Source: Candidatus Binatia bacterium
GTDB taxonomy: Bacteria > Desulfobacterota > Binatia > Bin18
Length of the DNA stretch: 64,000 nucleotides
Direction of reading: 5' to 3'
NCBI GenBank assembly: GCA_963664395.2
Contig: OY761159.2
Location: 2,656,001-2,720,000 of the forward strand
Positions 1-64,000 of this stretch are shown here, piece after piece. A program made the position numbers and the translations under genes. Position 1 is the stretch's first letter; every line of letters begins with the position of its first letter. The notes below the pieces were generated by a model. It did not search any database, was not told the DNA's origin, and saw nothing but the letters and a program-made list of their open reading frames with translations.

Positions 1-1
1 G

Positions 2-547
2 CTGTGCGCCGTGCCCTCCACGCCGGAAGATGCCAAGGGGCTGCTGAAGCAAGCCATTCGACTGAATAACCCGGTCATCTATTTTGAGCATAAACTGCTG
101 TACCAAATGCGGGGTGAGGTGCCGGACGGAGAGGTGCTGACGCCTTTTGGGAAAGCGGTAGTCCGGCGCGAGGGCGAAGCGGTGACGATTGTAGCCTGGC
201 AGGACATGCTGCGGCGTACGCTCACCGCCGCGGAGCGACTGAGCCGGGAAGGGATCGAAGTCGAGATCGTTGACCCGCGCACCTTGAACCCTTTTGATCG
301 CGAAACTATTGTCGAGTCGGTCAAAAAGACCGGGGCCTGTATTGTAGTAGAAGAAGCCTATCGCACCCTCGGGGTCGGCGCGGAGATTGGGGCCATGCTC
401 CTGGAGGACGCGCTACCGTATATGGACAAGCCCTTCAAACGCCTGGCTATTCCCGATGTCCCGATTCCCACCAGCCAGCATCTTGTTGATGCCATCGTGC
501 CCGGTGTGGATGATATTTACCAGGCTGTAAAAGAAATCACTGCCTGA
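2..547 (+). CDS. 2-oxoacid/acetoin dehydrogenase E1 beta subunit, C-terminal part (5' end outside window)
   Basis: Transketolase C-terminal motifs PVIYFEHKLLY, EIVDPRTLNPFD and VVEEA; frame is open to the window edge; directly followed by E2. Confidence 0.9.
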   Translation: MCAVPSTPEDAKGLLKQAIRLNNPVIYFEHKLLYQMRGEVPDGEVLTPFGKAVVRREGEAVTIVAWQDMLRRTLTAAERLSREGIEVEIVDPRTLNPFDRETIVESVKKTGACIVVEEAYRTLGVGAEIGAMLLEDALPYMDKPFKRLAIPDVPIPTSQHLVDAIVPGVDDIYQAVKEITA

Positions 548-554
548 GGTCGGC

Positions 555-2144
555 GTGCAAAATATCAAAGTGCTGATGCCCAAACTCGGCCAGGCCATGA
601 CCGAGGGCACGGTCGTGGCCTGGCACCGTGCCGCGGGCGAACGGATTGAAGCCGGTGAACTGCTCGTGACCGTGGAGACCGACAAGGCCACCTACGACTT
701 GGAGGCTGCCGCCGGCGGTACGGTCCATATTCTTGTGCAGGCAGGTGAAGAGGTTCCGATTCATACAGTCATCGGTGAAATCGGTGAGGTGCCGGTGCAA
801 ACAGCGGCGTCAGCGCCTCCCCTACTCACCATCCCGAACGCTCCACCGCAGAAGGGGCCGGGACGAGTGCTCGCCTCACCAAAAGCCAAACGGCTGGCGG
901 CTGAACATGGAATTGACCTTTCCACACTTATCCCGTCTTCCTCGGATGGCATGATCTCGGCATCTGATGTGGAGCGCGCGGTTGCCAATCAGCAGCCAGC
1001 CGTGTCCGCCTTACCTTCTTCCGCACGGACTGAGCGCGAACGCCGCCCTCTGACCGGCATTCGGAAGGCCTCCGCCCGCCGGGTCCAAGCAGCCTGGCAG
1101 ACCATTCCGCATATTGTCCAGATGATTGATGTCGATGCGAGTGCACTCCGAACAGTGCGTGATAAACTTAAAACAGAAGTCTCAGGGCTGACGCTCAACG
1201 ACTTGATTTTATACGCAGTTGCGCGGGTGCTGGCCGGACTGCCCGATCTCAACGGCACGATCGAGAACGAGGAACTTGTCCTGTATGACGGCGTGGATAT
1301 CGGCTTTGCCGTTGATTCGCCGCGCGGTCTGCTGGTGCCGGTCATCCGTGGGGCGGACTCCCTCTCCATAGCACAACTTGTTACGGAAAGTCAGCGACTC
1401 GTTGAAGCCGCTCGGGCGGGTCAGCTTGGGCCGGACGATATGGGCCATGCCAGTCTGACCGTCTCGAACCTCGGCATGTTCGGCATTCGGGCCGGCACAC
1501 CGGTCATTAATCTTGGTGAGCCGCTTCTTGTCTTTGTGGGCGCGGTTGAAGAGCGGCCGGTCGTGCGGAATGGGCAGATTATCGCCCGTCCCATGCTGAC
1601 GCTCAGCATTGCGTATGACCATAGAGTTGCGGACGGGGTCGCGGCATCTCGTTTGAGTCAGGGTCTCAAAGAGGCGCTGGAGAATCTGGAGTCAGAGCCC
1701 TTCTTGGAAGCCCCCAACCCCCAAGAAGCCCTGGACAAACGGGAAGTCCGTTCGGTGTCTACCGGCGATCGGTATGCCGTTCAGGTGCGTAGTGACGGCC
1801 ATGTCTGGAGCCTTGATGAGCCGGCGAGCGACGGCGGAGAAGATACCGGCCCAGACCCGGTGACTGCCTTTCTCGGAGCGCTCCTGTCGTGCCTGACCAT
1901 TGCCTTCAAAGCCGCTGCTCGTCGTCGCAAGGTTAAAATTGGACGGATTGAAGGGCATGTCAAGGCGACGCCGAAGGGCCATGTGAAAGCAATATCCTTA
2001 ACGCTGGAAGTGTGGAGTTCGGCTTTAGAGCAAGACTTGCAAATCCTCCTCGAACGGGCCACGCGCGGTTGCTATGTTAGTGGGGTGTTGAAGCCGGATA
2101 TCGATTTTGTGGTGGAGTTGGTCAGGCACCCGCCGGCCGCTTAG
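555..2144 (+). CDS. Dihydrolipoamide acyltransferase E2 (lipoyl, subunit-binding and catalytic domains) fused to a C-terminal OsmC-family domain
   Basis: Lipoyl motif VETDKA, subunit-binding domain ASPKAKRLAAEHGIDL, catalytic DHRVADG; then about 135 extra aa with DEP..GG.DTGPDP..FLGALLSC and GCYVS, typical of OsmC/Ohr. Confidence 0.85.
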   Translation: MQNIKVLMPKLGQAMTEGTVVAWHRAAGERIEAGELLVTVETDKATYDLEAAAGGTVHILVQAGEEVPIHTVIGEIGEVPVQTAASAPPLLTIPNAPPQKGPGRVLASPKAKRLAAEHGIDLSTLIPSSSDGMISASDVERAVANQQPAVSALPSSARTERERRPLTGIRKASARRVQAAWQTIPHIVQMIDVDASALRTVRDKLKTEVSGLTLNDLILYAVARVLAGLPDLNGTIENEELVLYDGVDIGFAVDSPRGLLVPVIRGADSLSIAQLVTESQRLVEAARAGQLGPDDMGHASLTVSNLGMFGIRAGTPVINLGEPLLVFVGAVEERPVVRNGQIIARPMLTLSIAYDHRVADGVAASRLSQGLKEALENLESEPFLEAPNPQEALDKREVRSVSTGDRYAVQVRSDGHVWSLDEPASDGGEDTGPDPVTAFLGALLSCLTIAFKAAARRRKVKIGRIEGHVKATPKGHVKAISLTLEVWSSALEQDLQILLERATRGCYVSGVLKPDIDFVVELVRHPPAA

Positions 2145-2150
2145 GGACCT

Positions 2151-2180
2151 GTCGGGTTACGCTGCGCTAACCCGACCTAC
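2151..2180. repeat. REP-like palindrome between convergent genes
   Basis: GTCGGGTTA-CGCTGCGC-TAACCCGAC followed by CTAC (GTAG on the minus strand). Confidence 0.6.
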
Positions 2181-2204
2181 GGGCTTATTCCCGGCTATTC
2201 CCGG

Positions 2205-3140
2205 TTATGTTTGCAGTGCGGTTCTCAGCGCTGCCGCGGCTTTTTGTAATGCCTGACCCGCCGGCTCAATGACCTTGGCCATGCCCATAAAGCCGTGGAT
2301 GAGCCCTTCGAAACAGATGTATTCAACCGCGACTCCCGCCTCACTCAGCTTGGTCGCATACGCGGCCCCCTCGTCCCGCAAGGGATCGTATTCCGCGGTG
2401 GCAATAAAGGCCGGTGGCAGGCCGCGGCATTGGTCGGTCGATGCCCGCAGTGGGGAGGCCAGCGGATTTTGTCCATCTGCCTCACTCGCGAGGTAGTGAT
2501 CCCAGAACCACGCCATCATCTCAGTCGTAAGAAAATAGCCTTGCGCATTTTCTGTGTGCGACGGCATGGCAAATGCGTGGCCCGTGACCGGATACATGAG
2601 GAGTTGATACGCGAGAGAAGGCAGGCCACTCTCTTGCGCTTTTAAGGTCACCGCCGCGGCCAGGTTGGCACCGGCACTTTCACCGCCCACCGCAAGCCGA
2701 GCGGCATCTCCGTTCAAGGCCGCGGCGTTTAACGCTACCCAGCGGGCCGCGGCGTAGCAGTCATCGACCGCTGCCGGAAATTTATCTTCCGGCGCGAGTC
2801 GGTAGTCGGCCGAGACAACCATACAGTCAGCAAGATTGGTCAATGCCCGGCAGGACGCATCCACGGTATTAATACTGCCAACCACCCAGCCGCCCCCGTG
2901 AAAATAGACCAGTATGGGAAACGGTCCGTCTCCCTCGGGTGTGTAAATACGGATAGGCTGTTTGCCCGCAACTCCGGGTATCAGCCGGTCTTCGACCGTG
3001 CCGACCTTCTCAGGGTCATCCGTCGCGCCCCGCGCGGCTTCCATAGCCGCGCGCGCTGCTTGGGGCGAAAGATGATGTAAGGGCGGGCCGGCAGCGGCCA
3101 TTTGTTCGAGCGCTTTTGCGACCTGGGGATGGAGCGGCAT
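2205..3140 (-). CDS. HSL-family alpha/beta hydrolase (esterase/lipase)
   Basis: HGGGW oxyanion motif, GESAG nucleophile elbow, DPLRDEG, HGF. Confidence 0.9.
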   Translation of the reverse strand: MPLHPQVAKALEQMAAAGPPLHHLSPQAARAAMEAARGATDDPEKVGTVEDRLIPGVAGKQPIRIYTPEGDGPFPILVYFHGGGWVVGSINTVDASCRALTNLADCMVVSADYRLAPEDKFPAAVDDCYAAARWVALNAAALNGDAARLAVGGESAGANLAAAVTLKAQESGLPSLAYQLLMYPVTGHAFAMPSHTENAQGYFLTTEMMAWFWDHYLASEADGQNPLASPLRASTDQCRGLPPAFIATAEYDPLRDEGAAYATKLSEAGVAVEYICFEGLIHGFMGMAKVIEPAGQALQKAAAALRTALQT

Positions 3141-3167
3141 GGAGTGTTCCTTTCAGTTAAGTTCAAA

Positions 3168-3950
3168 TTATGTCAGAAAGTTTCGCACGAGTTGGACAAA
3201 TTCGGTCGGCTTTTCTAACGGCGGGCAATTCCCGCATTGAGGGATAATTTCTACGCGAGCGTTGGAAAGAGCCTGCTGATACAAAGCGCTGCATTCCAGC
3301 GGAACGATCTGATCCTCCTGCCCCCAGATAATGAGGGTTGGAATAGTAACCCGGCCTAACAGCCCGGGCAGGCTGGGGCTGAACATATACGGCTTCCAGC
3401 AGTAGCGCACCACGGTTTCCTGGTTGCGCGTCTGTATAGCGCGCTCTTCTTTGGAAGGCTTGCGTTGAAACAGTTCTGCATACTCGGAAACCTGCTGTGG
3501 GTCGAAATACGCCAGCTGTCTGGTGCCCTCCTGTCCGTGCAGAAAGATATCAGAGATTTCTCCGTCCCGCGGTTGGATACCGGCCGCATCAATCAGAATG
3601 AGACGCTCAAGCGTGCTCGGCGACATGGCCGCCATTTCGGCTGCCAGCCAGCCGCCGATAAAATGGCCGGCCAAAGTAACCTGGGTGAGACCTAATCCGT
3701 CCAACAGCCATAAGCTGAATCGCGCCAAATCCGTAAAGGTTTCCAACCAGGGCGGACGTTCCGACTGTCCAAAGCCCGGACAGGTTGGCGCATAGACGGT
3801 GAAGTGCTCGGCTAACTGTTCGTGATACTGGCGCCAACCAAGATTGCCCTCAACGCCGTGCAGCATGACCAGCGGCTTTCCCCGACCGCCTTTCAGATAG
3901 TGAATCCTGGCTCCCCCAACTTCGATATACTGTTCTTCATGTCCTGCCAT
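3168..3950 (-). CDS. Alpha/beta hydrolase-fold protein with degenerate catalytic residues
   Basis: PLVMLHG, PGFGQS and PTLIIWGQED; elbow reads GHFIGG and the His position reads GNCPPLE; start re-chosen at MAGHEEQ. Confidence 0.75.
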   Translation of the reverse strand: MAGHEEQYIEVGGARIHYLKGGRGKPLVMLHGVEGNLGWRQYHEQLAEHFTVYAPTCPGFGQSERPPWLETFTDLARFSLWLLDGLGLTQVTLAGHFIGGWLAAEMAAMSPSTLERLILIDAAGIQPRDGEISDIFLHGQEGTRQLAYFDPQQVSEYAELFQRKPSKEERAIQTRNQETVVRYCWKPYMFSPSLPGLLGRVTIPTLIIWGQEDQIVPLECSALYQQALSNARVEIIPQCGNCPPLEKPTEFVQLVRNFLT

Positions 3951-3969
3951 TGTCGTATCTCTCTGTGTC

Positions 3970-5190
3970 CTATGGCGTGTGTTCAAAGGGTCCGGGCAGC
4001 CCCAGTTCTTTTCCCATTTCCCGTACTGCCGGGAGCACATCATGTTCCATGAGGGCTAAACAGCGCATCGTGTCCTCATGCCCGATGGTGCCGTCATTTG
4101 TCCAGACGCCAAGAATCCCGGGGCGGACAACGCTGAGTACTTCCCGTAATTTCCTGACTACGGTGTCCGGATTGCCAACAATAACCCGGTTGCTTTCCAC
4201 AACCTTTTCCCAGCCCGCGGAATCAACTCCACCGTAGAGGGGATCAGGCCGGAGTGAATAGCGCCGGTACTGGTCTACAATGCGCTTGGCGCCTTCACGT
4301 GAGTTATAGCCCGGAGGAGCCATGAAGTCTCCCGGGAGCGGCACGCGGCCTACACCGGCATTGCCAATCAGAAAGCCTTTCCCAACGTCGTAGGCTTTTT
4401 CATCCGTGTCCTGGACGTGGACGCGGACGAGATAGCCGAAGTTTTGTGGTCCGGGCTCATAGCCGACTTGTTTCGCGGCTTCGGTATAAATTGTGGTCAG
4501 GTCCAAAGTGACCTGTGGGTCGGTTTCCAGGTAAATATAGGGATAGTGGTGGTGGGCACACCAGATAAGCGTCTCCGGACTGCCAATGCCCGGAATCCAA
4601 ATGGGCGGATGTGGCTGCTGAAGCGGACGTTCAAATGGATTGACCACCCGAAACTGATAATGTTTGCCTTCCCAGCGCCACGGCCCTGGTGTTGTCCAGG
4701 TTTTGATAATCAGGTCGTGTGCCTCTTCAAAGCGCTCGCGGTTATACACCGGGTTGGTGTTCGTAGCCCAGCTCTCAATGCCCGTCCCACGCACAAAGCC
4801 GGACACCAGTCGCCCCCGAGAGATCATATCGATTTCTGCCAGCTCCTCGGCCAGACGAAGAGGATTATCGAAAATCGGGAGTGGATTGCCGAGTAGAACG
4901 ATCTTCGCCCGCTTGGTGGTTCGGGCCAGAATCGCGGCTTCGAGATTCATGGCCGCGCCCATGCACGTCGGGGTATTGTGATGCTCATTCAGCATCAGGC
5001 CGTCGAAGCCAACCGCTTCAGCATACTCGTACTCGTCGAGATAGGTATTATACAGGTCCGCACCCAGGGTGGGATTGAAATGTGAATTTGGAAACGTCAG
5101 GCGAACCGCGCTCCGAAAGCTCTGGCGCACGTCCTCTTCCGAGTAATCCACATAGGCCCGTTCAGTAAAACGCATGAGAAACATACCCAT
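3970..5190 (-). CDS. LLM-class flavin-dependent oxidoreductase
   Basis: GFDGLMLNEHH, PLRLAEELAEIDMISRGR, PLQQPHPPIW. Confidence 0.9.
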   Translation of the reverse strand: MGMFLMRFTERAYVDYSEEDVRQSFRSAVRLTFPNSHFNPTLGADLYNTYLDEYEYAEAVGFDGLMLNEHHNTPTCMGAAMNLEAAILARTTKRAKIVLLGNPLPIFDNPLRLAEELAEIDMISRGRLVSGFVRGTGIESWATNTNPVYNRERFEEAHDLIIKTWTTPGPWRWEGKHYQFRVVNPFERPLQQPHPPIWIPGIGSPETLIWCAHHHYPYIYLETDPQVTLDLTTIYTEAAKQVGYEPGPQNFGYLVRVHVQDTDEKAYDVGKGFLIGNAGVGRVPLPGDFMAPPGYNSREGAKRIVDQYRRYSLRPDPLYGGVDSAGWEKVVESNRVIVGNPDTVVRKLREVLSVVRPGILGVWTNDGTIGHEDTMRCLALMEHDVLPAVREMGKELGLPGPFEHTP

Positions 5191-5311
5191 GCCCCCCCTT
5201 TCTTCACCCGGACACTATCGTGTCTTGTATAACAGGATCAAGAGAAAGAGAGGAGACAGCTTGACTCTTGTCGGCAAGCCGCGTACGGGTAGCCACAGAG
5301 GAGGGCTGACT

Positions 5312-5728
5312 ATGGCAAAGATGTACGCCAAGAATACGATTTCTTATGAGTCCGCAGCAAAAATGGTCGCCGCCGCCATCGCCAAAGCAGAAGAGCTGGG
5401 CTGCAAACAGAACGTCGCAGTGGTGGATGACGGCGGTAACCTTAAAGCTTTTGGCCGCATGGACGGTGCCGCACTTCTTGGTGTGGAAGGCTGTCAACGC
5501 AAGGCGTTTACCGCGTTGTTTGGGGTGGGGACAAAAGACCTCTACAACGCGATCAAAGACGACCAGTCCTTAGTTGTCGGTTTGTCCCATTTTTCTCGGG
5601 CCACCATGGTCGGTGGTGGGCTGCCGATTATATCCGACGGGGAGATCCTCGGTGGGATCGGCGTTGGCGGCGGAACGGTCGATGAAGACGTCGCCTGCTC
5701 ACAAGCCGGGCTGGACGCGCTCACCTAG
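5312..5728 (+). CDS. GlcG/HbpS-family heme-binding protein
   Basis: VAVVDDGGNL..F.RMDGA, KAFTA, GGLPI, GGIGVGGG..DED; AGGAGG upstream of ATG 5312. Confidence 0.85.
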   Translation: MAKMYAKNTISYESAAKMVAAAIAKAEELGCKQNVAVVDDGGNLKAFGRMDGAALLGVEGCQRKAFTALFGVGTKDLYNAIKDDQSLVVGLSHFSRATMVGGGLPIISDGEILGGIGVGGGTVDEDVACSQAGLDALT

Positions 5729-6120
5729 ATCGGGCGCGGCACCCGTGGGACGGGGCGTTGTGACCCACCCGGCGGCTGGGTCTTTTGGGAAGTCTCTTCC
5801 CCATCGCCCGCCCGGAGTTGGTCCCGGCTACAGAGCCCCTTTTCGATCAAGACCTTTTCAAACGAGGCCAGCCAGTGTTCGTAATAGCCGGGCAAGGAGG
5901 CGTCGGGAGCGTCCGCCCGAGCTTGATCGGTAGCCCCGATTTCCGTAATCAAGTGGTCGCGAAATTCGTCCCACTGAAAGTGGCCCTGTTCACATAGGGC
6001 CACGGCCAAGGCAAAGGCGCGCCTTTCCCAGGCGGCGTGGAAGACCAGCTCGCCACTTTTCCGCGGAAGGGCAGAGTCCCCTTCCATATTTGAGATCTTT
6101 CGATTTGGCGTATGTTTCAT
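5725..6120 (-). CDS. Nitrile hydratase accessory (activator, P14K/NhhG-like) protein
   Basis: [22 protein letters not shown] and [11 protein letters not shown]; overlaps the alpha-subunit stop. Confidence 0.85.
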
Positions 6121-6779
6121 GCTGCTGGGGGTTGGACCTTGGCTACGCCGATCATGGAGTCGCGGCTGACCAGCACGGTGAGTTCCTCTTCACTCATGCC
6201 CTCGGTTCCGGCGGGACGTTCGGGCAAGACCATATAGCGGATTTCCGCGCTACTATCCCAGACCTTCACCGCAGTTGACTCGTCAAGTTCAAGACCAAAA
6301 TCACGCAGTACGCCGCGTGGGTCCACAACGGAACGGGAACGATACGCCGCGTCCTTAAACCAGGCGGGTGGGAGTCCGAGAACCGGCCACGGATAGCAGG
6401 AGCACAAAGTACACACGACCATATGGTGGATGTCGGGTGTGTTCTCAACCACCACCATGTGCTCGCCTTGGAGGCCGCTAAAACCGAGTTCACCAATGGC
6501 TGCGGTGGCGTCTTTGAGTAAGCGCTTTTTATACGCAGGATCGACCCAGGCCCGGGCCACAACTCTGGCCCCATTCGTCGGCCCGAGGTCATTTTCATAG
6601 GTCTCGACCAATTTATCGAGAGTTTCTGAAGAGACCAGACCCTTGGCAACCAGTAAGGACTCTAACGCCTGCACCCGTTTCTCCAGGGCTGCGGTCTGCT
6701 CCGGGGTGGCGTGTTTTTCCAAGTACGGATTGGGCGGTGCATCGTGTGCGCTATGACCATGAGAATGATCGTTGCTCAT
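6117..6779 (-). CDS. nthA: Nitrile hydratase alpha subunit, cobalt type
   Basis: Metal-binding motif [10 protein letters not shown] (Thr/Tyr variant marks the Co type); His-rich N-terminus; RBS before MSNDHSH. Confidence 0.95.
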
Positions 6780-6790
6780 GACTCCTCTCC

Positions 6791-7450
6791 TTACGCTGGG
6801 TCGAGATAATCTTCCCACAGGTCGATATACAGATTGTCTGTCGTGGCCGTGTCCGGGCCCCAGAGTTCCTGGGCGCTAAAGCAGACCGAATACAGTGGCT
6901 GTGGCTGTTCACCCCGGCCGTGGGCATTGGTATCCGGGTAGACAAAGGTGCCGTGGACTTGATCGATGACCCCGTTTTTTCCGCGGACATAACGCGGCAG
7001 CCGTGTGTGCCCGGTTGGATTGAGGTTGCGCGCCTGGACTTTGTCGCCAACTGAGAAACGAGGGGTCAGGCGGCCTTCTGCCCGATTGCACGGAGCCCCT
7101 CCTTTCACAACCGCCGGGACTGCTTCGGGTGGAAGCGGACCTTCTGCCCGCTTGCTTGTTTCTGTGGCAACCCCTGTTGCCAGTTCTTCCGGGGTGAGGA
7201 CACCTTTTTCCACGGCGAGAGTTTCCAGTGCGGCCAGCCAGTGCTCATAATAGGTTGAGGAGAGATAATGGGCGGGGTCCATGCGTTCGATTGCATGTCG
7301 AAAGCCATCGAGCGTATCGAGTTGGCCCATGCCGAGCATGGTCATCGCAAACACTCGCTTTTCCCACTCGGCGTGGAAAATCGGCTCATTTTCTTCCGGC
7401 TTGACCGGACCATAACAGGTCATGCCACCCATGTCATGCACGCCATTCAT
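6791..7450 (-). CDS. nthB: Nitrile hydratase beta subunit
   Basis: [40 protein letters not shown]. Confidence 0.95.
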
Positions 7451-7484
7451 AGATCTTTCTCCTCAGGCTGAACGCTTGGCCAGA

Positions 7485-7513
7485 ACTCTAACACTCGCTC
7501 TGGCGAGGGTCAA
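7485..7513 (-). promoter_or_regulatory. Sigma70-type promoter of the nitrile hydratase operon
   Basis: Minus strand TTGACC-N17-TAGAGT with TG extension, about 35 nt upstream of nthB. Confidence 0.55.
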
Positions 7514-7535
7514 TAAATTGAGCGGCCTGAGTGCT

Positions 7536-8366
7536 CTAGGCTTTACTCCGCGACATCTGCATCCACGTTTGAGCGACTTCGAGATGGGTCGCAAACCAGA
7601 CCCCTTCGTGTTTGAGCATGTGTTGAATGAGCCGTTCCAGCATCGCCATGCGCGAGCGCCGGCCGATAATTTGCGGATGCATGACAATGCCGAGAAAGCC
7701 GCCGTCCGCATAGGCGCCGTCAAACTCAGCCTGCCAGATTTCATACACCTTATTCTGGCTCGACATGCCAGTGATGTAGGGAGAGAAAGTAAACAGAAAA
7801 TGCGGCGCATCGTCCATTTCCCAACTATAGGGAATTTCCAAGAGTCGGCGGCTCGTCTGTGGTGTCGTCAGCCAGTAGGGGTTATCGTCGCCCACGAGGC
7901 TGCTGTCATACACAAAATCATGGTCGAGTAATAAATCGAAGGTATGCGGCCCGGTATTTCCGGCTGGAGAGCGGTAGCCCCTTGGCGCTTGGCCGGTAAT
8001 CCGTTTCAGGCTCTCCGTTCCTTTCAATAACACTTCAAGCTCAACCTCACGGCCCTTGTTACCAACAAACTCATGTTCATAGCCGTGATGTCCAATTTCA
8101 TGCCCGTCAGCGCACATCTGTTCAATCAAATGCGGGTATTTGTCAGCCGACCAGCCCGGCACAAAGAAGGTCGCCCTCAGCCCATACTTTTTGAGGAGAT
8201 TGAGAATACGCGGCACCCCAGCCCGCGCGCCATACTCACCGCGCGACATCTGGCCCGGAAAGGGCTGGCGCATAGTCCGAAACCACAAGGTTTCGGCATC
8301 AAAGTCAAAACTCAGTCCAACTGCACAGCGTGTATTGTCCGGCCACATTGGATGCTCCTCTGTCAC
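7536..8366 (-). CDS. Polysaccharide deacetylase (CE4/PuuE-like) family protein
   Basis: SFDFD, ATFFVPG, HEIGHHGYEH, GYRSP, YDSS, MHPQIIG. Confidence 0.85.
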   Translation of the reverse strand: MTEEHPMWPDNTRCAVGLSFDFDAETLWFRTMRQPFPGQMSRGEYGARAGVPRILNLLKKYGLRATFFVPGWSADKYPHLIEQMCADGHEIGHHGYEHEFVGNKGREVELEVLLKGTESLKRITGQAPRGYRSPAGNTGPHTFDLLLDHDFVYDSSLVGDDNPYWLTTPQTSRRLLEIPYSWEMDDAPHFLFTFSPYITGMSSQNKVYEIWQAEFDGAYADGGFLGIVMHPQIIGRRSRMAMLERLIQHMLKHEGVWFATHLEVAQTWMQMSRSKA

Positions 8367-8498
8367 AACTCAGGTCAGTGTTTCGTCCGACTGTAAAAGA
8401 GTGGGTCGATATTCTCAACGGATACTGCACGGAATATCCGCCCGCCGTTGAAAAACAGCAGGTGACGTTCTAGGCTGAAAAAACCACGGAGAAAAAAG

Positions 8499-9116
8499 AT
8501 GTCTCAAGCAAATAAGCCAAGCTGGCCAAGCTGGGCGGAGTATTCCATACCGGTGAAAATCAATGTGCAGGCAGTCCAACTGACAGATGAACAGTTCGTG
8601 CTGCTGTGCCAAGAGAATCCAGAGCTACGGCTTGAGCTGACTGCGCAGCACGAGTTGGTGATTATGCCTCCAACAGGGTCAAAGACAGGCTGGCGGAATA
8701 GTAAACTCACACAACGTTTAGCAAACTGGGCCGAAACGGATGGGACCGGTCTGGTATTCGATTCTTCAACCGGATTCATACTGCCGAATGGAGCAAAACG
8801 TTCGCCAGATGGTTCCTGGGTGAGACGGGCACGCTGGGAGGCTTTGACCGAAGTACAGCAGAACGGCTTTGCCCCGCTGTGTCCCGATTTTGTGGTTGAG
8901 CTTCGCTCGCAACAAGACAGACTCGCCGTCCTGCAAGAGAAAATGCAGGAATACCTTGCAACTGGTGCGCAGCTCGGGTGGCTGATTGATCCGCTTGAAA
9001 AGCGTGTCCATATCTACCGCCCAAAGCAGGCGGTTGAGATTCGTGATGATCCGGCTTCACTCGCTGGTGAGTCCGTCCTGCCAGGATTCGTCTTACACGT
9101 TCAGGAGTTGTGGTAG
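8499..9116 (+). CDS. Uma2 (DUF820) family endonuclease-fold protein
   Basis: LRLELTAQHELVIMPP, FDSSTGF.LPNGA.RSPD, CPDFVVELRS, LGWLIDP. Confidence 0.9.
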   Translation: MSQANKPSWPSWAEYSIPVKINVQAVQLTDEQFVLLCQENPELRLELTAQHELVIMPPTGSKTGWRNSKLTQRLANWAETDGTGLVFDSSTGFILPNGAKRSPDGSWVRRARWEALTEVQQNGFAPLCPDFVVELRSQQDRLAVLQEKMQEYLATGAQLGWLIDPLEKRVHIYRPKQAVEIRDDPASLAGESVLPGFVLHVQELW

Positions 9117-9157
9117 GAAAAAGCCGAAGCAAGCGACAACTTATTGAGAGGACGTCA

Positions 9158-9373
9158 ATGCGGAACGAATTTACCGCGCTGATCGAGCGGGACAACGACT
9201 GGTATATTGCCTACTGTCCCGAAATTCCCGGAGCAAACGGCCAAGGCCGCACTCCAGCCGAAGCGCGCGCAAGCGTAGCCGAGGCTATTGCGTTGATTCT
9301 TGAGGATCGCCGGGAGGACGCACTCCGTGGGCTGCCAGCCGACGCCATCAGGGAAACGGTGATTGTCGAGTGA
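9158..9373 (+). CDS. hicB: HicB-family antitoxin (short form)
   Basis: WYIAYCPEIPGANGQGRT..EA..S..EAI; GAGG RBS; GTGA overlap with hicA. Confidence 0.85.
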   Translation: MRNEFTALIERDNDWYIAYCPEIPGANGQGRTPAEARASVAEAIALILEDRREDALRGLPADAIRETVIVE

Positions 9374-9558
9374 AGCGGAGTGCTCTCCTGCGGCACTTAC
9401 GTCGGTATGGCTGCTATCTCAAGCGTGAAGGACGGGGACATTCCTTATGGTGTAATCCTACGACTGGTGCTGTAGAGACAGTACCGCGCCATACTGAGAT
9501 CCCCAACGGACTGGCGCGGAAGATTTGCCGTAACCTGTCAGTTCCTGAAATCGGCTGA
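9370..9558 (+). CDS. hicA: HicA-family toxin
   Basis: MKR..LLRHL...GC...REG.GHSLW, VPRHTEI. Confidence 0.85.
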   Translation: MKRSALLRHLRRYGCYLKREGRGHSLWCNPTTGAVETVPRHTEIPNGLARKICRNLSVPEIG

Positions 9559-9744
9559 CGAAGTAGGGACTCCACAGCCTTCGCTGGAAGTGTTGACTCC
9601 CCTTGGACTCGTCGAAGCAGAAGAGCGGGAGCTACCTCGCCAGCGTAAATGTCCAGTGAGTACCTTTGATCAGCTGGATATAGAAGTATATTTGTAGTCT
9701 CGTATGTCGATGTTTTTTGTCAGCCCATTCGATGGAGGTTGTCA

Positions 9745-12672
9745 GTGAGTACGTCCTATCATGCGAAATATTTTGCTCATCAGCTAACAAGAAAGTGTTC
9801 TGCTCATGAGATCGAAAAACTGAATCAGTCGATATTCAATGCCACTGTCGATCTCAATCCGCATCAGATTGATGCCGCCCTTTTTGCCTTCCGTTCCCCA
9901 CTCTCACGTGGGGCTATCCTTGCCGACGAAGTGGGATTGGGGAAGACGATTGAGGCAGGGCTGATCCTTAGCCAACTCTGGGCTGAGCGAAAGCGGAAGG
10001 TTCTGTGCATTGTTCCGGCTGCTCTGCGGAAACAATGGAATAGAGAGCTGATCGAGAAATTTTTCATCGACTCTGTCATCTTGGAATCAAAAAGCTATAA
10101 CCACTTGGTTAAACAGGAAATATCGAATCCCTTTGAGCAGGATGACAAGGTCATTTTGTGCTCGCACCATTTCGCACGGAGTAAAGAGCACGATATCCGA
10201 CAAATACCCTGGGACCTCGTCATTATCGATGAGGCCCATCGACTCAGAAATGTTTATAAAAAGAGCAATAAGATAGCCCGTTCTATCCGGGATTCTATTG
10301 GAAGTAGGCCCAAGGTCCTTCTCACTGCCACTCCGTTCCAAAACTCGCTCATGGAGTTATACGGCCTCATGAGCTTTGTTGACGATCATTTGTTTGGGAA
10401 CGAAAGCTCTTTTCGGGAACAGTTTGCCCGAAATGCAGTCGAAATTGGAGAAGACGGGTTTAGCGACCTTCGTTCTCGGATGCGTCCAGTCTGCCAGCGG
10501 ACACTACGGCGGCAGGTATCGGAATACGTCCGCTACACAAATCGTATTTCGATTACCCAGGACTTTACACCGACTGATGACGAGGTGGATCTATACAATG
10601 GGGTCTCTGAGTATCTGCAACGTCCCGACTCATTTGCGCTTCCTTCTGGTCAACGTTCGCTAATGACTCTGATTCTCAGGAAAATACTTGCCTCTTCTTC
10701 CTTTGCAATTGCAGCTACTCTTGGATCGCTTATTGACCGCCTCGAAGGAGAGATCTCGGAAATAGATGATTCGCCCGAAGCGGAAGAGGAACTCTTTGAG
10801 TCTATCAATGCGGACGTTGAGACCGTTGCCGAAACACAGGAAGAGTGGAGCGAGAAAGGAGACGAAGAGTCAGTCAGCATAGGGGAGAGCGGAGGGTTAA
10901 GCGACGACGAAGAGAAGGTGCTCCTGCTTCAATCTATTCGCCAAGAAGTCAGCGACCTCCAAAGCTACCGCGAGTTAGCCCAATCCATCACACAAAATGC
11001 GAAAGGCCAGGCGTTGTTGGTGGCTTTAAGGACAGGCTTCCAGAAAGCTGCGGATTTAGGGGCGACTCGTAAGGCCCTCGTATTTACTGAATCACGCCGG
11101 ACCCAGCAATATCTTGTTGAGCTTTTAGAAACGAGCGGGTACCGAGATCAGATTGTCACTTTGAACGGAACAAACAATGATCCACACTCTAAAATAGTTT
11201 ACAAGGCCTGGCTCCAGCGTCACGCAGGGCAGGATGAGATAACAGGCTCCCCAACCGCTGACATGCGTTCGGCACTCGTAGAAGAGTTCCGCGAACGTGC
11301 GTCAATTATGATTGCTACGGAATCTGGAGCCGAAGGGTTAAACCTCCAATTTTGCAGTCTCATCGTAAACTATGATCTTCCCTGGAATCCTCAACGTATT
11401 GAGCAGCGGATTGGGCGCTGTCATCGGTACGGCCAACAACATGACGTGGTAGTGGTCAATTTTCTTAATCGGAGGAACGCCGCCGATCAGCGTGTCTTTG
11501 AGTTGTTGTCAGCAAAACTGCAACTATTTGATGGCGTCTTTGGGACATCGGATGAAGTGCTGGGTGTGATGGAGTCTGGGGTCGATTTTGAGAAACGAAT
11601 CAACGAGATCTATCAATCCTGCCGGTCTCCTGAAGATATTAACGAGGCGTTCGATCAGCTTCAACTTGAGCTGGATGATCAGATCCGTGCACGTATGGAG
11701 GATACTCGGACAAAGCTTCTTGAGCACTTCGATGAAGATGTTCATCAGCGGTTAAAACTTACCCACGACGATACTGAGCAGCAGATTAATCGTTTTCAAG
11801 AATGGTTATGGAATCTTACTCAGTATGAGTTAGCCGACTGCGCTCAATTCGTTCCGGACGAGTATGTATTTGAGCTAACCCGTATTCCTGAAGGTATAGA
11901 TACGGAAGAAATAGCACTTGGGCATTACCGTCTTATTACTCAGAAGAATGGGACTGCCGATCACCACTTTCGCCTTGGTCACCCCCTTGCTGCGCGTTTA
12001 CTAGCACGGGCTAAGGAACGGCCACTTCCTGCGCGTGAAGTCATCTTTGAGTACGCCCAGCATCCTAAAAGGATTAGTATTGTTGAACAGCTACAAGGGA
12101 AGTCTGGTTGGCTTCGCCTCTCCCTAGTGTCTATCGAAGCCTTAGAGCAAGAGGACCACCTCATTCTCACCGGGATTTCTGATGATGGGACTGCGCTTGA
12201 TTCCGAGATATGCGAGCGATTGTTTTCCATAACTGGCACCAGCGGGGATGAGGTAGCTCTGCCGGACGCAGTCTCTGCCCGATTAGAACAAGACTTTGAA
12301 GAGGCCAAGAATCGCACGGTGACTGAGACGACTGGGCGTAATCAGGCGTATTTTGAAGTAGAAATGGATAAGCTCGAAAAATGGGCAGATGACTTGAAGG
12401 CCAACCTCGAACAAGAACTGAAGGCTCTCGATAAGGAAATTAAATCGACCAAGAAAGAGGCGCGACAAGTCGCAGACCTTGATGCCAAAGTTGAACTGCA
12501 TAAGCAGGCGAGAACGCTGGAACGGAGACGCAGCGAAAAACGTCGAAGCCTGTTTGACGCTCAAGACGAAGTGGACAATCGCAAAGAAAGATTGATTGAA
12601 GAAATAGAATCTCGACTCAAACAGAATCTCACTCAAATAACTGTATTTACTGTTCGGTGGACGGTTATATGA
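9745..12672 (+). CDS. SNF2-family helicase/ATPase
   Basis: LADEVGLGKT, DEAH, TATP, GAEGLNLQ, YDLPWNPQRIEQRIGRCHRYGQ; C-terminal coiled coil; GGAGG precedes GTG 9745. Confidence 0.9.
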   Translation: MSTSYHAKYFAHQLTRKCSAHEIEKLNQSIFNATVDLNPHQIDAALFAFRSPLSRGAILADEVGLGKTIEAGLILSQLWAERKRKVLCIVPAALRKQWNRELIEKFFIDSVILESKSYNHLVKQEISNPFEQDDKVILCSHHFARSKEHDIRQIPWDLVIIDEAHRLRNVYKKSNKIARSIRDSIGSRPKVLLTATPFQNSLMELYGLMSFVDDHLFGNESSFREQFARNAVEIGEDGFSDLRSRMRPVCQRTLRRQVSEYVRYTNRISITQDFTPTDDEVDLYNGVSEYLQRPDSFALPSGQRSLMTLILRKILASSSFAIAATLGSLIDRLEGEISEIDDSPEAEEELFESINADVETVAETQEEWSEKGDEESVSIGESGGLSDDEEKVLLLQSIRQEVSDLQSYRELAQSITQNAKGQALLVALRTGFQKAADLGATRKALVFTESRRTQQYLVELLETSGYRDQIVTLNGTNNDPHSKIVYKAWLQRHAGQDEITGSPTADMRSALVEEFRERASIMIATESGAEGLNLQFCSLIVNYDLPWNPQRIEQRIGRCHRYGQQHDVVVVNFLNRRNAADQRVFELLSAKLQLFDGVFGTSDEVLGVMESGVDFEKRINEIYQSCRSPEDINEAFDQLQLELDDQIRARMEDTRTKLLEHFDEDVHQRLKLTHDDTEQQINRFQEWLWNLTQYELADCAQFVPDEYVFELTRIPEGIDTEEIALGHYRLITQKNGTADHHFRLGHPLAARLLARAKERPLPAREVIFEYAQHPKRISIVEQLQGKSGWLRLSLVSIEALEQEDHLILTGISDDGTALDSEICERLFSITGTSGDEVALPDAVSARLEQDFEEAKNRTVTETTGRNQAYFEVEMDKLEKWADDLKANLEQELKALDKEIKSTKKEARQVADLDAKVELHKQARTLERRRSEKRRSLFDAQDEVDNRKERLIEEIESRLKQNLTQITVFTVRWTVI

Positions 12673-12866
12673 AAATAGCTCCTGACCAGATTGTGGCAGA
12701 GAAAATAGTTGCAGAGTTGCGGCAGAAACAGCTTACCGCCCAAGAGAGCGTGAAAGAGTTAGGGGAGAAACTCTCTGCCGGTAATCTCTCTGCTGAAGAC
12801 TGGCGCTTAATTGCTGAACTCGCACTCGCGAGGGCCGGAAAGTTACAGAATGGCAAAACGGATTGA
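12669..12866 (+). CDS. Small helical hypothetical protein (65 aa) within the defence operon
   Basis: ATGA overlap with the SNF2 stop and 17-nt overlap with the next gene; amphipathic helical sequence (KLSAGNLSAEDWRL). Confidence 0.6.
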   Translation: MKIAPDQIVAEKIVAELRQKQLTAQESVKELGEKLSAGNLSAEDWRLIAELALARAGKLQNGKTD

Positions 12867-15192
12867 AAAGTTAGCTCTAGCAGGCTTTCGTGGCGCTACG
12901 TGTCCGGTCGAGATAGAGTTCGATATCAGTAAGCCTGCTGTTATGATCTTTGGAGAGAATGGAACGGGTAAATCCACCATAGTCGACGCTATAGACTTCG
13001 TTTGTAACGAAAAATATGGCTCGTTGACTGAGCGAAGTTCGACAAGACCAAAGACGCACCTCCGCGCACTTGGCTCAACTGTGGCCACGCTCGGGGTATC
13101 GCTCACCTTTGATTCTCAAACTTGGTCGGCAAGTCTGGGGAGAAATGGGCCGGTAAGCTCCGGGCCGGATGGTCGCCCCGCTGCTCGAATTCTCAGACGA
13201 AGTCAACTCCTCCAAATCGTTAATGACCAGCCGAGAGCCCGCTATGAGGCTTTACAAGATTTTATTGCAGTGCCAGGGGTCCAGAAAAGTGAGCAGAGCT
13301 TACGGGAGGCAGTTAAAGCTGTCAAAGGAGAGCTGAATGATGCGGTTGTCGCCAGGCAACAAGCCGAAGAAACCCTTGAAAAGCTGTGGAGCGTAGAAGG
13401 ACAGCTTGGCAAGGGCTATCTCGAATGGGCAAAGGAAAAAGTTCAAGCAAAACCTGTTGACCTTGAAGCTATTGTTTCCTCGGCCGATCAGATTCTATCG
13501 GCGCTGAATGATGCTACTGGTGCCCGGGATCATTTCGAGGCCGACAAAGTCAAACAATCCAATGACGAGACGGAACTACAGAAAGCGCAAAAAGCTCTGA
13601 AAGAAGCAGAGGAAGAAGCAGTAGCGCAGGACCGGACGCTGATTACTGTATTACAACATGCAAAGAATTTTCTTGGAGAACACAGCTCCACCTCCATGTG
13701 TCCAGTATGCGAGAGAGAAATAGACGCTAAGAATCTGAGGGCAAGGATTACCGACCGTTTATCAGAAATGCAGGAGATAGTCTCTCTAAAAAAGAAAGTA
13801 GACTCTGCCAAGGATAAGGCTGAAAGAGCGATTGGTAGAGTGGAGCAGACCAGCCAAAGGCTAGTAAATTCGGTCGTAAGTTTGGCACCTCTTGTTCAGA
13901 AAAACACGTTCGACGAGATTAGCTCTTTAGCGGTCAACTGGGAGCTTTATCCAAATCTGGTTGATGAGAAACCTGAGACAAAACTCTCAGCAGTAATTGA
14001 AGAGGCAAGGGCTCTCTTAGAGATCATTACGGCTTGTCGTATACCCCTAGCCTCGCGAAGGGATAACGCTCAGAAGGCTCTCAACCAACTGTCTGCGATC
14101 CAGACACACGTTGAGACTATTCAGGAAAAGACAATAGATACCGGGAGGTTAAACCAACTCTCCACGAGACTTATAGCCATCCTGGAAATTGTAGAAAGAC
14201 AGCGAAAAACCTATGTGGAAGAAGTGTTAGCCTCTATCTCTCAATCAGTTGAATATCTATATGCGCAGATTCATCCGGGTGAACCAATAGGTGGAATTCG
14301 GCTGTACCTGAAGCCTAATACTATCGGTTCCTTAGAGTTTGACAGTAGATTTGAGACAGAAACAGGAATCCCCCCTCAAGCGTATTACAGTGATTCACAT
14401 CTCGACACCCTTGGAGTATGCGTCTTCCTGGCTCTGGCAAAATACTTTAAGGATACCAATACTATTGTCGTGCTGGATGATGTCGTTACGTCCGCCGACC
14501 AAGCTCACATGGAACGATTCATTCGGGTCCTGCACGATGAAGCGAAGAGTTTCAATCAACTTGTCATTACGACACATTATCGTCCCTGGCGAGATAAGTA
14601 TCTCTTTGCTCGTGGCCCAGCCGCTAATATCCAGTTGATAGAGCTTCTCTCTTGGTCTCTTCCGAGAGGTATTCGACACAGCAAGACGAAGCTCACTGTG
14701 GAAGAACTCAATGATTACAGAAGAACCGAACCAATGGACCGCCAAATCGTGGCCTCAAAGTCGGGAATTCTTTTTGAGAGTTTGCTTGACCATATTACTC
14801 TTCTTTACCGTTGCAAACTTCCTCGACAGACAGAGCTGAATTACACACTTGGAGAACTGCTGGATAGTCTTAGTAAGAAACTCAAGGAAGCAATGAAAAT
14901 CGCACATGTTGCGGATGACGGATCGGTGAGTTCAGAACTTGCCCTGGAATCAATCCTCAATAAGCTCGCTGGAATGACATGGATACGCAATCAAGTTGGC
15001 TGCCACTGGAATGTTGCGGGAATGAGCGTGTCGGATGACAACGTAACCTTATTTGCGGATTGCATAATTGAGCTCGCCAACATCTTAGTCTGTAGCAGTT
15101 GCGGTGAGTTGCCTCGTCGGGATAGCTCTGGAATATACCGGGCGTGCCGATGTGGGGGAAAGAGGTTATACCCTCTTACCGCTCCTGCCTGA
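12850..15192 (+). CDS. Rad50/RloC-like ABC ATPase with coiled coil, zinc hook and putative C-terminal HEPN domain plus Zn ribbon
   Basis: GFRG, Walker A GENGTGKS, central CPVC between coiled coils, degenerate signature YSDSH, Walker B VVLDDV, TTH switch, RNQVGCH, CSSC...CRC. Confidence 0.75.
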   Translation: MAKRIEKLALAGFRGATCPVEIEFDISKPAVMIFGENGTGKSTIVDAIDFVCNEKYGSLTERSSTRPKTHLRALGSTVATLGVSLTFDSQTWSASLGRNGPVSSGPDGRPAARILRRSQLLQIVNDQPRARYEALQDFIAVPGVQKSEQSLREAVKAVKGELNDAVVARQQAEETLEKLWSVEGQLGKGYLEWAKEKVQAKPVDLEAIVSSADQILSALNDATGARDHFEADKVKQSNDETELQKAQKALKEAEEEAVAQDRTLITVLQHAKNFLGEHSSTSMCPVCEREIDAKNLRARITDRLSEMQEIVSLKKKVDSAKDKAERAIGRVEQTSQRLVNSVVSLAPLVQKNTFDEISSLAVNWELYPNLVDEKPETKLSAVIEEARALLEIITACRIPLASRRDNAQKALNQLSAIQTHVETIQEKTIDTGRLNQLSTRLIAILEIVERQRKTYVEEVLASISQSVEYLYAQIHPGEPIGGIRLYLKPNTIGSLEFDSRFETETGIPPQAYYSDSHLDTLGVCVFLALAKYFKDTNTIVVLDDVVTSADQAHMERFIRVLHDEAKSFNQLVITTHYRPWRDKYLFARGPAANIQLIELLSWSLPRGIRHSKTKLTVEELNDYRRTEPMDRQIVASKSGILFESLLDHITLLYRCKLPRQTELNYTLGELLDSLSKKLKEAMKIAHVADDGSVSSELALESILNKLAGMTWIRNQVGCHWNVAGMSVSDDNVTLFADCIIELANILVCSSCGELPRRDSSGIYRACRCGGKRLYPLTAPA

Positions 15193-15211
15193 ATATGAAG
15201 GACTATGAATC

Positions 15212-16921
15212 TTGGCAAAGCGGGGAAAACTTGAACTAACCTGGGTTGGAAAAGAAGACCGTCCACACCTAGAACCACGTATTCTCGTGGAAGACCCCAC
15301 AAAATCCTATGGCGACCCAGGTGCCGAAAACATGTTGATATTCGGCAACAACCTGCTTGCCCTTAAAGCCTTAGAGCGAGATTTTGCGGGCAAGATCAAG
15401 TGCATTTATATTGACCCTCCATATAACACTGGACAGGCATTTGCGAACTATGATGATGGCGTCGAGCACTCATTGTGGCTCTCCCTTATGAGAGATCGCC
15501 TGGAACTCCTGAGAAAGCTGCTGACAGATGACGGGGCTATATTTGTCCAATTGAACGACGAAGAGCAGGCATACTGCAAAGTGCTTTTGGACGAAGTGTT
15601 TGGACGGCGAAATTTTATCAACCAGATCGCTGTAAAGACAAAGAATATAGCTGGGGCAAGCGGCGGCGGTGAAGATAAGCGACTCAAGAAAAACATCGAA
15701 TTTGTCCTGGTATATGTGAAGGATAATGACTCTGATACGGGATTTCGCAAGTTTAACGAGGTTTTTGAGGAAACTAACCTTTTTGAACTTATTGAGGATA
15801 TGCGGTTGCAAGGCAAGAGTTGGAAATACACAAGTATTCTCTTGGACAAGGGACAGTTTATAGAAGAGCGTACTGTACGAGACGGTAGCGGTGATTCTAT
15901 AAGAGTGCGAAAATACAAAGGAATAAAGCGTGCCACTGTGCGCGGAATGGTACGATGTGGATTAGAAGAAGAAGCAGTTTATGTGAACCATTTTCACGCT
16001 ATCTTCTCGGACACGAATGCCCAAACAAGTATTCGTACAAGGATTATCGACGAATTCAAAACGCTGGCAGATGATGAGGTTCTGGCTGCGGAATATACCC
16101 CACGATCAGGTCGAGATAAGGGGAAAATCGTTGAGCACTTGTACATAAGTCCAACCATCCGACGGGTCATATGGTTAAAGGATACGACGCACAAAAGAGG
16201 AAGACAGCTTATCAAACTAGACAAGCTCGGGACATTTTGGTCGGGATACAACTGGAATAACGTCAGCAAGGAAGGAGATGTTATATTTCCATCTGGCAAA
16301 AAGCCCGAGGCTCTCATAAAGACAATCGTCGAGCTCAGTACCAAACCTGGCGACTGGGTCCTTGACTCTTTTGCTGGTTCGGGGACAACCGGTACAGTTG
16401 CTCACAAGATGGGCCGGCGATGGATCATGGTTGAGATGGGCGAGCACTGCCATACGCATATAGTGCCCCGTCTTCAACGAGTCATTGACGGTAAGGATCA
16501 GGGCGGTATCTCGGAAATAGCCAACTGGCAGGGAGGAGGTGGATTCAAATACTACCGACTGGCCGAGTCGCTGCTGGTACAGGACAAGGACCTTTCGACT
16601 AAAGATGCCCCTGTTTATGTCATTAACCCGCGCTATGACGAGACCATGTTGGTCCAGGCCATCTGTAAAATTGAGAACTTTAACTGTCGCAACGATGGCC
16701 GTTTGCACGGAATCAGCAGTGAGAGTCGCTTCTTGCACGTTACCACCAATTTGGTGACCCAAGCTTATATCGACTCACTCGTTGAGGATATTAGCCTCGA
16801 CCAGTCTTTACTTGTTTACTGCACTCGTCGGCGGAGGAATCTTGATCTTCCTGAGAATGTCGAGATTAAGAATATCCCTCGTGACTTGCTCAATAAGTGC
16901 GATTTTAACGAGGCGACATAG
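15212..16921 (+). CDS. mod: Type III restriction-modification methyltransferase (Mod)
   Basis: LELTWVGK N-terminus, GNNLLALKAL, IYIDPPYNTG, KKPEAL, VLDSFAGSGTT (beta-class motif order). Confidence 0.9.
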   Translation: MAKRGKLELTWVGKEDRPHLEPRILVEDPTKSYGDPGAENMLIFGNNLLALKALERDFAGKIKCIYIDPPYNTGQAFANYDDGVEHSLWLSLMRDRLELLRKLLTDDGAIFVQLNDEEQAYCKVLLDEVFGRRNFINQIAVKTKNIAGASGGGEDKRLKKNIEFVLVYVKDNDSDTGFRKFNEVFEETNLFELIEDMRLQGKSWKYTSILLDKGQFIEERTVRDGSGDSIRVRKYKGIKRATVRGMVRCGLEEEAVYVNHFHAIFSDTNAQTSIRTRIIDEFKTLADDEVLAAEYTPRSGRDKGKIVEHLYISPTIRRVIWLKDTTHKRGRQLIKLDKLGTFWSGYNWNNVSKEGDVIFPSGKKPEALIKTIVELSTKPGDWVLDSFAGSGTTGTVAHKMGRRWIMVEMGEHCHTHIVPRLQRVIDGKDQGGISEIANWQGGGGFKYYRLAESLLVQDKDLSTKDAPVYVINPRYDETMLVQAICKIENFNCRNDGRLHGISSESRFLHVTTNLVTQAYIDSLVEDISLDQSLLVYCTRRRRNLDLPENVEIKNIPRDLLNKCDFNEAT

Positions 16922-19522
16922 ATGGGCCTCCCCGAACAGATCAGCCGATACATGAGTCTGCGTGAACCGCAGCGTGCCTCAGTGGAGGTGCTCGACGAAA
17001 TTAGCACTGCCGTAGACTATCAGACTGCTTCTCTGGATTCCGTAACTACCGTTGTCAGTGAAAAAAGTCGCTCAGCCAACCCGGTCCAGTTTGATACCGA
17101 GTTCCCCTCCCTCTGCTTTGCGTTGGCTACTGGTGTCGGCAAGACGCGTCTCATGGGCGCGTGCATGTATTACTTGTGGAAACAAAAGGGATACCGGAAC
17201 TTCTTTATCCTGGCGCCAAACATCACGATTTATGACAAGCTACGGGCTGAACTGAGTCCGTCTCATCCAAAATATGTTTTCCTCGGTTTGTCTGAATTCC
17301 CTCAGCCCGAGGTGTACGATGGTGATAACTATCTGCGTTTTAACCCGCAACAAGCGGGTATATTCGACCAAGCATGTGTCTTTGTCTTTAATATTGGCAA
17401 AATCTTTGCCCGCACGGATACGGAGTTCAAATTTCATCGTTTCAACGAGATCCTAGGGAATGCTTTTTCCTCCATCTTACAAGGTATGGATGACCTCGTT
17501 GTTCTTATGGATGAGAGCCATCGCTATAGAGCCCCGAAATCTCTTGCGGCAATTAACCACCTTAAGCCGGCTCTCGGCTTGGAATTTACGGCAACGCCAA
17601 AAACGAAGAAGAACGTCATTTACTCGTTTGGGTTGGCCCAGTCCATTGGGCGTTTTGTGAAAACGCCAACCGTTGTCACGCGAACGAATCTCACTACCTC
17701 TGATGCAGAGGAAATCGAAAAACTCAAGCTGCTCGACGGAATGGCGCGCCATGAGCATAAGAAAGGACGCCTTGCGGAATATTATGAGGCCAACGGCTTG
17801 CCTGTTACCAAACCGTTTGTCTTAATCTCCACTAGAGACACGAAGCATGCGGCTGAGGTACGGAGTCTTATTGAGTCAGACGGATTTTACGACGGACACT
17901 ATAAAGGAAAGGTAATCGAAATCCACTCTGGTAAAACTGGAGCCGAGAGTGACCTGAATGTTCAACGGCTTCTGACTGTCGAGCAGCCGACCAGCACTGT
18001 AGAAATTGTTATCCACGTTAATATGCTGAAAGAGGGCTGGGATGTCAGGAATCTGTATACCATCATCCCTCTACGGGCCTCTATCAGCGAGATATTAACA
18101 GAACAAACTATTGGGCGAGGGTTGCGGCTTCCATTTGGAGAACCGACCCTCGACCCAGACTTAGACTCTCTTGAAATCATTTCCCATGATCAATATGCCC
18201 GACTCATCCAGGAAGCCAGAGATAGTTCTCTGTTCACGTTCAAAGAGATTGACGAAGCAGACCTGCGGCCTATGAAGGTTGAGCGAGTCGAACATGCATT
18301 TGTCGATCTGGACAAAGTCCTCGATCGAATTGCTGAACGTCGGGACATCCTTTTCACAGATGAACTGACTGATGAGCAACGTCTCAACGACGTTGTGAAA
18401 TCTTTAGTGGCCGAGCAAGCGGCGTTATATGAACGAAAACAGGCGCAAGCCTCCAAAGATTCTTCTGGGAAAGAGGAGACGGTTGAGACATCTGCCCAAG
18501 CGCAGAATCTGCTATTTTCCATTGATAATCAAGAAACAGAAGCAACGCCTTTCGACCCTATTGCGCTGGAGGCGAGCTGGAAAGAACGTCTGCGCCGCTT
18601 CGCCCATGCCAATATCTCCGTTCCTAAAATTGTGACGGATACTTTTTCTAATAAACAACTGGAACCATTTGAGCTCACAGTGAACTACGGTCCTTTCGAA
18701 CTGGTAGATCAGCGCGTACTCTCGCATGAGCTTGATTCTGGTCAGGAACGTATGGGTGAGCGTCTGGAAGCGCTGGAGGTTGAAAACCCTCGTGCTTTTT
18801 TGGCTGGCCGGCTGATTGATGCTATCGACGAGTTGGATGTGGCTAACGATAAAGAGACTGCTTTGAGCCTGGTGGACGCATATATAGCTCGGATCAATAA
18901 GCCGCACGAAGAGTTGAAGAAAATAGTCCACTTATACCGAGATGTCATCATCAACGACCTCAAGAATCAGATCGAGTCGCACATCCATGATAATACGACA
19001 GTCGATGTTTCTGTCCGGAGTGGTTTTGTCAAGTTTCGATCTTACTCAAAAGCAGTCCTGGCAAGAGATGGTCTTGTTCCCTACACCCAGCCGGTGCCCC
19101 GATCAGAGATCAGGCGCTATTTATTCGATGGATTCGAGAAATCTTTCTATCCCCAGGTTCCTTTCGATTCGACTCCAGAGAAAGATTTTGCCGCTATATT
19201 AGAGCGTGACTCTCTCAAATGGATTCGTCCGCCCGACGGTAATGTTCCCATTAATTATCGTGGCCGCTCTTATAATCCTGATTTTATCGCTGAAACCGAA
19301 GAAGCAAAGTATATTGTAGAGGTGAAGGCACGAAGGGAACTCGAACCTGAAATGGATCATGAAGTACGAGAGAAAGCCTTGGCTGCAATCCGTTGGTGTC
19401 AGGTAGCCTCAAATATCGCAGGATCAAAGCTCTGGGAATATAAATTGATTCCTGATGACGTTATCGAATCTACAAGGGATCTTAGGTTTGTTTTTAGCCA
19501 CGCGGTGAGTCTATCGGCATGA
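16922..19522 (+). CDS. res: Type III restriction endonuclease (Res) subunit
   Basis: LATGVGKT, MDESH, EFTATP, MLKEGWDV, EQTIGRGLR, C-terminal YNPDF..IVEVK nuclease motif; starts immediately after the mod stop. Confidence 0.9.
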   Translation: MGLPEQISRYMSLREPQRASVEVLDEISTAVDYQTASLDSVTTVVSEKSRSANPVQFDTEFPSLCFALATGVGKTRLMGACMYYLWKQKGYRNFFILAPNITIYDKLRAELSPSHPKYVFLGLSEFPQPEVYDGDNYLRFNPQQAGIFDQACVFVFNIGKIFARTDTEFKFHRFNEILGNAFSSILQGMDDLVVLMDESHRYRAPKSLAAINHLKPALGLEFTATPKTKKNVIYSFGLAQSIGRFVKTPTVVTRTNLTTSDAEEIEKLKLLDGMARHEHKKGRLAEYYEANGLPVTKPFVLISTRDTKHAAEVRSLIESDGFYDGHYKGKVIEIHSGKTGAESDLNVQRLLTVEQPTSTVEIVIHVNMLKEGWDVRNLYTIIPLRASISEILTEQTIGRGLRLPFGEPTLDPDLDSLEIISHDQYARLIQEARDSSLFTFKEIDEADLRPMKVERVEHAFVDLDKVLDRIAERRDILFTDELTDEQRLNDVVKSLVAEQAALYERKQAQASKDSSGKEETVETSAQAQNLLFSIDNQETEATPFDPIALEASWKERLRRFAHANISVPKIVTDTFSNKQLEPFELTVNYGPFELVDQRVLSHELDSGQERMGERLEALEVENPRAFLAGRLIDAIDELDVANDKETALSLVDAYIARINKPHEELKKIVHLYRDVIINDLKNQIESHIHDNTTVDVSVRSGFVKFRSYSKAVLARDGLVPYTQPVPRSEIRRYLFDGFEKSFYPQVPFDSTPEKDFAAILERDSLKWIRPPDGNVPINYRGRSYNPDFIAETEEAKYIVEVKARRELEPEMDHEVREKALAAIRWCQVASNIAGSKLWEYKLIPDDVIESTRDLRFVFSHAVSLSA

Positions 19523-19564
19523 GGTATTCATCAGAGAGAAGCAGATAACAAGCCCAGAGGAAGC

Positions 19565-20359
19565 ATGACAACATTTTTCACCGGACCAAAACCCAGACTC
19601 TTTGCACACCGGGGCGCCAGCGGGGAAGCGCCGGAGAATACCATGGCTGCGTTTCAGCGGGCTGTGGATTTGGGCATTGAGTATATTGAGCTGGATGTGC
19701 ATGCGTCTGAGGATGGGCAGATAATGGTCATCCATGATGCGACTATCGAGCGGACGACGAATGGACTGGGTGCGGTGAATAACTACTCCTTGGCTGCCCT
19801 GCGACAGCTCGATGCGGGCTATCGCTTTTCGCCGGATGGTGGAAAGACGTTGCCCTTTCGCGCGTCGGGTGTGGTTATTCCCTCGCTCGAAGAAGTGCTC
19901 AGCAACCTTTCGAATGTGAAGTTTACGGTTGAGATCAAACAGTCAGACCCGCCTATTGAAGAGCAGGTGATTACGCTTGTCACAGACTGCGGCAAGGCGG
20001 ATGACGTTATCATTGCGTCAGAACATGATGCAGTTCTGGCTCGTTCTCGAAAACTGGCGCCAGATATCCCGACCAATTTTGGCTATAGCGAAGTTGCTGA
20101 TTTTATTCAGCGCGTTGCAACCAATCAACTTGAAGGTTATCAGCCCCCTGGGCAGGCACTTCAAATTCCTCCCACGTATCAAGGCATCCCTCTGGTGACA
20201 GCACACACGGTTGCTGCGGCGCATCAACTCGGCTTAGAGATTCATGTGTGGACGATTACTGATCCGCACGAGATGAACAGCCTGCTTGATCTTGGGGTGG
20301 ATGGGGTGATGTCGGACTTCCCGGCGCGGTTGTTGGAAGTGGCAGGGGGGAGAGGGTAA
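19565..20359 (+). CDS. Glycerophosphodiester phosphodiesterase
   Basis: AHRGAS..APENT, ELDVH, HD, VEIK, HVWTI, GVDGVMSDFP. Confidence 0.9.
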   Translation: MTTFFTGPKPRLFAHRGASGEAPENTMAAFQRAVDLGIEYIELDVHASEDGQIMVIHDATIERTTNGLGAVNNYSLAALRQLDAGYRFSPDGGKTLPFRASGVVIPSLEEVLSNLSNVKFTVEIKQSDPPIEEQVITLVTDCGKADDVIIASEHDAVLARSRKLAPDIPTNFGYSEVADFIQRVATNQLEGYQPPGQALQIPPTYQGIPLVTAHTVAAAHQLGLEIHVWTITDPHEMNSLLDLGVDGVMSDFPARLLEVAGGRG

Positions 20360-20365
20360 AAAATT

Positions 20366-20398
20366 CACCCTCAGCCTGCCCTTCTCCCTCAAGGGAGA
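20366..20398. repeat. Degenerate intergenic palindromic repeat between convergent genes
   Basis: CACCCTCAGCCTGCCCTTCTCCCTCAAGGGAGA; resembles the reverse complement of 23807-23842. Confidence 0.35.
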
Positions 20399-20410
20399 TG
20401 CCCCTACAAG

Positions 20411-21247
20411 TCAGTTAATCTTCGGCATAACCTCGGCGGCAAAGCGCTCTATACCACTTCGGAACGTCGCTGCATCAGCGTAGCGCCCCAGCCCCAGAAC
20501 ATAATGATTTGCCCCGGCTTCTTTCATGGCCGATATGCGGTCGATCATGGGTTCGGGGCTGCCTTCGCGGATCATGCCGCCGACGATGAGGTCTGGCATG
20601 GATCGTCCGTGCTTTTCGGACTCCTCCTTTAAGTGCGCGGCAACCTGGGCTAACTCTCCGGACTGTAGCCCAATTGGATAATAGCCGTCGCCATACTTGA
20701 TGGTCCGTTCAATGGCCTTGGGACCTGCCCCTCCAACCCAGATCGGAGGGCGAGCCGGACGCGGAGCAAAGACGAATTCGGGGAATTTGATGTGCTTTCC
20801 ATCGTACGAATTTATATCGTTATCAAACAATTTATGCACAACTTCGAGGGTTTCGTTGGTAATGGCGCCGCGCTTGCGCGGGTCTACCCCCAGCGCTTCG
20901 AACTCCGGCCGCATCCAGCCTACCCCGGCGCCCAGAATAATCCGTTCATCTGAGAGTTCCTGGAGCGTGGCCACTTGTTTTGCCATGTAGACGGCAGGAC
21001 GATAAGGAAAGACCAGGACGGAAATGCCGAGCTGAATTTTCTGGGTCAGTGCCGCAAAATAGGCCAGCGTTGTCAGCGGCTCAAAATAGCGCCCGCCTGA
21101 GCCTTCGGTTTGATCCGGCGGAATCGCAAGATGATCGACCACAAACGCGGCATCAAAGCCGGCTTCTTCCACGGCCTTGGCACATGCGCCGAGTGTTTCC
21201 CGGGTTGCGGCCGGGCCCATATTACGGATAACAACACCAAATTTCAT
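20411..21247 (-). CDS. LLM-class, probably F420-dependent, oxidoreductase
   Basis: GFDAAFVVDH, EPLTTLAY.AALT, LGAGVGW..EFEALG, PPIWVGG. Confidence 0.85.
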   Translation of the reverse strand: MKFGVVIRNMGPAATRETLGACAKAVEEAGFDAAFVVDHLAIPPDQTEGSGGRYFEPLTTLAYFAALTQKIQLGISVLVFPYRPAVYMAKQVATLQELSDERIILGAGVGWMRPEFEALGVDPRKRGAITNETLEVVHKLFDNDINSYDGKHIKFPEFVFAPRPARPPIWVGGAGPKAIERTIKYGDGYYPIGLQSGELAQVAAHLKEESEKHGRSMPDLIVGGMIREGSPEPMIDRISAMKEAGANHYVLGLGRYADAATFRSGIERFAAEVMPKIN

Positions 21248-21549
21248 TTGTCTTCTCCTTCACCGTCTTGAAACAAACGTTCCGCCAACTCCTCGGCCAA
21301 AGCAGAGCGCTCGTCCTCATCTTCCCGAAGCAGGTCAAAAGATAAATTCATGAGCATCTTCCCCAGGACTTCGCGTTGGATCAAGTTGAGGCGGACAGCT
21401 TGCGGCTGCTCTTCTTCGAGTTGAGCCAGGAGCGTTTCCATAGAACGTACGCCCGTGTCATTCTCCTGCCGTGCTAATCGATCGCCAGCCATGCCGGCGG
21501 CTTGATGCAGCAAAGCCGATTCCTGGGCGGTAAGCGGATAGGAGGACAT
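21244..21549 (-). CDS. Hypothetical protein
   Basis: 101-aa ORF filling the gap after leuD; ATGA overlap with the downstream LLM gene. Confidence 0.55.
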   Translation of the reverse strand: MSSYPLTAQESALLHQAAGMAGDRLARQENDTGVRSMETLLAQLEEEQPQAVRLNLIQREVLGKMLMNLSFDLLREDEDERSALAEELAERLFQDGEGEDK

Positions 21550-21570
21550 ATGCGAGGACGGCTGATTTGA

Positions 21571-22191
21571 TTACTGCAAATCCGGAAACAGCCACGGCGC
21601 TTCGTTCTTCCGGCGCTGTTCATACGCCGTGATCTCCGCGTCGTTTTGCAAGGTGAGCTCGATTTCATCCAAGCCGTTTAACAGACAGTTTTTCCGAAAC
21701 GGATCAACATCAAAATGAAAACGTGTTCCCCCGGGTGTGGTGACCGTTTGGGCGGCGAGATCAACGCTGAGTTGATAGCCGGGCTGGGCCTCGACCTCTT
21801 TGAAGATTTGATCGACTTCGTCATTTTTCAAGACCACGGGCAGCATGCTGTTTTTGAAGCAATTATTAAAAAAGATGTCAGCATAACTGGGGGCGACAAC
21901 GCACCGAAAGCCATAGTCAAATAAGGCCCAGGGGGCATGCTCACGGGACGAACCACAACCGAAGTTGGCGCGCGCCAGGAGAATGCTCGCCCCGTCGTAA
22001 CGCGGCTGATTTAAGACAAAGCCGTCCTGGGGATTGCCATCGCTGGCATAGCGCCAGTCCGAGAACAACCCTTCCCGCAGGCCGGTACGCTTAATGGTTT
22101 TGAGATATTGCTTGGGGATAATTTGATCGGTATCAACATTCACTCGGTCGAGCGGGGCAACGATACCTGTGAGAGTCGTAAAAGCGTCCAT
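21571..22191 (-). CDS. leuD: 3-isopropylmalate dehydratase small subunit
   Basis: [38 protein letters not shown]; AGGA RBS before MDAFTT. Confidence 0.95.
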
Positions 22192-22210
22192 AGCGTGTTC
22201 CTTTCTGACC

Positions 22211-23614
22211 CTAGCTCCAGTTTCTGATATCGACGAAGCGGCCTTCGATCGCAGCAGCAGTCGCCATAGCCGGGGAAACGAGATGCGTTCGTCCACCCTT
22301 GCCCTGGCGGCCTTCAAAGTTGCGATTGCTGGTTGAAGCGCAGCGCTCGCCGGGTTGAAGCGTGTCAGCGTTCATGGCCAGACACATTGAACAGCCGGCT
22401 TCGCGCCACTCGAACCCGGCCTCCTTAAAAATGCTATCGAGCCCTTCATCCTCGGCCTGCTTTTTGATCAGGCCGGAGCCCGGAACGACCATGGCGCTGA
22501 CGGTTGAGGCGACCTTTTTGCCTTTGGCGTACCGGGCGGCAATACGCAGGTCTTCAATCCGGGAATTGGTGCAGGAGCCAATAAAGACCCGGTCTATCGG
22601 GATATCCGTAATCGGCGTTCCCGCTTTGAGGTCCATATAGGCCAGGGCTCGTTGTGTTGCTTCCTGCGTTTCCGGCGAAGGCATGTCGGCCGGGTCGGGC
22701 ACAGCCCCGGTCACATCGGTGACCATGCCAGGATTCGTGCCCCAGGTGACTTGAGGGGCAATGTCTTCCGCTTTCAGCTCTAGGGTCTTATCAAAGCTGG
22801 CATCCGGGTCTGAGGGCAGTTGCTGCCAGGCCGCCACCGCCCGCTCGAACAGCTCGTCTTTGGGCGCAAACGGCCTGCCTTTGATATAGGCAAACGTCTT
22901 GTCATCCGGGGCGACCATACCCGCCCGCGCGCCGCCTTCAATGGACATATTGCACAGCGTCATGCGGCCTTCCATTGATAATGCCCGGATGGCCGCGCCA
23001 GTGTATTCAATGACATGCCCGGTTCCGCCGGCAGTCCCGATTTTTCCAATAATGGCCAGGATAATATCCTTGGCAGAACACCGCTCGGGCAACACGCCCT
23101 CCACCCGGATCTGCATGGTCTTGGCTTTCTTTTGGAGCAGACATTGTGAGGCCAACACGTGCTCGACCTCGCTGGTGCCAATGCCAAAGGCCAGCGCGCC
23201 AAACGCCCCATGCGTGGCGGTATGGGAATCCCCACACACAATGATCATGCCCGGCAGCGTCAGTCCTTGCTCTGGTCCGATCACATGGACGATACCCTGG
23301 CGGATATCGTCTATGTCGAAAATTTGGATGCCGGTTGTCCGACAGTTCTCTTGGAGTGCCTCGATCTGCCTGGCGGCCACGGCATCTTCAATGGGTTTGT
23401 CCCGGTCTGTTGTTGGCACGTTATGGTCGGGCACGGCTATCGTCGCTGGGGTGCGGCGCACGTTCCGGCCGGCCAGTTGCAGACCCTCAAACGCTTGTGG
23501 AGAAGTCACCTCATGGGTGAGGTGGCGATCAACATATAAGAGTGTCGTGCCGTCTTCTTCGGTCCGCACGACATGCGATTCCCATATTTTTTCAAACATT
23601 GTCTTGCGCGCCAT
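22211..23614 (-). CDS. leuC: 3-isopropylmalate dehydratase large subunit
   Basis: [44 protein letters not shown]. Confidence 0.97.
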
Positions 23615-23806
23615 TATTTACCCCTTTATGCTCCGTCTCGCTTTCTTTTGGGCCGTGGCTCCTGAAAGAGCTATACCTTTCTCAGATTTGGTAGGGGCTG
23701 GCAAGATGGAAGGAGCGGAGACGGTATGGTAGGATGACCCTCCTGACTCCGAAGAGTCGAAATCCAGAAAAAGGTTGGAAAGTTAGGGAGAGGGAGAAAC
23801 TCGGTT

Positions 23807-23842
23807 CCCTCGCCCCTTGGGGGAGAGGGCTAGGGTGAGGGG
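23807..23842. repeat. Intergenic palindromic repeat (CCCTCACCC..CCCTCTCCC type)
   Basis: CCCTCGCCCC-TTG-GGGGAGAGGG hairpin followed by CTAGGGTGAGGGG. Confidence 0.5.
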
Positions 23843-23866
23843 TATTCAACTTTTAGGGAGAATTTC

Positions 23867-24727
23867 ATGGGCGAATGGACCGTTGATGTTAATGAAAAAG
23901 ACTTTGAGCAGGACGTACTTGAACGCTCGTACAGCGTCCCGGTTGTTCTGGATTTTTGGGCTCCCTGGTGCGGTCCGTGTCGTGCTATCGGCCCGGTGCT
24001 GGAAAAGCTGGCAGACGAACAAGCAGGCAAGTTTGTTTTGGCGAAGGTGAATGTTGATGAAAATCCTGCCCTGGCCCAATCCTTTCAGATCAGCAGCATT
24101 CCGGCAGTGAAGGCAGTCAAGGAAGGCGCGATTGCCAATGAGTTTCTGGGGGCTCTGCCCGAGCCGGCTATTCGCGAATTTGTTGAAGGCTTGATCCCGT
24201 CTGAGGCCGACTCTCTGGCCCAACAAGGCCAAGACCTGCAAGAACAGGGAAAAGATCAGGGAGCCGAGAGTTTATATCGCGCCGCCCTGTCAAAGGATGA
24301 GCGCCAACCGAAAGCACTGCTTGGGCTGGCCCGTCTCCTGGCGGGCAAGGAAGAGCACGCGGATGCCCTTGCCTTACTTGGTCGTATTCCGCCGAATGCT
24401 CGGGAACATGATGCAGCCCAGCAGTTGGCTGCTCAGATACGAGTGAAACAGACTGGAGCCAATGCCGGTGAAGAGGCCGCCTATCGCGAGAAGATTGAGG
24501 CCGACCCGAATGACCTGGATGCCCGATTTGAACTAGCCCAAATTCTGGCTGCCTCGACACGCTACGAAGAAGCGCTCACCGAATACTTGGAGATTGTAAA
24601 GAAAGACCGCGCCTTCCGGGACGACGGAGCGCGGAAGGCCATGCTCGAAATTTTTGAGGTGATCGGTGCTCGGAGTGAATTGGCTGACCGGTTCCGGTCG
24701 GAACTGGCGAAGGTGTTGTTCAGTTAG
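23867..24727 (+). CDS. Thioredoxin-TPR protein (YbbN/CnoX-like) with intact WCGPC
   Basis: DFWAPWCGPC, KVNVDEN, C-terminal TPR repeats ending DDGARKAML.IF. Confidence 0.9.
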   Translation: MGEWTVDVNEKDFEQDVLERSYSVPVVLDFWAPWCGPCRAIGPVLEKLADEQAGKFVLAKVNVDENPALAQSFQISSIPAVKAVKEGAIANEFLGALPEPAIREFVEGLIPSEADSLAQQGQDLQEQGKDQGAESLYRAALSKDERQPKALLGLARLLAGKEEHADALALLGRIPPNAREHDAAQQLAAQIRVKQTGANAGEEAAYREKIEADPNDLDARFELAQILAASTRYEEALTEYLEIVKKDRAFRDDGARKAMLEIFEVIGARSELADRFRSELAKVLFS

Positions 24728-24763
24728 GCCGGACTGCCGCAACCATCCGCGACATTTCAGCCC

Positions 24764-25320
24764 TTACTCTTGATTCGGTCTCCGCTCCTCCAGGAGTTGT
24801 CTCAGCGCTTGGGTTTGTATTTCCAATGTTGCGGTGTGGTCTCGCAGCGTCTCGGCCACGCCCTGTAAAACGTCGGTAGTGGTCTTCATGACATCGGCAT
24901 TGGCTTTCCGTTCCGTGTTGCTTTGAGATATCAGCCAGATGCCCCAGGCAATAAGACCAGTTTGCTAATGGCTGGACATTTTCCAAAAGAGAACTGCGAT
25001 ACTGACAAGCAGAATTGAAGCTCCGGTCAACCCAATCCATTCATACATCGTCATGGCGGGGACTCCTTGATTCGACAATTAGCTTTCTGATCACTGTATG
25101 CTGTCTCCACACCCCAACAATCAGAGCGAGGCTAACAATGATGCCCAACGACATCAAGACGAGACGGACGGTTGTGAGGAGACATCAAGACGAGACGGAC
25201 GGTTGTTCGCTCTCCTAAGAGGAGTCCGAGGGCGCTTCCTCCAACCGCAAGAATAAAGAGCGCCATGAGCTTGAGAAGCTCCGTTTCGTACTTGATCTGT
25301 TCCACGTTTTTGTCAGTCAT
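24764..25320 (-). pseudogene. Disrupted small membrane-protein gene(s)
   Basis: A hydrophobic ORF is frameshifted by a 31-nt duplication; the restored frame continues (LGIIVSLALIVGVW...) through one TAG into a coiled-coil-like tail. Confidence 0.4.
25150..25206. repeat. 26-bp direct repeat, two copies, period 31
   Basis: GACATCAAGACGAGACGGACGGTTGT at 25150-25175 and 25181-25206. Confidence 0.9.
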
Positions 25321-25389
25321 GGATCAATATTGAAGGCGACTTTCCTCGCAGGCACGCTTGCGACGAGCGAAGTGTCACCCGACGATTCT

Positions 25390-26259
25390 CTACGCCAACG
25401 CCCACTCCTCACCTTCGTTTTTCGCCACGCCTTCTTTTTCCAGCTTAATTAGGTGGGACTGCACGGAGTTCCCGGCCGCAGCGTGCAGGAACTCGGGCAC
25501 GTCAACATAAATACGTTTCACCATGTCTGGAATTTTGGTCAGTCCGGTGCCAAGTGCGTCCAGCACCTGCTGCTCGCGCAACTCGCGGTGGGCGATGTAG
25601 TCGTTCAGTTTTTTGTACGGCGCGCGAATGGCGGGGCCGTGGGCGGGATAGATGACCGACAAATCGAGGGCAAGCAGCTTCCGTAGCGACGCCATATAGT
25701 CAATCAAGCCGCCGCCTTCTTCCGGTACTACCGTCGTGCCGGCACCCAGCACCAGGTCTCCGGTAAAGAGCGCTTTTTCCTCTTCGAGGTAGTAACACAA
25801 GTGGTCTTTGGCATGGCCCGGCGTGTGGATCGCCCTTAGGGTTGCCCCATCGGTCTCGATGCTGGCTCCATCTTCGATATAGGTCAGTGGAAAATCATAG
25901 GCCGCGTCTTTTTCCGGCCAGATGTGTTTTGAGACGGTCAACTCGCCAAAGCGTTTCTTCACATTGGGCACCCCGCCGATGTGGTCTTGGTGCACATGGG
26001 TGAGGACGATCTCTTGGAGTTCGTTGGCGCCCTTGGTCTCGGACAGGCCCTTTTCCAATAATGGATCGTAGACCTCCAGGCCGATCCCCGTGTCGAGCAG
26101 GATAGGTCGTTTGCTCGTGCCAACCAGATAAGTATTAGTTCCGGGTCCGGTGAACGGCCCAGGGTTTTGACCAAGCACAGTCGCAACGCGGTCGCTCCAG
26201 GTGTCGAAGTCGGGCAGTTGCAGCCCGGCCATGGTGTCCGTAACAACACGTTGGGTCAT
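25390..26259 (-). CDS. MBL-fold metallo-hydrolase (LACTB2-like)
   Basis: NPGPFTGPGTNTY, THVHQDH, TPGH, FTGD, PAHG, C-terminal winged helix. Confidence 0.9.
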   Translation of the reverse strand: MTQRVVTDTMAGLQLPDFDTWSDRVATVLGQNPGPFTGPGTNTYLVGTSKRPILLDTGIGLEVYDPLLEKGLSETKGANELQEIVLTHVHQDHIGGVPNVKKRFGELTVSKHIWPEKDAAYDFPLTYIEDGASIETDGATLRAIHTPGHAKDHLCYYLEEEKALFTGDLVLGAGTTVVPEEGGGLIDYMASLRKLLALDLSVIYPAHGPAIRAPYKKLNDYIAHRELREQQVLDALGTGLTKIPDMVKRIYVDVPEFLHAAAGNSVQSHLIKLEKEGVAKNEGEEWALA

Positions 26260-26261
26260 TC

Positions 26262-27422
26262 TCAGCTCCTCAGCAGGTTTGCGGCAATGGTTTTGAGTTG
26301 CATATTCGAGGTGCCCTCATAGATTTTGCCGATCTTGGCGTCCCGGTAGAACTTCTCGGCTGGATAATCTTTGGTAAAGCCCACCCCACCGAAAATCTCC
26401 AGGGAGCGGGAGGCGACCCGTTCACCGACTTGCGAGCAAAAGAATTTCGTCATGGCGGCCGAATTGGCAAACGGCTGTCCACTCTCTTTCAGGCGGGCCG
26501 TGTTATACACCATCAGCCGCGCGGCTTCGATTTCGGTTGCCAGCTCGGCCAACTCAAACTGGATGGCCTGAAAATCCGCAACCGCCCGCCCAAACTGTGA
26601 GCGCCCCTTGGCATAGCCAAGGGCACAGTCGAAGGCTCCCTGGGCCAGGCCGGTCATTTGCGCCCCAATCCCAATCCGGCCTTCGTTCAGCGTCTCAATA
26701 GCGACTTTATAGCCCTGGCCGACCTCTCCCACGACCTGACTGCGCGGCACCCGGACGTCTTCGAGAATCAGCTCGCAGGTCGAGCTGGCGCGAATGCCCA
26801 GTTTGTCTTCTTTTTTCCCGACACTGAAACCCGGCATATCGCGTTCGACCATGAAGGCGGTTACGCCCTTATAGCCCTTGTCCGGGTCGGCATTGGCAAA
26901 GAGCAAATACACCCCGGCTTCTGCGCCATTGGTGGTCCACATCTTCTGGCCGTTCAACACAAATGTGTCACCGTCCAGCCGCGCACGGGTCTGCATGGCA
27001 AAGGCGTCGCTCCCGGAACCGGACTCAGACAGGGAATAGGCCCCGACCGTGTCTGTGGCCAAACGAGGAAAAAACCGGGCTTTTTGGTCAGGATTGAGCC
27101 ACCGGACGAGGGCATTGTTGACCAGGGTATTCTGGACATCAACACAGGTGGCGACCGCCGGATCAATACGCGCCAACTCTTCAATGGCCAGAATCGACAT
27201 GAAGAAACTGGCCTCCGCGCCCCCATAGACGGCCGGGATTTCGATGCCCATAACCCCCAGGTCAAAAAGTTGGGCGATCAGCTCAGGCGGGATTTTGGCC
27301 GCGCGGTCCATGTCCATGACGTGGGGTTTGATCTGTTCCTCGGCGAACTCCCGCACCATCGTCCGAAACAATTCCTCTTCCTCACTCAGCGTCACCAGAG
27401 GTAGATGCAGTGCTTGATCCAT
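26262..27422 (-). CDS. Acyl-CoA dehydrogenase (short/branched-chain type)
   Basis: SLSESGSGSDA, NGQKMWTTN, KLGIRASST, GRIGIGAQ, IYEGTSN. Confidence 0.93.
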   Translation of the reverse strand: MDQALHLPLVTLSEEEELFRTMVREFAEEQIKPHVMDMDRAAKIPPELIAQLFDLGVMGIEIPAVYGGAEASFFMSILAIEELARIDPAVATCVDVQNTLVNNALVRWLNPDQKARFFPRLATDTVGAYSLSESGSGSDAFAMQTRARLDGDTFVLNGQKMWTTNGAEAGVYLLFANADPDKGYKGVTAFMVERDMPGFSVGKKEDKLGIRASSTCELILEDVRVPRSQVVGEVGQGYKVAIETLNEGRIGIGAQMTGLAQGAFDCALGYAKGRSQFGRAVADFQAIQFELAELATEIEAARLMVYNTARLKESGQPFANSAAMTKFFCSQVGERVASRSLEIFGGVGFTKDYPAEKFYRDAKIGKIYEGTSNMQLKTIAANLLRS

Positions 27423-27550
27423 ATGGATATTTCCCCCCCCCCCGTCTGGTTGGATAGCGTCATTGTTGGCACGTTGCTTCCCGGATGTCCAGCCGGTATA
27501 TCTCCAACATATCATCAAGAGGAAAACGCTCCCGGAAAGCTCCTATTGCC

Positions 27551-28121
27551 ATGAAAATCGGACTCATTGCTGACTCGCATATCCCTGAAGCCATGCCCGA
27601 ACTCCCGAGCCAAGTGCGGACGGTATTCGCCGGTGTTGACCTGATTGTCCACGCCGGTGATCTGCACTGCCTTGAAGTGCTGGACTGGCTCGAAGCGCTC
27701 GCGCCGGTGGTGGCGTGTCGGGGTAATGGCGACGAAGGCTCAGGTGGACGCGCCAGTCGTCCCGGACGATCCCCGGCTGCACGAGACCGTCGTGACGCAG
27801 TGCGCCGGCTACACGTTGGGGCTGGTGCACGATGTGCTTGATCCGAACGAATATCCGCATTGGCCTATTGAGCGGACGATGGAGCGGGCTTTTGGCCGTC
27901 GGACTGATATTATTGTCTGCGGCCATACCCATATCGAGCGTATCCAACGCTACGCTGATGTCTTGGTCATTAATCCCGGCAGTCCGACCTATCCGCACAA
28001 TTATTCGGCTCAGCCAGGTACGGTTGGCATGCTGACCCTGGAAGAGGGTGGTGGCGGCACGGTTGAGATCATAGATCTCAAGACGCTTGCCGTGTTGCCG
28101 GAATTTTCGACGGTTTTTTGA
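27551..28121 (+). pseudogene. YfcE-family metallophosphoesterase, frameshifted near 27750
   Basis: N-half (ADSH, HAGD, RGNGD) and C-half (CGHTH, INPGS) lie in different frames. Confidence 0.8.
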
Positions 28122-28153
28122 CCTGGAGGGCGTGTCCCAGGCACCATGACCTT

Positions 28154-29167
28154 TTACCCACCCAAACTAATCATCTCGATTTTTTTATGCTCTTTGGGGT
28201 CGTAGCCGGCGCCCGAACGCAGGGCGGTCAGACGTTCTTCCGAGTAGCGGTCCGTCCGTTGGAGCCAGACCTTTTGCAGTACGCCGAGCAGCGTGTCATC
28301 GCTGGCCCCACCGCGTAGCAGGACCTTGAGATTATGGCCGGTGTTGGCAAAGAGACAGGTCACGAGTCGGCCGTCTGCGGTCAGCCGCGCGCGCGTACAA
28401 GACGAACAGAACGGCTCCGTGACCGAGGCGATCACCCCAATATCACCGCTGCCATCGACGCATTGATAATCCACCGAGGGGGCGCTGCCGCCCTTGCGGC
28501 CTATTTCCCGCAGGGGAAAGCGCGTGTTGATAATGTCCAGGATTTCTTGCTTGGGCACGATGGTGTCCGACTGCCAGTGATTGACATTGCCCACATCCAT
28601 GAACTCAATGAAACGGATGGCAAAGCCATGCTCAAGCGAGAAGGTTACCAGATCGATAATCTCGTCGTCATTCACCCCGCGTTCGATCACCGCATTGAGC
28701 TTAATCGGCGAGAACCCGTGTTCCTTGGCTACAAACAGGCCGTGCAAAACTTTCTGCAAGTCGCCACGCTTGGTGATGCGTCGAAAACGCTCGGGTTTGA
28801 GGCTGTCGAGGCTGACGTTGATGCGACGCAGGCCGGCCGCTTTGAGTAATTGAGCTTTTTCAGCCAGGGTTGAGGCATTGGTCGTCAGGCAAATGTCGCG
28901 TAGACCGTCGATGGCGGACAGGCTGGCGACAAGTTGCTCAAGGTCCCGCCGCGCCAGGGGTTCGCCCCCGGTCAAACGAATCTTTTCGACTCCAAGCTGA
29001 ACAAATAAGCGGGCCAGCCGCGTAATTTCTTCAAACGTCAGCACTTCGCTTTTGGCGAGCCAGTCATAGTCGTCCAGCGGCATGCAATAGGTGCAGCGGA
29101 AGTTGCACCGGTCGGTGACGGAAATACGCAGGTCCTTGACCGGGCGTTGCAGTGTGTCGAGCAGCAT
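28154..29167 (-). CDS. moaA: GTP 3',8-cyclase
   Basis: LRISVTDRCNFRCTYCM, LTGGEPL, FCSSCTRARL...CLF, C-terminal GG. Confidence 0.95.
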   Translation of the reverse strand: MLLDTLQRPVKDLRISVTDRCNFRCTYCMPLDDYDWLAKSEVLTFEEITRLARLFVQLGVEKIRLTGGEPLARRDLEQLVASLSAIDGLRDICLTTNASTLAEKAQLLKAAGLRRINVSLDSLKPERFRRITKRGDLQKVLHGLFVAKEHGFSPIKLNAVIERGVNDDEIIDLVTFSLEHGFAIRFIEFMDVGNVNHWQSDTIVPKQEILDIINTRFPLREIGRKGGSAPSVDYQCVDGSGDIGVIASVTEPFCSSCTRARLTADGRLVTCLFANTGHNLKVLLRGGASDDTLLGVLQKVWLQRTDRYSEERLTALRSGAGYDPKEHKKIEMISLGG

Positions 29168-29277
29168 GCAATCTCCTTAGGGCTGCCTATTATAATGATT
29201 TTGTGGGCTGAGCCAAGGTGATCCGAGTGAGAAAATTTTGTTTGACATATTGATGTCTGGTTCATATGTGTTGATGC

Positions 29278-29529
29278 ATGCGGACAACTATCCGACTCGA
29301 TGATGAACTGCTGGCCTCAACCAAGCAACTCGCCCTCCAAACGGGGCGCACTCTGACCGCAGTCATCGAAGATGCGCTGCGGGAAGTGTTGGCTCGACAT
29401 AAAAACCAGCAGAAAAAAACACGGGTCCGCCTCACAACCGTCAAGGGGAAAGGGCTGTTGCCGGGCGTTGACCTTGATGCTGCTGCCTCGCTGGCCGACC
29501 TGATGGAGCAGGAAGATGCTACTCCCTGA
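29278..29529 (+). CDS. vapB: VapB-type ribbon-helix-helix antitoxin
   Basis: MRTTIRLDDELL..K, overlaps the PIN gene; TTGACA at 29242. Confidence 0.85.
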   Translation: MRTTIRLDDELLASTKQLALQTGRTLTAVIEDALREVLARHKNQQKKTRVRLTTVKGKGLLPGVDLDAAASLADLMEQEDATP

Positions 29530-29944
29530 TGTGAATGTGCTGGTATACGCCCACCGGGAAGACGCGCCCGACTATACACAATATCGGGCCTGGCTCGAAG
29601 ACCCCCTCAATAGTGACCAGGCCTATGGGATGGCGGAGCTTGTCCTGAGTGGTTTCCTGAGGATAGTCACCCCCTCTCGCATTTTTAATCCACCCAGCCC
29701 GCTGGCCTCGGCGCTCCGATTCGTGGAGGAGGTCAGACGGCCGGCGCACTGTGTCATCGTGCGCCCCGGTCCGCGGCATTGGGGGATTTTTACCCGGCTG
29801 TGCCGGACCGTAAATGCGAAAGGGAATCTCATTCCTGATGCCTATTTCGCTGCCCTCGCCCTTGAGTCGGGTAGTGAATGGATCACAACCGATCGGGACT
29901 TCAGCCGCTTCCCCCAGCTTCGGTGGCGGCACCCGTTTGACTAG
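29516..29944 (+). CDS. vapC: VapC PIN-domain toxin
   Basis: PDVNVLVYA, GNLIPDAYFAALALE, TTDRDF.RFP. Confidence 0.9.
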   Translation: MLLPDVNVLVYAHREDAPDYTQYRAWLEDPLNSDQAYGMAELVLSGFLRIVTPSRIFNPPSPLASALRFVEEVRRPAHCVIVRPGPRHWGIFTRLCRTVNAKGNLIPDAYFAALALESGSEWITTDRDFSRFPQLRWRHPFD

Positions 29945-30031
29945 CCACCAGGCATACCCGTAAGCGGACGCGTTGCCGGTATCCATAGCTGTCGGCTAAG
30001 ATGACCCGGCTTTTCAGAGGAGGACGAACGC

Positions 30032-30793
30032 ATGCGTATCAAAGACAAAGTTGCGCTGGTGACCGGCGGTAGTCGAGGCATAGGTCGGGCGATTTGCTTG
30101 CGCCTGGCTGAGGAGGGCGCGAAAGTCGCCATCGCCGATATCCTGGAAGACGAAGCCCGGAAAACGGCCGGCGATATCCTGGCCACAGGCGGGCAGGCAC
30201 AAGTGGTGAAGACCGATGTGACCCAACTCGATCAGGTCCGGGCCTGCGTCAGACAGGTGACGGATACGTGGGGAGCGATTGACGTGCTGGTGAATAATGC
30301 CGGTTGGGACAAGATAGAGCCCTTTCTCCAAAGCGAGCCCGAGACCTGGGATAAGGTGATCGCGATTAATCTGCGCGGTCCGATTAATTTTTGCCATACG
30401 GTGGCAGCCCAAATGGCTGAGCGCGGCCAGGGTAAGATCATCTCGATCAGCTCGGATGCCGGCCGGGTCGGCTCGACCGGAGAAGCGGTCTATTCCGCCT
30501 GTAAAGCCGGGATTATCGGCTTTTCCAAAACGCTGGCGCGTGAGCTGGCTCGTTCTCAGGTCAATGTCAACGTCGTGTGTCCCGGTCCCACGGATACGGC
30601 GTTGCTACAGCAGGTTTCGTTAGGGGAAAAGGGAGCCAAGATTATCAACGCCATGACCCGCGCGGTCCCGTTTCGTCGTTTGGGCCAACCCGAAGAAATT
30701 GCAAACGCAGTCGCGTTTTTTGCCTCGCCGGATGCGGATTTTGTGACAGGCCAGGTCTTGTCTGTCAGCGGTGGGCTGACCATGGCAGGCTAG
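30032..30793 (+). CDS. SDR oxidoreductase, BadH-like
   Basis: TGGSRGIG, NNAGWD, SSDAGRVGS, YSACK, CPGPTDT. Confidence 0.85.
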   Translation: MRIKDKVALVTGGSRGIGRAICLRLAEEGAKVAIADILEDEARKTAGDILATGGQAQVVKTDVTQLDQVRACVRQVTDTWGAIDVLVNNAGWDKIEPFLQSEPETWDKVIAINLRGPINFCHTVAAQMAERGQGKIISISSDAGRVGSTGEAVYSACKAGIIGFSKTLARELARSQVNVNVVCPGPTDTALLQQVSLGEKGAKIINAMTRAVPFRRLGQPEEIANAVAFFASPDADFVTGQVLSVSGGLTMAG

Positions 30794-30812
30794 AGCCGAA
30801 GGGAATACACGC

Positions 30813-31598
30813 GTGCGTTTTGCAAACAAAGTGGCTCTTATCACCGGTTCTTCGCGGGGCATAGGCCGGGCGATTGCCCTGCGACTGGCGTCTGAAGGGG
30901 CAAGGATTGTTGTGAATTACCGCCGGAATAGGGCCGAAGCGGAAGCGGTTGCCGACGAGATCAAAAAGCGTGGTTCTGAGGCGCTGCCGGTTCAGGCTGA
31001 CCTGAGTGACGGCGAGACGGTGCGGGCGATGTTTCAGCAGGTGAAAGAGACGTTCGGCTGTCTGGATATTTTGGTCGCCAATGCTGCGGCCACCGCCTTT
31101 CGGCCGCTGTTGCGCCAGGGCGAACACAATGTGACCCGGACCTTTGATCTCACCATTACCGGCACCCTGGTTGCCGTGCAGGAAGCGGTGCCCTTGATGG
31201 CCGGTCGCCAGGGAAAAATCGTCACCATATCCGGCATCGATTCCTTACGTATGCTGGCCGGCCACGGCTTGCTGGGTGCGGCCAAAGCCGCCTTGGAAAA
31301 CCTGACGATGTATCTGGCGCACGAACTCGGCCCGCGCGGGATTGCCGTCAACGGCATTAACCCCGGCCTGATTCAGACCGACTCGGCCAAAATGTACGCG
31401 GGCGGGCAGGCTGCCTATGCGCAGTATGAACGCGATGTCATTCCCCAGACACCGGCCGGGCGGACGGGCCGGCCGGAAGATATTGCCGCGGTGGCCGCCT
31501 TTCTGTGCTCCGAGGATGCCGATTTTATTCGCGGCCAGACCCTGCTCGTGGACGGTGGGTTGTTGTCCTCGTCTATTGCGAGTCGGGAGCGTGAATAG
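30813..31598 (+). CDS. SDR oxidoreductase, FabL-like
   Basis: TGSSRGIG, VANAA, KAALE.LT.YLA.ELGPRGI. Confidence 0.8.
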   Translation: MRFANKVALITGSSRGIGRAIALRLASEGARIVVNYRRNRAEAEAVADEIKKRGSEALPVQADLSDGETVRAMFQQVKETFGCLDILVANAAATAFRPLLRQGEHNVTRTFDLTITGTLVAVQEAVPLMAGRQGKIVTISGIDSLRMLAGHGLLGAAKAALENLTMYLAHELGPRGIAVNGINPGLIQTDSAKMYAGGQAAYAQYERDVIPQTPAGRTGRPEDIAAVAAFLCSEDADFIRGQTLLVDGGLLSSSIASRERE

Positions 31599-31658
31599 TA
31601 AGGAGAGATATCAAACTTCGCCCGAGTGATATGACTGGGAAAAGAGGAGGGCCGTCCT

Positions 31659-32198
31659 ATGGCTGAACACATCAAGGTCAAAATCAAACCACTCACCGCC
31701 GAAGCATTTGCGCCGTACGGTACAGTCCTGGAACGGAAAAAGCTGGTCTATCCCGAGGTCGAAGAAGGCAAGGTGGCCATGGAAATGCTGTCGTTTCAGT
31801 ATCGACCCAACGCCAGAATCATGGATCAAATGGCCATCCATTTTTCCTACAACCAGACCTTTATTCCCGTACAGGGTTCTCTGATTCTGGTCGTCGCCCC
31901 GCCCCCCGGCAGCCGTGAGGGAGGCCCTGAGGAATATACGCTTGATTATGACAACGTGGCAGCTTTTAATGTCGATCCCGGTCAGGCTGCCTTTATCTAT
32001 AAGGGCACGTGGCATAACGCGCTGACCCTGGGCAAAGAGTGCTCTTTTATCAATGTGACCCGCAAGAACGAGGGCGAAGGGAACAGTCCTGCCGGTGAGC
32101 TGGAGGGCAAGATCGAGCAGGCCCACGCCGTGCGGTCGTATGTCGAATTCGTGGACATGCAGAAGCGGGACGGGCGGGTGATTGAACTCGAAGTATAA
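31659..32198 (+). CDS. Ureidoglycolate lyase-like (AllA, cupin) protein
   Basis: PLTAEAFAPYG, H...QTFIP, GTWH. Confidence 0.65.
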   Translation: MAEHIKVKIKPLTAEAFAPYGTVLERKKLVYPEVEEGKVAMEMLSFQYRPNARIMDQMAIHFSYNQTFIPVQGSLILVVAPPPGSREGGPEEYTLDYDNVAAFNVDPGQAAFIYKGTWHNALTLGKECSFINVTRKNEGEGNSPAGELEGKIEQAHAVRSYVEFVDMQKRDGRVIELEV

Positions 32199-32208
32199 GG
32201 AGCGGCCC

Positions 32209-32496
32209 GTGACGTATAAGATCATCTCTGCCGACTCCCATATGTGCGAGCCGCCGACGCTGTGGGTGGACCGCATAGACAGACGGTTTCGCGACCAGGC
32301 ACCCCGGGTGGTCAAAGATCCCGGCGATAAAAAGGGCCACTTCTTCATGTGGTCCACCGATTATCCGCACCAGGCCTCAACCTTTCCGCACACCCAGGAG
32401 ACATTGGAGAAAGCCTTTCAGGATGTGCCGGAAGCAGATAAACACAAGATTACACGCGATAATGCGTCGAAGTTATATGGATTGCCAGTGGAGTAG
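32209..32496 (+). pseudogene. Amidohydrolase_2 remnant with a large in-frame internal deletion
   Basis: N-terminal IISADSHMCEPPTLW is joined directly to C-terminal MWSTDYPH...NASKLY in only 95 aa. Confidence 0.8.
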
Positions 32497-32501
32497 CGCG
32501 T

Positions 32502-33757
32502 ATGCAACACAACGGAAACGGCAGCAATGGAACCACTTTTTCCTGGCCGATAGAAGGCGGTGCGCGGGTGCCGTATCAGGTCTTTTATGATCCTGACATT
32601 TACACCCAGGAGCAGGACAAACTCTTCCGCGGCCCCATCTGGAATTATGTGGCGCTCGAAGCGGAAGTGGCGCAGCCGGGTGACTTCAAATCAACCTTTG
32701 TCGGCGATACGCCTATTGTGGTCACGCGTGACAAAGAGGGCGGCCTGAATGCGTTCGTGAATCGCTGCGCGCACCGGGGTGCCATGGTCTGCCGTGAACT
32801 GAACGGCAACCGGCCTGTCCGACCCATACCTGCATCTACCATCAGTGGAGCTATGATCTCAAAGGCAATCTGACTGGGGTGCCGTTCAAGAAAGGCATTG
32901 GTGGCGTCGGCGGCTATGGCGAGGATTTTGATCGGTCCGAACATTCGCTGCATAAACTCCGCGTCGCCGCGTATCACGGTCTGATCTTTGCCTCGTTCAG
33001 CCAAGACGTTGAACCGCTGGAGGACTATCTCAGTCCGCCCATGCGGGAATGGCTGGACCGTCTTTTTAATCGTCCCATCCAGGTCCTGGGTCACACCCGC
33101 CAATGGGTGAATGCCAACTGGAAGCTGTATTTTGAAAACGTCAAAGATCCGTATCACGCCAGCCTGCTGCACATGTTCCATGCCACGTTTGGCCTGTACC
33201 GTTCGTCGCAAGAAGGCGGGGTCATTATGGACGCCCACTCGCGCCACGACGTGCTGCACGCCAAGCCGCGGGCCGAGGAAGATTTATCGGCCTATGAATC
33301 CGGGCTGCACAGTTATCAAAAGGGCTATCAGCTCGCTGACCCGTCCGTGCTCAAAGGGCGGCCCGAGTTTGACGGCCTCTTTATCCAAACCATCTTCCCC
33401 TGCCTTATTGTTCAGCAGATTGCCAACACGCTGGCCGTCAGGCAGGTACTGCCCAAAGCGCCGGATCGGTTTGAGTTGATCTTTACGTATTTCGGCTATG
33501 AAGACGACGACGCGGAAATGCGTGAGATTCGTCTGAAACAGGCTAACTTGGTTGGTCCGGCCGGCCTGATTTCCATGGAAGACGGCTATGCCGCCGAGAT
33601 TGTCCAGCAATCGGTGACCGGTGATCAGAGCGCGACCTCATTTGTTGAAATGGGGGGAACCGAGGTCGCCGACGAACAAAGCCTGATTACGGAAACCGCC
33701 ATCCGTGGGTTTTGGGGCTATTATCGCGACACCATGGGCTTTCACGCTGGCGCGTAA
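32502..33757 (+). pseudogene. Ring-hydroxylating oxygenase alpha subunit (salicylate/anthranilate group), frameshifted near 32815
   Basis: Rieske halves NRCAHRG and CIYHQWSY are in different frames; catalytic ENVKDPYHASLLH and MEDG are present. Confidence 0.8.
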
Positions 33758-33775
33758 GCGGGGAGGGTGAGGGCC

Positions 33776-34270
33776 ATGAGTGGCATGAGCGCTATTGAAA
33801 CCCGTTTTGCGGTCGAAGACCTGTTGTACGCCTATGTGGCCTGTCTGGATCATGACGAACTCGAAGACTGGCCAAACTTTTTTGTCGAAGAGTGCCTGTA
33901 TCAAGTTATTCCCTATGAGAATGCGTCGCAGGACCTGCCCATCTCGCTGATCTATTGTGACAGCCGAGGCATGTTGCAGGACCGGGTGACCGCCTACCGC
34001 ACGGCCAATTATTATGCGCCCCATCTGTACCGCCACGTGGTCAGCGGGGTGCGGATCCTCGGTGAAGACAACGGCGTGATTACGGCCCATGCCAACTACG
34101 TGGTGCTCCAGACCCACCTGGACCCGGTCGATTACGGCAGCACCGAGGTGTATAGCGCCGGCGAGTATCGAGACAAAGTGATCATCAACGACGGGGTTGC
34201 CAAGTTAAAAGAGAAAATCGTTGTGGTTGACACCAGTCGGATTTCGTCGCTGCTGGCGACGCCGCTGTAA
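33776..34270 (+). CDS. Ring-hydroxylating oxygenase beta subunit
   Basis: WPNFF.E.C.Y, CDSRGMLQDRV, GEYRD, LATPL; exact start uncertain. Confidence 0.85.
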   Translation: MSGMSAIETRFAVEDLLYAYVACLDHDELEDWPNFFVEECLYQVIPYENASQDLPISLIYCDSRGMLQDRVTAYRTANYYAPHLYRHVVSGVRILGEDNGVITAHANYVVLQTHLDPVDYGSTEVYSAGEYRDKVIINDGVAKLKEKIVVVDTSRISSLLATPL

Positions 34271-34285
34271 GGGGCCTGCCCGCGG

Positions 34286-34990
34286 CTACTCAAACTCCTG
34301 CGCCTCTGCGTCGGTAGTTCGGGGAGAATGGTGTACCGCCCGCTTTCCGGCTCCCCAGACGATGGCCACTGAGAGCACGCTCCACAGTCCGGCCCAGATA
34401 AAAGCCGGCACCGCAGTCAGCTCTGCCAGAATGACCGCGTCTGTCCGTGCGCCGATAAAGAGGAAATCCGTGAGGTCATACACGGCGTACAGCGAACTCG
34501 TGACCGCCAGGATGTCCACGATATAGTGCGTACCCGGAAAGGGCCGGCGCGAGAGTAAAGCAAAGGTCAGGGCGGTCCCGCAGCCAAACAGCAGCCCAAA
34601 GCCATTGCGCACAAAAACGAGCGTCACCAGCCCAAAGAAAACGGCCAGTCCAAAGAAGATCACCGAAGCCCACTCGTCCCGGGTTGAGAGCAGGAGCAGC
34701 AGGCCGCCAAAAAGCGCACTGCCGATATAGCCGGCCGCGGCAATGAACAGCGAGTTGCCACCGATATGCTGGACATAGCCCGACTGCCACGGTGTGACCA
34801 CCATGGAGACCACCTGTCCGCCGGTGAGCAGCGTGGTGAAGGCATGGCCCGCTTCGTGGATAAAGACCACGAAAATTTTAATCGGATAGAGAAACGGCGT
34901 ATGCCAGAAGAGGAGTGACACAAAACCGATGGTGAGGAAAACCAGCAGTTGGCGCAGGTTCAGTGGTCGGCGGTGTTGACTGTCGGGCAT
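34286..34990 (-). CDS. M50B-family membrane metallopeptidase
   Basis: HEAGH, AGYIG, multiple transmembrane segments, TDAVILA. Confidence 0.8.
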   Translation of the reverse strand: MPDSQHRRPLNLRQLLVFLTIGFVSLLFWHTPFLYPIKIFVVFIHEAGHAFTTLLTGGQVVSMVVTPWQSGYVQHIGGNSLFIAAAGYIGSALFGGLLLLLSTRDEWASVIFFGLAVFFGLVTLVFVRNGFGLLFGCGTALTFALLSRRPFPGTHYIVDILAVTSSLYAVYDLTDFLFIGARTDAVILAELTAVPAFIWAGLWSVLSVAIVWGAGKRAVHHSPRTTDAEAQEFE

Positions 34991-35158
34991 CGGGCTGTCG
35001 TTCCCCAGCGGTTCTCGGAGAGAATTCCTTTGATATAGCCTGAGGAGAGGTCCGCCGCTAGTGATGGACACACTCCACACATGCCCACTGACCAGATCGA
35101 CTTTGCGGTCTGACACGGATATATCAGGGAAATCTCGGGGACGGCAGAAAGGACCAGT

Positions 35159-36025
35159 ATGGACTACGGAATTATCTTGCCTCACTTCAGCGCCTTTGCG
35201 CATGAAAACTCGGCTGAGCGGATTTTGACCGCGGCCACCACCGCGGAAGCGCTCGGCTATGGGACGCTGTGGGTGGCTGACCACGTTGTCTTTCCATCCA
35301 AGATTGAAGGGAGTTATGCCTTTAATCCCGAAGATCCCTTCCTCGACCCGCTGACCGTCCTGGCGGCCCTGGCGTATAAGACGACAACAGTCAAACTCGG
35401 TACCGCCGTCCTGATTCTTCCGTACCGGCATCCCTTGGCCGCAGCAAAGGCACTTGCCACCATTGATGTCTTATCCGGTGGGCGTACGGTTGTCGGCGTG
35501 GGGGCGGGCTGGTTGGAACAGGAATTTACCGCCTTGGGCATGTCGATCAAAGAGCGTGGAGCCCGCACGAACGAGACCATGGATATCTTTAAGGCGGTCT
35601 GGACGCAGGAAACGCCGGCGTTTAGCGGCAAGTATTTTCAGTTCGCGGATATTAAATTCCTTCCCAAGCCGGTTCAGCAGCCGCATCCGCCCATTCTTGT
35701 CGGGGGGATGACCACCGGCGCACTGCGACGCATAGCGCGTCGCGGCGACGGCTGGATTGCCATGGGTAAGGGACCGGATGATATCAAAGAGCCTTTGGAA
35801 AAGTTGCGTGAATTGACCGCCCAGGCCGGCCGCAACCCGGACGATTTACAGATTTGTATGCTACCGCTTGGTGCGCCGAGCGTGGATCAGTTGATCCAGG
35901 ACATTCCGCGTTACGCAGACTTGGGGGTGCATCATGTGTATCTGTCGTTCCGCGCCTGGACGGATGAGTTTTCCGAACTCATGCGCCTCATGGAACACTT
36001 TGCGACGGAAATGCAGTTGGCCTAG
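35159..36025 (+). CDS. LLM-class, probably F420-dependent, oxidoreductase
   Basis: LWVADHVV, DPLTVLAALA, LGTAVLILPYRHP, PKPVQQPHPPI. Confidence 0.88.
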   Translation: MDYGIILPHFSAFAHENSAERILTAATTAEALGYGTLWVADHVVFPSKIEGSYAFNPEDPFLDPLTVLAALAYKTTTVKLGTAVLILPYRHPLAAAKALATIDVLSGGRTVVGVGAGWLEQEFTALGMSIKERGARTNETMDIFKAVWTQETPAFSGKYFQFADIKFLPKPVQQPHPPILVGGMTTGALRRIARRGDGWIAMGKGPDDIKEPLEKLRELTAQAGRNPDDLQICMLPLGAPSVDQLIQDIPRYADLGVHHVYLSFRAWTDEFSELMRLMEHFATEMQLA

Positions 36026-36043
36026 TACGGAGAAGGAGAAACC

Positions 36044-36760
36044 ATGAGTGACCAACCTGTGAGTGACCAACCTGTGAGTGATAAAAAGTGGCCCGTTGAA
36101 CATCCTGACCGCATTCAACTCTATTCGCTGGCAACCCCGAACGGCCAGAAGGCAGGTATCGCCCTGGAAGAATTGGGGCTGGCGTATGAAGCCCATAAGG
36201 TGAATATCCTGGAGGACGATCAGTTCGCCGATGAGTTCATCGCGGTGTGTCCGAACTCGAAAATTCCAGCCATGGTTGACCCCAACGGGCCGGGCGGGAA
36301 ACCGCTGTCCATCTTTGAGTCCGGGGCCATGTTGTTATACCTGGCGGAGAAGACCGGCAAGCTGCTGCCGTCTGATCCACACCGGCGCAGCGAATGTATC
36401 CAATGGTTGTTCTTTCAAATGGCTGGTGTCGGACCCATGTTTGGGCAGTTCGGCCACTTCTACAAATTCGCCAAAGAGAGAATTTCGTATCCCACCGAGC
36501 GCTATACCAATGAAGCCCGGCGACTCCTGGGCGTGCTGGAAAAACGCCTGGAAGGCCGAGCGTTTTTGATGGATGCCGAATACACAATTGCTGATATTGC
36601 GACCTTCCCGTGGGTCGGCTGCCTCGACTGGGGTTATGGGGCGCGTGAGGATTTGAAGCTCGACGCGGACTTCCCACACGTTGTTGCCTGGTATGCACGC
36701 TGCACAGAGAAGCCGGCTTCGGTGCGGGGTGCCAAGGTATGCGGCTTTTCGGACGACTAG
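36044..36760 (+). CDS. Glutathione S-transferase, YfcG/YghU-like
   Basis: TPNGQK, PNSKIPA, FESGA, QWLFFQM.GVGPMFGQ, YTIADIA. Confidence 0.9.
   Translation: MSDQPVSDQPVSDKKWPVEHPDRIQLYSLATPNGQKAGIALEELGLAYEAHKVNILEDDQFADEFIAVCPNSKIPAMVDPNGPGGKPLSIFESGAMLLYLAEKTGKLLPSDPHRRSECIQWLFFQMAGVGPMFGQFGHFYKFAKERISYPTERYTNEARRLLGVLEKRLEGRAFLMDAEYTIADIATFPWVGCLDWGYGAREDLKLDADFPHVVAWYARCTEKPASVRGAKVCGFSDD
36045..36081. repeat. 15-bp in-frame tandem repeat at the GST start
   Basis: TGAGTGACCAACCTG x2 plus TGAGTGA, encoding SDQPV SDQPV SD. Confidence 0.85.
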
Positions 36761-36764
36761 ACGT

Positions 36765-36953
36765 ATGGAAACAGACAGCGGACCTGACCTTGTAGTTGAT
36801 ATCTTTGTTGACGGGCGGCTGGTAAACCCGAGTGAGATTCCGGCCGTGGCTGTCCGCAAGATTGAAACGTCGGCCTTAGCCTCCGAGTCCGGCACGCTGA
36901 GGTATGAAGACGTTGTGTACGAGTGGTCTACGCGGCCGTGTGTGTACCCGTAG
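36765..36953 (+). CDS. Small hypothetical protein (62 aa)
   Basis: ORF METDSGPD... exactly fills the gap between co-oriented genes. Confidence 0.45.
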   Translation: METDSGPDLVVDIFVDGRLVNPSEIPAVAVRKIETSALASESGTLRYEDVVYEWSTRPCVYP

Positions 36954-36976
36954 CTGCCATGTGGTGAGGAAGAGCC

Positions 36977-37426
36977 ATGCGAAAAAATCTACGTCCCGAA
37001 GACCTTGGCGATTTCTTGGATCAGCCCAAGTGTGCGACCCTGGCGACGCATTTCAAAGACGGGACGATCCTGATGTCACCCGTCTGGCACGAGTGGCAAG
37101 ACGGTGGGTTTACGGTTGCGGTGGCGAGCGAGGATATTAAGACTCGTCACATTCGGCGCGATGCGAAGGTGAGTATCAGTGTGGCCGAAGATAGCGCTCC
37201 TTACCGAGGTATTGAGGTGCGTGGGGCGGCAACCATCGAGCGGGCGGACGCGCTGGAAACCACTCGTCGTATCGCCGTGCGCTATCTGGGACCCCAGCAG
37301 GGGTCGTCCTATGTCGAGGCCTTCCGCGAGGCTGACTTGGTGCTGATCCGAGTCAAACCGGGCGTACTGCGGGCCTGGGATTTTGCTGACGAGACAGAGT
37401 TAAGCCACGACCCGCCGGGCGGCTGA
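36977..37426 (+). CDS. PPOX-class (pyridoxamine 5'-phosphate oxidase-like) protein, possibly F420-dependent
   Basis: ATLAT..KDG...SPVW, K.RHIRRD.KVSI.V, GIEVRG.A. Confidence 0.8.
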   Translation: MRKNLRPEDLGDFLDQPKCATLATHFKDGTILMSPVWHEWQDGGFTVAVASEDIKTRHIRRDAKVSISVAEDSAPYRGIEVRGAATIERADALETTRRIAVRYLGPQQGSSYVEAFREADLVLIRVKPGVLRAWDFADETELSHDPPGG

Positions 37427-37458
37427 GCGTAGCCTCAGCCGACACCCCAGCGCTTGTC

Positions 37459-38895
37459 TTACTTTGCCACTGATGCGCTGGCCGCTGGGTGACTGCTTGG
37501 CACGCTCCGGCCCGTACCTGTCACGGCGTCGAGCAAGGATTGTCTATGCAGGGCCGCCGGATGCGGCCTGCTGAGCCTTGGCCCTTTGCCGTACAGCTTC
37601 TCGCGCAAGGTGCCTTCCTGATATTCCTTTTGCATACGACCGCGCTTTTGCAGGACGGGAACAACACCGTCGACAAACTCCTCAAACGAACCCGGCGTGG
37701 TGGCATAGGCCAGGTTAAACCCGTCCACCCCAGCGTCTATCCAGTCCTCGAACTGATCGGCAATGCTCTCGGGCGTACCCACCAGAACCGGACCGGCGCC
37801 ACCAATGCCGACATATCTGGCGAGGTCTCGCATGGTCCATTTACGAGTGGGATCTCCCTCAGTAAAGCTGTGCACCATGGTACGGATTGCATTTGTCTCG
37901 ATATACTCAAGCGGCTGATCCGGTTCAAATTGTCCAAAGTCGATGCCGCTCCAGCCACTCAATAGGGCCAGCCCGCCGTCATAGCTGCACTGCTCAAAAT
38001 ACTCTTCATAGCGTCGTTTGGCCGCGGCTTCGGTCTCACCCGTGATCACTTTCATATAGGCAAAACACAGGATGTCCTCTGGGTTCCTGCCGTTCTTGCG
38101 AGCGATCTTGCGGATATCCTTAATATACTGGCCATCGACCTCAGGCTTTGAGCCAATGACAAAAACAGCTTCCGCATGCTGCGCTGCAAAGGCACGACCA
38201 CGATCTGAGGCACCAGCCTGAAACAAGACGGGCGTCCGTTGCGGGGAGGGTTCGGCCAGGTGGCAGCCCTCGACCTTATAGTATTTACCTTCATGCAGGA
38301 CATCGTGGACTTTGGTTGGGTCGGCGTAGATACCGCGCGCGACATCTTTGAGTACCGCGTCATCTTCCCAGCTCGTTTCCCACAGTTTGTAACACACGTC
38401 GCAATACTCATCCGCCATATCGTAGCGCTCATCATGATCGGCTAAACCGGCCTGGCCGTAGTTTCGGCCTGCGCTTTCGAGATAGGAGGTTACGATATTC
38501 CAAGCTATCCGGCCTTTGGTGAGATGGTCCAAGGTGGAGATGAGGCGAGCAAAAGTGAACGGGTGGTTTTGGATGATAGAACTCGTAAAACCAAAGCCGA
38601 TATTTTCTGTGGCATAGGCCATGGCGGGGATGAGCAGCATGGGGTCGTTGACCGGTATCTGGGCGGCTTCGGTCAGCGCGGCATCCCGGTTGCCTCGAAA
38701 CACATCGTACACACCGAGCACGTCGGCCAGGAATATGGCGTCGAACTTCCCCCGCTCCACCAGCTTGGCGAATTCGACCCACTGGTTGAGATCGGTGTAC
38801 TCGGTCATATGGTCATCGTCGCGCACCCATAGACCAGGGGACTGATGGACCACACAGTTCATATGAAAGGCGTTGAAATAGATGCGTCTCTTCAT
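37459..38895 (-). CDS. NtaA/DszA/SnaA-family FMN-dependent monooxygenase (LLM)
   Basis: FDAIFLADVLG, STLDHLTKGRIAWNIVTS, PSPQRTPVLFQAGAS.RG, VVPVLQKRG, GTLREKL. Confidence 0.9.
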   Translation of the reverse strand: MKRRIYFNAFHMNCVVHQSPGLWVRDDDHMTEYTDLNQWVEFAKLVERGKFDAIFLADVLGVYDVFRGNRDAALTEAAQIPVNDPMLLIPAMAYATENIGFGFTSSIIQNHPFTFARLISTLDHLTKGRIAWNIVTSYLESAGRNYGQAGLADHDERYDMADEYCDVCYKLWETSWEDDAVLKDVARGIYADPTKVHDVLHEGKYYKVEGCHLAEPSPQRTPVLFQAGASDRGRAFAAQHAEAVFVIGSKPEVDGQYIKDIRKIARKNGRNPEDILCFAYMKVITGETEAAAKRRYEEYFEQCSYDGGLALLSGWSGIDFGQFEPDQPLEYIETNAIRTMVHSFTEGDPTRKWTMRDLARYVGIGGAGPVLVGTPESIADQFEDWIDAGVDGFNLAYATTPGSFEEFVDGVVPVLQKRGRMQKEYQEGTLREKLYGKGPRLSRPHPAALHRQSLLDAVTGTGRSVPSSHPAASASVAK

Positions 38896-39091
38896 GGATT
38901 CTCTCCTTATAGAAAGCCGAAAAGCTGGACGGCGGGTTTCCCGCTCAGACTCCCGGATAGCAGAACACAAAATCAGAGGAAGGATGGAAGTGTCAAGTAG
39001 AGGAAGCCGCCTTGCCATATGAGGCGGGCGGGCGATATGATTCACGATCAAATCTGGGGCGGCACCTGCTCACAGCTTGGAAGGAAAACGT

Positions 39092-40111
39092 ATGGTGAGA
39101 GTTACAGCACCGGCTACCGGTGATACTGGCAGTGTGGGTCGGCTCAACTACCTCGACTCATCTCTTCACAGTTCGCTCTACCGCAACGGCAAAGTGCTCC
39201 TCCGCCGCGATGCGGACGGCAGCGACAGCGGCATGGAGGGGATCGTCTTTGATGAGCGCCAGATGACGGTCCACAACGCCCGATTGCTAGCGGAAAAGGA
39301 TGGGCAGAATGGAAAGGCGCCCCGCAGCCTTGAAGCAAACGGTTTTGAACTGCTGAGCTGCCCCCTTGCGCGTCCGGACCCCGACTTCTTCGATCATCAG
39401 GAAGTCGTTCAGGACTACTACCGCGAATGCGCCCAGATCGTCAGCGCGGCGACCGGGGCGGCCTCCGTCATGGCCTTTGACCATAATGTCCGGTCAGCCG
39501 CGGGCAAGCACAGCCAACGACGCATTCGCGGCGGGCAGCAGGTACAGGGCCCGGCCTCTATCGCCCATGGGGATTATACCCTGCGGAGCGCGCCGGAGCG
39601 GTTGCAACAACTCGCCCAACCGCCCGGTGGTAACGATACGCTGCGCTCGGTGCTCGACCAGGGACAGCCGCTCATTGAGCCAGAAAAGGCAGACCAAGCG
39701 CTCGCTACGGACGGACGCTTCGCAATCATCAATGTATGGCGCAATATCGCCGCGGAGCCGGTCGCGACCCATCCCCTCGCGTTATGTGACGCGCAGAGCG
39801 TGCATCCCGAAGACCTGGTGGTATTCGAGATTCACTATCAGGACCGGGTGGGCGAGAACTATTTTTCTAAGCACGCGTCACGCCACCAGTGGTATTACTA
39901 CCCGACGATGACCCGCGATGAGGCCCTGCTGATCAAGCAGTGGGATTCGGCCGGGTCGCTCGCCCGTTCAGAGGGCCATCAAGCCGATAGTGACGACACG
40001 CAAGCGCCGTGCACTTTCAGCTTTCACACCGCCTTCCAGGACCCGTCTACACCCCCCGAGGCGCCCGAGCGCTGGAGCATTGAGGTCCGCTGTGTCGCCC
40101 TGTACGACTGA
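39092..40111 (+). CDS. CmcJ/NvfI-family oxidoreductase
   Basis: VHNAR, FDHNVR, AHGDYT, INVWR, PLALCDA, HTAF.DP, R.SIEVR. Confidence 0.8.
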   Translation: MVRVTAPATGDTGSVGRLNYLDSSLHSSLYRNGKVLLRRDADGSDSGMEGIVFDERQMTVHNARLLAEKDGQNGKAPRSLEANGFELLSCPLARPDPDFFDHQEVVQDYYRECAQIVSAATGAASVMAFDHNVRSAAGKHSQRRIRGGQQVQGPASIAHGDYTLRSAPERLQQLAQPPGGNDTLRSVLDQGQPLIEPEKADQALATDGRFAIINVWRNIAAEPVATHPLALCDAQSVHPEDLVVFEIHYQDRVGENYFSKHASRHQWYYYPTMTRDEALLIKQWDSAGSLARSEGHQADSDDTQAPCTFSFHTAFQDPSTPPEAPERWSIEVRCVALYD

Positions 40112-40153
40112 ACTGCGGCAGATGAGAACGGACTGCGAAGAGACAGGCCGCTC

Positions 40154-41371
40154 TCATTGCGTCTGACGAAAATACTCCCGTGCCCGGTCTTCGGCGTTTG
40201 TTTGCACAAGAAAGGTCAGCAGCAGACTGCTGCCCAGGGTTGAGGCGACCAGCGCATAGGACAGGGCGGTGTAGCCGAGGTGGGCCACCGCCAGCCCCCC
40301 GATAGCAGCCCCAACCGCATAACTGACGTAGCCGCTGCCGGATAACACGCCGGTCACTGTTCCTCTCTCTGTTCCGCCTACCTCTATGCCGACGACAAAG
40401 AGGAGCGTTGCCAGCGGCATAGTGAGCACCATAAACACGCTGGTGATCGTAACGGTAAGCCACAGGCTGTCGTCCAATGCAAAAGTGGTCAGGCCAGGCA
40501 GGGTCGCGATGAGGGTCGTGGCCGCTGCTATGGACAAACGCCTTCGGCTTTTCCCTATTCTTCCACCCAGAAAGAGTCCGCAGGTTGTTCCGAGGGCAAC
40601 AATGGAAACAGGCAGGGCGAGTTCTGCGGTGCTGAGGTTATACGTCACTTGGAGGAAGGGGGGAAAGAAAGTCAGGATGAGCCCGTAGGCAGTCCGGACG
40701 GTGAGGTTGGTGAACGCCAGCAGCCAGGTCACAGAACAACGTCCAACCCGTCTGAGGCGGATGCCAAGAGTGAGCAGCTGTCGCTGTGCGGCACTCGCCG
40801 GCGTATAGAGAAACAACGGAAGCGTGCATAACAGGATGGCGCCACCGATAGCAAAAAAAGCAGTCCTCCAGCCCGCATATGCAGCTAAGAGCGTAACAAG
40901 CGGCACGCCGATAACACTACTCAGACCCGGCTGTGTCGTGACTACGGCGACGCCCATGGCTCGTTTTTCAGGAGGCAGGAGGTCGCCGAGTAACGCAATG
41001 CACGTAGGTGGTACCATGCCTCCACCCACGCCGGCGAGGATGCGGGATACTGCCGCGCTAGGGAGATTCGGAGCCAAGGCCGTCCCGATTGAAGCCAGGC
41101 CGACCAGCAAGGTGCCAGCCAGTAAAACCGGCTTTCGGCCATACGCATCGGAAAACGGGCCAACGACAAGAGCGGTTGCAGCCCAGGCGACAGCGGCCGA
41201 GGTGACGAGTTGAGCGACGGCCGGAACTGTTGTGTGCCAATCGTGCGACATAGCGATCAACAGCGGCCCCAACATGCTGAGCGCGGTCAATACGGCAAAG
41301 ACCGTACATCCGATTGTGATAAGAAACAGGGGCGTATTGACGGGGTGGGTCGGTGCTGACGAAGTTGGCAT
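40154..41371 (-). CDS. MFS transporter
   Basis: Motif A GPFSDAYGRKPVL; about 12 hydrophobic segments. Confidence 0.88.
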   Translation of the reverse strand: MPTSSAPTHPVNTPLFLITIGCTVFAVLTALSMLGPLLIAMSHDWHTTVPAVAQLVTSAAVAWAATALVVGPFSDAYGRKPVLLAGTLLVGLASIGTALAPNLPSAAVSRILAGVGGGMVPPTCIALLGDLLPPEKRAMGVAVVTTQPGLSSVIGVPLVTLLAAYAGWRTAFFAIGGAILLCTLPLFLYTPASAAQRQLLTLGIRLRRVGRCSVTWLLAFTNLTVRTAYGLILTFFPPFLQVTYNLSTAELALPVSIVALGTTCGLFLGGRIGKSRRRLSIAAATTLIATLPGLTTFALDDSLWLTVTITSVFMVLTMPLATLLFVVGIEVGGTERGTVTGVLSGSGYVSYAVGAAIGGLAVAHLGYTALSYALVASTLGSSLLLTFLVQTNAEDRAREYFRQTQ

Positions 41372-41486
41372 GGCTAGGTGTGACGAATCGCGCTATCAGT
41401 TTGCTGTGGACAGAGCAAGACTGAGAGCGTCCGGTTTGATGCTGTCATCGCTTGCCTGACACAGGCAGCCTGGGAAGAGAGTCGGC

Positions 41487-42209
41487 ATGGCAGAAAAAGT
41501 CTGTATTGTCACTGGTGTTGGACGGGGAACAGGGCAGGGTGCCGTCCGTCGGTTTGCCGCGGGTGGCTACCGGGTTGCCATGCTGGCCCGCAATCGAGAA
41601 CGCCTCACCCAGTTTGAGCAGGAGATTGCAGGGACCGCCGCATATCCGTGTGACATCAGAAATGAAGCGGAAGTAAACGCCACGGTTGCGGCCATTGCCG
41701 AGCAGCTTGGCCCCCCGACTGTCTTGATTCATAACGCCGTCAGTTTTGATGCGATCTTCGGCACCTTCTTGGAGATCGACCCGGCGAGTCTTCAGCACAA
41801 CTTTCAGGTCAACACCATGGGGCTGCTGTATATGGCCAGGGCGGTGACACCGTATATGCTTGAAGCCGGGCAGGGCGCGATGCTGGTGACGGGCAATACC
41901 GCGTCGAGACGGGGCCGGCCGCAATTTGCCGCCTTTGCGCCCACCAAAACAGCCCAGCGTATTCTCACCGAATCCATCGCCCGAACCCTGGGCCCGCAAG
42001 GCATACACGTTGCTTTTCTTGTGATTGACGGCGGTATTGATATGCCGTTTGCACGCGCATTGCTCAAGGACAAACCGGACGACTTTTTCATTAAAACTTC
42101 AGCCATTGCCGACACCATCTGGAACATCGTCCACCAGGACCGCTCGGGCTGGACGTTTGAGCTTGATATCCGGCCGTTCGGAGAGGAATGGTCGCACGGA
42201 AGATGGTAG
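41487..42209 (+). CDS. SDR oxidoreductase
   Basis: TGVGRGTG, HNA, TGNTAS.RG, FAPTK, LGPQGIHVA. Confidence 0.85.
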   Translation: MAEKVCIVTGVGRGTGQGAVRRFAAGGYRVAMLARNRERLTQFEQEIAGTAAYPCDIRNEAEVNATVAAIAEQLGPPTVLIHNAVSFDAIFGTFLEIDPASLQHNFQVNTMGLLYMARAVTPYMLEAGQGAMLVTGNTASRRGRPQFAAFAPTKTAQRILTESIARTLGPQGIHVAFLVIDGGIDMPFARALLKDKPDDFFIKTSAIADTIWNIVHQDRSGWTFELDIRPFGEEWSHGRW

Positions 42210-42244
42210 GCCGGCAAGCTCAGTAATCCGGAGAAGAGAGGCGG

Positions 42245-42538
42245 TTACATCGCAAGATAGGTATTGATCGCCTTCCTGCCATCCACGACGAGGGCAATCT
42301 CAACGCTCTCGATTGCGGGCTGTGTCGTCAGCTCTAAAGTCGTCCGAATATCATTAACGGCATGCTCGGTGACATCCGCGATGACGTACAGTTTTCGCTT
42401 ACCGAGATCGGCCACTGTGTTGACGATGGTCACACCGGGAAAGGGATTCATGAGCCGTTCCTGGACGACCTGGGCCGCAGCTCTATTCTCAGCCTGGCTC
42501 GCTCCCGCGCGCCAGATGACGGTAATTAATACATCCAT
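42245..42538 (-). CDS. Small hypothetical protein (DUF3303/GYD-like ferredoxin fold possible)
   Basis: 97-aa ORF with GGAGG RBS; family guess is weak. Confidence 0.5.
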   Translation of the reverse strand: MDVLITVIWRAGASQAENRAAAQVVQERLMNPFPGVTIVNTVADLGKRKLYVIADVTEHAVNDIRTTLELTTQPAIESVEIALVVDGRKAINTYLAM

Positions 42539-42674
42539 ATACGCCTCCCGTGTGAAAGAGTGCTCTCTTTTGGCCTGCTTGTTGTACTGCTTTTTGATGA
42601 GGCTGCAAACCTTATATTAAGAAGACATGACTCAATGTGGGCCGCATTGAGCAGCTTCCACAGGTTTTTTTGAC

Positions 42675-42706
42675 TTGACGAAAAAACTATAACATGTTTT
42701 AAGTTT
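42675..42706 (+). promoter_or_regulatory. Candidate promoter and TetR operator
   Basis: TTGACG followed by the imperfect palindrome AAACTATAACATGTTTTAAGTTT just upstream of tetR. Confidence 0.35.
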
Positions 42707-42716
42707 GTACTTCACC

Positions 42717-43412
42717 ATGTTACGCGAGATACACAAGACCGAGCGGAAACAGCGGATTCTGAGTGCGGCCCGGCGTTTGATCCGCCAAGAAGGCTATCCG
42801 CGTATGTCTATGCGGGAATTAGCGCGGGAAGCGCAGGTCAGCCTGGTTACGCCCTACAACCTGTTCGGTTCTAAGGCCAGTGTTCTCTATGCCCTGCTCG
42901 AATCTTTTTTTGATACACTCGATACTGCTCTTGACGAGCTTGTCCCCCAAGACCCGATTGACGCCATGTACGACCTCACCCAGTTCTCGGTTAAAGAGTA
43001 CGCACGCGACCCGGTCTTTTATCGCAGCTTGCTGTCTTCGATGATGACAACAGGTGAACTCTTGCCGGTTCCCCGTATTGTTCAGCGTTGTACAACCTTG
43101 TGGCAGCGCGGGCTTGATGCCGGCATTGCCCAGGGATTGTTTCAGGCCCAGACTCGCTCCGACCTCGTTGCGCGGCAGGTTCAGATCAATTACCGGGGGG
43201 CGATGGAACTCTGGATTGAGGGCGGGGTAGATATCGAAGGCTTTGAAACGCAATTGCTGTACGGGTTGAGTTTATGCCTATTGGCAATAGCCACAGCCAC
43301 CGGGCGCGCGCGTTTGCTGGGTCGTTTGCAGAGGCTTGAGGAGCAATTGGACGCTCGAACACAAAATTGGACCACGGAATACGAAGAACAACACAGGGAG
43401 GAAGCGCAATGA
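42717..43412 (+). CDS. TetR/AcrR-family transcriptional regulator
   Basis: RILSAARRLI...GY..MSMRELAREAQVS..TPYNLFGSK. Confidence 0.9.
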   Translation: MLREIHKTERKQRILSAARRLIRQEGYPRMSMRELAREAQVSLVTPYNLFGSKASVLYALLESFFDTLDTALDELVPQDPIDAMYDLTQFSVKEYARDPVFYRSLLSSMMTTGELLPVPRIVQRCTTLWQRGLDAGIAQGLFQAQTRSDLVARQVQINYRGAMELWIEGGVDIEGFETQLLYGLSLCLLAIATATGRARLLGRLQRLEEQLDARTQNWTTEYEEQHREEAQ

Positions 43413-44716
43413 GTACGACAACAAACGGAACTATGGTAAACGGGAACGGTTCGGCAAACGGGAACGGTTTGGCCGGCGGCTATAAGTGGCACAATAAATA
43501 TCCCCACCTCGGGACCGGCCCGATTCCTGCGGATGTGTTCATCTCGCAAGAGCAGTTTGAACTGGAACGTGAGCGCATTTTCAAGAAAGTCTGGTTGAAC
43601 GTCGGGCGGGTGGAACGAATTCCGAACGCCGGAGACTATTTTGTCCAAGACCTGGCCGTGTGTAACACCTCGGTCATTGTCGTCCGCGGCAAAGACGGGG
43701 CGGTGCGTGCCTTTCATAATATGTGCTCGCACCGGGGGAATAAAATCGCGTGGGATCAGGGCGGGACGTGCCAGAATTTTACCTGCAAGTTTCACGGCTG
43801 GAGTTACGGCGTGGATGGGAAGTTGAAGTTCGTCCCGGATGAAGAGAGATTTTTTGATCTGAAGAAAGAGACCTTGGGACTCACACGGGTGGCGGTGGAC
43901 GTGTGGGAAGGCTTTATCTTCATCAATGTCGATCCCCAGCCGACCGAGACCTTGCAGGACTACCTGGGCGACGTGGCGACCGGGCTGAAGGGCTATCCGT
44001 TTGCCGCCTTGTCAACCACCAGTACCTCGTGGACCTCAGAGGTCAAGGCCAACTGGAAGGTCATCAAGGATGCCTTTCAGGAAGTGTATCATGTCGCCTT
44101 TTTGCACAAACGATCCATTCCGGACTCTTTTACCAGCAAAGACAATCCGTACGCCCACTCCCTGGATGTCAGGCTGTATCCACGCCATGGCAGTATGTCG
44201 CTGTTTGGGAGTGCAGAGTACAAGCCGAGTCCGGTTGCAAAACTGGCGGCTCAGAATGGTGAGATTATCATTCGGAGCGACTTCTCGATGGACAGTCTGC
44301 CGACAGGGGTGAATCCGCTGCGGAGTGAAGCCTGGTCGCTGGACCTGAACGTGATCTTCCCGGCTTTCTTTGTCGATGTGTCTCAGGGGTCGTATTTTAC
44401 CCATCAGTTCATTCCCGTTGGCGTGGATAAGACCTTGTGGACATCCACGCAGTACTACACCAAGGCGACCACGCCGGGTCAGCGTTTCAGCCAGGAATAT
44501 GGCAACGTGATCTTTCGCGATATTATTCTGGAGGACGGCCGGACATTTGAAGAAATCCAATCCATGCTCTCGTCCGGCGCGAAAAAAGAATTTTACCTGC
44601 ACGACGAAGAGATTCTTGTCCGACACAGCCATGATGCCATTGACAAGATGCTCACGGGTCAACCCGTTGATAGCGCGTTTGCTCCGAATGGAAAGGCGGC
44701 GGCTGCCCATGCCTGA
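43409..44716 (+). CDS. Rieske non-heme iron oxygenase alpha subunit
   Basis: CSHRG...CKFHGW Rieske motif, NWK...DAFQEVYHVAFLH, ED; ATGA overlap with tetR. Confidence 0.9.
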   Translation: MSTTTNGTMVNGNGSANGNGLAGGYKWHNKYPHLGTGPIPADVFISQEQFELERERIFKKVWLNVGRVERIPNAGDYFVQDLAVCNTSVIVVRGKDGAVRAFHNMCSHRGNKIAWDQGGTCQNFTCKFHGWSYGVDGKLKFVPDEERFFDLKKETLGLTRVAVDVWEGFIFINVDPQPTETLQDYLGDVATGLKGYPFAALSTTSTSWTSEVKANWKVIKDAFQEVYHVAFLHKRSIPDSFTSKDNPYAHSLDVRLYPRHGSMSLFGSAEYKPSPVAKLAAQNGEIIIRSDFSMDSLPTGVNPLRSEAWSLDLNVIFPAFFVDVSQGSYFTHQFIPVGVDKTLWTSTQYYTKATTPGQRFSQEYGNVIFRDIILEDGRTFEEIQSMLSSGAKKEFYLHDEEILVRHSHDAIDKMLTGQPVDSAFAPNGKAAAAHA

Positions 44717-45035
44717 GGCACGTTTACCCGAACAGTTCCAAGACTTGGAAAAATGGCTCGCCTGGTCGTTGGAAACCGAAGGCGAGCGGAGCGACCAACG
44801 CCAAGCCAGCACCATGGAAGACATCACCGCTTTCTATGGGGCCATGCTGGCGCGCATGGAAGAGGTGCTGCCCTACCTGGAGCGGTTCAGCCTGGAGGAA
44901 CTCCCGGACGATGCCAAGCGGCTCTTTTATCTGACCCTGTCCTTGGCGGAAGTTGCGCCCGCAGTTGAGCAGTTCGGCCAACCCAGTGTGGTGGACGGCT
45001 ACGACATCAAACGCTTTGTCGCCACCCACAGATAA
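44709..45035 (+). CDS. Small acidic hypothetical protein coupled to the Rieske oxygenase
   Basis: MPEARLPEQFQDLE.W..W.L..E.ER...R..S.ME...AFY.AM; overlaps the oxygenase stop by 8 nt. Confidence 0.7.
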   Translation: MPEARLPEQFQDLEKWLAWSLETEGERSDQRQASTMEDITAFYGAMLARMEEVLPYLERFSLEELPDDAKRLFYLTLSLAEVAPAVEQFGQPSVVDGYDIKRFVATHR

Positions 45036-45064
45036 GGCAGAACGGTCAGTCTCACCTTGGTTCG

Positions 45065-45094
45065 AAGAGGGGCAACTCATGCCCCTCTTTTGTT
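45065..45094 (+). terminator. Intrinsic terminator
   Basis: AAGAGGGGCA-ACTCA-TGCCCCTCTT followed by TTGTT. Confidence 0.65.
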
Positions 45095-45123
45095 ATGACG
45101 AGGAGATATGGGAGGAATGGTAG

Positions 45124-45678
45124 ATGTGTGACCGCATGGAGCACTATCGGATCATCTGGGAGCGTATCAGAGAAACGTACTACACCGGATATATGAGAGT
45201 AGAGCATGGACTGCAGGCAGCCTTGTATGCGGAATTGATAACCTTGCCGGGCGTCAATGTTGTTGTCGAACCGGGATGGCGTGTGGGTAGACCGCTCCAG
45301 CATCCTGACCTGGTCATAGTGGAAGGAGGGACAATCACCGATATTTTTGAGCTGAAATTCCTGCCCTGGAGGTACCCTCAATTTCAGAAAGATATCAATA
45401 AATTACTGGGATACCTGGCCCATCAGGAGTATCCGGTACGCCTGTCCGCGTACGAGGACCCAGACACGTACCAGGAGCGGAATTTGCCGTTACATCAAGA
45501 CGTTTGTCTGCATTTTGTCGCGGTGGGGCAGCACGACGCTATTGCCGTGCTGCCCCACCGCCTCGTGGAAGAAATGCCGGTACTGCAAAATAATCCGGGA
45601 AGACTGAATCACTGGTTTGGACGGGTCGGAGGTGACACCGACGAGAAGAGAGAATGGTCTATCGCGTTTGGTATCTAA
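45124..45678 (+). CDS. Hypothetical protein with PD-(D/E)xK-like nuclease motif
   Basis: E..LQ..LY..L, HPDLVIV, IFELKF, KDINKL. Confidence 0.5.
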   Translation: MCDRMEHYRIIWERIRETYYTGYMRVEHGLQAALYAELITLPGVNVVVEPGWRVGRPLQHPDLVIVEGGTITDIFELKFLPWRYPQFQKDINKLLGYLAHQEYPVRLSAYEDPDTYQERNLPLHQDVCLHFVAVGQHDAIAVLPHRLVEEMPVLQNNPGRLNHWFGRVGGDTDEKREWSIAFGI

Positions 45679-45783
45679 ATACCGACAGAGGACAGACTGC
45701 ATCATCTCTGGATACCAGCCGCGAGAAGATGATACGTTTGATCCGTTTCGCTTTGTTCCACACCATACACAAAGGAGGTTGGT

Positions 45784-46278
45784 ATGATTCGCCCCGAACG
45801 GATGGCCCACGTTGTGATTACGGTCCGCGACGTTGAACGCTCAAAGAAGTTTTATACCGAAGTGCTGGGGATGCAGGTCATGAAAGACGTGCCTGAAATT
45901 GGTGCAGTCTTTTTGGCCAATCATACCCGCGACCACCACGAGATCGCGCTGTTTCAGATCGGCCCCGACGCCGAATCGCCTAAGTCTGGCCAAATCGGAC
46001 TCGCCCACATTGCCTTTCGTCTGCGGAGCGAAGAGGAACTCAAGGTGGCGTATGAAGAACTCAAGGCGAAAGAGGTGCCGGTGAGCTTCACCGTGAACCA
46101 CGGCGTGACCAAAAGCGTCTATTTTCGTGACCCGGACGGTCACGAGCTCGAAGTCTACTGCGACAACCCCATAGAAGAATATGCCGGGATGCCCAACGCC
46201 TATCTGGGTATGGATAAGCTGGAATTCGCGCCGGACGAGCGGGGCCTGGCGGATGTGATTGCTTCGCTGAGACAGTAA
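45784..46278 (+). CDS. VOC-family protein (extradiol dioxygenase-like)
   Basis: HVVITVRD, HHEIAL, GLAHIAF, SVYFRDPDGHELE. Confidence 0.88.
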   Translation: MIRPERMAHVVITVRDVERSKKFYTEVLGMQVMKDVPEIGAVFLANHTRDHHEIALFQIGPDAESPKSGQIGLAHIAFRLRSEEELKVAYEELKAKEVPVSFTVNHGVTKSVYFRDPDGHELEVYCDNPIEEYAGMPNAYLGMDKLEFAPDERGLADVIASLRQ

Positions 46279-46291
46279 TTTTGGAGCACGC

Positions 46292-47734
46292 ATGGGCATT
46301 CGGACCGGCGCACAATACCGAGAGAGTTTGCGAGACGGGCGGAGCATTTATGTGAATGGCGAACGGGTCAAAGATGTTACGACCTATCCGCCGTTCCAGG
46401 GTGTGGTGGAGACCCTTGCCTCTCTGTACGACCTCCAACACGAGTCTGCGCATCAGCCCCCGCTGACCTACCCGTCTCCCAAGGACGGCCAACCGGTCGG
46501 GCTCTCTTTTTTGATGGCGGACAGTATCGAAGATGTCGAGCGTCGCGTCCGGGCCGAGGAATTTCGGGCGGAGCTAACCTGTGGCTTGATGGGCCGTATG
46601 CCAGACTTCATGAACGCCTTGGTGACGGACGCCGCGATTGCGGCACCGTTTATTGGTCAACGTGAGCCGCGTTTTGGTGAGAATGCGCTCCACTATTACG
46701 AAGAATGTCGGGATGAGGATTGGTGCCTGACCCATACCTTGGTTGATCCCCAGATCGACCGCTCAAAAGGGCCGGCGGAACAGCACGACCCTGATGCGGC
46801 TTTGCACCTGGTACGCGAGACAGACAACGGCATTGTGGTCAGTGGCGCCCGGATGCTTTCCACGCTCGCGCCCTTTTCCAACGAGTTATGGGTAGGACCG
46901 TTCTATCCGCGCAAACCGGGAGAAGAAGCCTATACCTTATGCTTCGCTGTCCCCATGGATACCCCGGGCCTGAAGTTTATCTGCCGCGAGGCGTACAACA
47001 CAGGCAGGAGTCGGTTTGATCGCCCGTTGTCGTATCGGTTTGATGAAGAAGATGCCTTGGCAATTTTTGATACGGTCGAGGTGCCCTGGGAGCGTGTTTT
47101 CATTAACGGCGATATTGAGGCATCCAACTACATTCTTGGACAGGCGCCCGGCTATGCGCTGCTCCAGGCGGTCATTCGCGGAACCGTCAAGCTGCGTTTC
47201 ATGGCCGGGCTGGCCTGTTCCGTAGCAGAGGCAATCGGCCGGACCAAGGCCCAGCATGTACAGGCCCAGCTTGGTGAGTTGGTTGCCAATGTTGAAATTG
47301 CCAATGGCCTGCTCCAGGCGTCTGCGCACAATGTTGTCACAAACCATAAAGAAGGTGGCTCGCTGCGTTCGCTCGCAGCCTCGTTGTGGGTGTTTATTCC
47401 TCAGGCCCAGATGCGGGCGGCTGAAGTGATCCGCCAGGTCAGTGGCAGCGGCCTGATCATGACTCCCACGGAAGGGGATTTGCAAAACCCGGAGATCGCG
47501 CCCTATCTCGAACGCTATCTCCAGGGTAAAAACCTGTCGGCGCGCAATCGGGTGCAGCTCTTTAAGCTGGCCTGGGACATGTTGGGTGAGCAATTCGGCA
47601 GCCGTCAGTTGCAGTACGAATGGTTCTACGCCGGTGATCCCACGTTTACCCGGTCACGTTTTTATCACTCACCAGCGGTGAAAGAGTATAAGGCCATGGT
47701 GGAGCGGATGTTGGACGAGGGGAAGAACGCCTAG
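46292..47734 (+). CDS. 4-hydroxyphenylacetate 3-hydroxylase family oxygenase component (HpaB-like)
   Basis: RTGAQY.ESLRDGR, GRMPDFMN, PQIDR, GLKFICR, FDEEDA, FGSRQLQYEWFYAGDP. Confidence 0.9.
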   Translation: MGIRTGAQYRESLRDGRSIYVNGERVKDVTTYPPFQGVVETLASLYDLQHESAHQPPLTYPSPKDGQPVGLSFLMADSIEDVERRVRAEEFRAELTCGLMGRMPDFMNALVTDAAIAAPFIGQREPRFGENALHYYEECRDEDWCLTHTLVDPQIDRSKGPAEQHDPDAALHLVRETDNGIVVSGARMLSTLAPFSNELWVGPFYPRKPGEEAYTLCFAVPMDTPGLKFICREAYNTGRSRFDRPLSYRFDEEDALAIFDTVEVPWERVFINGDIEASNYILGQAPGYALLQAVIRGTVKLRFMAGLACSVAEAIGRTKAQHVQAQLGELVANVEIANGLLQASAHNVVTNHKEGGSLRSLAASLWVFIPQAQMRAAEVIRQVSGSGLIMTPTEGDLQNPEIAPYLERYLQGKNLSARNRVQLFKLAWDMLGEQFGSRQLQYEWFYAGDPTFTRSRFYHSPAVKEYKAMVERMLDEGKNA

Positions 47735-47778
47735 ACGGTCGGGGCAACACCGTGGTTACCCCGACGCAATGCGGGAGA

Positions 47779-48315
47779 TTAGCTCGGAGGATTGGTTGAA
47801 ACGATATCCGGCGTCTCTTCCAAACCAAGCGCGGCAAGGGGCGCTTCAAAACGCTCAGTCATCACACCATCCTCAGCGTTAAAATCCCGAGTGAAGCAGC
47901 AGTATTCCATCTGCATGCCGTTGGGGTCCTTAAAGTAAATCGACTTGGCCCAGTCGTGGTCCACGACGGCTGAGACCTCAACCCCTTTGTCCCGCAGCTC
48001 TTGTCGCTTTTCTTCGAGCGCGGCTTCCGTGCCGGCCTCAAAAGCGAAGTGATAGAACGCACTCGGCACGCCCAGTCCCCGGTTGATGCCGGCGTCGTAC
48101 TCGACCGGAACACCAGGAATACTCTTGGCTTCCATAAAAGCGAGCAACTGGTCACGGCCGGTGTCAAAAAAGATATGCCGAATGTGGCCGCCTTCTTTGA
48201 TCTTGATGGTGTCGCAGCGAACCGGCTTGAAGCCCAGGATGTCTTCGTAAAACTCGCGCGTCTTATCCAAGTCGAGCGTTGATAGTCCAATATGAGAAAA
48301 GCCTTTCTGTGTCAT
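47779..48315 (-). CDS. VOC-family protein
   Basis: SHIGLST.DLD.T..FY, HFAF, VVDH.W.KSIYFKDPNG..ME; GGAGG before MTQKG. Confidence 0.85.
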   Translation of the reverse strand: MTQKGFSHIGLSTLDLDKTREFYEDILGFKPVRCDTIKIKEGGHIRHIFFDTGRDQLLAFMEAKSIPGVPVEYDAGINRGLGVPSAFYHFAFEAGTEAALEEKRQELRDKGVEVSAVVDHDWAKSIYFKDPNGMQMEYCCFTRDFNAEDGVMTERFEAPLAALGLEETPDIVSTNPPS

Positions 48316-48421
48316 GACCGAACCCTCCTTTTTCGCGTCTGTGGTTCCGCTGCCTTTTTTTGGGTCTACCACAGCTTCCGAAGGAAAGAAACCGAGAAAA
48401 CCGCCCGCTGCGCGCTTCTCA

Positions 48422-48451
48422 TTGACACACTGCGAGCAGGCCGAGTAGGTT
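48422..48451 (+). promoter_or_regulatory. Sigma70-type promoter
   Basis: TTGACA-N18-TAGGTT upstream of the LLM gene at 48480. Confidence 0.45.
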
Positions 48452-48479
48452 CTCCTGGCCGGACAATGAGGAGGCAGGT

Positions 48480-49550
48480 ATGGATTTCGGCGTACTCGTA
48501 TTTCCCAAACCGGACCGCTGCGTAGACCACGCCAGGCTGGCTGAGGCGCAGGGCTTCAGCCATGTGTGGGTTGAAGACTCGCCCATGATGGCCGGGGATG
48601 TGTACCTGTGTCTGGGTTTGATGGCGCAGCACACCACCCGAGTTACCCTCGGAACCGGCGTGGCGGTGGTCGGAACGCGCAGCGCGCCCGTGGCTGCCCA
48701 TGCCATTGCTACGGTCAATCAGCTTGCCCCCGGACGCGTCGTCTTTGGGCTGGGGACCGGCAATAGCGCGCGGCGAGCGATGGGGCTACCGCCCTGTTCT
48801 CTACGTGAGCTGCGCGAGTACATCGCGATTCTGCGTGGCCTGCTGAGCAACCGGGAGGTGACCTACCAGGAGGGAGCGGAGACGCGTCGGATCAAATTTT
48901 TTCATAAAGACTACGAGTTTATTAACACGCGCGAGCCAATTCCCATTTATGTGGCAGCCAATGCGCCCCGGGCCATGCGGCTGGCCGGCGAGTTGGGCGA
49001 CGGCTGGCTGACCTCACGGACCAATACGGTCGAAGGCTTTCAGGATGCCTGGCGCCAGGTCACCTCCGGTATTGAGCACGCTGGAAAAAATTCGGACCGT
49101 GTAGACCGTGTGCTCTTTACCACGGCGTGTCTGCTGCGGCCGAACGAAGGACTGGATTCTGAACGAGTCAAAGCGCAGGCCGGCCCGTGGGTAACCGTCG
49201 CCTTGCACTCACTCTATGAAACGCTCACAGATCCCGACGCCGCTCCAGCGCCCCTCCGCTCCACCTTTGCTCACTACAAAGCCTTCATGGAGCAACGCCT
49301 CCAAGCCAAAGATGATTACTATTTTGACTTGCACGCCGGCCACTGTTTATACGTCCGTGAGGAAGAAGCACAGTTTGTGACACCGGAAGCCATTCAGGCG
49401 ACCACGCTGACGGCCCGGCCCGACGCCTTGTTGGAACGGCTCCGCAGTCTGGAGCAGGCCGGCGTCCGCCAGGTTACTTTTATTCCGACCTTTGACGCCT
49501 TTGAAGAATTTGTGACAGCATTCGGAGAAAAGGTGATTGCCCGTTGGTAG
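48480..49550 (+). CDS. LLM-class oxidoreductase (Mer-like)
   Basis: AEAQGFSHVWVEDS, LGTGVAV, LAPGRVVFGLGTG, IPIYVAA..P. Confidence 0.85.
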   Translation: MDFGVLVFPKPDRCVDHARLAEAQGFSHVWVEDSPMMAGDVYLCLGLMAQHTTRVTLGTGVAVVGTRSAPVAAHAIATVNQLAPGRVVFGLGTGNSARRAMGLPPCSLRELREYIAILRGLLSNREVTYQEGAETRRIKFFHKDYEFINTREPIPIYVAANAPRAMRLAGELGDGWLTSRTNTVEGFQDAWRQVTSGIEHAGKNSDRVDRVLFTTACLLRPNEGLDSERVKAQAGPWVTVALHSLYETLTDPDAAPAPLRSTFAHYKAFMEQRLQAKDDYYFDLHAGHCLYVREEEAQFVTPEAIQATTLTARPDALLERLRSLEQAGVRQVTFIPTFDAFEEFVTAFGEKVIARW

Positions 49551-49695
49551 GATATCGGTCGGATAGTATGGACTGACTCCTTGCCCATGTTTCTCGCTTG
49601 ATCTCTCAGGCGCGCTCCGATACAGCGGAGGAACGTTTGACCCGCATCCCGTACCTCCCGTACTGCCCGCACATTTTGGGAGTGATAGGACAGGC

Positions 49696-52374
49696 ATGAC
49701 TATGGCCCATTTCGACCCCAACGCCCTTGAAGAAAAAGGCCAACGGCAGTTTCAGGCCGCGCTGGAGGGACTCCCCCCGCCGCAGTACGCAATTCTACTC
49801 AATGCGCTGACGCACATAGAACAGCCCGTTGTCCAGGTATGGTTGCAGGAAGAACTCCTCCAGGAATGGGTCCAGCAGGGCCGGCACGTGAGTGAAACGC
49901 TGGGCGCGCGTGGGGAAACGCTCGCCTCGGCCATGTTTGCGGCAACTCCTGAACTTTTGCCTGTATTCTCCCGGCTGGAGATGATCGAATGGGTCCGTTT
50001 TCTGCTGGATATTGAATCGGTCAACGGAGAAACCGATTTTGCGCGTTTCCCGGATGGCCTGACTGCCCTGGACCGCTCGGAACGGATCAGCGTCTATCGT
50101 CTGGGCCGGTCAGCCGTGTATCACTCGCGTGCTGCTGCCGCAGGCATTTACCACGCCTTACCCCACACACTGGTCAAGATAGCAGAGCCGCTGCGGAACG
50201 TGTTGCTGCGTTGCCTCCAACCGGTGGCTGCCTTTGATCCGGAACCGCTGCCGTCCGTGATTCCGTTTCTTGAGCCCACGCTGAATAATTTAGCGCCAGA
50301 CCGGCAGCTTTCCTTATTGGAGCGGATTGCCGAGCTCGCCCGTATCTTTCCTGCCGGGATTGCTCGCCTCTTTCGGACGCTGTCCCGCGCGTATGAAGAA
50401 GTTGGCGCCGAGGGGGTGTTGACCTGGATTCAAACTGGCGAAGAGATCGCGCAGCGCAATCCGCACGCTGCGGAAGCGTTTTTCACCTTGGAGTCCCGCA
50501 CCAGTTTCCAGGTCTTACGGTATGAGTCGCCGGCCGTGCTGCTCTCCGAAGTGCATAGTGCGTTGGTGAAGTTTATGCACATGCTGTGTGGGGAAGCGGT
50601 CAGTATCCAAGAAATCGGGGAGGTGTCCTTCCCACCCCCGTTGGCGATTGTTACAGAGGAAGATGAGTTCCTTCCGCTGCCGGCCAGCGTTGATTTGTTT
50701 CCGACTTTTGAGGAAAACTTTCGGCTGTATTGCATGTTCGCGGCCCACCAGGCGGGTCGGGTCGAATTTGGCACATATGATCTCTCTCTTCCCGCCATCT
50801 GGTCGCAGGTGCCGTCATTTGTGCAGGAACGGGCCAAGGCGAATGCTCACCCGCCTCAGGATCTGGCTTCGTATTGTAAGCTCTTTCCCAAGCCCGAACA
50901 GATTGAGGCCCTGTTTATGTTTGTCGAAGGCCAGCGGATTAGCGCCCGTCTGGCAGAGGCGTATCGTGGGCTGCAAAAAGATCTGGCCTGGGCGGCGTCG
51001 CACACCCGCATCCTTCCACCGCTTATTCAGGCGATCTTGCCGTACTTGAACGCAACGCTGAAACCCGGCTGGGAGCACGACGCGACTGTGGCCGGCTCCC
51101 TGCTCATGGCAACCGAGCTCTATGCTTCACTCCCCGAATACGCGGCGCAACTATCGAGGCAGCGAGCGGACGAAGACGCCATGGGCGGCACGCCGGACAA
51201 TATGATGAAAAAGGCGAGCGAGCCCGAGCTGTCCGAACGAGAGCAGGCCATCCTACAGCGGATTCTTTTGACTCTGCGCCAGCATCAAAAAAAGAAAAAG
51301 ATTCGCCAGACTCGGCCGACCTCAATCCACGGGATGCCACTGGATGCGCTGGACGCTGAGGACGACGAAGCCGAACAGGAAGCACACAAAAAGCAACAAC
51401 TGCGGCGGCGGCATTCTGTGGTGGGGGTGCGGTATGTATATGACGAGTGGGATTTTCTGATCGAGGATTACCGTGCCCGTTGGTGCGAACTCCACGAAGT
51501 CCCCTTAGTCGGCGATAAGGGCGGCTTCTTTGAGAGTACGCTCGCCCGCTACAGCGCGGTCATTCCAAACATCAAGCGTGAGTTCCAACAGTTGCGGCCC
51601 AAGATGTTCCGTTTGGTCAAGGGGCTGGAAGATGGAGAAGTGATAGACCTGGACGCGGCTGTTGCGGCTCGGGTCGATCTGCGCACCGGAGTTGCGCCGT
51701 CCACGCGACTGTACGCTGCCAGGCAGCCTCTGGAGCGCGATGTTGCCGCGCTCTTTCTCTTGGACCTGAGTGCTTCGACCGATGCCAGGATTCATAAGGA
51801 AACAGACAACGGACACAGCGAAACGGCTGGTTTGCGGGTGATTGACGTACTCAAAGAAGCGGTCGTCGTGCTGTCTGCCGCACTAGAGGAAATCGGCGAT
51901 GCGTACGCCGTCTACGGCTTTTCAAGCGCAGGCCGATATAACGTTGAGTTCTATCCGGTCAAAGCGTTTGGCGAAAAGCTGTCGGACGATGTCAAAGGGC
52001 GTATCAGCGGTTTGGAACCCAAGCGCAGTACGCGTATGGGAGCTGCCGTACGGCATGCGACCCGCAAATTCAAAGACGTTGCCAGCCGCGCCAAAATTCT
52101 CGTCCTCCTCAGCGATGGTTTCCCTGAAGACGCGGACTATGGCCGGGACGAAAATGCGCCGACGTATGGCCTGCGCGATACTATGATGGCCCTGCGCGAG
52201 GCCGAACGCGAGAACATTATGTCGTTCTGTCTGACGATTGATAAAGGCGGACATGATTATCTGCGTGAGATGTGTCCTCCGTCGCGGTACATGGTCCTGG
52301 AAGACATTCCGTCCCTGCCGTTAGAGCTGCCCAAGGTCTACCAACGCCATATTCGGATGCAATTGTCCGAGTAG
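49696..52374 (+). CDS. NorD/CbbO-like VWA domain protein
   Basis: YDEWD...DY..WC, DGE.IDLDA, MIDAS LLDLSAST, TRMGAAVRHA, LLSDGFP.D.DY. Confidence 0.85.
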   Translation: MTMAHFDPNALEEKGQRQFQAALEGLPPPQYAILLNALTHIEQPVVQVWLQEELLQEWVQQGRHVSETLGARGETLASAMFAATPELLPVFSRLEMIEWVRFLLDIESVNGETDFARFPDGLTALDRSERISVYRLGRSAVYHSRAAAAGIYHALPHTLVKIAEPLRNVLLRCLQPVAAFDPEPLPSVIPFLEPTLNNLAPDRQLSLLERIAELARIFPAGIARLFRTLSRAYEEVGAEGVLTWIQTGEEIAQRNPHAAEAFFTLESRTSFQVLRYESPAVLLSEVHSALVKFMHMLCGEAVSIQEIGEVSFPPPLAIVTEEDEFLPLPASVDLFPTFEENFRLYCMFAAHQAGRVEFGTYDLSLPAIWSQVPSFVQERAKANAHPPQDLASYCKLFPKPEQIEALFMFVEGQRISARLAEAYRGLQKDLAWAASHTRILPPLIQAILPYLNATLKPGWEHDATVAGSLLMATELYASLPEYAAQLSRQRADEDAMGGTPDNMMKKASEPELSEREQAILQRILLTLRQHQKKKKIRQTRPTSIHGMPLDALDAEDDEAEQEAHKKQQLRRRHSVVGVRYVYDEWDFLIEDYRARWCELHEVPLVGDKGGFFESTLARYSAVIPNIKREFQQLRPKMFRLVKGLEDGEVIDLDAAVAARVDLRTGVAPSTRLYAARQPLERDVAALFLLDLSASTDARIHKETDNGHSETAGLRVIDVLKEAVVVLSAALEEIGDAYAVYGFSSAGRYNVEFYPVKAFGEKLSDDVKGRISGLEPKRSTRMGAAVRHATRKFKDVASRAKILVLLSDGFPEDADYGRDENAPTYGLRDTMMALREAERENIMSFCLTIDKGGHDYLREMCPPSRYMVLEDIPSLPLELPKVYQRHIRMQLSE

Positions 52375-52589
52375 CACATACGCATGCCTCGCCGTTCCGT
52401 TTGCCCGCAGGCAAGGGAAAATACATGGCGTGTATGGAGAAAAGTGATTGGCAAGTTGGAGAAAACGGTCAAAAGATTCTTTCCCAAAGTCTTGTAACTT
52501 GTCAATTTTAGCCGTATGGGTCGAACAAGCTGCGGTTCAATCAAGCGGATCGCGGGCGAAAATCGTCAGTTCCTGTAAGGAGGGGCACT

Positions 52590-54284
52590 ATGCCGGAATA
52601 TGATCTGGTAATCAAAGACGGAATGATAATCGATGGCACGCGGCTACCGCGGTACAAAGGGGACATCGGGGTGAAAGACGGCAAGATTGCCAAGATAGGC
52701 CGTCTGCAAGCGCACCAAGGCACCAAGACGCTGGATGCGGCCGGGCACATGGTGGTGCCGGGCTTTATTGATCTGCATACCCACTACGACGCGCAACTGT
52801 TTTGGGACCCGTATCTGACGATTTCAGGCTGGCATGGCATCACCTCCGTGGTGATCGGCAACTGCGGGTTTGGCTTTGCGCCGGTGTCGCCCGAAGATCA
52901 AGAGCGGGCGATGCTCACGATGACCCGGACCGAAGCGATTCCGTACGATTCGATGAAGGCGGGGATGCCGTGGGATTGGGTGACATTCCCGGAGTTTCTG
53001 GACAGTGTCGAGCGTACGCCCAAGGGCTTGAATATTTTGCCGTATATGCCGATTGCACCCTTGATGGTGTGGGTGATGGGGCGCGAAGAGGCGAAGTCGG
53101 GCCGGATGCCGACGGACGATGAACACCGGGAGATGGTGCGGTTGCTGCATGAAGGCATGGACGCGGGTGGCTGTGGCTGGTCAGCCCAACGTTTTGGGGA
53201 AGACAGTGTCCAGTGTGATTATGACGGCACGCCCATGCCGACCGATATCATGCACAACGAGACCTGCCTGGAACTCGCCAAGGTTTTAGGCGATCGCAAC
53301 GAGGGCTTCATTCAGATGTCGCTCATCCCCAGTGTGGCGCCGATGGAAGTCATTGAAAGCCACTACGAAGAACTGGCCAAGGTGAGTGGTCGGCCGATTC
53401 TGTATAATGTCATTCAGGTCCAGGACGCCGATCCCAGCCGCCACCGGAATCTGTTAGCCTGGATCGAACGCTGCCGCCAAAAGGGCCTGCGCATCTACGG
53501 CCAGACGATCTCAACCGACGCCGGTTTTACCTTTACCTTTACCGACTGGAATTTGTGGGACGACGATCCGGCCTGGCGGGAAGCGACGCTGGGGACGGTG
53601 GAAGAACGGAAGTCGAAGTTAGCCGACCCGACCCGGCGCGCAAGCCTGAAGAACGACCCCACCGGGGCGGTCACCAGCTCGTTTGACGACGTTATTATTC
53701 TCGAAGTGAAGCGTGCAGACATGAAGCACCTGGAGAATCTGACCCTGCGCGAAGCGGGTGAGAAGGAAGGCAAGCATCCCGTGGATGCCATGCTTGACCT
53801 GGCCCTGGCCGATAACATGGAGACGACCTTCTATACCCCGTCCGTGGGCGAGAAGAATGAATATCTCCAGGAACTCGTCACTCCAGACTCCTCGCTGCTC
53901 GGGGTCTCGGATGGTGGGGCGCACACCAAGTTCTTCTGCGGCGGGCGCTATTCCACGGAAGCGATTACGCGCATAGTCCGTGACCTGAACATGATGAGCC
54001 TGGAAGAGGTCCATTGGCGGCTGAGTGCGATGCCGGCAGCCTGCGCGGGTTTTAAGGACCGCGGCGTGCTGCGGGAAGGCGCGCCGGCCGATATCGTGGT
54101 CTACGACTACGACAACCTGGAAACCTTACCGATGGAAGTGGCCCACGATCTGCCGGGTAAAGAATGGCGGCGAGTGCAAAAGGCCAAAGGCTACCGCGCG
54201 GTATTGGTGAACGGCGAGATGACGCTGGAGAACGACAAGAACACCGGCAACATTCCCGGCAAGCTGCTCCGGCACGGTGGCTAA
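52590..54284 (+). CDS. N-acyl-D-amino-acid deacylase family amidohydrolase, copy 1
   Basis: PGFIDLHTHYDAQ, GITSVVIGNCG, SDGGAH, ADIVVYD, PGKLLR. Confidence 0.9.
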   Translation: MPEYDLVIKDGMIIDGTRLPRYKGDIGVKDGKIAKIGRLQAHQGTKTLDAAGHMVVPGFIDLHTHYDAQLFWDPYLTISGWHGITSVVIGNCGFGFAPVSPEDQERAMLTMTRTEAIPYDSMKAGMPWDWVTFPEFLDSVERTPKGLNILPYMPIAPLMVWVMGREEAKSGRMPTDDEHREMVRLLHEGMDAGGCGWSAQRFGEDSVQCDYDGTPMPTDIMHNETCLELAKVLGDRNEGFIQMSLIPSVAPMEVIESHYEELAKVSGRPILYNVIQVQDADPSRHRNLLAWIERCRQKGLRIYGQTISTDAGFTFTFTDWNLWDDDPAWREATLGTVEERKSKLADPTRRASLKNDPTGAVTSSFDDVIILEVKRADMKHLENLTLREAGEKEGKHPVDAMLDLALADNMETTFYTPSVGEKNEYLQELVTPDSSLLGVSDGGAHTKFFCGGRYSTEAITRIVRDLNMMSLEEVHWRLSAMPAACAGFKDRGVLREGAPADIVVYDYDNLETLPMEVAHDLPGKEWRRVQKAKGYRAVLVNGEMTLENDKNTGNIPGKLLRHGG

Positions 54285-54337
54285 GATGAGGAAAGCCTAG
54301 GGCGCCAGTCCTAGTGCTTGCAGTTGGACAGATAGAG

Positions 54338-54367
54338 AAGGGCGCTGGCAGCAGCGCCCTTTTTTTG
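54338..54367 (+). terminator. Intrinsic terminator after copy 1
   Basis: AAGGGCGCTG-GCAG-CAGCGCCCTT plus T tract. Confidence 0.8.
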
Positions 54368-54525
54368 CGGACACTCTAAAGGGTAGTGTCAATCTACTGC
54401 CTCCTCCCAATACTTTCTGCGTAAAAGCCTTGCGATAAGCCGCTTTTAGCCGTATGTATTGAGGACGCTCTGATTCGACTCATCGAACTACGGGCGAAAA
54501 TCTAAGTTCTTGAAGGAGGGGTTTT

Positions 54526-56220
54526 ATGCCGGAATATGATCTGGTGATCAAAGACGGAATGATAATCGATGGGACGCGGCTGCCGCGGTACCGAGGAGAC
54601 ATCGGCGTCAAAGATGGCAAGATTGCCAAGATAGGCCGTCTGCAAGCGCACCAAGGCACCAAGACGCTGGATGCGGCCGGGCACATGGTGGTGCCGGGCT
54701 TTATTGATCTGCATACCCACTACGACGCGCAACTGTTTTGGGACCCGTATCTGACGATTTCAGGCTGGCATGGCATCACCTCCGTGGTGATCGGCAACTG
54801 CGGGTTTGGCTTTGCGCCGGTGCCGCCCGAAGATCAAGAACGGGCGATGCTCACGATGACCCGGACCGAAGCGATTCCGTACGATTCGATGAAGGCGGGG
54901 ATGCCGTGGGATTGGGTGACATTCCCGGAGTTTCTGGACAGTGTCGAGCGCACGCCCAAGGGCTTGAACATCCTGCCGTATATGCCGATTGCGCCCTTGA
55001 TGGTGTGGGTAATGGGTCGTGAGGGGGCGAAGTCGGGCCGGATGCCGACGGACGATGAACACCGGGAGATGGTGCGGCTGCTGCATGAAGGCATGGAAGC
55101 AGGTGGCTGTGGCTGGTCAGCCCAACGTTTTGGGGAAGACAGTGTGCAGTGTGACTATGACGGCACCCCCATGCCAACGGATATCATGCACCAGGAAACC
55201 TGCGTCGAACTTGCAAAAGTCTTAGCAGAACGGAATGAGGGCTTCATCCAGATGTCGCTCATCCCGAGTGTGGCCGGCTTTAATGAAATCGAGAAGAACT
55301 ATGAAGAGCTGGCTTTGGCCAGTGGTCGGCCGATTCTGTATAATGTCATTCAGGTCCAGGACGCCGATCCCAGCCGTCACCGGAATCTGTTAGCCTGGAT
55401 CGAACGCTGCCGCCAAAAGGGCCTGCGCATCTACGGCCAGACGATCTCAACCAGCGCTGGCTTTACCTTTACCTTTACCGACTGGAATTTGTGGGACGAC
55501 GATCCGGCCTGGCGGGAAGCGACGCTGGGGACGGTGGAAGAACGGAAGTCGAAGTTGGCCGACCCGACCCGTCGGGCGTCCTTAAAGAACGACCCCACCG
55601 GGGCGGTCACCAGCTCGTTTGACGACGTTATTATTCTCGAAGTGAAGCGTGCAGACATGAAGCACCTGGAGAATCTGACCTTACGGGAAGCGGGAGAGAA
55701 GGAAGGCAAGCATCCCGTGGATGCCATGCTTGATCTGGCGGTTGCTGACGATATGGCCACGACCTTCTATACGCCGTCCGTTGGTGAGAAGAATGAATAT
55801 CTCCAGGAACTCGTCACTCCAGACTCCTCGCTGCTGGGGGTCTCGGATGGTGGGGCGCACACCAAGTTCTTCTGCGGCGGGCGCTATTCCACGGAAGCGA
55901 TTACGCGCATAGTCCGTGACCTGAACATGATGAGCCTGGAAGAGGTCCACTGGCGGCTGAGTGCTCAGCCCGCCGCCTGTGCGGGCTTTAAGGACCGCGG
56001 CGTGCTGCGTGAGGGCGCGCCGGCCGATATCGTGGTCTACGACTACGACAACCTGGAAACCTTGCCGATGGAAGTGGCCCACGATCTGCCGGGTAAAGAA
56101 TGGCGCCGAGTGCAAAAGGCCAAAGGCTACCGGGCGGTCCTGGTGAACGGCGAGATGACGCTGGAGAACGACAAGAACACGGGCAACATCCCTGGCAAGC
56201 TGCTCCGGCACGGTGGCTAA
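54526..56220 (+). CDS. N-acyl-D-amino-acid deacylase family amidohydrolase, copy 2 (tandem paralogue)
   Basis: Same length (564 aa) and nearly identical to copy 1. Confidence 0.9.
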   Translation: MPEYDLVIKDGMIIDGTRLPRYRGDIGVKDGKIAKIGRLQAHQGTKTLDAAGHMVVPGFIDLHTHYDAQLFWDPYLTISGWHGITSVVIGNCGFGFAPVPPEDQERAMLTMTRTEAIPYDSMKAGMPWDWVTFPEFLDSVERTPKGLNILPYMPIAPLMVWVMGREGAKSGRMPTDDEHREMVRLLHEGMEAGGCGWSAQRFGEDSVQCDYDGTPMPTDIMHQETCVELAKVLAERNEGFIQMSLIPSVAGFNEIEKNYEELALASGRPILYNVIQVQDADPSRHRNLLAWIERCRQKGLRIYGQTISTSAGFTFTFTDWNLWDDDPAWREATLGTVEERKSKLADPTRRASLKNDPTGAVTSSFDDVIILEVKRADMKHLENLTLREAGEKEGKHPVDAMLDLAVADDMATTFYTPSVGEKNEYLQELVTPDSSLLGVSDGGAHTKFFCGGRYSTEAITRIVRDLNMMSLEEVHWRLSAQPAACAGFKDRGVLREGAPADIVVYDYDNLETLPMEVAHDLPGKEWRRVQKAKGYRAVLVNGEMTLENDKNTGNIPGKLLRHGG

Positions 56221-56277
56221 GAGAGAAAGACTCGGCCTCTCGGGGCTGTAGTCCTGTACGTGAGAACTGACAGATAG

Positions 56278-56308
56278 AGAAGGGCGCTTTACGGCGCCCT
56301 TCTTTTTT
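56278..56308 (+). terminator. Intrinsic terminator after copy 2
   Basis: AGAAGGGCGC-TTTACG-GCGCCCTTCT plus T tract. Confidence 0.8.
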
Positions 56309-56408
56309 GGGGACAGGGAGGGGCTGGAGACACGTAAACCTCCGGAGACATCTGCCCGTGTCCTCTGTTTGTCTTTACTGCATACCTGTTGCGTGAGGAG
56401 GCAGGTGG

Positions 56409-58121
56409 ATGGCTGAACCCCAAGGCGTGTTAGAGCACGACCTAAAACGTATTGATGGTCGTCCCTATGGGTTTTATAAAGACCTACGAGGACAATCGTA
56501 TGCGTTGGGACCGTATCGATTGAGCTTTGACCATATCCAGGCCGACCCCTTTGCGTCGCCCAGCCGTGTGCGGATCGATATTCCGGCCAGCCGGGCCAAA
56601 CTTCCCGTCTGGTCATGTGACGGGACTGTGGCACGCCGGGCGAGCGCCGACTGGGCGCATCGGGTCTTTCTCCGCAAACTCTCAGCCGTCCGCGGCAAAA
56701 GCGGCTCAGGTAAAAGCGGCCTGCTCGAAATCATGCCGGCGGGTCAACAAGTACTTGAGCGGACTGCCGTTCTCGTGCGTCCTGATGGTGCTCTTCGAGT
56801 GCGGCTGAGCGTAGGCCTTCCTGCCGCGGGCCGACGCATTCTCGGGCGTGAAGCGGCCCAACTGCTTACCCGTCGATTACCCGAAGTCCTTGATCGTGTC
56901 TTTGATGAATTAGACCCCGACGCTTTACAACGTCACGTTCACTGTGTCGAAGATCAAGTGACGCTGCGGAAACAACTGTACGACAACGGCCTGGTCGCTT
57001 TCTTGGCAGAAGGTAGTATTTTGCCCCGCCGGAGTGGAGCGGATGACCGACCCATGGATGCCGCGATTCCGCTCGACGTGCCTCAAGCGCTCGCGTATGA
57101 ACTCCACGCCCCCCATGCCGGTTTGCTGCGTGGCCTTGGTCTCCGGGCTGGGGTGACACTGATTGTCGGGGGTGGCTATCATGGCAAATCGACCCTGCTC
57201 TCGGCGCTGGCCAACGGTGTGTATGACTCTATTCCAGGTGATGGCCGAGACCAATGTGTTTCCGTAGCGAGCGCGGTGAGTATTCGAGCCGAAGACGGAC
57301 GTTCGGTGCGGGGGGCGGATCTGCGGCCGTTTATCAACTCTCTCCCCCTCGGGCGCCGGACGGACTGGTTCGATACCGATGATGCCTCCGGTAGTACTTC
57401 TCAAGCTGCGGCCATTGTTGAAGCGCTGGAAGCCGGGGCAACCGCGTTTCTGATTGACGAAGACACCGCAGCGACGAATTTCATGATACGCGACGCGCGC
57501 ATGCGTCGCCTCGTGCCGAGTGAAAAAGAACCTATTACTCCCTATCTCGATCGGGTACGTCAGTTGTGGGAAGAAAAACAGGTCTCGTCGGTCCTCGTTG
57601 TTGGGGGAGCTGGCGACTATCTCGATGTAGCTGACACGGTTATCCAGATGGATGAATACCGACCAAAAGATGTGACGCAGCGGGCGCGAGCAATTGTGCA
57701 CGAGTTGCAAGCCTCTCGTCCCCAAGCCCCAGGACCGTGGCGTGAATCACAACCGCGCCGGCCCGACCCACGTAGTCTCGACCCGAGCTGCGGACGAAAA
57801 CAAGAGCGCGTCCGCAGCGTCAAAACCCGTGCGATTGAGTTCGGGAGTGAAGAGATCGATGTTTCCCTCCTGTACCAACTGGTCGATGCCGCCCAATGCC
57901 GCATGATCGGAGATGTGTTGCTGCAATGCGCCCGCGGGCTGTGCGACGGGAAAAGAAGTATTCCTGAGCTGCTTGATCGGATTGATGCCGAGATCGAGCA
58001 AGACGGTCTGGACGCCCTCACAGACCGAGACTTCGGTGACCGTGCCCGTGCCCGGCGGTTCGAAATCGTAGCGGCGCTCAATCGGCTGCGGAGTGTACGG
58101 TTGGTGGGCGGAGTACAATAA
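56409..58121 (+). CDS. Predicted ABC-class ATPase (COG3044-like, non-transport)
   Basis: DHIQADPFASPSR, Walker A GGGYHGKST, ASGSTSQAA, LIDEDTAATNFMIRD. Confidence 0.85.
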   Translation: MAEPQGVLEHDLKRIDGRPYGFYKDLRGQSYALGPYRLSFDHIQADPFASPSRVRIDIPASRAKLPVWSCDGTVARRASADWAHRVFLRKLSAVRGKSGSGKSGLLEIMPAGQQVLERTAVLVRPDGALRVRLSVGLPAAGRRILGREAAQLLTRRLPEVLDRVFDELDPDALQRHVHCVEDQVTLRKQLYDNGLVAFLAEGSILPRRSGADDRPMDAAIPLDVPQALAYELHAPHAGLLRGLGLRAGVTLIVGGGYHGKSTLLSALANGVYDSIPGDGRDQCVSVASAVSIRAEDGRSVRGADLRPFINSLPLGRRTDWFDTDDASGSTSQAAAIVEALEAGATAFLIDEDTAATNFMIRDARMRRLVPSEKEPITPYLDRVRQLWEEKQVSSVLVVGGAGDYLDVADTVIQMDEYRPKDVTQRARAIVHELQASRPQAPGPWRESQPRRPDPRSLDPSCGRKQERVRSVKTRAIEFGSEEIDVSLLYQLVDAAQCRMIGDVLLQCARGLCDGKRSIPELLDRIDAEIEQDGLDALTDRDFGDRARARRFEIVAALNRLRSVRLVGGVQ

Positions 58122-58228
58122 CCATCAAATAGACTTCAGCCCGGAAGCGACTCCCTACGGAACGATAAAACTCTGTCTCTCCCGCCCCCATTCCGACTTG
58201 CTCCTGCTCCGGCTACACTCTCGCCCTC

Positions 58229-59707
58229 ATGCCTGCTTCCGCTCCGCCAAAATCAGCCACCGTCCGGTTTTCCACCAAACTCTTCTACGGTATCGGGTCA
58301 GTTTCCGAAGGCACGAAAAATACGGTCTTCAACGTTTTTCTCCTCTTTTACTACAATCAGGTCCTCGGCCTGTCCGGGACGTTGAGCGGGAGTGCCATCT
58401 TCATAGCCCTGTGCGTAGACGCGATCACCGACCCCTTGGTTGGTTCGATTTCCGACAACTTTCATTCACGCTGGGGACGGCGACATCCGTTTATGTATAT
58501 GGCCGCCCTGCCTATGGCTGTGTGTTTTTTCCTCTTGTTTAACCCGCCAGAGCTGAGTCAGACCGGACTTTTTGTGTGGTTATGTACGTTTGCCATGGGG
58601 GTGCGTGTCGCGATGACGTTCTATGCGGTCCCGAGCGGAGCCATGCTCCCGGAGCTCTCGTCCGACTATGATGAGCGTACTTCTCTGGTGAGCTATCGGC
58701 TGTTGTTTGGCTGGCTCGGCGGCCTGACTGCCTCTGTTTTGGGCTATTTTTATTTCTTCGCTCCTTCCGAGGCGTTTGCTGATGGCCGCCTGAATCCTGG
58801 GGCGTATGAAACGTTTGCGTTTGTCTGCGCCGGGATGATTCTCACGACAATTTTGGCGTGTGCGCTTGGGACACATGGGCTTATTCCGAGTCTGAGGGCT
58901 CCACCGGCAAAACAGCAGCTAACGCTGCGTCGATTTGCCGGCGAGCTGCGTGAGGCATTCTCCAATCGTTCCTATCGGATGCTTGTCATTGGCTCTTTGT
59001 TTGCCGCCGGGGCGCGGGGGTTTAACGACGTGGTATGGCTGTATATGAACACCTACTTCTGGGGATTCTCAACCCATGAAATCGGCCTCTTGACCTTTGG
59101 CCTCTTTTTCTCTGCCCTCATTGCCTTTTTCCTGACACGGCCCTTGACTGAGCGGTTTGATAAAAGACAGGCGATTCTTGGTTTAGCCGCCTTTGCTATC
59201 TTTTTTGGGCCTGCGCTGATTTTTTTGCGCCTCTTCGGTCTGCTCCCTGAAAACGGCCATCCAAGTCTGCTGCCCCTTATCGCCGGCCATGTCATCCTCC
59301 TTGTGACTGCCGTGGTTGCCATCGATATCCTGATTCCTTCCATGATTGCGGATAGCGTGGATGAAAATGAAATGGCGACCGGAAAACGCCGCGAGGGTAT
59401 CTTTTTTTCAACTATCACATTTTGTGCGAAGGCAGCGTCCGGAATAGGAGGCTTGCTGGCAGGAGTGGCCCTCGACCTCATCCAGTTCCCGACTCTGGCA
59501 GAACCAGGCACAGTTGCGGCCTCTCAGGTCTTCACCTTGGGTCTTGCAGTTGGTCCGGGTTTAATGGTGCTCTTTCTCTGTGCGCTGGTCTTTTTATCCC
59601 GGTATCAAATGACCCGTGCCCGTTATCTTGAGATCCTGACCGAACTGGATCGCCGCCAGAAAGATACTGCGCAGTGTGAACCGGGAGTTGCTTCTGAAGG
59701 CGGTTAA
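58229..59707 (+). CDS. MFS transporter, GPH/MelB-like
   Basis: DAITDPLVG.ISD...SRWGRRHPF, ELSSDYDERT, SMIAD.VDE.E..TG.RREG. Confidence 0.88.
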   Translation: MPASAPPKSATVRFSTKLFYGIGSVSEGTKNTVFNVFLLFYYNQVLGLSGTLSGSAIFIALCVDAITDPLVGSISDNFHSRWGRRHPFMYMAALPMAVCFFLLFNPPELSQTGLFVWLCTFAMGVRVAMTFYAVPSGAMLPELSSDYDERTSLVSYRLLFGWLGGLTASVLGYFYFFAPSEAFADGRLNPGAYETFAFVCAGMILTTILACALGTHGLIPSLRAPPAKQQLTLRRFAGELREAFSNRSYRMLVIGSLFAAGARGFNDVVWLYMNTYFWGFSTHEIGLLTFGLFFSALIAFFLTRPLTERFDKRQAILGLAAFAIFFGPALIFLRLFGLLPENGHPSLLPLIAGHVILLVTAVVAIDILIPSMIADSVDENEMATGKRREGIFFSTITFCAKAASGIGGLLAGVALDLIQFPTLAEPGTVAASQVFTLGLAVGPGLMVLFLCALVFLSRYQMTRARYLEILTELDRRQKDTAQCEPGVASEGG

Positions 59708-59886
59708 GGCAGGCTGCCTCACGGCTATATTTTCAGCCTCTGTTTTCTTTCCTTTTCTCTTGCATTTCTCCCTCAAAGGAGCCACAAAGAGAAAAAATAC
59801 AGGAGCGCCTCTCGCCTTTGCTGAGAGGGAGAAGCGATGGGATACCTCAACGTACACGCACTGACCCATTTGGAAGGAGGGCTGAT

Positions 59887-60996
59887 ATGAAAGTTGGTAT
59901 GTCGATTTTTATGCAGAACACGGACGAGCGGTGGTCTGACTACGAGGTCTATAAAAATGACCTCCGTCTGGCGGACCAGGCTGAGGACCTGGGCTTTGAC
60001 TCGTTATGGAGTGTTGAGCATCATTTTACACCCTATACCATGGTGCCCAACGTGACCCAGTTCCTCACTTATATGGCTGGTCGCACGAAGAAGATTGAAT
60101 TAGGGACGATGGTGATTGTCTTACCATGGCACGATCCTGTGCGTGTTGCAGAAGAGATTGCCATGCTGGACCTCTTATCCGATGGCCGTATCATCATCGG
60201 CTTTGGCCGTGGCGCGGCAACGGTGGAGTATGATGGCTTCCGCGTTTCCATGGAAGAATCTCGCGATCGTTTTGTCGAAGCCGCCGAGGTGGTAGTCAAA
60301 GCATTATCCAATGAGCGTTTTTCGCACCAGGGCACGTTTTTTCAAATTCCTGAGACGAGCATTCGACCCCGCCCTTTTTCCCACCCGGAACAACGCCTGT
60401 ATGGTGCGGCCGTCAGCCCGGATACGGCTGAGCGTATGGCTCAGTTAGGATTAGGCGTGCTGGTTGCAGTTCCGCTGCACGGCTGGGATGCGGTCGCGAA
60501 AGACGTGCAGCGGCATGATGAGATCATTCGGGCGGCTGGCAAAGAACCGGTCCCGCCTATCGTCGCCAGCTTTGTCTATGTTGGGGAGACCGAGAAAGAG
60601 GCTCGTGAAGGCGCAACCCAACACATGGGTGGTTACTGGGGGTCGGCCGATGCCCACTATAATTTCTTGGACGGACACCTCAAGCAGGTCAAGGGCTATG
60701 AGCACTATGGAGTGATTGCTGATAATGCAAAGACCACAACGCCTGAGCAAGGCGTGCAGGATTTTATCAATCTCCAAGTGGCTGGAACCCCGGATCAGTG
60801 CATAGCACAAATTCATGCCATGCAAGAAAAAGTCGGCTTCGATCATTTGATTGCAGTCTTCAGCTATGGGGGGATGCCGCCTGAACAGACCGAACGGAAT
60901 ATGAAGCTGTTTGCGTCTGAAGTGCTGCCCAAGCTCCAAAGCCAAGGGGCCCCTGTCACGGTTGGTGGTAGCGCGTCCCACATCTCGGCCAAGTAG
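59887..60996 (+). CDS. LLM-class flavin-dependent oxidoreductase
   Basis: GFDSLWSVEHHF, LPWHDPVRVAEEIAMLD, GFGRG; AGGAGG before ATG 59887. Confidence 0.9.
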   Translation: MKVGMSIFMQNTDERWSDYEVYKNDLRLADQAEDLGFDSLWSVEHHFTPYTMVPNVTQFLTYMAGRTKKIELGTMVIVLPWHDPVRVAEEIAMLDLLSDGRIIIGFGRGAATVEYDGFRVSMEESRDRFVEAAEVVVKALSNERFSHQGTFFQIPETSIRPRPFSHPEQRLYGAAVSPDTAERMAQLGLGVLVAVPLHGWDAVAKDVQRHDEIIRAAGKEPVPPIVASFVYVGETEKEAREGATQHMGGYWGSADAHYNFLDGHLKQVKGYEHYGVIADNAKTTTPEQGVQDFINLQVAGTPDQCIAQIHAMQEKVGFDHLIAVFSYGGMPPEQTERNMKLFASEVLPKLQSQGAPVTVGGSASHISAK

Positions 60997-61024
60997 CAAC
61001 TCCCTTGTTGCATCCGGTATTATA

Positions 61025-61058
61025 AAAGGGAGCCTCAGTGCAGGCTCCCTTTATTTTT
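61025..61058 (+). terminator. Intrinsic terminator
   Basis: AAAGGGAGCCT-CAGTGC-AGGCTCCCTTT followed by ATTTTT. Confidence 0.75.
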
Positions 61059-61076
61059 GTGTGTGCAGGAGGCGCC

Positions 61077-62453
61077 GTGGGATTCGCCAAGGATATTCTA
61101 TGTATTGGAGCGGGCTATGTGGGAGGGCCAACCATGGCCATGATTGCCGCCCGCTGCCCACAGTACAAGGTCACCGTTGCGGACATCAACCCCGCCCGTA
61201 TTGATGCGTGGCAGAGTGACCAACTGCCGATCTATGAGCCTGGTCTCGACGAGGTGGTGAAGCAAGTACGGGACCACAACCTCTTTTTTTCGACTCAAGT
61301 AGCTCAAGGCATCCATGCCGCCGATATCATCTTTGTCTCGGTCAATACCCCAACGAAAACCTTTGGCCAGGGCGCTGGAAGAGCGGCAGATTTGCAATAC
61401 TGGGAGAGAACGGCGCGCCAGATTCTTGAACATTCTGATCGGAACAAGATTGTTGTAGAAAAGTCGACGCTGCCGGTCCGGACCGCCGAGGCTATGGAGC
61501 GTATCTTAAACGCCAATACCAAGAATATTCGTTTTGAGGTGCTCTCCAACCCGGAATTTCTGGCCGAAGGAAGCGCCATCACCGACCTGGAAACCCCCGA
61601 TCGCGTCCTCATTGGATCGAAAGAAACGCCTGAAGGGATCGAAGCCAGGAAAGCCATTGTCGATATTTACGCCAACTGGGTTCCGAGAGAGAATATTATT
61701 GAGTCGAACGTCTGGAGTGCCGAGCTTTCAAAGCTCGCCGCGAACGCCTTTTTAGCCCAGCGCATTTCTTCCATCAATACGATTTCCGCCTTGTGCGAAA
61801 AAACAGAGGCGGACGTGGATGAAGTCGCCTACGCGATTGGGAAAGATTCGCGTATTGGACCGAAGTTCTTGAAGTCGAGTGTCGGTTTTGGTGGGTCGTG
61901 CTTCAAAAAGGACATTCTGAACCTCGTCTACATCTGTCAAAGCTACGGTCTCACCGAGGTTGCCGAGTACTGGGAGTCGGTCGTCAAAATTAACGAGTGG
62001 CAGGAGCGCCGCTTTGTTCGGACTATCCTCGAAAGTATGTTCAACACGGTGGCCGGTAAACGCATCGCTTTACTGGGTTTTGCCTTTAAGGCCAACACCG
62101 GAGACACGCGTGAATCTCCGGCTATTTATATTGCGCGTGGTCTCGCCGAAGAGCGTGCCGAGGTCGTGGTGACAGACCCGCAGGCACTCGATAACGCGCA
62201 GGATGATCTCGCGGATATGAGAGACCGGGTAACCCTTGAACCCGACCCCTATACCGCGGCAGAGGGGGCGCACGCCATTGCGATTCTGACCGAGTGGGAT
62301 GTGTATCGCCAGCTCGATTACGCCCGCATTTTTGCGTCCATGGCGCAACCGGCCTTCCTCTTCGACGGCCGCAACATCCTGGACCACCAACAGCTCTTTG
62401 AGCTGGGTTTCAACGTCTTTCCGATTGGAAAGTCCGCGCTCAAACATTTCTGA
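61077..62453 (+). CDS. ugd: UDP-glucose 6-dehydrogenase
   Basis: CIGAGYVGG, EKSTLP, SNPEFLAEG, GFGGSCFKKD, FDGRN; AGGAGG before GTG 61077. Confidence 0.93.
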   Translation: MGFAKDILCIGAGYVGGPTMAMIAARCPQYKVTVADINPARIDAWQSDQLPIYEPGLDEVVKQVRDHNLFFSTQVAQGIHAADIIFVSVNTPTKTFGQGAGRAADLQYWERTARQILEHSDRNKIVVEKSTLPVRTAEAMERILNANTKNIRFEVLSNPEFLAEGSAITDLETPDRVLIGSKETPEGIEARKAIVDIYANWVPRENIIESNVWSAELSKLAANAFLAQRISSINTISALCEKTEADVDEVAYAIGKDSRIGPKFLKSSVGFGGSCFKKDILNLVYICQSYGLTEVAEYWESVVKINEWQERRFVRTILESMFNTVAGKRIALLGFAFKANTGDTRESPAIYIARGLAEERAEVVVTDPQALDNAQDDLADMRDRVTLEPDPYTAAEGAHAIAILTEWDVYRQLDYARIFASMAQPAFLFDGRNILDHQQLFELGFNVFPIGKSALKHF

Positions 62454-62587
62454 CGCGTCTGTCCGATAGCTACAAGGCTATAATCTACTGTGAAACGCTT
62501 TAGGCAATCGTCTACGACTTGGTCAAGTGATTTCTAGGAGAGTAAAGGTCAGGTAGCTAATTCGAGGCAGTGAGATAGAAGGGTAGC

Positions 62588-63703
62588 CTACTTAATCACC
62601 AGTATAGTGCCCTTTGGATAGTCTCCTGGTCTGTTTTTCTTACGGCCACTAATCACTTCCAGACGCCGGGCCATCTCCAACGGCTTGAGGGTTCCTTGCT
62701 TGAGGTGCATCGCTTCGGAGTACGGTGTCTCAAACAGAACGTAGTCTTCAATAGCTTCAATCGATACAGTCCCGCCGCCACCGAATTGCTTTACTATAAT
62801 CGCCTGCAAATTTGCGAGATCGGGAGTGGGTTCGAAAAGGGTGGGGCCTTGCGCTGCAGTATAATCTGAAAAAATTTCTCCTCCTCCCGGATCAACTTTC
62901 CACATTGCTTGTTTCATTTTTGAAAGGCCAAGCTTATTGCTCGTACCAAAGACTAAATAATACAAGAGGGAATTATTGATATCGGTCATCGCAAAGGCAC
63001 GGACATACTTAAACCCAACGGTATTGATGAGCTGATTCTTATAGAGCCCAATAAGAAATTCTTGTCTCTCGTCAGGCTCGGTCATATCTTGTACAGGACG
63101 CCAATCCTCGCAGCCGTATAGCTCATTAAGCCGTGGAGCGATCTTCTCTTCAGTAACGAACCTGTTGATGCTTTGATACATGAAGGTAATAAGCACCTCG
63201 CATCTTTCGTGCTGTGCGAGACGGACTAGAGTGCTCAGCGGGATGCCTGAGTAACCGAATGGATCTATGAAAGCAAAGGTCGGTGCTAAACGTCGGTTAT
63301 TCTCCTCTGCAAACTGTAACACCCTGTTGAGATAGGGATCGAATTCATCACACAACGTCTGAGTGGTCACCCATGGAGGCAGGTCAGGCGAGAGGCCTTC
63401 TATTATCGATTCGAGGGATTCAAATCGCTTGGGCTCCTGCTCTATGAAGGCAAATGAGAATTGGCAATTCCTCTTTCCAGTTTGCAGGTAGGTATGATTC
63501 CGGATTGTATCTAAGGCAATAACAGGAGAGCCTGGTTCACCTTCATTATAGCGCCCTGGACCGGCGAAGCCATCAAGGAAAAAGACTTTACCCTGAAAAC
63601 GCGAGATTATCGGTAGCCAGGCTTCAAGATAGCGCTGCAAGATGATGTGCTTGGCTTTTGTGTGAGGCTCCAGTTCCCATATTATGCTTTTTTGATTTGC
63701 CAT
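62588..63703 (-). CDS. tcmP: Three-Cys-motif partner protein TcmP (methyltransferase-like fold)
   Basis: [43 protein letters not shown]; start re-chosen at MANQK. Confidence 0.8.
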
Positions 63704-63998
63704 AAGCGAGGGATAAAGATTTACCATGGATACGATGGCCACCTTTGGGCATAGCGAACCAGGTCTTGCCGTCCAGCGTCCGACCGCCAGACTTCGCCGT
63801 CCTCCCTCCCCATTGCTTGAAGAAGAACGCGGTATTGGAAGTGAGGCATTGATCACGGATTGCGCGTACCCAAGACGGGTCAATGTGTCGATGGTTTGGG
63901 CCGCTTTCCCCCCCGACAATCACCCAATCAACTCCGCGCAAGCTAAACTTGGGGAACGGAGCGAGCAACGGCTCTATCGACAGGAAACGAACGGCTGC
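63624..63998 (-). CDS. DUF5131 (phage Gp37/Gp68-like) protein, C-terminal part (5' end outside window)
   Basis: [45 protein letters not shown]. Confidence 0.85.
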
Positions 63999-64000
63999 CT

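Follow-up and report, generated by a model that had tools for sequence, protein, structure and literature searches.

Introduction

Peroxidases of the Ohr/OsmC family can be reduced by lipoylated proteins and not by the thioredoxin or glutathione systems, as set out in the available text of PMC8945050. In Xylella fastidiosa, Ohr operates together with LpdA and lipoylated SucB/PDHB, and Lpd links the chain to NADH (PMC8945050, in part). According to the available sections of PMC5384416, peroxidase activity requires an Arg and a Glu, and the OsmC type has the same Glu together with an Arg from the loop that joins strand 3 to helix 1; the Xylella Ohr mutants R19A and E51A show residual activity only (PMC5962072, in part). 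The Arg and Glu are absent from a third, 'Ohr-like' group, which the accessible parts of PMC5384416 and PMC8945050 describe as poorly characterised and whose members include 2PN2, Aquifex AQ1549, Thermotoga TM0919, Thermoplasma Ta0195, Escherichia coli YhfA and Trichomonas TvOsmC (PMC5384416). The same parts of both papers settle neither which donor Ohr and OsmC naturally use in cells nor what this large third ('Ohr-like'/YhfA) branch does.

The Trichomonas vaginalis OsmC protein, a member of this group, seems to depend for its electrons on a particular lipoylated protein and on lipoamide dehydrogenase (PMC5384416; bioRxiv 10.64898/2026.10.01.755906; each in part): it showed activity with its own L protein and lipoylated H protein, both from an incomplete glycine cleavage system, and not in the free-lipoamide assay (PMC5384416). 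In the mycobacterial AhpC-AhpD-DlaT(E2)-Lpd chain, the lipoyl arm of a dehydrogenase E2 also feeds a peroxide-reducing thiol protein (PMC8945050, in part, together with general background). A related OsmC-like domain stands at the C terminus of the alpha/beta-hydrolase/OsmC proteins (PDB 9wo1, Sinorhizobium plasmid genes, P0205).

Here we analyse an OsmC-like domain fused to a complete E2 acyltransferase in a 64,000-nucleotide stretch of a Candidatus Binatia bacterium contig (the window). Like Xylella Ohr, the domain has two cysteines, a predicted OsmC fold and a predicted homodimeric state, and its proposed reductant is likewise of the lipoylated E2 type; unlike in the Xylella system, the Ohr-like domain and the lipoyl carrier form one polypeptide within a dehydrogenase core, and the catalytic Arg and Glu of Ohr/OsmC are missing. 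The Ohr-like proteins share the two cysteines about 60 residues apart and the lack of the Arg/Glu pair, but the known members are free-standing and about 130-190 aa long. The Trichomonas system, as far as its published description is available, differs in having separate proteins, an H-protein carrier instead of an E2 and no E1-driven route, whereas the mycobacterial chain uses the adaptor AhpD (CxxC, another fold) and a peroxiredoxin as the peroxidase, with nothing fused (partly general background). In the alpha/beta-hydrolase/OsmC proteins, the partner of the OsmC domain is a hydrolase and no lipoyl protein is involved. The preliminary description of this DNA, made from its letters, had not recognised the architecture as a characterised one, and our search of literature listings and selected passages likewise yielded no description of an E2-OsmC fusion; the available text of the Binatota genome paper (PMC8262859) makes no mention of OsmC, acetoin, oxoacid, pyruvate dehydrogenase, lipoamide or words beginning with peroxid-.

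The fusion gene and its operon

The features of the locus are as follows (window coordinates).

2..547, + strand: E1 beta gene, 3' part, cut by the window start (Pfam Transketolase_C, E 1.3e-36)
555..2144, + strand: E2-OsmC fusion gene, 529 aa, GTG start, TAG stop (ORF list)
570..782, + strand: lipoyl domain, residues 6-76 (Pfam Biotin_lipoyl PF00364, E 1.6e-13)
867..974, + strand: peripheral subunit (E1/E3)-binding domain, residues 105-140 (Pfam E3_binding PF02817, E 1.7e-09)
1032..1691, + strand: E2 acyltransferase catalytic domain, residues 160-379 (Pfam 2-oxoacid_dh PF00198, E 7.2e-67)
1692..1739, + strand: linker between E2 core and OsmC-like domain, residues 380-395, differing in length between strains (alignment)
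1740..2129, + strand: OsmC-like two-cysteine domain, 'Ohr-like' by sequence, residues 396-525 (Pfam OsmC PF02566)
2151..2176, no strand: perfect palindrome with a 9-bp stem, between the convergent E2-OsmC and esterase genes
2205..3140, - strand: convergent Abhydrolase_3 esterase gene (Pfam PF07859, E 5.6e-78), marking the operon end

The fusion gene is a single 529-codon frame without an internal stop, preceded 5 nt upstream by GAGG, which overlaps the E1beta stop codon. The preliminary description had read a lipoyl, a subunit-binding, an E2 catalytic and an OsmC domain from this one unbroken frame, and Pfam returns all four; the match to PF02817 scores 38.2 bits against a cut-off of 23.7, and that to PF02566 spans residues 428-519 (E 1.9e-13, 51.1 bits against 27.5). 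The motif positions given there were also right: the lipoyl-lysine K44 (nt 684-686) lies within ETDKA (residues 41-45), DHRVADG occupies residues 355-361 with H356 at nt 1620-1622, and the two cysteines of the OsmC-like domain, C446 and C506, are encoded at nt 1890-1892 and 2070-2072.

E2-OsmC is the last gene of an SDR-E1alpha-E1beta-E2 operon, the order, in the numbering of the upstream locus L007, being SDR 9736-10572, E1alpha 10602-11549, E1beta 11549-12544 and E2-OsmC 12555-14144. The operon had been said to end here with no E3 gene downstream, and this is borne out, because the next gene is the convergent esterase. The esterase is conserved beside the fusion among relatives: 10 of 11 named Binatia loci have it as a neighbour, and in the remaining one (L026) it lies ~7 kb away. 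The palindrome between the two genes may be a bidirectional terminator or a repeated element; a promoter/terminator scan gave nothing useful at the operon end, and Rfam returned no family for window positions 1-4200.

E1alpha and E1beta lie directly upstream of the fusion in all 19 intact Binatia loci. Both subunits have pyruvate dehydrogenase models as their best matches (E1beta 325 bits against 321, E1alpha 261 against 394), and the upstream SDR reaches 222 bits on the BudC model, under its cut-off of 270. At the hypersaline loci, a gene of the NAD_kinase fold stands between E1beta and the fusion (2 of 2 checked); an AcoX-like protein of this fold is a neighbour of the aco type. Judged by these gene neighbours, we infer that the complex is pyruvate- or acetoin-like.

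The E2 part has a predicted lipoylatable lysine, a subunit-binding domain and the DHRxxDG histidine, and is encoded together with E1, as befits an E2. K44 and the DHR residues D355, H356 and R357 are kept in all 121 close homologues (59-98% identity) and in all 21 diverse full-length fusions, in which OsmC identity falls to about 26-30%. The catalytic domain is homologous to those of the canonical E2p cores 1b5s (Geobacillus stearothermophilus, E 3.2e-39, the closest solved chain) and 1eaa (Azotobacter vinelandii, E 2.9e-37), with which the fusion shares the order of lipoyl, subunit-binding and core domains; a canonical E2p ends a few residues past its last helix, however, whereas the fusion adds about 150 residues.

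Continuity and distribution of the fusion

One alternative, that two genes have been wrongly joined by assembly or annotation, is refuted, and the fusion is confirmed as real and conserved. Run X3, a further sample from the study that also includes the best holder, yields a 7514-nt contig that matches 400-2178 without a single difference or gap. In run X4, which belongs to another study, a 612-nt contig reads through the junction and has 15 additional nucleotides between 1693 and 1721; these amount to 5 codons and therefore keep the frame. Neither contig shifts the frame between the domains, and linker indels in general are multiples of three. The same continuous four-domain frame is found in independent assemblies, among them closed MAGs, in contigs from other studies, in cultured haloarchaea and in hypersaline metagenomes, and among the matches listed, all homologue clusters, at least 120, have the same four domains. 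The one observation that would speak for a wrong join is that in genome G446, the E2 part and the OsmC part sit in different frames. Contigs from two metatranscriptome libraries match the gene in part (X17 at 766-923 and 1714-2300; X19 at 400-469 and 1142-1394), but such libraries may contain DNA, and these contigs do not prove transcription.

In the class sample, an OsmC match inside a frame of at least 500 aa occurs in 41 of 301 genomes, and any OsmC match in 65 of 301, among them G408, which has a free-standing gene and enters none of the fusion counts. Among the best 150 of 478 library matches, all 33 E2-fused OsmC domains group in a single clade of 56 rows (SH-aLRT 96), while free-standing proteins form two other clades. 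The fusion is dispensable in at least three relatives, because the gene is decayed or frameshifted there: besides G446, G367 has two frameshifts and one stop, and G345 (L023) has an E2 truncated from residue 200, a linker frameshift and a TAG replacing W487. Selenocysteine does not explain the stops in three relatives, which are frameshifts or nonsense codons and not TGA at a cysteine position.

Class and predicted structure of the C-terminal domain

The C-terminal domain had been called OsmC-like, a term that holds for the fold and for PF02566 but not for the subfamily, as the domain is neither an Ohr nor an OsmC proper. Its AlphaFold2 model has a pLDDT of 96.5, and Foldseek matches the model to 1lql, 2onf, 1vla, 1ml8, 2egt and 2pn2 with TM scores of 0.77-0.81, so that an OsmC fold is predicted with high confidence. 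A protein atlas search returned OsmC clusters only, with scores below 0.8. C446 aligns with the peroxidatic and C506 with the resolving Cys of Xylella Ohr, 60 residues apart, and both are invariant in every set compared (121/121, 23/23 and 43/43).

The catalytic partners of these cysteines are absent. V436 aligns with Glu51 of Xylella Ohr, that is, with the site three residues past the conserved Pro and ahead of the peroxidatic Cys that holds the catalytic Glu of Ohr, and 119 of 121 homologues have Val there; the Glu of the Ohr and OsmC types is thus missing. R406 aligns with Arg19, the catalytic Arg of Ohr in the loop between strands 1 and 2, yet the position is Gly in 53, Arg in 37 and Gln in 17 of the 121 homologues, so that the Ohr Arg is not retained as such, and this protein is without an Arg in residues 421-435, the loop of the OsmC type, which sets it apart from the OsmC subfamily. 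Two other arginines are conserved: all 121 homologues have both R396 and R504, as do most of the diverse fusions.

Profile scores agree with this placement: the NCBIfam Ohr model TIGR03561 gives 17.2 bits against a cut-off of 88.85, the best OsmC-type NCBIfam model ('OsmC-related (seleno)protein') gives 48 bits against 95, and the OsmC structures 1nye and 1qwi are matched with 31-32 bits only. The top structural and profile matches are instead entries of the 'Ohr-like' group, and the best solved sequence match is the 400-aa hydrolase protein 9wo1 (E 7.8e-23 with the profile). With its OsmC fold, its PF02566 match, two cysteines 60 residues apart and no Arg/Glu pair, the domain is assigned by sequence to the third, Ohr-like group of the family. 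As the Arg and Glu are missing, peroxidase activity is plausible rather than assured.

When two copies of the domain were submitted together, a homodimer was predicted with a score of 0.92 (best of 3 controls, 0.00), with at least 95% contact agreement between runs and a partner pLDDT of at least 92. The pairing mark used was reached by 20 of 30 solved same-chain pairs and 1 of 23 solved single chains, counts that hold only roughly here because our own alignment was used, and the score may reflect likeness to solved OsmC/Ohr dimers.

This prediction bears on the possibility that the domain is mainly structural, a C-terminal dimerising module that replaces or reinforces contacts between E2 trimers and whose cysteines are incidental. 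In E2 cores, the C-terminal residues tie trimers into the 24- or 60-mer. In the fusion, these last residues are not alignable with canonical cores, the 1b5s match ending at chain residue 235 of 242, i.e. 7 residues short; the E2 C-terminal stretch is variable in Binatia, and the linker of the Binatia fusions is short, ~15-20 residues. All of this would suit a domain that bridges trimers, as would the predicted homodimer, within the limits just given. Across 43 fused and free domains, however, the only invariant residues are the two cysteines and one Pro, a catalytic signature. In addition, haloarchaeal fusions keep a canonical-looking E2 C-terminal stretch and follow it with a long acidic linker (alignment), and a hypersaline variant has two tandem OsmC domains, both cysteines being present in each, which can pair within one chain and therefore need not bridge trimers. 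We thus consider a mainly structural role very unlikely; the tandem variant is in keeping with a domain that functions only as a dimer. AlphaFold2 modelling of residues 151-529 gave no fixed packing of the OsmC-like domain on the E2 core (pTM 0.57), and the linker is predicted to be disordered (pLDDT below 50 at residues 381-391).

Supply of E3

The preliminary description had allowed that the fused domain might re-oxidise the lipoyl arm alongside E3 or instead of it. In the stronger form of the second option, the OsmC domain replaces E3, and substrate oxidation is obligatorily coupled to a hydroperoxide or another oxidant and not to NAD+. The fusion does put one acceptor domain beside each lipoyl arm, and no E3 gene was found within 8-9 kb of the fusion in any of 19 intact Binatia loci or in the fetched flanks of 9 hypersaline fusion loci. 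It is not unusual, though, for operons of the aco/PDH type to lack an E3 gene of their own. Moreover, this genome encodes a lipoamide dehydrogenase beside a canonical E2 (TIGR01350, 568 bits, G000:C1:4632540-4633916), and across the genus, 27 of 28 genomes encode one that passes the NCBIfam cut-off; the remaining genome is 65% complete. The fusion also retains its subunit-binding domain, one haloarchaeal fusion gene is directly followed by lpdA, and catabolic flux through such an enzyme would be expected to demand stoichiometric peroxide. The 'instead of E3' part of the claim is therefore not upheld, and we regard replacement of E3 as quite unlikely.

Haloarchaeal relatives

The fusion followed by lpdA is that of a Haloarcula ordinaria plasmid, on which the order is OsmC, E2-OsmC and lpdA, with no E1 within 6-7 kb; the second OsmC-family gene of this cluster carries the Glu. 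By analogy, the cluster can be read as a parts list of the known chain of Lpd, lipoyl protein and OsmC peroxidase. Orthologues of the fusion also occur in Halomarina ordinaria and Halovalidus salilacus. For two haloarchaeal plasmid OsmC genes, the neighbours were uninformative.

Discussion

We propose that the protein is a core subunit with two functions in an E1alpha/beta-type dehydrogenase complex, with a built-in two-cysteine peroxidase that would be reduced by the subunit's own dihydrolipoyl arm and would work alongside E3, a reading by analogy that we hold to be an even call. Family membership and the conserved residues suggest that E1 would load the acyl group onto lipoyl-K44, and that the DHR catalytic domain would transfer it to CoA, leaving a dihydrolipoyl arm. 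This arm would normally be re-oxidised by a shared E3 encoded elsewhere; it would also reduce the C446-C506 disulfide of the Ohr-like domain, which presumably dimerises with its counterpart in an adjacent subunit. By analogy with Ohr/OsmC, reduced C446 would attack an organic hydroperoxide, and the resulting sulfenic acid would be resolved by C506. If the lipoyl arm is the reductant of the disulfide, the electrons would be supplied by the substrate of the complex itself or, with E3 running in reverse, by NADH. This reading is favoured by the invariant lysine, DHR residues and cysteines, the predicted fold and pairing, the single clade of E2-fused domains, the tandem variant, the E1 genes upstream, the Haloarcula cluster and the reduction of Ohr and OsmC by lipoylated proteins. 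Against it count the missing Arg and Glu, the profile scores below cut-off, the loss of the lipoyl lysine in two lipoyl-OsmC proteins (P0159 and P0255), the decayed copies in relatives and the lack of a fixed predicted position of the domain on the E2 core.

A second reading keeps the redox link to the lipoyl arm and drops the peroxidase: the domain could be a thiol-disulfide relay that serves some other acceptor, a redox switch that turns the complex off during oxidative stress, or a guard or repair device for the lipoyl dithiol. Both cysteines are invariant even though the Arg and Glu of Ohr/OsmC are missing, the conservation of R396 and R504 in their stead may point to an active site that is laid out differently, and the Ohr-like group has no settled function, as noted above from the available parts of PMC5384416 and PMC8945050. 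On the other hand, at least one Ohr-like member, the Trichomonas protein, reportedly reduces peroxides with its own lipoylated partners (PMC5384416; bioRxiv 10.64898/2026.10.01.755906; each in part), the Haloarcula cluster, with its Glu-bearing OsmC-family gene and lpdA, resembles a peroxide defence, and there is no gene for an alternative acceptor among the conserved neighbours. We consider such a non-peroxidase role possible but doubtful.

A bolder version of the built-in peroxidase is a self-contained substrate:hydroperoxide oxidoreductase, in which the fused domain would re-oxidise the arm in cis after turnover on an acetoin- or pyruvate-like substrate, the complex would therefore run without NAD+ or E3 and use peroxide as terminal acceptor, and OsmC dimers on the two-fold axes of the core would replace the trimer contacts. 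This is unlikely, in our judgement. If it were true, all of the 'Ohr-like'/YhfA group would become, by definition, lipoyl-protein-specific peroxidases, and haloarchaeal lipoamide dehydrogenase and lipoyl proteins, whose role has to our knowledge long been unclear, would gain one.

Returning to a peroxidase that works alongside E3, the fusion, apparently unstudied, points to the lipoyl arm as the natural electron donor of an Ohr-like domain, since the E2 to which this branch is covalently joined, in a conserved arrangement, is complete and apparently active and thereby its natural candidate partner. It spans two domains of life, with one variant in tandem and one beside lpdA. It offers a one-protein system for testing whether Ohr-like domains are lipoyl-specific peroxidases, and bears on whether a dehydrogenase complex can divert substrate electrons to defence against peroxide; because several haloarchaea that carry the fusion gene are in culture, genetics are possible.

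Several further candidates were set aside. P0159 and P0255, considered as independent lipoyl-OsmC fusions, have both Pfam domains, but they are not counted as support because they have E and G in place of the lipoyl lysine. The Rhizobium plasmid hit H20, a fusion by coverage, is actually a 408-aa E2 followed by a separate ORF, and the long frames around the OsmC matches of G110 and G239 are due to chance, the actual genes encoding about 142-149 aa. Francisella FTN_1133 is not a parallel, as it does not belong to the Ohr/OsmC family according to the available text of PMC4069020. The free-standing paralogue in this bacterium's own genome (L004; 142 aa, 39% identity) has no lipoyl gene nearby and adjoins a glyoxalase-fold gene and a CcdA-thioredoxin-like gene.

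The fusion is a single gene at the end of its operon

The E2–OsmC fusion is real and is supported by homologues, related genomes and sequencing runs. As the preliminary description had it, one uninterrupted frame encodes a lipoyl, a subunit-binding (PSBD), an E2 catalytic and an OsmC domain, and the positions it gave for the ETDKA and DHRVADG motifs and for both cysteine codons were exact. The start codon lies 8 nt past the E1beta stop, with GAGG 5 nt upstream.

Features of the fusion gene and of the gene that follows it
555–2144, forward strand: E2–OsmC fusion gene, 529 codons, GTG start, no internal stops
Residues 6–76: Biotin_lipoyl (Pfam, above gathering score)
Residues 105–140: E3_binding (Pfam, above gathering score)
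Residues 160–379: 2-oxoacid_dh (Pfam, E 7.2e-67, above gathering score)
Residues 428–519: OsmC (Pfam, 51.1 bits against a gathering score of 27.5)
684–686: lipoyl lysine K44, in the ETDKA motif of the lipoyl domain
1620–1622: H356, in the DHRVADG motif of the catalytic domain
1890–1892: C446, OsmC-like domain
2070–2072: C506, OsmC-like domain
2205–3140, reverse strand: Abhydrolase_3 esterase (Pfam), convergent, next gene after the fusion

The gene order, which reaches upstream of the window in the genome, is SDR, E1alpha, E1beta, E2–OsmC. The operon does end here without a downstream E3 (lipoamide dehydrogenase) gene, the next gene being the convergent esterase. Two alpha/beta-hydrolase genes, Abhydrolase_3 and then Abhydrolase_1, converge on the operon (2205–4043, reverse strand), and both are kept as neighbours in 9 of the 11 loci from genomes named Candidatus Binatia and in 4/4 loci of the family's other genera. 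Between the fusion and the esterase lies a perfect palindrome (2151–2176; 9-bp arms, 8-nt loop), whose pattern has four sites in the 5.0-Mb genome compared with none for a reversed control. In four metagenome or metatranscriptome runs, summed contig depth in the bin holding it was ∼800–12,300 compared with ∼3–54 in the flanks, and loose contig ends were numerous at its edges (2148–2150 and 2180–2184); it looks like a short element common to many organisms in those samples. Farther along, three adjoining ORFs of 131, 233, and 219 aa (5725–7450, reverse strand), the 233-aa product with a VCTLCSC stretch, form what, judged by eye, may be a nitrile hydratase cluster.

Conservation of the fusion within Binatia

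Among the homologue clusters listed (59–98% identity, 527–591 aa), lipoyl, catalytic and OsmC Pfam entries occurred together in 120/120 and E3_binding as well in 119/120, which bears out the four-domain architecture. Sequencing likewise carried across the E2–OsmC junction: in another sample, a 7514-nt contig spans it with no differences, and a contig from another study has 15 additional bases in the linker with the frame preserved. The OsmC part has a close relative in each of eleven genomes named Candidatus Binatia, ten of which share the order SDR–E1alpha–E1beta–E2–OsmC; the eleventh holds a decayed remnant. In a sample of the class, 41 of 301 genomes, the source genome counted, had an OsmC match within an open frame of at least 500 aa, with direct confirmation of the E2 part limited to the 19 fetched loci; one genome, G408, counts only in the any-match tally. 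Outside the class, 0/195 genomes of the phylum matched the query used at E 1e-10 or better.

OsmC match within an open frame of at least 500 aa, by relationship to the source genome
Same genus: 19 of 25 others
Other genera of the family: 15 of 23
Sister family: 1 of 1
Second family: 5 of 49
Other 17 families of the class: 0

Decayed or split copies were also seen. In G345 (loci L023/L072, the remnant above), SDR, E1alpha, E1beta and the first 200 E2 codons are gone, the linker has a frameshift, and the OsmC part contains a TAG; the copy in G367 (L071) has frameshifts and a stop; in G446 (L070), the E2 and OsmC parts are out of frame with each other; and G221 (L063) retains the OsmC gene adjoining short E1alpha and E2 fragments.

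The fused domain resembles the Ohr-like group

K44, D355–H356–R357 and both cysteines are invariant in 121/121 close homologues and kept in 21/21 diverse full-length fusions, and over 43 fused and free domains, the sole invariant residues are P435, C446 and C506. A confident model of the domain (pLDDT 96.5) has the OsmC fold, with TM 0.77–0.81 to MPN625 (1lql), Ta0195 (2onf), TM0919 (1vla), YhfA (1ml8) and AQ1549 (2egt). A profile search returned the same kind of entries, the 400-aa 9wo1 being the best solved sequence match. Together with the Pfam score, these results uphold the assignment of the C terminus as OsmC-like with both cysteines.

In an alignment with Xylella Ohr, C446 falls at the peroxidatic and C506 at the resolving cysteine. 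The Ohr Glu position, by contrast, is Val in 119/121 homologues, just 37/121 have Arg at the Ohr-type Arg position, and the loop that bears the OsmC-type Arg has no Arg in this protein. R396 and R504 are shared by all 121 homologues and mostly retained in the diverse set. Passages of PMC5384416 state that peroxidase activity needs the Arg and the Glu and describe a third, "Ohr-like" group without them, whose members named there are the top matches of the fused domain; an excerpt of PMC5962072 reports residual activity only for Xylella Ohr R19A and E51A. Because the Arg and Glu of Ohr and OsmC are not carried over, the fused domain is, judged by its residues, an Ohr-like member, neither Ohr nor OsmC, and its chemistry cannot be read from either. 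Given the missing residues, the foremost alternative to a lipoyl-driven peroxidase is that the domain has a non-peroxidase redox role.

The domain is predicted to form a pair with a second copy of itself (score 0.92; best of three controls, 0.00); at least 95% of contacts agree between runs, with a partner pLDDT of at least 92. The pairing mark was reached by 20/30 proteins solved as same-chain pairs and 1/23 solved as single chains, counts that hold only roughly given the custom alignment. Because OsmC/Ohr dimers have already been solved, the prediction shows likeness more than binding. AF2 gave no fixed geometry between the E2 core and the OsmC-like domain.

The source genome also has a free-standing paralogue of the domain (142 aa, 39% identity). 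In the cluster at L004 1483–3335 (∼604 kb on C1 of that genome), it adjoins 147-aa and 317-aa ORFs, the latter with a WCGPC motif, which by eye resemble a protein of glyoxalase fold and a membrane CcdA-like/thioredoxin-like protein, respectively.

Fusions beyond Binatia and a tandem variant

The OsmC part on its own, searched by phmmer against 1.84 billion representatives, had 478 hits at E ≤0.001. The best 150 of the 478, sorted by domains, comprised 20 full-length fusions (lipoyl, with or without PSBD, catalytic and OsmC), 13 catalytic–OsmC proteins (most resembling truncated pieces), 2 lipoyl–OsmC proteins, 111 with the OsmC query match alone, and 4 without any domain hit on re-scan. Distant full-length fusions include those of the cultured haloarchaea Halovalidus salilacus, Halomarina ordinaria and Halolamina, and all five distant ones checked have the four Pfam domains. 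When one haloarchaeal fusion was used to query metagenome contigs, nine more fused loci emerged, all hypersaline. Three of them encode a 728-aa form that has PSBD twice and, in tandem, two OsmC domains (L078 9001–11187; likewise on L079 and L081). Both cysteines are kept in each repeat, and the 728-aa chain thus holds a built-in pseudo-dimer. A purely structural role of the OsmC-like domain is therefore unlikely, since the cysteines are its most conserved residues and the tandem variant is able to pair within one chain.

In a tree of 100 OsmC domains, built on few columns and with many forks unresolved, all 33 E2-fused domains (from the best 150 of 478 hits) fell in one clade (SH-aLRT 96, 56 rows), where some "free" rows may be fragments. 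Two further clades of unfused proteins only, free-standing ones and a few longer ones with other N-terminal parts, stood apart.

Library proteins also include two-domain ones with a lipoyl and an OsmC domain (P0159, P0255, and P0282; 241–247 aa), one of which bears the name "OsmC family protein [Candidatus Binataceae bacterium]." In all three, E (P0159 and P0282) or G (P0255) stands in place of the lipoyl lysine. Related OsmC-like domains are C-terminal on alpha/beta hydrolases as well (P0205, plasmid hits H54 and H55, and PDB 9wo1_A), and the annotation of Sinorhizobium plasmid genes reads "bifunctional alpha/beta hydrolase/OsmC family protein."

E3, gene context and a proposed electron path

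The genome encodes a lipoamide dehydrogenase (568 bits, far above the NCBIfam cut-off) whose gene immediately adjoins that of a canonical 426-aa E2, together with two near-cut-off paralogues, two other E2, four E1beta and four OsmC-family genes. The preliminary description had allowed that the OsmC-like domain works instead of E3; this finds no positive support, and E3 is over cut-off in 27/28 genomes of the genus, the exception being 65% complete. The check it proposed, of homologous operons for an E3 gene, found none in the fetched flanks of the Binatia and hypersaline loci; on a Haloarcula ordinaria plasmid, lpdA adjoins the fusion.

Gene context of fusion loci
19 intact Binatia loci: E1alpha–E1beta directly upstream in 19/19; E3 in the 8–9-kb flank in 0/19
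9 hypersaline loci: convergent E1beta–E1alpha in 8/9 (the ninth contig is 4 kb); E3 in the fetched flank in 0/9
Haloarcula ordinaria plasmid NZ_CP119790.1: no E1 within 6–7 kb; lpdA directly downstream of the fusion

The Haloarcula cluster (L051 6075–9871) consists of an OsmC-family gene (141 aa), E2–OsmC (583 aa) and lpdA, and the 141-aa protein retains the Ohr/OsmC-type Glu. In 2/2 hypersaline loci checked, a gene of ATP-NAD-kinase N-terminal fold, which we take to resemble AcoX of acetoin operons, lies between the fusion and the convergent E1beta–E1alpha.

L075 11418–12440, reverse strand: ATP-NAD-kinase N-terminal-fold gene
L078 11212–12213, reverse strand: ATP-NAD-kinase N-terminal-fold gene

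On a model for butanediol dehydrogenase, the Binatia SDR gives a score below the model's cut-off, and the substrate of the complex may therefore be pyruvate- or acetoin-like.

Starting from the observed architecture, conservation, fold, predicted pairing and context, we infer each chemical step as follows. A normal E1/E2 cycle would leave a dihydrolipoyl arm on the complex. The arm would have two outlets: re-oxidation by the shared E3, or reduction of the C446–C506 disulfide of the fused domain, which would then reduce a hydroperoxide; NADH, via E3, could be an alternative electron source. The donor logic is supported by the literature on lipoylated donors, in that passages of PMC8945050 state that Ohr and OsmC rely on lipoylated proteins and use neither thioredoxin nor glutathione systems, and passages of PMC5384416 that a Trichomonas Ohr-like protein functioned when its own L and H proteins were supplied and, in another laboratory, did not with free lipoamide. 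This two-outlet cycle is the best-supported reading, and we give it roughly an even chance of being correct, mainly because of the missing Arg and Glu.

Both the separate parts and the path by which electrons pass from lipoyl groups to OsmC/Ohr are already known. The literature searched gave no description of an OsmC domain joined covalently to a complete E2, of the spread of this fusion over Binatia and haloarchaea, or of the tandem variant, in keeping with the earlier statement that the architecture was not known as a characterized one. Databases call the fusion proteins simply E2, some JGI names adding a second label that starts with "un," and the haloarchaeal fusions carry only the name "2-oxo acid dehydrogenase subunit E2."

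Follow-up and report, generated by a model that had tools for sequence, protein, structure and literature searches.

A SNF2-partnered Type III restriction-modification operon with an optional module of a small protein and an ATPase carrying a predicted HEPN-fold domain in a Candidatus Binatia bacterium

The window, that is, the whole stretch of 64,000 nucleotides analysed from a Candidatus Binatia bacterium, contains at positions 9745–19522 a locus of five tightly spaced open reading frames (ORFs), all on the + strand in the ORF list. This locus is probably a SNF2-partnered Type III restriction-modification (R-M) operon with an optional module, composed of a small protein and an ATPase with a predicted HEPN domain, which would act as an abortive back-up in the style of RloC and PrrC. 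The layered system proposed in a preliminary description of this DNA, with R-M acting first and an abortive ATPase-HEPN protein second, coincides with this reading, the back-up function being putative. The pair in the middle, formed by the 65-aa protein and the ATPase-HEPN protein, is the part of the operon for which no name was found.

Genetic Organization and Genomic Context

The features of the locus, together with the adjacent hicA gene, are the following:

9370..9558, + strand: HicA toxin gene (Pfam HicA_toxin, 1.2e-8)
9745..12672, + strand: SNF2-family helicase, DrmD-like, 975 aa (Pfam, PADLOC, NCBIfam; ORF open from TTG 9739)
12669..12866, + strand: conserved 65-aa protein, predicted ATPase partner, of no known family, placed directly 5' of the ATPase gene
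12850..15192, + strand: 780-aa SMC/Rad50-like ABC ATPase with a coiled-coil insert, a predicted HEPN-fold domain and a zinc ribbon (Pfam, PADLOC, motifs)
13699..13710, + strand: zinc-hook motif CPVC, residues 284–287 (invariance; weak Pfam Rad50_zn_hook)
14692..15084, + strand: predicted HEPN-fold domain, about residues 615–745 (Rx5H at 14986–15006)
15091..15153, + strand: C-terminal zinc ribbon, C748-x2-C751 ... C766-x-C768 (cysteine conservation)
15212..16921, + strand: Type III Mod, beta-class amino-methyltransferase (Pfam, PADLOC, EcoP15I Mod match)
16922..19522, + strand: Type III Res, SF2 helicase with a C-terminal nuclease motif (Pfam, PADLOC, motifs)

The TGA stop of the SNF2 gene and the ATG start of the 65-aa ORF overlap as ATGA (12669–12672), the 65-aa ORF shares 17 nt with the ATPase gene (12850–12866), a gap of 19 nt (15193–15211) precedes the TTG start of Mod at 15212, and the TAG of Mod (16919–16921) abuts the ATG of Res at 16922. 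Co-orientation and all four junctions, as originally described, were reproduced from the sequence. For the SNF2 gene, GTG at 9745 is preceded, 6 nt upstream, by GGAGG (9734–9738) and is a more plausible start than TTG at 9739.

The G+C content of the five genes was 0.47–0.495, against 0.575 (positions 1–8400) and 0.562 (19565–30000) in the flanks, which confirms the block as AT-richer than its surroundings. The genes neighbouring it, between 5.7 and 24.7 kb, encode nitrile hydratase, deacetylase, Uma2, HicBA, GDPD, luciferase-like and aconitase proteins, and no integrase or transposase was found among them, in accordance with the preliminary description. The tRNA scan detected no tRNA in the window and the repeat scan no repeats flanking the five-gene block, so that these scans gave no island boundaries; promoter and terminator scans yielded no more sites than shuffled sequence.

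The syntenic site was compared in eight genomes of the same genus, two of which contained the block and hicA while six lacked both. By tblastn, hicA was detected in both occupied sites and was missing from all six empty ones, three of which retained hicB. As hicA is confined to sites with the five-gene block, this gene probably forms the left end of the indel. The five-gene operon is horizontally acquired, on account of its low G+C content and the six empty syntenic sites out of eight.

SNF2 Helicase and Type III Genes

The SNF2 protein contained the domains SNF2-rel_dom (Pfam, 2.7e-35) and Helicase_C (2.6e-17) and the motifs DEVGLGKT and DEAH. In PADLOC it matched DrmD over the core only (1e-208), far better than HmaA (7e-57), and DrmA was recovered for this core only as a lower-ranked match (E 2.4e-37). 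In NCBIfam, 699.6 bits were obtained for DISARM_DrmD_b NF038318 and 279 bits for NF038317, below their cut-offs of 950 and 610, respectively. RapA was the closest solved relative (7e-37).

Mod matched Pfam N6_N4_Mtase (3.5e-42), PADLOC MTase_III over its full length (8.5e-142, residues 1–567) and EcoP15I Mod 4zcf_A (4.2e-20). Its motifs follow the order of the beta class, with DPPY (residues 68–71), a target-recognition region and then FxGxG (DSFAGSGTTG). The central target-recognition region covers about 15480–16344; Mod positions 15480–16344 had no nucleotide match in locus L001, and both sides matched at 88–92%. Mod may make either m6A or m4C, as the DPPY motif is common to methyltransferases of both kinds.

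Res was recognized by Pfam ResIII (1.9e-20), weakly by RE_endonuc (0.0035) and by PADLOC REase_III (1e-107). The motifs GVGKT, DESH and a C-terminal PD...EVK are those of an SF2 helicase with a PD-(D/E)xK nuclease. Against the NCBIfam type III endonuclease the score was 48.6 bits, below the cut-off of 564, and no sequence match to solved structures was obtained at E 1e-3. Judged from their domains and motifs, mod and res are a Type III R-M system.

Small Protein and ATPase

The family motif of the 65-aa protein is PD..hA..I...L....LL......L...L..G....EDW.L..E, and D44 and W45 are almost invariant in an alignment of 39 sequences. Its relatives form 44 protein clusters, every one annotated as 'hypothetical'; the protein Atlas returned just 'hypothetical protein' clusters, below score 0.9, and no match was found in Pfam, PADLOC (LmuC included) or NCBIfam. 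A family-like small ORF lies directly 5' of the ATPase gene in 43 of 59 loci, stand-alone ones included; these loci were found with the ATPase as the seed, among the best 80 of 139 matches, a sampling that biases context frequencies. On sequence grounds, the 65-aa protein is a conserved, unannotated family and the predicted partner of the ATPase.

The 780-aa ATPase matched Pfam AAA_23 (7.4e-16), SMC_N, split across residues 5–577, and, weakly, Rad50_zn_hook (residues 279–307, E 3.6e-4), as well as PADLOC LmuB in part (1.5e-26); its coiled-coil and hook geometry is derived from these Pfam and PADLOC matches and from the motifs. Walker A GENGxGK, the signature S514/H517/L518/D519, Walker B D543/D544 and H576 are invariant in the family (31 sequences), as are the D-loop and H-loop residues. 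The zinc-hook residues C284, P285 and C287 do not vary in either of two sets, of 20 and 31 sequences, and each of the four cysteines of the zinc ribbon is either invariant or conserved at 90% or more. A total of 192 full-length homologues was recovered, and no relative turned up in the phage collection. The architecture is constant in the family: the domain search for the ATPase among 1.84 billion representatives gave 297 hits (clusters at 50% identity) reaching E 1e-30; in the best 150 of these 297 the domain is nearly always C-terminal, within proteins of roughly 740–820 aa.

The C-terminal domain of the ATPase is predicted to adopt a HEPN fold and to cut RNA, and R713-N714-x2-G717-x-H719 (Rx5H) is invariant in every full-length member aligned. 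Foldseek returned nothing from the PDB at E 1e-3 or better, the PDB profile search chance superoxide dismutase matches alone, Pfam nothing better than E 0.015 for 40 such domains, and PADLOC nothing at E up to 10; with single HepT-like and AbiV-like neighbours the hhalign probability was below 1%. ATPases of about 610–637 aa that lack the HEPN domain accompany the small ORF at six stand-alone loci (L027, L030, L032, L036, L038 and L045). They persist together with it, and therefore the pair may have some role that needs no RNase. No name for the ATPase-HEPN pair was found in the main texts of the literature; the ABC-ATPase survey of Krishnan et al. 2020 may describe the clade.

The gene identities first proposed were upheld by Pfam (SNF2-rel_dom with Helicase_C, AAA_23/SMC_N with a weak zinc hook, N6_N4_Mtase, ResIII, and no family for the 65-aa ORF), and PADLOC 2.0 called MTase_III, REase_III and a DrmD-like helicase, leaving the small ORF unassigned. 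Automated annotation would at present break up the locus or fail to assign two of its genes.

Proposed Mode of Action

According to the preferred reading, Mod would mark the host DNA, and cleavage of unmodified incoming DNA by Mod/Res would be the first line of defence. The ATPase, as a dimer carrying zinc-hook arms, would detect DNA ends, damage to DNA or a restriction complex that is blocked, and an ATP-driven rearrangement would release the HEPN RNase. Cleavage of tRNA or other RNA would then stop translation and abort the infection. The 65-aa protein, predicted to be helical, would most likely be a bound regulator or inhibitor silencing the RNase, or an adaptor to the heads, and SNF2 would be a DNA translocase linked to the module by co-inheritance.

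Distribution, Modularity and Alternative Explanations

The order SNF2-ATPase-Mod-Res was found, identical and in many phyla, in 36 of the 59 ATPase-seeded loci (best 80 of 139 matches), and chance falls far short of explaining the five-gene arrangement; co-occurrence of the first three genes with mod and res is thereby confirmed. Treponema sp. TIM-1 (L012) is a cultured carrier of the operon. As many as 45 of the 59 loci (from the same best 80 matches) are complete or consistent with this backbone up to the contig end, and none of them places the pair in a Type I R-M operon or in a Type III operon that lacks SNF2. Stand-alone pairs occur in 11 of the 59 (best 80 of 139 matches) and on 5 plasmids. 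In the plasmids of Hymenobacter and Fibrella the pair lies beside an integrase/recombinase and other defence-like genes, without SNF2/Mod/Res, and no adjacent nuclease partner is conserved between the stand-alone plasmid copies H1 and H4.

When metagenome loci were seeded on SNF2, the ATPase was absent from 47 of 53 scorable operons and present in 6, and SNF2 and mod were directly adjacent, with nothing between them, in 22 of the 53. On the SNF2 tree at least 15 gains or losses of the ATPase module are needed. The inter-gene slots elsewhere hold AbiE, GmrSD, AIPR, OLD, SIR2+HerA, YhcG, Fic and others. These data show that SNF2-Mod-Res operons are platforms with interchangeable defence genes at fixed positions, and the small protein and the ATPase are an optional two-gene module of the operon. 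A single five-gene unit, as suggested in the preliminary description, was therefore an overstatement, given the operons without ATPase, the stand-alone pairs and the unrelated defence genes in the slots. Its proposal of an undescribed system holds in that none of the libraries scanned has a name for the complete set; the SNF2+Mod+Res part is already in print, according to the available text of both sources (PMC8259958; bioRxiv 10.1101/2023.04.06.535777).

In the SNF2 tree, the clade of the window was ATPase-positive in 15 of 15 rows. Co-divergence (Mantel r) was 0.66 for ATPase-SNF2, 0.41 for SNF2-Res, 0.89 for Mod-Res and 0.27 for ATPase-Mod/Res. The uniform clade and the higher value for ATPase-SNF2 than for SNF2-Res are more in keeping with an old, integral partnership than with a mobile add-on. 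Tentatively, SNF2, the 65-aa protein and the ATPase-HEPN protein could form a co-inherited sensor-effector unit guarding Type III restriction, where SNF2 would detect stalled or inhibited Mod/Res or unprotected DNA and signal to the ATPase, and the HEPN RNase would be released. If so, a job would be found for the SNF2 helicase that accompanies hundreds of Type III systems and has long lacked an explanation, and the 297 clusters at 50% identity (E 1e-30) would represent an unnamed abortive-infection family.

The identical order in many phyla, the translational coupling of the genes, the wholly ATPase-positive SNF2 clade and the SNF2-ATPase correlation would also suit a new multi-subunit R-M-like system, in which all five proteins form one obligate machine and modification and/or restriction would require SNF2, the small protein and the ATPase; MANTIS, as far as its available description goes, is a precedent for methylation that depends on ATPases. 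Such a machine is nevertheless unlikely, as most SNF2-Mod-Res loci dispense with the ATPase, many of them having nothing between SNF2 and mod, the pair also occurs alone, and Mod and Res co-diverge with each other but barely with the ATPase. The available accounts of Eco86II, whose Mod methylates alone and whose cleavage-active fractions contained no helicase peptides, and of EcoR22I, whose mod and res restrict alone, also argue against it.

A DNA-directed defence built, like Lamassu/Wadjet, on an SMC-like ATPase is likewise doubtful; in it the pair would sense or clamp foreign DNA ends, the C-terminal domain would be a regulatory or nucleic-acid-binding module in place of a translation-blocking RNase, and Res or another nuclease would be the effector. 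R713 and H719 are invariant in all full-length members aligned, as is characteristic of HEPN domains that are catalytic, the pair has no LmuA-like effector gene beside it in the related loci, and the plasmid copies H1 and H4 share no adjacent nuclease. Quite improbable is an adjacency without function, with the pair as an independent selfish or toxin-antitoxin-like cassette in a permissive slot and no cross-talk with R-M or SNF2: many unrelated cassettes use the same slots, stand-alone copies exist and several gains or losses are required, but the ATPase family is found mainly in one backbone, the pair was never seen in Type I R-M or SNF2-less Type III operons among the ATPase-seeded loci (best 80 of 139), and the ATPase co-diverges with SNF2.

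Comparison with Known Systems

The gene set does not correspond to BREX, DISARM or Wadjet, in agreement with the preliminary description; the DISARM core is missing and the DrmD cut-off is not reached. DrmD of DISARM class 1 is the best family match of the SNF2 protein (PADLOC; NF038318), but DISARM class 1 was rejected on the DrmD score (699.6 against 950) and on finding no DrmA, DrmB or DrmC gene in the neighbourhood; DrmB and DrmC were not among the PADLOC matches listed for the five proteins.

MANTIS (Gao_RL), in its available description, consists of the AAA+ ATPase MtsA, the co-regulator MtsB, the BREX-related methyltransferase MtsC and the helicase-nuclease MtsD, with methylation dependent on two ATPases; it was discarded, the ATPase of the present locus being of the ABC/SMC type and its methyltransferase a Type III Mod. 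The Hma/DUF499-centred BREX-related systems comprise, in the available text of PMC12839542, a DUF499 STAND/ORC-type AAA+ ATPase, an N6-MTase and a SNF2 helicase-nuclease. They were also discarded: of the 52 ATPase matches (E up to 0.01), the 25 listed did not include HmaC, and the SNF2 protein fits DrmD better. Lamassu shares an SMC-like coiled-coil ATPase (LmuB, 1.5e-26) and a small accessory gene, but no PADLOC model, not even LmuC, fits the small protein, and in place of a separate LmuA effector gene there is a predicted effector fused to the ATPase. Lamassu as such was rejected, with no LmuA-like gene in the window or related loci and a partial LmuB match.

The backbone belongs to a Type III subclass, SNF2+Mod+Res, for which the available text of both sources describes close relatives. 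In Eco86II and BspHIV a helicase-like ATPase gene lies 5' of mod, a layout reported in >500 genomes, and Mod of Eco86II methylates alone, its cleavage-active fractions being free of helicase peptides (Murray et al. 2021, PMC8259958); EcoR22I has a drmD-like SNF2 gene, and its mod and res suffice to restrict (Silas et al., bioRxiv 10.1101/2023.04.06.535777). As in these systems, a co-oriented, nuclease-free SNF2/SF2 helicase, DrmD-like, precedes a beta-class Mod and a helicase-nuclease Res. The difference lies in the two-gene module intervening here between helicase and mod, a pair not mentioned in the available text of those sources. SNF2-partnered Type III systems are common, and this locus type offers a handle on the job of their helicase through the co-diverging module.

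The preferred reading, an abortive back-up module, has its precedent in PrrC and RloC, ABC-HEPN back-up nucleases at R-M loci. RloC proteins have 658–897 aa, and 8 of 72 RloC genes were at R-M loci, occasionally Type I or III (Davidov and Kaufmann 2008, PMC2610378). The ATPase is likewise a single polypeptide of similar size, with ABC motifs split by a coiled-coil insert bearing a CxxC hook (invariant motifs, C284-P-x-C287) and a C-terminal domain of the HEPN class, here predicted. In contrast to RloC, it reaches only 19 bits against Pfam AAA_13 (PF13166; cut-off 36, E 6.3e-4, residues 526–576 only), and the catalytic triad R-x3-E-x36-52-H (PMC2610378) is absent: R631, E643, R713 and H719 are conserved, no R-x3-E is conserved, and E643 and H719 are 76 residues apart. 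It also differs in the extra C-terminal zinc ribbon, in the 65-aa partner gene and in its location mostly inside SNF2-Type III operons. The RloC-like ATPase of the preliminary description therefore stands as to architecture (ABC motifs, zinc hook, predicted C-terminal HEPN fold, Rx5H) and fails as to the Pfam threshold and triad spacing.

PrrC of EcoprrI is similarly an ABC ATPase-HEPN nuclease within an R-M operon, thought to fire on blocked restriction, but it lacks both the coiled coil and the zinc hook, is half as large and occurs in Type I loci (EcoprrI, Type Ic); physical silencing by the R-M enzyme has been shown for PrrC. Should the module prove to be an RloC-like back-up, the defence catalogue would gain a HEPN family without annotation and its small partner protein, and the PrrC/RloC principle of a suicide RNase standing guard over restriction would also apply to Type III systems and in many environmental phyla.

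Organization and acquisition of the operon

The five-gene operon of the preliminary description was confirmed. It comprises an SNF2 helicase, a 65-aa protein, a zinc-hook ABC ATPase, a Type III Mod and a Type III Res (genes 1 to 5), and is located among the following features.

8499–9116, Uma2-family endonuclease gene, directly upstream of the operon
9110–9373, weak HicB-like ORF (E 0.0048)
9370–9558, HicA toxin gene, directly upstream of the operon
9739/9745–19522, + strand, five ORFs (ORF calls)

The tight co-oriented junctions were found again in the sequence: an ATGA overlap at 12669–12672, a 17-nt overlap at 12850–12866, a 19-nt gap followed by the TTG start of Mod at 15212, and the TAG of Mod abutting the ATG of Res at 16921/16922. 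GGAGG at 9734–9738 favours GTG 9745, the start first chosen, as the probable SNF2 start. The AT-richer composition was likewise reproduced (GC 0.47–0.495 in the five genes versus 0.575 and 0.562 in the flanks), as was the lack of an integrase among the neighbouring genes scanned. No tRNA and no repeats bounding the block were found in the window.

At the syntenic site of eight genomes of the same genus, hicA plus the five genes were present in two; in the other six, Uma2 (with hicB too in three) was directly followed by the GDPD gene. Since hicA was absent from all six empty sites and hicB was kept in three of them, the indel boundary seems to lie inside the hicBA pair. Over 9131–15480, the block shared 92% nucleotide identity with that of L001, the closest carrier (L numbers denote related loci in other genomes), against 84–88% for the flanks; protein identities were 97% for SNF2 and 95% for Res, and 83–95% for the flanking housekeeping genes. 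These data hint that the island was exchanged recently between members of the genus. The centre of mod (15480–16344) had no nucleotide match in L001, with both sides matching at 88–92%, and the Mod protein was 57% identical to that of L001 and 95% identical to that of the other carrier; the target-recognition region thus looks replaced, apparently by a swap, and the specificity of Mod probably changed with it.

Between the GDPD and luciferase-like genes, about 35 nt at 20364–20398 recur at 89–94% identity elsewhere in the genome and in relatives and overlap a 16-nt repeat shared with 7720–7735; a short repeat element of intergenic regions is the probable explanation.

Characteristics of the encoded proteins

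Gene 1 matched Pfam SNF2-rel_dom (2.7e-35) and Helicase_C; its top family was DISARM DrmD (PADLOC 1e-208; NCBIfam 699.6 bits, under the cut-off of 950) and its best solved relative RapA. Gene 4 matched PADLOC MTase_III (8.5e-142) and EcoP15I Mod (4.2e-20), with DPPY preceding FxGxG. Gene 5 matched PADLOC REase_III (1e-107) and Pfam ResIII (1.9e-20), and contains GVGKT, DESH and PD...EVK; no solved sequence relative was found at 1e-3. Gene 3, of 780 aa, matched Pfam AAA_23, SMC_N (divided over residues 5–577), weakly the Rad50 zinc hook (279–307), and PADLOC LmuB (1.5e-26). At the sequence level, the catalytic motifs of all four enzymes were shown to be intact. Gene 2 had no match in Pfam, PADLOC or NCBIfam.

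Homologues of the ATPase (n = 192) are about 780 aa long, 40–50% identical and distributed over many phyla. In two alignments of 20 and 31 sequences, the Walker A motif G35-E-N-G-x-G-K41, the hook C284-P-x-C287, the signature residues S514, H517, L518 and D519, the Walker B residues D543 and D544, and H576 were invariant, as were E643, R713, N714, G717 and H719 in the C-terminal 200 residues; the zinc-ribbon cysteines 748, 751, 766 and 768 were invariant or at least 90% conserved. The C-terminal domain is assigned a predicted HEPN fold from the fold ranking, from the invariant Rx5H, which fits the HEPN signature Rx4-6H, and from the precedent of PrrC and RloC, whose ABC-HEPN architecture is known; none of the sequence methods run linked it to any HEPN family. 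Searched against 1.84 billion representatives, its profile retrieved 1022 hits at a threshold of E 1e-3 (297 at 1e-30), and among the best 150 hits the domain was almost always at the end of proteins of about 740–820 aa; shorter hits look like fragments. The ATPase and this domain are judged to be one fixed architecture. The apparently undescribed parts of the operon are this unannotated predicted HEPN domain family and the small partner protein; literature searches of main texts found no published name for the pair.

Distribution and gene context

A genome scan seeded with the ATPase gave 139 relatives, and the best 80 matches yielded 59 loci, which were classified by gene calling and BLAST.

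Gene context of the ATPase-seeded loci (of 59)
SNF2, ATPase, Mod, Res in this order, co-oriented: 36
Cut by contig end, compatible with this order: 9
SNF2 and ATPase, Mod/Res absent within 10 kb (L007, L059): 2
ATPase without SNF2, Mod or Res: 11
Degraded (L050): 1

Co-occurrence of the first three genes with mod and res was recovered in the 36 loci of the first class. One of the nine cut loci, L014:9-5692, showed a permuted order (ATPase, SNF2, Mod). Of the 59 loci, 43, stand-alone ones included, have a small family-like ORF immediately 5' of the ATPase; in 23 of these 43 it starts at –80 to +60 nt from the SNF2 stop.

Stand-alone ATPase copies were surrounded by housekeeping genes. In six of them, mostly from Chloroflexota MAGs (L027, L030, L032, L036, L038, L045), the small ORF accompanies an ATPase of about 610–637 aa without the HEPN and zinc-ribbon end, which may reflect either decay or a function independent of the RNase. 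The full-length pair was also found on five plasmids of Hymenobacter and Fibrella; in the two inspected (H1, H4) it adjoins integrase or recombinase genes, and SNF2, Mod and Res are absent within 9 kb. On a Hymenobacter plasmid (L156) and a Fibrella plasmid (L157) its neighbours are integrase or recombinase genes together with further genes of defence-like type, encoding WYL proteins, a protein with an MPN domain, and patatin with ThiF. No ATPase relatives were found in the phage collection.

Metagenomes were also scanned with an alignment of SNF2 proteins as query, and 79 loci (44–65% identity) were kept. In the 64 with full-length SNF2, the ATPase was present in 6, absent in 47 and unscorable in 11; SNF2 and Mod were directly adjacent in 22 of the 53 loci with Mod after SNF2. 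In both locus sets, the positions between SNF2 and Mod and between Mod and Res are occupied by many different defence genes, among them AbiEi/AbiEii, DUF2130, Schlafen-AlbA_2 proteins, GmrSD, AIPR, OLD nucleases, SIR2 with HerA, AAA+ with S8 protease, Fic, RhuM, AAA_21 with DUF4276 or HNH, and DUF3800. The conserved order speaks for the single five-gene system first proposed, but the SNF2-seeded loci, mostly ATPase-free, and the pairs standing alone speak against it.

A YhcG/DUF1016 PD-(D/E)xK nuclease gene was repeatedly located between mod and res (L008, L016, L019, L023, L034, L037, L052, L108), and one of this kind between SNF2 and mod in L082. Another operon type has SNF2, a Mod-like protein of about 890–1180 aa and, mostly, a protein of about 1050–1130 aa not matching Res (L102, L128, L110, L124, L129, L123, L138, L104, L130, L132, L127, L094, L065, L080); its SNF2 proteins mostly form a separate clade without the ATPase.

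Phylogeny and co-divergence

On a FastTree phylogeny of 103 SNF2 proteins, in which one row (L014) was wrongly scored ATPase-negative, ATPase presence required 17 changes, 15 forced by well-supported branches; shuffled labels averaged 30.9, with every one of 500 shuffles above 17. The SNF2 of the window falls in a well-supported clade with 15 of 15 rows ATPase-positive, a biased count as most rows were ATPase-seeded.

Mantel correlations (r) for 30 of the 36 complete loci, leaving out the split-gene loci L010, L022, L023, L025, L040 and L052; values ignore host phylogeny, and ATPase p-distances are near saturation (mean 0.67)
Mod–Res: 0.89
SNF2–ATPase: 0.66
SNF2–Res: 0.41
SNF2–Mod: 0.32
ATPase–Mod: 0.27
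ATPase–Res: 0.27

By these correlations the operon behaves as two linkage blocks, SNF2 with the small protein and the ATPase, and Mod with Res. Stand-alone ATPases were dispersed over the ATPase tree (6 changes). Taken together, the SNF2 tree, the correlations and this scatter suggest that the pair fits better as a long-standing accessory of SNF2, lost often and exchanged occasionally within that lineage, than as a freely hopping cassette.

Proposed function and comparison with known systems

Type III restriction would be the first line of defence and the zinc-hook ATPase-HEPN a second line in the style of RloC and PrrC; triggered by DNA ends, DNA damage or a blocked R-M complex, it would cleave RNA and shut down translation, with the small protein as its putative regulator. 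This layered defence, already proposed, is partly supported; the intact enzyme motifs, the architecture and the linkage pattern were demonstrated, and the roles of the proteins are inferred. The pair may also work without the RNase, as the HEPN-less stand-alone forms warn. The co-divergence of SNF2 with the ATPase is the only new hint to the SNF2 role.

In size, ABC motifs, the zinc-hook insert and the nuclease-class domain at its C-terminus, the ATPase resembles RloC. However, it scores 19 bits on Pfam AAA_13 (cut-off 36), lacks the RloC triad R-x3-E-x36-52-H, and its family has an extra zinc ribbon and a partner gene. The term Rad50/RloC-like accordingly holds for the design but not for family membership. 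Murray et al. 2021 (PMC8259958) describe Eco86II and BspHIV, Type III systems with an additional helicase-like ATPase gene 5' of mod. According to Silas et al. (bioRxiv 10.1101/2023.04.06.535777), EcoR22I is linked to a drmD-like SNF2; its mod and res alone suffice to restrict phage, and with Ocr present they kill the cell. MANTIS/Gao_RL and the Hma/DUF499 systems differ from the operon in both ATPase and methyltransferase. The operon represents a new form of two known types, Type III R-M with an SNF2 partner and the ABC-HEPN back-up nucleases linked to R-M systems.
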